This document shows, one piece after another, positions 1 through 28,178 of a stretch of 28,178 nt of DNA. Numbering within the stretch: the stretch's first letter is position 1; the number at the start of each line of letters is the position of its first letter. A program made the position numbers and the translations under genes. The stretch is from Catajapyx aquilonaris (Eukaryota). The stretch lies in contig JYFJ02001120.1 of assembly GCA_000934665.2 (NCBI GenBank), forward strand, positions 62,001 to 90,178, given 5' to 3'. Under the pieces are notes generated by a model, which saw only the letters and a list, made by a program, of their open reading frames with translations, was not told the origin of the DNA and made no database searches.

Positions 1-135
1 AAGCCGCGCAGATTTTCCTGGCTATAGTATCGACCATAGCATATGGTTATTCCCTCTGAGGTTGCACAGAGAGGACAACCTTTTATGCCCAGGTTATTAC
101 TCCTGGTCAGCTGACACTGCAAGACCTGTCGTCAC

Positions 136-190
136 ATGTCTAATCCGGTGTCCACCTGCGATGTGGCCGCATTACTGGACCAAGAGGAAG
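136..190 (+). CDS. Candidate alternative first coding exon of the NRAMP gene (MSNPVSTCDVAALLDQEE)
   Basis: ATG at 136, with an in-frame stop upstream at 112-114. It ends at a strong donor GAAG|GTGAGA (190/191) in phase 1, the phase required by the exon-2 acceptor at 584/585. Confidence 0.45.
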
Positions 191-497
191 GTGAGATATA
201 TATGTGCCAGTGTGGCAGGGTCAGTTTGCTCTGCGGCTGACCCTAATAAGAGTCCACGTGGGGTATGCGCAAGAAATGTATCTTGTAAGATTAGATACCA
301 GGTACTTGACACAACGGTTGGACTTGAGCATTAGAAAAACAGTGCAGATGATTAGATCCTGTCGTGCACAAGTGCATATATTACTGATTGGCTGCATGTG
401 CGGAGGACACTTTCTCGTGTCATTGGGGGCCTGTTTGCTACCGCACGTTTTCAAGGAGAAGGGGAAAGCGGAGTGTTTGTCCAAATAAGACAGCAAA

Positions 498-3400
498 ATG
501 GCCAGTGTGGCGACTATCTGTGAGGCGCCGGCACTTTTTTTAGTCCTTGTTTGTGTTTATTACCGTTGTTTCCTCTGATTGCAGTCAATCCTGCGGAGGA
601 CACGCCAGAAGGGCAGGTAGACATGCCTGAGAAGAACTACCAGACCCTATCGCCGGACCCCCCGCCATACGAGGAGGTGGCCAGGACCAGTGAAAATTTG
701 GGAGAGAGCTCGCAACTCAGGCCGGCTAATGGGACTCAGACATATTTTGCAGATGAGCAAATTAAGATACCTGAAACAGGAGACGTAAGTTGACTTAAAA
801 GGTGTGAGCAGTTTTGTGAGTTAAGACAAGGCGTATCAGGTTTAGGCCTAAGGGTCTAGGATCAAAATGTAAAATTTAAAAATTTCATTCAAACAGCCAC
901 AGTGTAATAGGTACCCTTATTCACTCCATTTTCATAGTAAAAGTGACTAGTATTATCATTATCATCATGAACCTTCGTTTAAATAAGGACTTTCAGAGAG
1001 GAAAGTGACCATTCAATTTTGAATTAGTAATCACTTATGATAACCATTATCAGTAGGACCTTACTACACCAATATATTGGCACCAGTACAATCACTTGGT
1101 AAATCTCTAAATAAGTCATGATGTAAATACTGTTACTTATATAGATGAAGCGTTACTGAAGATAATAATATAATAAGCGTAATTAATATATTTTTTAAAA
1201 TATTCTATTACCCCATGATGACCCGATTAGGGTTCATAGGGGAGGTAATTAATATTTAAATATACAAGCCCAGTCGAAAAATAAGTTTCACGGTGCTACA
1301 GTTTCGATGGCATGCGACGGACAGGGTACAGACGAGCATGGGCATGTATGTCCATCCTTCCCCCACTTTATAAGATGGAAAGGCAGCTTGTGTGCAGGAT
1401 CGGCAGCTATCGGACAAGACCGAGTGGAGAGCTGAGCGTGCCTGCCCATATTCCAGCAGGAACAGTCATGCCAGGCAGAGAGTGTTGGTCACATGACTAA
1501 GGCAGAAGTTAGGACACTTGAGGACACTCAGTAATATATTGCTGTGATCGGTAGTCAGAGTCTCTGGTTGTCCTTCACACTTGCAAGCTTATTCCGAGAT
1601 TGTTGGCACCATATCACAGCACCATTTGCTCAGACATGACAATCATCTCCGGACCATACCCTCCACTAGCCTGCGGTGAGTGTCATATGTCAAATGTTGA
1701 CCACTGATAGAGAACATCTGCCCTCACTTCTGCCTCTGTCCATGTGACCAACACACTCTGTCTGGCATGACTTTTCCTGGTGGTATATGGGCAGGCATGC
1801 TTGGCTCGCCATTGAGTCTCGTCCAACGGCTGCTGTGCCTGCGCATAAGTTGCAAGAAGGCTTCTATCCATCCTATAACGTATGGGAAAGATCGATGTAT
1901 TTGCTCATGCTTGTTTTTACCATGCCCATCGCATGCCATCGAAACTGTAGCTCCGCGAAACTTATTTTCCGACTGGCCTCTTAAATGGTGGTGTTAGGTT
2001 TTAAAAGTGCTTCCATGAAACTGAAAGAGCTGTTTCACACAAGACAGTTTAACCAGATGATACACTGCAATTCAAATTTTAAGAGGATTTAGCATGCCTA
2101 ATAATTATAGGAGATTATTTAGCACTTTACTATGTATGTGTGGATGGTCCCATTAAAGGGATGATAGTAGTACTGTGCTTGGCTATAAGTCCTCCATGCA
2201 AGATCATATACCTGTCACGTACACATTCCTAAGAGGCAATAACTATCAGGATGGTCCTCATCTAAGAAATCATTATCATCTTGACCTGCCCTATCTTGGC
2301 CATTCTGTTAAGAAAGCCTGATATATCGTTGCACACTGTAGGTATTGCGTAGGTGTGCTATCCAAACTTACATCATGTCCTTCAGTTAGAGATTTTACAA
2401 GTAATTGATTGCTCTTATTAGAATGAGGTGTTCAGATTTTACACCAGTAAAATCTCCTTCATATCGTTCATTGTCCTGTATTGTAATTGCAGATCACATT
2501 CATTAGTAAACATATCGCATATACCATGTAGATGAAACTGCCACACCTTTTTTATCTTACTACAGGGTGGGCGAAAAGTCCCGGGACACCTGGCTTTTTT
2601 TTGCCCACAAAACAGATCTGTGCGTGGAAAATGTGTCGGAAATGCTGGTGTGACATATTCTGGACACTGACGGAACTGTTTGATGAGGGGAGACATCTGA
2701 GGACCCCCAACAACACCCATAAAAAACATTTAGCAAGGGAAGTGTCTTTCACGCTTCCCGTCTTTCACATTTCCCATGCTGAATGCTTTTTTCTCCCACT
2801 TGTTCAAGTTACTTCTTCTCGGTGGCACCTTACCAAAAGGAGCCCTGATATCCTGCATTATGTGCGTTATGTTCTTTCCCGTATGAGGCCACCCGTGGAC
2901 CCACACAGTAGCCACAAGTCTCTCCTCCACAGTGAACCCGCTCGTATCTGCCATCTTGCACTGTTAACAGTGTTAACTTACTGTGGGTGTTGTTGGGGGT
3001 CCCCAGACGTCTCCCCTCATCAAACAGTTCCGTCAGTGTCCAGAATATGTCACACCAGCATCCCCGACACATTTTCCATGCACAGATTTGTTTTGCAGGC
3101 AAAAAAAGCCTGGTGTCCTGGGACTTTTCGCCCACCCTGTAGAATGAGAATTTTAAATTCTAGTTTTTGCTGTGCTTTTGACCAGAAACAGATTGCTAAA
3201 TTTTTACAGGGTGGTTCAACAAGAAAGGTACACTTCTTCCATAAGTTCTGCTAATTTAGGTGTCTTCCAATGAGCAGAAATGGTTAAGTTATCTGTTGCA
3301 GTTTAGAGTGTAGTTATGCTTTTTGTACCAAACATTGCCCATGCTCTCCTAGTGAAACCCCATGATACAAGAATGGTGTCTCTCTGTTACATTTTGATAA

Positions 3401-6400
3401 TATTATGGGTACATCAGGGGTCGATTTTAAAATTTCTGTCCAGATGCAAAGTTTGCACTCCAGACTTTAACCTGGAGTGCAAATCGCTTACTTGAAGTGC
3501 TTAATTTTCAATTACTGGGTATCGCCTTGTTTTAAAGCAGAGCAAATTGGAGTGCAAACTTTGCACTCCAAGGCTCAATTTGGAGTGCAGATGACAATAA
3601 ATTTTGGATTGCAAATTGCACCTTTGCATCTGAATATTTTGACCCCTGGTACATGCACATTTCTAGTACTGTGCAATTTCTGGCTGTCTCATGCAGCCAT
3701 CACTGAGGCCTGTGGATATTTTCATGAAAAAATTTAGATGGAAAATTCAAAGGTTGGTGAATTAGATTTTTGAGGCAATAATACAGGGTGATTCTCTCGA
3801 ATGGAAACCCAAACATTCCTCAATAACTTGTTAACTATGGTATGGTTCCCGATGAAAATTGACATGTACTTACCTTGTAACATGCCAAACAAGGTCTCAC
3901 TAAAGAATATACCAGAAGTGGTCCCCTCCAGCATCCAAAAGTGGGCATCTCAAGGCAATGGGCCTGTTGCCTTGAGATGCCCCTCCTGCCAAGTAGGCAG
4001 GCCGGCGGGGATGAGTGCAATCCCCCCCGGGAATCAGCAGGAGTCTTCGGCAATATGCAGACTCACATTAAAATTTTTTGGGATGCTGGAGGGGACCACT
4101 TTTGGTATATTCTTTAGTCAGACCTTGTTTGGCATGATACAAGGTAAGTAGCCTACATGTCAATTTTCATCGGGAACCATACCAAAGTTATTGAGGAATG
4201 TTTGGGTTTCCATTCGAGAGAATCATCCTTTATAATATAGTCATCTGGGGCACTACTGATGCAAAGAGCAGAAGTTATTTTGAACTATACTGTACTAAAT
4301 GCATACACTTACTGAAAAGCAGTTAATATGCAGATTTCTGATTTACCTTGTCTATCCAGTCTGTATGGGCATGTTAAGAATATTTTTACGTCTATCAGGA
4401 TTCTGATAACATAGTATGTGGCTGAGTAATCTGGTTTTTTCATTGTAGTCCCTTCTATCTTCATCTGTTCTTATCCCCACCACCCCTTCTCTTGTAGTTA
4501 TGTGATACAAAGTTACTGTTGCAATGTAATGAAGCAAACAAAGAATTGATAAAAATTGGCATTAAATTGATGAGACTAGGAGTAGCTACAATTAATTGCC
4601 ACACTGATGTTCTAATCTGTCTGCCTCTTAATCACAATCAAAGTGCACATATTGGTGTTGAAAGCCGCAGTCTATAGTTATTAGCAGGCAGATATCCAAT
4701 TATAGCAGTCTTCAGTAACTCTATGATACTGGACCTGTCAATCATCTTGAGACTTGAATGGTTTTTTAAACATGGACGTTTATAGTCTCACCAATGTTCC
4801 TAATCCTGTATTGGCCAGGAGGAGTACGGATGTTGTAACATATTGGTGGGGAAGTAAATGAGGTTGATAGGATCAGAGTTATCGCATAATGACTGTCTAA
4901 ATGTCAGAATTGTTCAGAAGTGCATTTTAAAAATTTGTGATGGTGTTTTAATTTATTCTAAAATTAATTTTCATTTTATCCTGTAGTACCGCTTCAGCTT
5001 CCGCAAATTATGGGCATTCACTGGTCCTGGTTTCCTGATGAGCATTGCCTACTTGGATCCAGGCAACATAGAGTCAGACCTCCAGTCAGGAGCAGTTGCT
5101 CAGTATCGCCTGCTATGGATCCTCCTGTCAGCCACAGTTTTGGGTCTCCTGATGCAGAGGCTTTCTGCTCGATTAGGTGTCGTAACGGGGATGCACCTGG
5201 CAGAGATGTGTTATCGGCAATACCCAAAAGTGCCACGATACATCCTCTGGATCATGGTGGAGGTGGCCATTATAGGGTCTGACATGCAAGAAGTTATTGG
5301 GACTTCCATTGCAATCTACCTGCTATCAAATACAAGGTGAGTTGTGGATTAAAGTAGCAAAAATACAGGAAACCAGCCGGATAACTCTGCAGCTATAGCT
5401 GTCGAAGTGAGCCTATGGAATGGTTGTACAACAATAGAAGGTGTTTGTTGCCCCCTCTCCAACAATCCCCTGTCCCATTGCCATGCCACCTTACCCCAGT
5501 TCCAGCCCACGTTTGAACCGTATGGACTGGCGTCTACAGTGCGGAAAACGAAACGACGATCTGACGTCATTATTTTGTTCTTATGCAACAGTAGGAGTAA
5601 ATGTTCTTTTTGTTGACACTGCTTACTCATTATTGTTGTATGACGATGATGTCAGTTTGTCGTTTCGTTTTCCACACAGTAGTTTTGTGTTTCTCCTGCG
5701 ACAATTAGCACCCCTGGTGACGACCCCAACAAACTTGTTTATGTATGCAGCATAGGAGAACGCTTCTGCAGCCATAATGGCCTCAAAAATAGTTCATTAG
5801 ACACGGAAATTGACCAAAAAATATATGATCTGGCAGAGGGCACCTAGTTCGTCTTTTTTCTATTTTCGCCCTAGAAATGACCTTACGCTTACGGCGAGTA
5901 GAAGTGAGGAAAACAACGTTTCCGAAAAGTCTATGAATGACATGGTGAATAAATCGCTACAGAATCGGACACTATTCTGGGCCTCTATGTCCACAATTTT
6001 AATGAAATCGTGTCGAATATGGTAGCCTACCATTGTAAAGGCCAAACCTTTGCGCAGGGCACCTAGTTCTGGATTAACGACACGTTTCGCCACAAAAAAT
6101 TACGTTCACTACAAAATGCCCAAAATGAGTTCTACCCTACTCTTGCGCGAGGAAACACTAACGTGAATACCCTGCTTTAGACATACCTGTAGAGGTGGGC
6201 CAGAAAATTTCTGCTTGCAGAACTGGCAAACTGAATTGCTGACCACGGCTGAACTCTACTTCCTCTTCCTGCCTCTCTGGCCACACCCAATGTGATGCTA
6301 GCTGAGGAGGGGAATTCCCTCATTTCTCATGCACGTTGCACTTTTGTTGCATGTGTTTGGCTATGAAGCTGCATGCATTGGTAAATGCCTAATTAAATTT

Positions 6401-9400
6401 CAGTATAAGTAAAGCACATGAATATAAGTTGAGTCATAAAAGAAATGTTGGTACCGTCACTGTAAAGATACAGTGGAGCCAATGCAACAGCACTTCAAAC
6501 CACTTGAAACTGTGACTTGTAAGGTAATTGCTGTGGAATGTTATTTTGCATCCTGTTTGATATGTCACTGGACTCGTTGGGATTTGTAATTTTTGCAGAT
6601 TCTTGGCATTATTCATTTTGCACCGATTATTATACAATTAGTTGTCAATTTTGATATCAATGTAATTTAATGTAATTCCCTTTACAGGGTTCCACTTTGG
6701 GGTGGTGTACTGATCACCATCGTTGACACATTCACATTCATGTTCCTTGACAAGTATGGTCTGCGGAAATTGGAGGCCTTCTTTGGTTTCCTGATTATAG
6801 TGATGGCCGTCTCGTTTGGTTATGAATATGTGGTGGTAGCCCCAGACCAAGGGAGGGTGGTGGAGGGGATGTTCTTCCCCTATTGTGCTGGATGTGACTC
6901 GAGGGCCCTGCTTCAAGCCGTTGGGATTGTAGGAGCCATCATCATGCCCCACAACCTCTACCTTCATTCTGCTCTAGTCAAGGTACAAACATTGCGAATT
7001 AAGTGTTCAGTGAGACGAAATTCAGTGAAACCTGTCATGCAGTATACTTAGGATGAATTTGTTTATTTTATAGAACGTTTGTTTAGTTCTGTGCTGGATT
7101 TTTAGTATTGATGTGATAAGTAATGAAAATAACTTTAGTATGGAACATTTTAGCGAAGATCGGTAGAATGCTTTTCTATGGACATGATTAATATACTTTT
7201 ATGTTGGAGGGTGTGTGTTGATAAAGTGTTTTGCAGTAGTAAAACTCATTTGGGTTAGAAATGTATTTTATAGTACTGTGCAAGTGCAGCAAGTCTCCGA
7301 CTTACATAAGTGGATAATTCCACAACATTATACATAACTTGACACAACTTAGAATGTGTTTTTCATTATACAGTATACTGTATTGGACTTCGTCAATACT
7401 GGAGTCACTATCATACTCAATAGGAATAGAGGCTGTTACGAGCAGATATGGGCTCCCCATGAGGTCCTAAAACAGGTCGAAAATGTTGTCGCATGCAAAC
7501 AGAGAGCCAATGAATCTTGGCAAGCAGGTTTGAGTTGCCATGAAGCGAAATTTAGTGTCTTTTCTCATATAAATAGGTGACAGTTCATATTAACGCTGTT
7601 CTGTAGATTTTTTGTGCACGTCAGAATTTTTTATTTATTTACGTAAATCTGAGTCTATGTGTATATTAGAGCTATGTAAGCTGGCAACTGGCTGTAGTGG
7701 AATGTCATGTACCAAGAGGTAGACTAGTTGGTATATCCTTGGATTATCTAAGCAAGTAAAATACATTTTTTGCTGTGTGTCTAATGCTGATACTTTTACA
7801 GTCCCGAAATGTGGACCGTACCAAAAAAGAGGCTGTCAAGGAGGCAAATATGTACTACTTCATTGAAGCTACCATCGCTCTCTTCGTGTCATTCATTATC
7901 AACGTGTTTGTGACAGCTGTGTTTGCACATGGAATGTATGATAAGACCAACCATGAAGTCCGACAAATATGTGAAAATGCAAGCAGTATGTACACAAAAG
8001 TGTTTCCTGTAAGTTACACACTACTTAATTGATTAGCCCTTTCGATATCACCTGTCATTGTGCAGTGGGTCCTCTGTATTCACGGGGGTTTGGTTCCAGG
8101 ACTACCCACAAATACCAGAATCTGCAGATGTTGAAGTCCCTGATATAAAATGGCCTTGTATAATATGCGTATAATCTAGGTAGGAACATCCTTCCATATA
8201 GTCCTACTTTAAATCTCTCGAGATGTCTCAGAATTCCTAATAGGCCTACACTGTAAATGTTATAGTGTATTGTAGTTCTCAGTGCATGGAAAATGCAAGT
8301 TTTGGTTTTCGTAACTTCCTGGACTGTAATTTTTTCTGAATATTTTCGACCTGTGGTTTGTTGAAAATAGACAGATACAGAGACCCCACTGAACAAGAAT
8401 TCAAATAGGCAAGGCGCAAGGCCACAGATATGGCAACACCCTAATCAAAGCAAATGCCATGTTTGGGAAGTCTACTCTACAGTAACTTCCTGTAGTATAG
8501 GAATAATAATTTTAGGATGAAGTGATGTCATGTAATACAATAGAGAATTTTTCAATTGATGTTAACTGACAGGATGACAATCAATATGTTGACGCAAGCA
8601 TCTACAATGGAGGTGTGTTCCTGGGGTGTCAGTTTGGAATTGCTGCAATGTACATATGGGCTGTTGGAATATTGGCTGCTGGGCAGTCGTCAACCATGAC
8701 TGGAACTTACGCTGGACAATTTGTAATGGAGGTGAGTCACTGTAATAATAACATTTGCTGTTGGGATTTCTGATATATGCCAAAAGAATTATTATGCAGT
8801 TAATCTGCATAAATTGGGGAGATGTCTGTTAAATTGGTATTCCCCTGACTTTAAAATATTTTATGCATAACCCAATTTGGTGACTAGAAGCTTTTTTTGA
8901 TTGCATAACGTGCTTTTTTTCTTGATGACTGTATAACTAGCTGAACTGCCATTCTTTGTACAAAAAAAAAAATGGTTACCTTCTTGCTAAAGCAATTTCC
9001 TTCTTTTTAAAGTGTACAACACTACTTACCAATTGCTTTAATGCTTCAGGGCTTCCTGAATCTGCAGTGGACGAGATGGAAGAGAGTCCTCCTGACTAGG
9101 TCTATAGCAATGGTTCCTACATTCCTTGTGGCCAAGTTCCAGAATATAGAAGACCTTTCAGGCATGAATGATCTGCTGAATGCCCTCATGAGCATGCAGT
9201 TACCTTTCGCCGTATTGCCAACACTGACTTTTACCTGCGCTCACAATGTGATGGGAGATTTCAAGAATGGCATGTGAGTGTTATAAATTAAGTATATGAA
9301 TAATTTATGCAATGTAATTTAATATTTTTTTACCTGCACTCCTCAGGTTTCTCCTCTGTCTGGTGCAGTGAAATTATGCTCCAGATATTTTTCATAATAG

Positions 9401-11663
9401 ACAAGTTTCCAATGTATAGGACAATACTCAACTAGGAGAGAGCATCTACTATGCAGTAACATGCTTCCAAATTGGTGTCAATGAGCCTTAATTTAGTCAT
9501 GTAGTCAGTCATTTTGGTGTCCAGATAGTCGTAACACACATAGAGGATGGAAGTGGCAACGAAATGATTTCTGTCAGGTCGGATAGGCTTTGCGGGGCAT
9601 AACTTTGTGAATGTGACTATAGCTCTACTCGTGTTCCTTATGAAAGATCACTTCTTATCCCTTGCACATTGGCTCATCAGGGTATCAGTGTGAGACATAA
9701 AGTGGGACATGACCCTTTAGAACTGATCTAATCTCAGCCATGTGTAATCTAGTTGAGATACTGGTGAAAACATCCCTAATTCCATACATATCTAGCAAGT
9801 GGTTCCCAGAGTTAAGTTATGGCTGAAAGAAGGAGAAAGATGGTTGCAGCTTATCCCTAAAGGATTCTGAACATTATGAATATTGCACCTGTTGTGTCCT
9901 ACTCAACCTTTTTCTGCAACTGTAGCTCCCTTGTTCTGGCATGGCTCGACAGTCTGCAAAAATTTTCCAGCAGTATAGCAGCAGTTGGCTACTGGTCCCA
10001 ATCCTGACCGGTCTTTGGTGTGTAGGAGCCAGACTAGAAAGATCACCTTCGTTCCCTCCTCCTCCATCTTGCTCTCTTATTGCCTAATTGCATTGCATAA
10101 TTTATTGGAGTTGAATTGATATTACTTATCAACAGTGTTTAAGGCCCCTAGTCTGATGACCCCGGGTAAGCTATCCCGGGGGTAATCACCATGGCAGCAT
10201 ATGTAAAAGGATAGCAGTAAACAACCAGTTACCCCAGGGGGCAAGCTACCCCGGGTCACCAGACTATATACCTAAATGATGAAAATTGTCTTTTCAGAGT
10301 GACCAAAGTGATTGTTGGAGCCCTTTCAGTTGCTGTGATAGGCATAAATATTTACTTTGTGCTGCAATATGTGCAGACTGACTTGGCTGATTCTCATTGG
10401 GCAGTATATACAGCAATTGCATTATATGCTGTGTTTTACATGCTAATGTGCCTTTACCTGGCGTTACATGTCTTTGTGGCAATGGGGGCGACTTCGTTGC
10501 TACATAATAGGGTAAGTGTTTGATTTTTCCACCAACACTCATGTAAGATTTAAAAAAAAGTAATGGTATATGAATATGTAATTTCCACGTATCGTGAGTG
10601 CTGTTTAATCAGGATGTTAAGGGATGAAAAATGGGTCAACCGTGCATTTGGTGAAAAAAGCATGAAATTTGTTACAACTGTCCCTGAGACCATACTCGTC
10701 AAATTCAGATATGGCGCCAGGCCCATTTCTGCTCTGGAGGCCCATATAATTTATTGCGAGTTGGCTAGCTACCTTGAAGATAATGAAAAGTCTTTTTCTG
10801 AGCCAATTATGCTTCTCAGGCGGATATGTGTCAAACAATAGTCGTAGAGAAACATGTATTCTACAAAAAGTATAGGACCTTTTCCATGTACGGTCCGTAT
10901 TTTCGGAGCTACAGCGACTTGAAAAAGCCTTTTCACTTGCTGAAGGGTAGCCAACCCGCAATTACGGGCCTCCGGGGCGAAAACGGGTGTGGCGCCATAT
11001 CTGGATTTAAAGAGTAGGGTCTCAAGGACATTTGTATCCAATTTCATGCTTTTTTCACCAAGTGCAGGGGTAGCTCCGAAAATAGGACTCTACGTGGAAA
11101 AAGTACTCTATACTTTTTGTAGAATACATGTTTCTCTACAACCTTTGTTTGGCACATGTCCTCCTGAGAAGCATAGTTCGCTCATAAAAAGACTTTTCAC
11201 TTGCTTCGAGGTAGCTAACCCGCAATTACGGGCTGCCGGGGCCAAAATGGGCGTGGCGCCATATCTGGATTTGAAGAGTAGGGCCTCAGGGACATTTGTA
11301 CCAAATTTCATGCTTTTTTCATCAAATGCACAGTTTTGTCCCATAACGTCCTGACTAGTTGGAAAAGCAGGTGATTTGAGCCCTGTAGAAACTTACAGCT
11401 CCTAATTAATTATTCTTCAGTGGTTCCTGTGAACTTGCTTGTACTGCTCTATACACGTATAATTTGATGCAAATAGTACTGGTATTAAATTAGGTATTAA
11501 ATTAAAGACTTTTTACATATGGAAGTGCTGGGGTTCTGGGCTCAAGAAAGTTGTTTATGACAGGCATGATTTTGTTCCTTTTTCATTTCAGTTCTTGTCA
11601 CGCATCATAACTCCACTTGAAAGCAGTTTGGATGTTTTGAATGTCCAAGGAAGTAATGGGTGA
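498..11663 (+). CDS. Mvl: NRAMP/SLC11 family divalent metal (Fe2+/Mn2+) transporter, Malvolio/DMT1-like; 9 coding exons, ~580 aa
   Basis: Exons 498-519, 585-784, 4987-5336, 6688-6982, 7802-8008, 8573-8731, 9050-9273, 10298-10511, 11592-11663. All introns are GT-AG and phases are consistent (1743 nt). NRAMP signatures: [31 protein letters not shown] (TM1 DPGN), [13 protein letters not shown] (TM6 metal-binding Met/His), and [18 protein letters not shown] (consensus transport motif). The first and last exons are less certain than the core. Confidence 0.96.
1265..1981. mobile_element. Mariner-derived fold-back MITE with ~250-bp imperfect inverted arms
   Basis: TA at 1263-64 and 1982-83. Ends CAAGCCCAGTCGAAAAATAAGTTTC / GAAACTTATTTTCCGACTGGCCTCT. 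The arms match to about 1515 and 1722. The centre holds a decayed transposase N-terminus on the - strand ([12 protein letters not shown]...[13 protein letters not shown]). Confidence 0.85.
2563..3139. mobile_element. Tc1/mariner (CAGGGTG-end) fold-back element with ~160-bp inverted arms and an N-terminal transposase HTH remnant
   Basis: TA|CAGGGTGGGCGAAAAGTCC ... GGACTTTTCGCCCACCCTG|TA. Internal ORF 2954-2730 (-), [20 protein letters not shown]...[13 protein letters not shown], resembles DUF4817-type Tc3-like transposase N-termini. Confidence 0.88.
3415..3648. mobile_element. Small TIR element (MITE) with internal TTTGCACTCCA/TGGAGTGCAAA repeats
   Basis: Ends CAGGGGTCGA / TTGACCCCTG; flanking direct repeat GTACAT (3409-3414, 3649-3654); several internal palindromic copies of TGCACTC. 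Confidence 0.75.
3784..4230. mobile_element. Tc1/mariner-type MITE with ~155-bp inverted arms and a GC-rich multi-hairpin centre
   Basis: TA|CAGGGTGATTCTCTCGAATGGAAACCC ... GGGTTTCCATTCGAGAGAATCATCCTT|TA; arms 3784-3940 and 4075-4230. Confidence 0.88.
5537..5679. mobile_element. Short palindromic Tc1-like MITE
   Basis: TA|CAGTGCGGAAAACGAAACGACGATCTGACGTCAT ... ATGATGTCAGTTTGTCGTTTCGTTTTCCACACAG|TA; an inner inverted match continues (5583-5600 vs 5622-5641). Confidence 0.7.
5680..6174. repeat. Unclassified CpG-rich probable transposon remnant in NRAMP intron 3
   Basis: CpG-rich relative to the surrounding intron. 14-bp direct repeat AGGGCACCTAGTTC (5837-5850, 6056-6069). Ends in ...GTGAATACCCTG, a TIR-like end whose partner was not found. 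Confidence 0.35.
8063..8391. mobile_element. Tigger/pogo-type MITE resembling mammalian MER2/Tigger3
   Basis: TIRs CAGTGGGTCCTCTGTATTC / GATACAGAGACCCCACTG. Internal blocks TGGTTCCAGGAC, AAGTCCCTGATATAAAATGGC, TACTTTAAATC, CAAGTTTTG and AATATTTTCGA match my recollection of the MER2/Tigger3 consensus (not verified by search). Confidence 0.78.
10143..10272. mobile_element. PIF/Harbinger (Tourist-like) palindromic MITE
   Basis: TAA at 10140-42 and 10273-75; inverted arms TAGTCTGATGACCCCGGGTAAGCT... / ...AGCTACCCCGGGTCACCAGACTA. Confidence 0.65.
10606..11357. mobile_element. Academ-like non-autonomous fold-back element with ~300-bp arms and an extra internal copy of the terminal segment
   Basis: Termini TA(A/G)TCAGGA...TCCTGACTA; 3-bp TSD GTT (10603-05, 11358-60). 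Arms ~10606-10911 and ~11070-11357. The centre ~10925-11066 is a direct repeat of ~11190-11330. The superfamily call rests on TAG ends and the 3-bp TSD. Confidence 0.8.
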
Positions 11664-11840
11664 GGCTTTTTTCTTTTACTAGTATTCTACCAGTATTTAT
11701 GTTTTGTATTATTGTATGTAATTGTAATTCTTCGAAGTTGTGAGACATACCTCCTTCCTTGCCCCCTTGGTGTCAAGTCAAGAAAGACCTGTGAATGTTG
11801 TGAGAGAAACCCATGCCTTAAATTTTTCTTCCTCTAACAG

Positions 11841-11958
11841 TCAGTTAGGTTCCAATCTAATTTCTCACCCTGACAGGAAAGGCATCGATGCCAAAGAAAG
11901 CTTAAGGGAAATAGCAGCAAGGATATCGGGGCCTTTAGAAGCTGACCTGATATCATGA
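11841..11958 (+). CDS. Candidate alternative terminal exon of the NRAMP gene (QLGSNLISHPDRKGIDAKESLREIAARISGPLEADLIS*)
   Basis: A donor TGG|GTGAGG at 11659/11660 overlaps the exon-9 stop codon. There is a good acceptor AATTTTTCTTCCTCTAACAG| at 11840. The phase-2 join is in frame with ORF 11740-11958. Confidence 0.45.
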
Positions 11959-12227
11959 TAAAAGAAAAATCCGGTTACTATTTTTTGTATTTAGGTCCTT
12001 GAGCCCGTCCTCTGACTTCACTAGGAGTTTGCCCAACGTCGTTTCGGAGGGGAGTTTCTGACCAAGGCTGCTGACCGGAACAAAGCAATATTGTACAGAT
12101 TCTGGATGTAAGAACTTTTACTAAAAATAACTTCTCTATAATATAGGTTGTTACAAAATGACTGAGTTGGTACTATTTTGATGGTTGTAAGAGAAAATGC
12201 AGTTTTATATATGGACAAGTAAAGATC

Positions 12228-15200
12228 TTAAACCTGGTTGTAGAGTTGATTTAAAGTCCCCTGAAGTTCTATTGAGCACTGGGTGTCTCCACACTCTTGG
12301 ATGATGTCATCAGGGATAAGTGGCTGCATTATGGATATGAACTGGTTTAGGGGACACTTTTCAGTGCAGTTGTGAATGCTAACCAAGTGTGGTGGACCCC
12401 TAGTGTCATTGCGAAGGTGGATCTGAAATAAGATTTGAAATGTGAAAATTGAGAAGGACTCGTTTTCAGGTATGAGAACAGCCTTACCTCTACGTGATAC
12501 TGTCCCATTTCCTTGTGCAGCTCGGCCATGATTGTAAAAGAGAAACCAATGAGATAGTCGTGATACAGCCCTGTTGCTATCAGAAATGCAGCGAGGGTGT
12601 TGTCATGACCCATGTACAAATTCAGCTTTCGTGTCCCAAACTGTCCATCCCTTTTCAAACTAAACATTTTCACCATCTCTCCTATCATTGGCCCTGCTCT
12701 CAAGCGTTGCATCTCTTCAGTGTGGAAAGGTTGCAAGTAGTACTGCTTCATGAGACCCTCCATTGTTTCTGGGTACACTGAGTCAGACCATTTTGGCAGT
12801 TTTAAGTTGTGGAGCTCTCCAACATAGAGCGTATCATAGATTGCACCGTAATCCTCGACTTCTTTTATCTTCATACCAGTGTGGGTTTCCAGGTATTCCT
12901 TTATTTCAGCTGTTTTGTTCTCAAACTCAAGGATATCTGGGTGTGACTTGAGTTCTTCAAGCAGCTCTGTATAGCGGGGGCAGTAAGATTCCATAATGAG
13001 GAGCTAGATGGGAGAAAGACGCAGTTTGTAGCTGTGTTTAAATTTATGCTTGTGAAGGTAGTTGGTGCAGTCACATGTTATGCCATTGTACTAAAGGGTT
13101 AGGCTAGCAAGCAAGGATTTTCCATGTTACTCTTATGTGAAAGGATTACAGTGCCCAATGATGCTGCATTTCTTACACTGATTAAGAAATTATTTCCTCC
13201 AGGATGGCAAGTAGATCTGTTCATACCTTGTCTGATACCTTGGGAAGTGTGTGTACAGGCAAGGCAATCCAGTTGGTGCCTTCTCTCTTCCACTGCTGAC
13301 TTGCATCGACTGGATAATAGAGTCCGGACAACAAGTACTGTGTGCTGATCAGATTACGATCCACATCTGTGCTCCTGGCCCATATCTCACCATTGATATA
13401 TTCGTCACTCAGGAGTTCTGCATACCAACCCCGTAGGAATTGACCCAATTCAAATTGGTCTCTGATTCCTTGTTGGGTTAGCTGTCCAAAACCTTCTTTC
13501 CAATGTGACTTGTGAGCATCTGTTGGAAAGGTGTCATAGGGAGTTCTCTGGCCATGGCGTAAGAGCTGGAAGTAATTTTTACATTAACATTCATGACATC
13601 TTTATAACATTAAATTCATCAACTTGGGAGCATTCTGATCAATGTTCTTGTACCCATGGCAGGCATTCCATGTGCTTACTTGTTAGTAGTTAGAAATGTG
13701 ATTATGCAGGAAACTTGGGCGGAATTTTTGTTGTACTACTAGTTACTGCTAACTAAGCAGTAGCACTGCACTACACTGGTACTGCTAAGTTAGAAGTAAC
13801 TAGTAGTATGACGAAAATTCCTCCCTTTCTTAGTTCGTTAATTTAGTAGAATTTTGCAGCACGCTAGAAAGTGACATTTCATTATCTTAAGCTGATTATG
13901 TTGAATTATTTCTGTTGAATCACATGATGAGATAAGGAATATGTGTAGTACTTTACCAGAAACTATTTTAGAATATACTTTTAAGTATTTTAAAACAATA
14001 TTGTTGAAGATATTTTGTATTGGAATTCTCCAAAATTAGGTAGCAATTAATGAAAATACGAAGGTAATTTACCTGCAGAGTGGTTGATTTTGCCAGTTAT
14101 ACAGGGTGTATCAAAAGTCTACCATAAGCCATGTACCAATGGCATAAGGGGCACCAGAGCATCATTTTATGTAGAGGGGTCATCATGTCTAGGCAGCCAC
14201 ATCACGTAGATAATTGACCTCAACCAACTAGTATAAAATATCCTGGCAGGTATGTAAACCTTCAGCTGCCATCGCGTCACAGGTGAAGGTCGCAGCTATT
14301 TTCTGGGGGGCTACTGCCACACTGCTGTTGGGGTAGTCATTAAGGGCTCTTAGAATGCAGTTCCCACCAGATGCACTGCTATTTTACAATCACGCTTAAG
14401 CGCAATCGCTACTACGCAAATGATCAATTATCTACGTGATGGTGATTGGTACGTGATTGGTACATGGCTTATGGTAGAGTTTTGATACACCCTGTATGAC
14501 AGGAGTTTGACAAATTATCTACCTGATGTAAATCAAAGACTAAAACTGCATATTATCCTGTTGCTTCTCAGCTTAGTCTCATTGTAACTAAATGCATCTC
14601 CTCCACTTGTTTAGCAAGGAAGAGATCACAGCATAACGTCGCTGGCAATCCAATACCTCGTATCTACGAAGAACCCAACTTTCCAGGAGAAGGAAATAAC
14701 TATTTCTTAAAGTACTAGCACACAACAGAAAATCCCTAATTTTTCCCCCAGCCTTACAGCTCTTAAGAATTACATTTCCTTGACTAAGCAGATGAACAGA
14801 TGGGGCTTGTATTGACTACTGCAAAACCATGGAAAACTGGAAGTCGGCCAAAATGCGAGATATGAGGTATTGGATTGCCAGCGACGATAAGCAAATTTGA
14901 AGCACCATTGCTCCATTTTCCTGGACGTGCTGTAACCTGGCCTCTAACTCTCCTGCTTTTTCTTAACTGCTGGGTACAATTACATCACCGCTTATTATCA
15001 TGAATGAAATGTTACAGTGCTGCTCCACCTTTGCTTCATAATTAAGTAGATCACTTATGAAACTCCCCTTGCCATGTAACCTTATGGCAGATGTTCTACA
15101 TCCTCTGTAAGCATCAAGGTTGCCTCCATGCAGTAGCATTTTTCTGTGTAATTTTGCCTTTAGGTTATTCAACCGACCTAGTTCTGAACACTTAATTTGA

Positions 15201-15575
15201 GTTATCAAAGTGCTCCATTAATTACTTGTTAAATTATTATTTTTAATAATGAGAGAATATTGGCCCTTGACGTGAGGGGACAACTGTAAAGAACTGCACT
15301 TTTTTCATACATGTGATTATTATCAAGTAGGTCTACTTTAGATGATGCATGATGATGAATGATTAAATAATAATACAAACAATCCATGCAAACTGCAGTG
15401 TGTCAGTCTTGACCCTTGAGTGGTGTTGCTCTTCTTTGTTGGACAACTGCAGGTACACGCAGGTGAGCAACGCTGCTGCCAGTATGACTGCTACCACTGC
15501 AAGCACAAATGCGACCCAGACCTTGCGATGGCCACTCAATGATGTAATGCGACTCCAAAGCAAGTGGCAAGCCAT
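12228..15575 (-). CDS. Histidine acid phosphatase (His_Phos_2; prostatic/lysosomal/Acph-1-like), catalytically intact, ~414 aa, N-terminal signal anchor
   Basis: Exons 15575-15381, 13565-13227, 13003-12488, 12422-12228, all phase 0, GT-AG. Catalytic RHGQRTP (13559-13539), STDVDRN, YMGHDNTL (HD at 12607-12602), and C-terminal CTEKCPL...QECG. Hydrophobic segment VWVAFVLAVVAVILAAALLTCVYL near the N-terminus. Confidence 0.93.
13717..13825. repeat. Near-perfect 109-bp palindrome (MITE-like) in phosphatase intron 1
   Basis: GGGCGGAATTTTTGTTGTACTACTAGTTACTGCTAACTAAGCAGTAGCACTG vs reverse complement of CACTGGTACTGCTAAGTTAGAAGTAACTAGTAGTATGACGAAAATTCCTCCC; very short loop. Confidence 0.8.
14102..14494. 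mobile_element. Tc1/mariner-type MITE
   Basis: TA|CAGGGTGTATCAAAAGTCTACCATAAGCCATGTACCAAT ... ATTGGTACATGGCTTATGGTAGAGTTTTGATACACCCTG|TA, plus a subterminal inverted block CATCACGTAGATAATTGA. Confidence 0.85.
14636..14887. mobile_element. MITE with ~30-bp TIRs and TA flanks
   Basis: CGTCGCTGGCAATCCAATACCTCGTATCT ... AGATATGAGGTATTGGATTGCCAGCGACG; TA at 14634-35 and 14888-89. Confidence 0.75.
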
Positions 15576-16819
15576 ATTCTTGGAAAACAAAGATATTAAT
15601 ATATTCCATCATAATGTCATTGCAATAATTTACCTGGCAGTCAGCAGCAGATGCACCGGTGCCCAGTTGCTTGCAAGGCAGCTCCTACACGTCTGAGGGG
15701 CATGCTCGAAGAGGGAGAGCCAATAAGCTTCACAATAGGCTATAAAGCAGCCCTTTAGACTGGTTATTTCTGAGAGGTGTAGGGAGTGCATGGAATCTGT
15801 TGCTGTCTTGATACAAACAAAGGCATTCATCAAGAGTCTGTTTAATTGTTTTCTTGTAGGAAAGGATTTTTGTTGACATTTCCATCTGCTTCACTGGGAA
15901 TTATTGCTCCTGTATCATAACATAGGCCAACTTGTTCAGGAGGGGAATGACTCTGTGTGGAATAAATACAAACAGGGCCAATATTTTGCAAAGAAACAGT
16001 CATTATGCAATCGGGAGATTAATTCAGTGCAGTGTGGCGTTTTAGCATGCCATTGGATCAATTGAAAGAGTGATGAAGTTAGATTACTTTATTGGTTGGT
16101 TACGCCATGTCTATTCAGAGTATCACACCATGAAGTGGCAACACATGTCAAATCTGACAGCATGGATATATCCTGCTAATATAGCCAGTCTACTGGTATT
16201 TAACTCAGTAATGCTTGCTGCTAATACCCTGCAGGCTGGTACCTAGAAATGGTATGTTAAATGATTAAATAGAGACAAAATAGGTAGAGCATCTAATGAT
16301 AATGTTTTATTCTTGGTTTTAACTCTAATGTTGAATAATTCTTATTGAAGTCCTGAAAAATTACTGTAACATTTGCGTCACAACATAATTATAATACTAT
16401 TTGCCCCAGATTCACCACTGAAGTAATTCCTGCAGAAATATGCTGCATGCAATAATTTCATCCTTGAATAATCCTTTGGGGAATCCACAAAAAACCAATA
16501 AGGACAACTAGTGATAGGAATTTTGGTTGTTAATGATGCGATGATTTATTACTTCAAAACGTTTCTGGTGCTGATTTTTTTAAATCAACAAAAACAAGAA
16601 ACCTGCTGCTGCCTGCTGGTTCATATACCCAGCTGCACGTGTGAGGCTTTGATGGACAGAATTGGGTTCCAAAAGGGTGATTCTTTGCTAGTCAACGTTC
16701 CCTTGGCCTGCTTGATCTTCATGGGTCAAATAAAGGCCAGTAGGTGTCAGAAATGTCACCTGTTGGTCCATTGACATTTCTCACTCCTGTAATTTTTACT
16801 TCTTCTGGGCCTAAAAATA

Positions 16820-17050
16820 ATCTGCCGGATCGGATCGGATAATCGCCGAATCTGGTATTTTTAAGAAACGGCGTGTACTGTATCGTCATGACAGAGGTAT
16901 CGCAAATATCAAGGAACTACATAATGCATCAGGTTAGTATAGGTAGGCTAAAGTTCTTACCTGGAGATAAGCTTCCAACCGTATACGTCACAATCGATAT
17001 ACTGTATTAGTAACTGACAATGATTGCGACACATAACATACTGTGCAGCC
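16820..17050 (-). promoter_or_regulatory. Candidate promoter / non-coding first exon of the active phosphatase
   Basis: Local CpG-rich patch; strong - strand donor CTCCAG|GTAAGA at 16961/16960; near-DRE AATCGATA around 16992. A further UTR donor lies at 15634/15633 and an acceptor just before the ATG (15579). Confidence 0.35.
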
Positions 17051-17240
17051 ATGAAACGTTTTAAGTGCAGGAAGGCACTGATCATATAGAGCTCAGCATT
17101 ACACTGGTGTACAGTACAGTACATGCAGATGAAAATATGTAACTTACTCTTGATTTGACTTATTATATATAATAAGGAACAATAACGTGAGAATAGACAG
17201 ACAACCTACGGGCAGAAGATAAGTCCTTATTTCTAGAAAA

Positions 17241-17835
17241 CTGAAGCGTGGGTCTGGTCAGATAGGCATAAGAGTAGGGTGTTGGCTACAGAGATGCATT
17301 ATCTCCGGGTTGTTTGTGGGGTTACCAAGTTCGATAGGATTAGGAATTAGGAGATTTTGGAGAGGTGTAATGTTAAGGAGACTGTTAAAGATAAGGTGTG
17401 TAGGTCTACTCTAAGGTGGTTTGGCCATGTGGAGAGGATGAAGGAGGAGAAGATTGTGAAGAAGGTTTATTTGGGTGGAGTAGTTGGTAAGAGGGGCAAG
17501 GGGGGCAAGGGTAGGCCTAGGAAGACATGGTTGGACCAGGTGGGTCAGTGTCTTAAGGGTGTTGCTAGTGTTAAGCCGAGACGTTCATGTGTCAATAGGA
17601 CCATGGACGTGGCTGAGGCTAGGGTTGTTTGTTTGGATAGGTGTAAATGGCGTAGGTTAATTAATGGGTAAGTAGGTAAATATGTCTGAGGATAAGGTGA
17701 TGTCTGAGGTGGGCAGGGGTGGGGGTGGGGTGGGACAGGTTGTTTTTAGGTTTATTCTCATGAGTTTTATTAGTTCATATGTTGGGTTAGCTTGCGTCTC
17801 CCTTCATCGCTGACTACCCCTCCTAGGGAAATGGC
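17241..17835 (+). mobile_element. 5'-truncated RTE-clade LINE (C-terminus of ORF plus 3' UTR), inactivated
   Basis: Frame EAWVWSDRHKSRVLATEMHYLRVVCGVTKFDRIRN*EILERC...LRWFGHVERM...GRPRKTWLD...DRCKWR (ends 17671), with a premature TAG at 17348-50. The 3' end CTACCCCTCCTAGGGAAATGGC resembles insect RTE termini. Confidence 0.85.
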
Positions 17836-18210
17836 TATATTTCAAAGTTAGAATTTGCTAACAATTTGACAAAATAAATGTTTTATTTTCTCCAAGTCCA
17901 TACATTGTAACGTAAGTGATAATTTTATATCTCGCTCATAGCGATGACAATCACATTATTACGGTAATTCCGAGTGCATTTTACACTGTAAATATCATAT
18001 AGATTTTCAGACCTCGTCCTGCACATACTCAATCATTACACTGTAGTCACAACTCTTTAGCTGACCGAAGCACTGGGAAGGGGAAAGAAAAATATAGAAA
18101 GACAAATGCATCAGCCCCACATTTTATTTTGTGTGAAGATTATGCAGTGTACTAAATTAAAATTTATCATGCAGAGTTACGTATGTGATAAGTGATAACT
18201 TCCAGTAGCC

Positions 18211-20226
18211 CTATTTTAAATATCCATATTTGGGAGTCCAGTGTTCAACTTCGTCCCGCTTACAGCAGCTTCTCTTTCCGACACACTTTGTGCAACGGTT
18301 TCGTACCATTTCGTAACCAAAGGCTACCAGGCACAATATCCATCCGGCCACAATAAGCCCAAACGGACCATACAAATGTTTCTTGGACAGTGGATGGTGT
18401 CCTTCCTCCTCGCTCTCTGCTGATTCTTCCTCCTCCTCGTCATTATTCTCTGGACGATGTTTGTTGCGCTCTCTTTGGAGAGCTCTGAGCAAGTTGGAGT
18501 AAGCGATCATGTTTGCATAGTGATAAAACGATCCACTTTCAAAAAAATAGGCCGCAAACCTGTAAGTTGCAGCGTAAGACGGATAATCATTTCTGTATGC
18601 TGCTCCTGTGTACACGTTCACCGCCACCTCGCTGTTGTGATAATATTTGATATGTCCATTTCTATCGGCCATATTCCACAACTCTGAGGATAAAAACGAA
18701 GCAACTCCGAGACACGCAGACTTGTGCTCAGAGCATCTCATGAAACAGTCTCGGTATGTTGAATGCAAAACTAGATTTTCTTTAATAGCCTGGTGAATCG
18801 GAAGGTCCAAGTCTCGAATAAATACGGAATACACGAGGCCATTAATTTGCTCTGCTCCCACCTCGTACTCCATAGACAACAGTTCCTCAAATGTCTTCGG
18901 AAGTACTTCCTTCTTGGGAACCGCCACGAAAGAGAAGACAGCCTCCTGGTATCCGCAGGTGATGACCATGGCAAAGTACAGCCAGAAGGCCACGAAGACT
19001 CTGAATGAGTTGGACGACGGCACCTCTCGGTTGGGCAGCTGCTCCAGAAAGGACTGAAGCAAGTACTGGGCCACGAACATGAGTTGACTAAGGGACGATT
19101 CTTTGTTGCCAGACGCTTGATGCTTCAGGATAAACCATCCTGCAAATACTCCAATGACAGTTCCAAACGTGATGCACAACCAGATAGCCGCATCGTATGG
19201 CCAGAATATAGTTTCCCACGACCAGACAGGACCAGGATACGCCCTGACGAAAGCGAATCCAGTGTAGAAGAAAGGAAAGCCAAACTTCACATGAGTCATG
19301 GCGTCATCTTGGATGAAAGAGAGTGGCAAATAATGGGCGCGTTTGTTAACTAACTCTCCGATGTGTCCTTTCCAAGATCCATTACTCATTCGACTCTGAT
19401 ATATTTCTTCCGGACTGATATCTTTACTGTACACTGTCCATCTGTACTTTAACTGGCGGCCTATAATGTACAGGGCCAGTTCTATCATTGGTAATTTCCA
19501 CATCCCTATCTTCTGGGCCTTAGCCTCCACTTCCTCGGAGGTAATGTCATAAAACCCTGGGATGTTAATATGTGTATCGTTGAATGGCATTGTCGCGTCC
19601 GGAAACAATTCTGCGACAGGAGTCATCGGTATGCCATGGGGATATCTTCCCAGAAATACTATGCGTGAGTCTCCTGGTTTGCAGTAAAAGAGTGAGGTGT
19701 AGATATCCAACGACGACTGGTTTTTAGGAGACGATTCCACAGCCACTTTGAATGACCATCCATCGGCGATGTCTAGCTGCATCGCCTTTTTGGACGATTC
19801 CCGTCTGATCCAGATGACAAAGTAGTCGTGAGATGTGTCGACAGTGATGCTGAATGCTTCGAATACACTCAAACGTCTGAATCCTCGCACCGTGTCACTG
19901 GTGACGAAATGTACGACGCACTGACCGGCCTTCTTGCGTCTTTCGTAAAAGTCCCAGAGCTCATGGACTGCTCGGTGATGCGGTACTTCGAAGCTGTTCG
20001 GAACTCGAAACGTCAAGGAGAATCTGAATTTCTGAGCCATTCTGTTCATTATGTTCTGGAACTGAGCCGGAAGGTGATCAAAGTCGTGAGCCAACACTAA
20101 ACTGCACTTGGGAAACGTTTGTGACATCATGTCCCAGAGGAACTGCGCCACTGTTTGTTCTTCGTGGTTGTGACACAGGCCCAGGCACAAGAGCAGGTTT
20201 AGCACGAATATCCTTGAAGCCATCAT
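18211..20226 (-). CDS. Intronless divergent ionotropic receptor (IR, variant iGluR chemoreceptor), 671 aa
   Basis: Single 2016-nt ORF with a signal peptide, S1 lobe NGSWKGHIGELVNK...FGFPFFYTG, M1 WETIFWPYDAAIWLCI, pore segment LQSFLEQ, M3 SSNSFRVFVAFWLYFAMVITCGYQEAVFSF, S2 start PKTFEELL, and M4 PLSKKHLYGPFGLIVAGWILCLVAFGYE. AATAAA on the - strand at 18128-18123. Confidence 0.9.
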   Translation of the reverse strand: MMASRIFVLNLLLCLGLCHNHEEQTVAQFLWDMMSQTFPKCSLVLAHDFDHLPAQFQNIMNRMAQKFRFSLTFRVPNSFEVPHHRAVHELWDFYERRKKAGQCVVHFVTSDTVRGFRRLSVFEAFSITVDTSHDYFVIWIRRESSKKAMQLDIADGWSFKVAVESSPKNQSSLDIYTSLFYCKPGDSRIVFLGRYPHGIPMTPVAELFPDATMPFNDTHINIPGFYDITSEEVEAKAQKIGMWKLPMIELALYIIGRQLKYRWTVYSKDISPEEIYQSRMSNGSWKGHIGELVNKRAHYLPLSFIQDDAMTHVKFGFPFFYTGFAFVRAYPGPVWSWETIFWPYDAAIWLCITFGTVIGVFAGWFILKHQASGNKESSLSQLMFVAQYLLQSFLEQLPNREVPSSNSFRVFVAFWLYFAMVITCGYQEAVFSFVAVPKKEVLPKTFEELLSMEYEVGAEQINGLVYSVFIRDLDLPIHQAIKENLVLHSTYRDCFMRCSEHKSACLGVASFLSSELWNMADRNGHIKYYHNSEVAVNVYTGAAYRNDYPSYAATYRFAAYFFESGSFYHYANMIAYSNLLRALQRERNKHRPENNDEEEEESAESEEEGHHPLSKKHLYGPFGLIVAGWILCLVAFGYEMVRNRCTKCVGKRSCCKRDEVEHWTPKYGYLK

Positions 20227-22233
20227 GATTTCTTCGTCTGAACTTCTCCGTGTAGGTAGTTACACTATAGGTACAAGTTGGGTATGTCGAGAGGCCAGTA
20301 CGAGGCGTTTCGATTGCTCTATTCCTGACACAAGGGTATGATTACATCTCATGTTGCAAATGACGCACTTATGGCTGAGTGATCAATACACTAGGCACAT
20401 GTGTAATTGCACCTTATGTATGCACACATATCGAAAAATGATAGGTTTCGCTCTATACTGTAGAGCAATACCTTGTGTGATTACATCTCATGTTGAAATG
20501 GTCCCGTGTCGAAACCTTTACATTGTATGTGAGCACGTTATATAATTGGATGTTCAGTTCTCTATTGGGAATTAAGATTTGAAGTAAAGAAACAATATAT
20601 TGCTCGTTTGTACAGTGGCAGATGTGAAATGCAGAACTAACATATAGTCGCATTAAAATTATTTTGTGATGTTGAAACCATCAATAGGTATACTGGTAGG
20701 CCTATAGCCTACGGCACCGAGCACTGTTGTTAATATGCATAACTTAATTTCAATCACACTTCGCGTCTTTTTTGAAAGAAGCCTGAATAAATATGTGGCC
20801 CCCTCAAGGTTGTGTCAACCGCAGGGGACTATACAGTATCATATTTTTTTTGGAGTAGACCAATAATCACTTTAGGAAAGTGTGAGAGTTCTCTTATTAT
20901 ATTCGGAGAACTCACACATTTTCCTATCGGATCGATGTTTAGAAATACGTAGACTGCTCCGACCCTGTTCATTAGAGCAAAACGTATTATAATACTTTCG
21001 TCCAACGTAGGTTTTAGCCTGATATCATGGCTATTGGTTTCTTGAGAAGGTGAATCAATGGCTTGTACTGAGGAGGTAACATTATTTTGAAGGCCTGTAA
21101 TATACAGAAAGATCAAACTGACTGATTTCACTATATTACTGGTTTGAACTTTGGAGATTGATTAATCTCTTATTGATGTCTTATTGGATGAATTATTTTC
21201 TAATATTAATTTCTCAAGGAGGCTGTAATTTCCGTGCCCTATTGAAGAGAATGAGCAGTCTAGTGTAGACCATATATATTCTTTCCTTTAACTGGTCGCG
21301 GTCATTTTTCTATAACTGATTAGACAGAGGACTATTATAGACCCTTTCAGATCCGGATTAAATGCAATTTCCAGCAAAGTGGGGTGCATTTCAAGACTTC
21401 ATTTGACGACTGCACTTCTTGATTGAGCAACTTCTCCAGGAACGATCTAAGCAAGTAGTACGTACTGTAGTAGCCGCAAACACCAGAGAGTGCATGACAC
21501 GTCTCGATCACGCTAACCGGGCTCTAATCTTTAGGAAATCTCAGACTGGGAAGTGATGACCTCCAACCATAGCCAAGTTTAAAGTTTGAGATTCAGCCAG
21601 GCAGCAAATTCCCCAAATTATGGAGGTATGTGGTACAGTATCTAATACAAGTAATTACGTATATTAGACCTGAAGGAACCTCACGAAGGCGAAGTGCAAT
21701 GTAGGAAGCCCGGTTGTTGCACTGTACAGTACTCATAATATTAGCAGACGAATATTTTGAATAATTTTCCAATACCTTGAACACCAAGGGAATAAAAATC
21801 ATAAGGCAGAGCGTATATTAGTCAAAACTTTATATATAAAAAGATGCGGTACCTCACACTCAATTAATCTCATTATCCGATACGGTATGATTTTGGAGAC
21901 AGATCGGAACTAATGAGTCTACTCTCCGATGCTTGTCCTTCAGGCGACGTTATTGGAGAGACAGACTAACTGAGCTGGCAGTAGTATTCGGGGCATTCAC
22001 TTGACAGCATTGAACCTCTCCATTTGACAAGATATCCAACAAGCTTGTTATAATATTACATTCTCGGCAAGTCCTTATTAATAGGCGGCGGTCACATTTC
22101 TTTGGTATGCTGACTAAGTCCTCCACACAGTTCATGCCTTGGTTCATGCTCATTACAATCTCGTTGCACATTTGGCACTGTTCAATACTATTCACAACGC
22201 GATCGTTTCTTCTTCATTTAATCATGATTAAGC

Positions 22234-25200
22234 CTAACTCTCTGATGGCCGGATGTATCTCCTGTGATTCCTGTGCCTAACCACCACCATGACAATAAGC
22301 ACTATCAAAAGCATGACGCAGATGACACTCAGAACAGCGATGACCACATCTGTAACATTGCAAGGAAACGGATTAGTCACCTCGCCCACACCCTATATAC
22401 TAATAAGATATGCATCAAATTAGGCAATCGCAAGGACCTTTTACAGCGACTCCGGATCCTTCCAAACCGCATTCCCAGGCCCAGTCTTCTGTCTTGAAGG
22501 GTTGCATCGCCTCGCAGAATAGCTCGGTGGTGCATGGCAGAGGACAACGTGCCATCCACATAGGGTATGGATCCCGAGACGTGTCGTTGTGATACGTGAG
22601 CTGAAAACATTGGATGTGGTTGTAAAAAAATGAAGGCGCAAATAGCGTGAAAGTAAAATAAAAAAGCTTTGTTTGTAACCCTATATGAAGGCCAAGTAAC
22701 TTGCAAGGGAATCCCCCCCATCAGAATGAGATGTTGTGCTCTTGGCAAGGTGAAGGGCGTCCAGTTTCAGATTGCCTCGATATTACTGATATTCACTGTT
22801 GTAGTGCATACCGTATGACCATCGGCATTCACGTTATCTAGAAACTTTTACGTGCTGCGATTTGTAATAAACTTAGTAATTTGAATTCGCTTGAAGTGTA
22901 ATTAATTTCAGTATCCAATATACTACTTTACATAATATTTGCAAGGTTACTACGGTATGTATACAGTGTCCAGAATTTTTCATAACTTATAGAAAAGTCT
23001 CGTCATTGGTTAATATCTTTAAATCATAGGCCTCTGATCCTGTGTTGTAAAGGTCATATTTACGCAATGCAAATTTGAGGTGTAATCATGAAGCTGTCTT
23101 GTCCAGCTGAAAGGCACATTTTGACAACTCATTGCAGTAGCCTATAGTACAGAGTGAGTGCCATGATGATTACAATAATATTCGACCTGTTGCAACCGGC
23201 CCTAAGTCACACCAGTAGTACGTAAGGCAAGAATTGCACTTATATAAAACATGCAAGTTGGGAAGGTGGCCAGTGAATTTTCTTCATAACCTCGGCGTGT
23301 GCGTTTTATTGGAAGCAAAAAAATGTGATAGCGTGAAGTTTTACACGGTAACGTTGCTGATTGAGTAATTCTTGACGTAAATTCATTAATTGCAGTTCTC
23401 GGGCAAGAGAAGCGCGAGAAAAAGTATAATCTCACGATATGGGCGGAATGGTGTTTTCGTTTTTTATGTTGTATTTTATGAGACGCAAATCATATAAAGT
23501 ACGCCTACAATATGTTTAAATTACTTCCTCTTTTTTTGCAAATATATAATTAACATACCTTGACAGCGTAATCTCCGTCTATTCCGTGCGTTTCGAGGAT
23601 GACCGTGGCCGCATATGGTGGAGGAACAGAGAGATCAGCTCCCAAGGTCTGCAGCAGCCCTCCGATTATATTGCTGCTAACTCCATAAACAAACACTTTC
23701 TTGTTGCTGGTCCCATTGTGAAGTTGCTCGAAATGGTTCCCGATGTCTTCCAATATTGGGCCTGCGAATGTATTAATTTATATATATTAAATTAAGCGTC
23801 ATAAGATTTGCTGTGAATATTTGCGAGATCTAATAATAGTACTGGACTGTAATTTAAAAAAGAAACACTGACCTAGTGTGAGCTTCCTCACTTCTGCTGT
23901 GAGCCCATACATTTTGTAGCTTTGAGCCACAATTGGCATCATTTGTTGGGGAAACACATTTCTAGTCCAGTCTGGTAGGATCAAACCGCTGTTGAGCTGT
24001 TGGCAAAAGAAATGCATTGTTAGATTTTCCTAGCTCAGTGTATTACACCGCAATTATTTCACAATCAATACCTCGTCTGTTAGAGTGTTGTAAATTTCCG
24101 CAACGTCCATGAATGTCTTGACTGGCCGTCCTGTGTTTTCCTCTATAAACGCATAAAGTGACCGTCTTTCCTCGTTGTAGGCCTTTAGATGTGGGAGGTC
24201 CAATATAGTATCTATTGCGCTCTTCATTTTTGGGCACATTGTATCAGAAGCCAGCTGCAAAGAAAAATCATAAATTTATTGTGGAGAAACGACAAAAAAA
24301 TGTAAATATAGACTTTGAGGGTGTAAAGTGCAATAATACTGCATGTTGTTCTGTAGCTGAAAACCTGTTTACCTATGCCAAGTTCTCACTATGGAAAGAC
24401 GTCATTAGAGAAACTATCACACATAATTAGCAAAACGCAAGGCTGTAAACAGCATCCTATACATACCCAGTCACAACTGGCGTCGTTCGTGCGGACCGGT
24501 ACAGGTTGCCAGAGAACTCCGGAGTTCCAGACCTGAGATCCTTCAGGAGAAAACATCCCAGCCAATGCAGTTTGCAAAGTGATTATGGTTTTGTCCACGT
24601 TTGAACTTCGGGCCTCTACTTCACTAGGATGGAAGTAATATCCTAGAAATGGCCTGTAATGATTGGCCAGTTGCTTTCCCACCAAATAAGCCCTCATTTT
24701 GCCAACCTGGAAAAATAGCGTGGAATAATATTAGCATGTGCTTCAAAACCCATATGTGAGATGTACTTACATTTGTGACGTGACCAAGACCATTGGGCCA
24801 GCTTGAGGCACCGTTGTATGGGTCTTTAGGGTACGGTGTCTCAGGAGTCTGGTCAGTGTCGCTGAAGAACTGCAAAGAGTGACAACGTTGCTCACTCTAC
24901 TGTGTCAATGAATTGGGGGGCTTAAATTATGCGCGCCCTAATTTGAGGATGACCTCATGTCATATGATTGGAATGCCATCCATTGCATATGGAAATTTGC
25001 GGATGACAGTAATGGCCTGGTAATGGCCTGCGAGAAGGTCTTTTGCAACACTTTGGTCGTGGTAAAATGTTACGTTAGAGATTGCAGCCTTCTTTTGAAA
25101 AATGTACCTAATCCGTACCTAATTGTCGCTTATTGACACGTATGACTGTTAAAAGTGCTGATAAGATGATTACAATTAAGCAATTTGGTTATGAGCATAT

Positions 25201-25683
25201 TATTTATGGCGGGTATGAACTGGCAATACTCGTGCATAGATTTTCTAAATATAAATCCTTTCCTCTCCCAAATACTTGTAATTAGGTGGATAAGTAAGAG
25301 TTTGAGGTTGAATGTAATCAATTTTTACTTCACGAATGTAAATTACTGCACACTTCCCACTTATGCACTTATGTGAGTTTTTAAAATCGCTTGAAAATTT
25401 TATGACAATTTTACTGATGATAATGCAGTACCTTAATTCAAAGATGACATAGGAAACAATTTTATAAAAAATTGATCATAATTTTGTGCAATTAAGAAAT
25501 CTGCATTAAAAATTAATCCGCTATGTAAAAAATTTAAAAAATAAAATTGTCAAATGAAATAGCACTTACCACATGAAGTTGTTTGAGCTGCCTCAGATCT
25601 CGAGAGGCTGGTTGACCATGGCCTCGTTGAGCGCGGACATTTGAAATGCACATAATAAGAACAAGTCCCCAGAAGCAACGCAT
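22234..25683 (-). CDS. Histidine acid phosphatase-family protein lacking catalytic residues (probable pseudophosphatase), signal peptide plus C-terminal TM, ~413 aa
   Basis: Exons 25683-25570, 24869-24771, 24706-24467, 24254-24072, 23996-23873, 23761-23559, 22600-22438, 22349-22234; the frame is open throughout. Family motifs are present (YPKDPY..WPNGLGHVT, WQPVPV, CPK, LPDWT, PPPYAATVILE, HNDT..CPLPC..W..EC). RHGxRxP reads SDTDQTP and the HD region reads YGVSSN. The last donor (AAG|GTCCTT) is weak. Confidence 0.88.
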
Positions 25684-27520
25684 GCTTATAGATTTATGGC
25701 ACGACCTCCGTGTACGTGAGAGACTGTCAGTAGAGGAACCTGCTTTGGACTACCTTTCCTGTCGGTGTCTGTGGAAAGACTGCCAACTGATTCCAACCAC
25801 GGAGTAGGGGGGCTCTTAAGGATTGAGGTTACGTCACCGAGGGCTACCATGGAAAACCACTCCCAGAGTCATTACCACTGTACGGTATAGCTGCGGTCAG
25901 ATGAGGATTGGAGCAACTTTGAAAATTTCCATGCACAATAGATTGCACCTGATGTCATGATGGGGGTAAAAAATAAATTAATTGTGATTTTTTAAGGAGG
26001 GGAAAAACCGTGGTGACCTTTCATCGTGTGGTTAAAATCTAATTTTCCGTGGGATAGTACTACAATGCCACTCAGAATACCAGATGAGGATTGGTGAAAA
26101 TGTGAGGGAATCACGCAACTCGAGATGTATTGCGTTTTTGGCACTTTTTCACGTGAGAATATTTTATATTTTGATTCAACCACCGTCACACTTGATTTTA
26201 TCATCGAAACATGAAAAGGAAAATTTAAGTTATTTAAGTTTGGGAAGCTATTTTGAAACGTGGCAAAAGTATATGGATGATGTTTTGATTTAAATGGCAA
26301 GACTACTTCATTTACACAAAAACTAGAAAATCATTCGGATGTTTTTAAAGTTATTAAGGAACTTTTTGCGCTGTGAGATATTTTACAGGGTGTACTGACA
26401 GTTTGTGGAACAGATTTAGTTGTATAGATGAAGTAGACTATTCCTTGCTCTGTAATGGTTATAGGAGTCTCTGCAATCAAAATCTCATTAACCGTAAGTT
26501 TTCATAGATTTATTCTACATAAAATAGAATCTGCGTTGCTGTAATTGACATCTCAAGGACTTGCCCGAGGGAGAAAAATATTGCAAGTGCCTGACGTTAT
26601 CATTCAGACAATATCTATCAGATGCATATTTTTGTTACACAACAGGAAATTTAACATTGCGCCTGGAGCACCATTTAAAACAGGACAGACAACTACAAAG
26701 AACTGTAGCTACAGTACAATCTTTACTAACAAATTAACTCGTCCTATACTGAATAACATTATAGCTTTTTACTGTGTCTTGATTAAATATCCTCGGCATA
26801 ATGAAAAATCAGATAAATAGAGATAATTACAGCATTACAAAACACCGAACATGAGTTATCGAAATGTATAAATTTGGCACTCCTGAGTGTCTGAACTTCC
26901 TCCGAATATTACCAAGGACAAGGCTCGTAATCACTCTGGACAAGGCCGCATACAAATTTACTATTTTTTGAAAGCAATTACTTACCTGCCCTCAAGACAG
27001 TGCCCTTTTTTTGTACCGAGTTCCCCATGAATTTCTCGTGTTTCAGTCAGGTAATTACAGTTACCATTTTACCGAGAGTAATAGAAATTGTTTATTAAAA
27101 ATGGCTTACCCAGCACTAATTAGCCTAGAACTCTCCTAAACCTGTTGTGCAGGAAAACGGAACTTGTGAACTTGTGAAAAAGGCCATAATTATGGGCATC
27201 CGGAGATGCTGCAAGGTCCTTTCCTCGTGAGTCAATCGTTTGTCCGCCACTCATTACGAAATCAAAGTATGGACTCAGGCGGAAGCGCCTACGCCTTCCT
27301 GAAATGAGACAATCGTGTCTAGGAAAAAGAATGCGTAGGGGCTCCTTCACCTGCGTGAGTCAGCTCGGTGAATCAAAATCGGAAATACCTCTGTAATATG
27401 CCTAGTGCGTTTTGCGAAGTGGTAAAGCAAATTATTAAATAAACATGGACTTAAACTCTTAAAGTATAGCCGAAACAAATATCACAAAATGCTGTTTACA
27501 GCCAAGCAACCGGAAGGGTT

Positions 27521-27528
27521 TATCGATA
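27521..27528. promoter_or_regulatory. DRE-type palindrome TATCGATA, upstream of candidate non-coding exons of the pseudophosphatase
   Basis: Exact TATCGATA; - strand donors at ~27111 (TGG|GTAAGC) and ~26985 (CAG|GTAAGT), and an acceptor CTACTGACAG at 25724. Confidence 0.25.
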
Positions 27529-28178
27529 TCTAATGCACATTATTATATTTATAGCCCACTTTTTTGGCCATCAGTTTGGTAAGTTGTGAAAGGCCGGAAA
27601 ATACGGTTAGGCCAATTAGTTAGCAAATTGTAATTTGTCCTATATAAATTTTTGTTTTGAAGCTTGCGAATGGCCAGATCAGGCAGTACGACCTGTAAAA
27701 ATTCAGATTTTTAACATTCTGATTTTTATTTTAATAATGTTTTAGAGTTGCACGTTGTTCACTAAATTAGATTTTAATACACTTTATTACTGAATATTGT
27801 ATTACAGTTGTCAGTATGCAATTAGGGGAATTTATACGTGTGTGTATACTTGTATTAGAATGTGCAATCATAAACCTTCACTTTAGGGAACATTATGCAA
27901 CTTGAAAAGTACGATCTTAACATCAGCCATTGTCAGAAGCAAAAAAAAATGTAAAAATCTTCCAAGTATGTTCTGTATAATCACATTTTAACTAAATTTC
28001 TGGACTGGCGGCGACGTTTTACATTGCTAAGTCAATTATGGAACGAAACATGAGTAGAATCTTATCAAAACCATGACCACACAAGGGGCAGAGGTAGAAG
28101 AGGAGAGTAAGGGAATGCTGTCGTGGAACGGTGCGGAGAGGGGGACGGAACAGACAAATCAAGAGGCAGAGGAAGAGG

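Follow-up and report, generated by a model that had tools for sequence, protein, structure and literature searches.

Can an acid phosphatase gene lose its whole catalytic site and still be maintained as a gene for a folded protein? The question is raised by an acid-phosphatase-like gene at positions 25683-22234 of the minus strand of the window, which is the whole stretch of 28,178 nucleotides analysed here. The initial annotation had described eight exons that splice into an uninterrupted frame of about 413 amino acids, without stops or frameshifts, in which every catalytic motif is replaced. On splicing, the eight exons gave a coding sequence of 1242 nt, corresponding to 413 codons and a stop, with no internal stop. 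All seven introns are bounded by GT and AG, and 14 of 14 splice signals are intact. The product is called the pseudoenzyme below, after the reading favoured here.

All exons lie on the minus strand. The coding part of exon 1 (25570..25683) begins with the start codon at 25683-25681 and supplies 38 codons with a signal-peptide-like N-terminus, followed by a GT donor past 25570; judging by the contig depth table, the 5' UTR probably extends up to about 25772. Exon 2 (24771..24869; 33 codons) reads SDTDQTP at 24863-24843, where RHGxRxP is expected, and exon 3 (24467..24706; 80 codons) reads SSNVDKT, with the K codon at 24592-24590 occupying the place of Arg79. The conserved Cys158, which corresponds to Cys129 of PAP, is encoded by exon 4 (24072..24254; 61 codons), and exon 5 (23873..23996; 124 nt) ends in phase 1. 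Exon 6 (23559..23761; 203 nt) reads YGVSSN at 23687-23670, with S282 and S283 (23678-23673) at the places of His257 and Asp258. Exon 7 (22438..22600; 163 nt) contains an NDT sequon and the conserved Cys340, Cys344, and Cys365. The coding part of exon 8 (21990..22349) spans 22349-22234 and includes the membrane helix at residues 377-399, a basic tail, and the stop codon at 22236-22234, and the 3' UTR reaches at least to 21990.

The predicted introns were then compared with the spliced contigs of one public run, in which six of the seven were joined exactly and the listed pieces showed no base differences from the genome. The joints on the minus strand were 24869>25570, 24254>24467, 23996>24072, 22600>23559, and 22349>22438, together with the joint between exons 5 and 6, which was cut at 23760>23872, shifted by one position, and equals 23761/23873. 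A single 1267-nt contig connected exon 3 through exon 8 with the 3' UTR, and one contig record ran unbroken across 21990 to 22349, that is, through exon 8 and the 3' UTR. No joint was listed across intron 2 (24707-24770). According to the arithmetic of the depth table, about 56 nt of mRNA around this intron, including the 3' part of exon 2, are apparently without contig cover, and the codons of SDTDQTP appear to fall within the roughly 50 nt of exon 2 that lie under the contig joining exons 1 and 2. Retention of the 64-nt intron 2 would interrupt the frame. The run, whose type is on record only as a guess, was taken as RNA-derived on the grounds that GT-AG introns are left out of its contigs; the transcript was seen in this single run, and the contigs show neither its level nor its strand. 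The gene is transcribed, and its splicing follows the model, with six of the seven junctions covered.

Exon 3 alone scored above the Pfam cut-off for PF00328 (26.8 versus 23.6 bits). The spliced protein matched a custom profile of 70 RHG-bearing homologues end to end (residues 22-405, 310.7 bits), a score obtained with an alignment that had the pseudoenzyme itself as a row. In addition, PF00328 was found on 28 of 30 Atlas feature matches. In the PDB, exon 3 matched human and rat PAP only, through four distinct sequences (1cvi_A, 8xj4_B, 1nd5_A, and 1rpa_A; E = 3e-14 to 1.5e-13), of which 1cvi_A was the best (E = 3.3e-14). By these matches the protein is a member, at the level of the fold, of the histidine phosphatase superfamily branch 2 (histidine acid phosphatases), in agreement with the family assigned initially. 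The frame is not due to chance, since the PF00328 match of exon 3, the end-to-end profile score, and the six of seven junctions in the contigs all speak for it.

The layout of the protein also agreed with the first description. Only one strong hydrophobic stretch was found in the hydropathy plot, at residues 377-399 (values above 3 around 376-382), which corresponds to the proposed C-terminal membrane helix; the N-terminus is signal-like, as judged by eye; and the structural cysteines are represented by all four of the family-conserved ones (C158, C340, C344, and C365). Moreover, both N-glycosylation sequons are intact. After the helix comes a basic tail of 14 residues that begins with RHRNHRR and contains Y407-I-R-P. 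A signal-like N-terminus, a luminal domain, one C-terminal helix, and a short tail together make up the LAP/ACP2-type I layout. The tail tyrosine stands eight residues past the helix. The tyrosine sorting signal is described in the available part of PMC2121048 as Y-x-x-bulky hydrophobic, which Y-I-R-P does not seem to match, as proline is not bulky hydrophobic. The product is, as far as can be read from its sequence, a type I membrane glycoprotein with a luminal or extracellular acid-phosphatase domain.

The window contains an active-looking paralogue of the same family on the same strand (12228..13565), 9 kb from the pseudoenzyme gene. Its model is partial, with exons at 13565-13227, 13003-12488, and 12422-12228 and the first exon not located. 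This neighbour scored 47.9 bits against PF00328, has RHG, R15, R79, and HD all present, and shows no membrane helix at its C-terminus. Like the pseudoenzyme gene it was spliced in the same run (joints 12422>12488 and 13003>13227), and the two genes share a phase-0 intron, which lies directly in front of the pair of hydrophobic residues leading up to the RHG position. On the other hand, exons 2+3 of the pseudoenzyme gene correspond to one fused exon in the neighbour and exons 4+5+6 to another, the identity of the two proteins is only 25%, and they are not sisters in the tree. No tandem repeats were found in 10300-14600. Elsewhere in the window there is an NRAMP exon, 84-93% identical to those of insects, molluscs, and crustaceans, and an ionotropic-receptor-like ORF whose nearest Atlas rows are arthropod clusters. 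The former is conserved too strongly to indicate a taxon, and the latter is no more than a lead; the gene is that of an invertebrate, probably an arthropod.

No orthologue of the pseudoenzyme was found in the searched collections. The word-index search with exon 3 against longer proteins gave 14 candidates, none of them at E <= 0.001, and the exhaustive phmmer search gave 1042 matches at E <= 0.001, none of them above 49% identity. Ten of the nearest clusters comprised Xenopus PAP, wasp venom acid phosphatases, and proteins of beetles and a flatworm, with four clusters having no name; the names of these ten are scattered and do not point to any orthologous group. Since the active neighbour is as isolated as the pseudoenzyme, the lineage is probably unsampled in these collections.

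Catalysis by histidine acid phosphatases requires the nucleophilic His of RHG, the Arg cluster, and the Asp of HD. In the numbering of human PAP, the alignment gave the replacements R11S, H12D, G13T, R15Q, R79K, H257S, and D258S. FFSDTDQTP was aligned to F10-R11-H12-G13-D14-R15-S16-P17 of 1cvi_A, weakly (E = 0.28) and on the same chain as the exon 3 match, and the RHGxRxP pattern was absent from columns in which R, H, G, and R are 100% conserved among the 70 homologues. K110 was aligned to R79 of 1cvi_A, and the third phosphate-binding arginine is absent. At this place R occurs in 149 of the best 150 of the 1042 phmmer matches, and K in none of those 150; R was likewise found in all 84 homologues with lengths of 300-480 aa, none of which has the full set of replaced residues. 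The HD motif is also missing, with S282 and S283 in columns where the frequencies of H and D are 0.97 and 0.86 among the 70 homologues, and this region was aligned to residues 232-295 of 1cvi_A with E = 0.074. All three replacements had been reported at these positions in the initial annotation, and only the last needed refinement: HD aligns to the two serines of YGVSSN, and N is the next residue.

These replacements could mean that the protein is still an enzyme, which catalyzes through other residues or carries out a new reaction on a non-phosphate substrate. New polar residues line the former site (D42, K110, S282, S283, and H68, the last at the G-Q-L-T place), and pseudophosphatases defined by their motifs can stay active, such as Vip1/Asp1 with RHA and HI (PMC13216928, available part). 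However, the change here goes beyond one motif variant: it takes in the nucleophile, the proton donor, and all three arginines. Single mutants of PAP at these sites are dead or badly impaired: mutation of R11 or H12 abolished the activity, and mutation of R15, R79, H257, or D258 severely impaired it (PMC3676848, available part). Flea proteins that have lost fewer of these residues do not act on pNPP (PMC10728186, available part). Retained or new enzymatic activity is therefore considered very unlikely.

The loss was focused on the active site, as had been proposed. Among columns at least 80% conserved, counted on the alignment in which the pseudoenzyme is itself a row, it kept 0 of 7 catalytic-motif columns versus 38 of 49 others (Fisher p = 1.4e-4). 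On the same columns the active-looking neighbour kept 7 of 7 and 34 of 49, so that outside the catalytic motifs the pseudoenzyme is at least as well conserved as the neighbour. Most of the changes in the 11 other columns were conservative (Q>H, L>V twice, Y>F, M>I, S>T, and I>V). When unconstrained substitution was simulated, the frame stayed free of stops in 3 of 300 runs at 22% residue change and in 0 of 300 at 50%. The tree was made by a quick method and placed the pseudoenzyme on a long branch, in no starred set; its end branch was 1.7 compared with 1.47 for the active neighbour and a tree median of 0.82. The similar lengths of the two branches indicate that the pseudoenzyme is not evolving much faster than the enzyme of the same genome.

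The same observations bear on whether the gene is a transcribed relic, drifting with an open frame and splice sites that have not yet been hit. The end branch of the pseudoenzyme is the third longest in the tree, the catalytic residues are all lost, the transcript comes from only one run, and no orthologue was found that would show constraint or conservation of the replaced residues, all of which would be compatible with such a relic. Yet the seven motif columns took many base changes while only 11 of the 49 other conserved columns differ, mostly conservatively, and the four cysteines, both sequons, the 14 splice signals, and all 413 codons are intact. Drift would have left the frame open in few cases, as the 3 of 300 simulated frames show, and the end branch is close to that of the active neighbour. 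We give the relic very little credence. Of what the initial annotation had suggested, selection in place of decay is favoured by the open frame, the focused loss, and the splicing, while the roles it proposed (ligand binding, scaffold, or regulator) are still conjecture.

A gene-model artefact, with an RHG on another exon or with exons drawn from different transcripts, can practically be dismissed: although the listed contigs lack the intron 2 junction and a portion of exon 2, a six-frame scan of 22234-25900 found no RHG or HGxRxP on the coding strand (one chance RNGSR lies on the opposite strand), exon 1 is joined directly to exon 2 (25570/24869) in a contig, exons 3-8 share the 1267-nt contig, and K110 and S282/S283 are within the exons of that contig, whatever exon 2 is. 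The alternative RHG-containing exon considered in the initial annotation was thus not found.

With nucleophile H12, donor D258, H257, and the arginines R11, R15, and R79 changed to D, S, S, S, Q, and K, respectively, it is likely that the locus encodes an expressed pseudoenzyme, the fold of which would be kept by selection, and not a decaying copy.

The pseudoenzyme was compared with known members of the family. It resembles LAP/ACP2 in the fold family, the signal peptide, the luminal domain, the single C-terminal helix, and the short tail with a tyrosine. Fish LAPs aligned to it end to end, including the helix and the tail, with 24-27% identity, and the membrane segment is in the last exon, as in human LAP (PMC3676848, available part). 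Unlike LAP, its catalytic residues are all replaced, and its tail reads Y-I-R-P where the aligned fish LAPs have Y-R-H-V. The tree placed it outside the LAP clade, in a poorly supported position. The closest solved structure is that of PAP/ACP3, which also has a transmembrane splice form, and the equivalents of W106, Cys129/340, and Cys315/319 are kept. The pseudoenzyme differs from PAP by the seven catalytic-motif changes and by H112R. The available part of PMC3676848 describes PAP as an active dimeric enzyme that needs dimerisation for full activity, and H112 as a residue that affects dimerisation. In the exon 3 alignment, H112 is changed to R, while W106 of the interface is retained.

A closer parallel in the loss itself is given by the flea proteins XcAP-1, -2, and -3, which have the acid phosphatase fold, have lost H12 and H257, do not act on pNPP, and serve as binding proteins for amines and leukotrienes (PMC10728186, available part). 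As in these proteins, both catalytic histidines of the pseudoenzyme are lost and the fold is kept, and H257 is changed to Ser in XcAP-1 as well. In contrast, the XcAPs are secreted, soluble salivary proteins of a flea-specific clade without an anchor, whereas the pseudoenzyme is membrane-anchored and falls outside the XcAP type. Moreover, the flea proteins are described as having lost one or two catalytic residues, with an Arg78 and a sulfate still named close to the former site, while in the pseudoenzyme the whole arginine cluster is gone (PMC10728186). Because no flea chain was among the four PDB matches of exon 3, the catalytic loss in the pseudoenzyme was probably independent of that in fleas. 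In the literature covered, which included few subscription journals, no membrane-anchored dead histidine acid phosphatase was found, and only the flea paper (PMC10728186) surfaced. A survey of Drosophila enzymes (PMC12869072) does not mention acid phosphatases in the available main text. Another candidate for a dead acid phosphatase, Toxoplasma GRA44, was rejected, since its site is described as of the metal-dependent type and is not that of this family (PMC7031617, available part).

How might such a protein act? With the basic pocket gone, phosphate esters should no longer be held, going by the pocket defined from the alignment. The domain might then serve as a membrane-held binding module, in which the remodelled cleft or surface takes up a protein or a ligand other than a phosphate. 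The flea acid-phosphatase-like proteins act in this way, as do further dead hydrolase domains with a membrane anchor, and by this analogy we tentatively regard such a module as the most likely mode of action, with a confidence that falls a little short of even. As a second possibility, which is unlikely, the pseudoenzyme may pair with an active family member via the dimer interface, for example with the soluble neighbour.

In vertebrate LAP, the catalytic domain, the anchor, and the routing tail are on one polypeptide. Here this job could be split between the soluble catalytic neighbour and a dead anchored subunit, paired through the dimer interface of the family; the dead subunit would serve to tether or route the neighbour or to switch it on allosterically. 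The need of PAP for dimerisation (PMC3676848), the kept W106, the splicing of both genes in the same run, and the neighbour without an anchor are consistent with such a division, which nevertheless seems rather improbable.

Catalytically dead members occur commonly in enzyme families. In this family they were already known from flea saliva, where they sequester amines and leukotrienes (PMC10728186, available part). The present case adds an example in which every catalytic residue, those of the whole arginine clamp included, has been exchanged, while the fold, the disulfides, the glycosylation sites, and the lysosomal-type anchor are kept. Unless the idea of pairing holds, this is an incremental gain. 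With an intact soluble paralogue nearby that is transcribed in the same sample, the locus would offer a tidy system for the catalysis-free use of a membrane-held acid-phosphatase fold, be it as a receptor, a cargo binder, or a partner of a live enzyme. Furthermore, it calls for caution in annotation, because proteins called "lysosomal acid phosphatase-like" in arthropod-like genomes can be non-enzymes.

The gene of the probable pseudoenzyme, a histidine acid phosphatase homologue on the minus strand (25683-22234), encodes a transcribed, spliced, full-length member of its family, with an anchor of the lysosomal acid phosphatase (LAP) type and none of the catalytic residues left. Its eight exons (25683-25570, 24869-24771, 24706-24467, 24254-24072, 23996-23873, 23761-23559, 22600-22438, and 22349-22234) were delimited by GT..AG introns with pyrimidine-rich acceptors. 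The joined coding sequence was 1242 nt, corresponding to 413 codons and a stop without internal stops, in agreement with the uninterrupted frame of about 413 residues proposed in the initial annotation. The three altered motifs were also re-found where they had been placed: S-D-T-D-Q-T-P in exon 2 (24863-24843), SSNVDKT in exon 3 (K codon 24592-24590) and YGVSSN in exon 6 (23687-23670), all on the minus strand. The predicted C-terminal transmembrane helix matched the single strong hydropathy peak, at residues 377-399; the 14 residues after it form a basic tail, whose tyrosine sits within Y-I-R-P. The structural cysteines claimed earlier were present, all four family-conserved ones being retained in the alignment columns. 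The N-terminus, whose short hydrophobic core ends in V-R-A, was judged by eye to be a signal peptide, and two N-x-S/T sequons were found (N269 and N326).

Transcription was assessed with the contigs of one public sequence run, X1, whose kind on record is "?". Of the words sampled from 22234-25683, 27% were found in this run; exons make up 36% of the stretch. The contigs, which were mapped over 11800-26300 and carry no expression-level information, left out precisely the predicted introns, with gaps ending in CT..AC on the plus strand, i.e., GT..AG on the coding strand. Six of the seven predicted junctions were confirmed (22349>22438, 22600>23559, 23760>23872 with the cut at +1, 23996>24072, 24254>24467, and 24869>25570); that of the 64-nt intron 2 was absent from the listed joints. 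One contig of 1267 nt ran from the 3' UTR (21990) through exons 8 to 3 without any differing letter. From depth-table arithmetic, we inferred that exons 1 and 2 are joined by a contig spanning 24820-24869, hence the S-D-T-D-Q-T-P codons, and reaching upstream to about 25772; near the exon 2/3 junction, about 56 nt of mRNA would then lie outside contig cover. An alternative RHG exon was looked for by a six-frame scan of 22234-25900. No RHG, R[HN]GxR or HGxRxP was found on the coding strand, and the one RNGSR on the opposite strand was a chance match.

The proposed membership in PF00328 was borne out by exon 3 alone, which scored 26.8 bits against the Pfam cut-off of 23.6, and by the spliced protein, which scored 310.7 bits over residues 22-405 against a profile of 70 RHG-bearing homologues. 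The pseudoenzyme was a row in the alignment underlying this profile, though not in the profile itself, and the partial model of the active neighbour, a paralogue with intact motifs, scored 334.1 bits. The only PDB matches of exon 3 at E <= 0.001 were four sequences of prostatic acid phosphatase (PAP; best E = 3.3e-14), in which K110 aligned to Arg79. The same chains were the top matches of exons 2 and 6, weakly (E = 0.28 and 0.074), with S-D-T-D-Q over R11-H12-G13-D14-R15 and S282-S283 over H257-D258, respectively. When the protein was aligned by MAFFT to fish LAPs, one crinoid homologue and two unnamed homologues, the residue mapping was identical, and the pseudoenzyme was colinear with this set end to end, membrane helix and tail included. 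Excerpts of PMC3676848 describe R11 and H12 of PAP as essential for catalysis, and changes of R15, R79, H257, and D258 as severely impairing it.

To place these changes in the family, 84 homologues of 300-480 residues were drawn from 183 proteins (33 plus the 150 best library matches). An aligned RHG was present in 74 of the 84; among the other ten, five were gapped, four were fish isoforms with differing N-termini and other letters, and one (P0135) had R-N-G. The Arg79 column was R in all 84, and the Arg79 place was R in 149 of the 150 best library matches, the remaining one, a fragment, having Q. None of the 84 shared the replacement set of the pseudoenzyme. Among 56 columns at least 80% conserved across 70 rows (RHG present, >= 340 residues), the pseudoenzyme kept 38 and the active neighbour 41. 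The seven catalytic-motif columns (R11, H12, G13, R15, R79, H257, and D258) were kept 0/7 by the pseudoenzyme and 7/7 by the active neighbour, compared to 38/49 and 34/49 for the other columns. The loss was thus focused on the active site, as had been suggested (0/7 vs. 38/49, Fisher's exact test, p = 1.4e-4), and the remaining 11 changed columns showed mostly conservative substitutions. In a neutral simulation on the coding sequence (uniform, unconstrained substitutions without indels, 300 frames), stop-free frames numbered 24/300 at 10% residue change, 3/300 at 22%, and 0/300 at both 50 and 70%.

No orthologue was found by a word-index search with exon 3 or by an exhaustive search of 1.84 billion representatives, which returned 1042 matches at E <= 0.001, the highest identity among them being 49%, over a stretch of about 70 residues. 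Six of the ten nearest clusters checked were named, and these were spread over frogs, wasps, beetles, and a flatworm. Because the active neighbour was equally isolated (best identity 37% in the tree alignment, and 52% when its most conserved exon was compared), we read the missing orthologues as reflecting an unsampled lineage and not as evidence for an orphan gene. A quick maximum-likelihood tree was built on 50 rows with 48 homologues (near-duplicate fish LAPs P0004-P0024 and P0026 left out). In it, the two genes were not sisters and both lay unresolved near the base, with end branches of 1.7 for the pseudoenzyme and 1.47 for the active neighbour (median 0.82). Elsewhere in the family, P0135 (Logan, unnamed, 377 aa, without membrane helix) has H-H for HD besides its R-N-G, keeps R15 and R79, and may have partly lost catalysis independently. 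In the fragment P0156, both the R15 and the R79 positions are occupied by Q.

The active neighbour (12228-13565, minus strand) lies about 9 kb from the pseudoenzyme on the same strand; its model is partial, the first exon not being located. With R-H-G-Q-R-T-P, S-T-D-V-D-R, and G-H-D, R15 and R79 present, and termination without a membrane helix, it is an active-looking, apparently soluble paralogue, and it was spliced in X1 (12422>12488 and 13003>13227). A phase-0 intron just ahead of the motif was common to both genes; the active neighbour has fewer introns, its exons corresponding to pseudoenzyme exons 2+3 and 4+5+6, fused. Upstream of its RHG exon are two foldback/MITE-like elements (13717-13825 and 14093-14503), one a near-palindrome (arms of 52 nt, loop of 5 nt, X1 contig depth 91-196), the other a roughly 411-bp unit with flanking 48-nt inverted repeats 94% complementary.

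On the plus strand, the window also contains a metal transporter gene of the NRAMP/Malvolio type with several exons (4987-10523). Exon ORFs lie at 4987-5340 and 6671-7051 (PF01566, 109.6 bits), and additional exons are likely at 7760-8032 and 10221-10523. The first of the ORFs showed 84-93% identity to insect, mollusc, and crustacean proteins. Downstream of this gene (10554-11392), similar peptide strings recurred in ORFs on both strands, suggesting diverged copies of a dispersed repeat; Tandem Repeats Finder detected no tandem array there. An intronless, stop-to-stop ORF of 682 codons (18211-20259, minus strand) resembled variant ionotropic (glutamate-type) receptors, with Lig_chan at 29.4 bits, just below the cut-off of 30.8, and arthropod IR-like families as its nearest Atlas clusters; no X1 contigs lay over it. 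Taken with the identities of the NRAMP exon, these clusters point to a protostome source, probably an arthropod. Over a repeated element at 17124-18091, contig depth in X1 was high and mixed, and variant letters and small indels were numerous. Within it, ORF 17351-17671, which had no Pfam match, looks like the C-terminus of a non-LTR retrotransposon protein. The GC skew was strong locally (0.367 in 17001-18000).

The layout of the pseudoenzyme, including the C-terminal anchor, is like that of LAP/ACP2. It would be unable to form the phosphohistidine intermediate and, with the arginines changed to S, Q, and K and the nucleophile to D, probably has no hold on phosphate esters. Fleas already provide a published case of catalytically dead homologues of this family that have taken on a new role: excerpts of PMC10728186 describe proteins in which H12 and H257 are lost, which show no activity on pNPP and which bind amines and leukotrienes, and place such losses only in fleas among the blood-feeding vectors compared. 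In contrast to the flea proteins, the pseudoenzyme carries a membrane anchor and lacks the arginine cluster altogether. Its origin was probably independent, since no flea chain was among the PDB matches of exon 3. No membrane-anchored dead histidine acid phosphatase was found in the literature covered, most subscription journals being outside its scope.

Following the flea proteins, we tentatively propose that the pseudoenzyme serves in non-catalytic binding at the luminal or extracellular face of a membrane. Other membrane-anchored dead hydrolase domains act similarly as binders. Pairing with an active subunit is a second, less likely option; PAP is dimeric, the activity of the monomer being very low, and its dimerisation is influenced by W106 and H112 (excerpts of PMC3676848). 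By the exon 3 alignment, the pseudoenzyme keeps W106 and has R for H112. A role as a substrate trap is unlikely, since with three arginines and the nucleophile replaced the protein probably holds no phosphate esters at all. By its fold, the pseudoenzyme belongs to PF00328. Because it has none of the catalytic features by which the enzymes of this family are defined, it should not be classified as an acid phosphatase.
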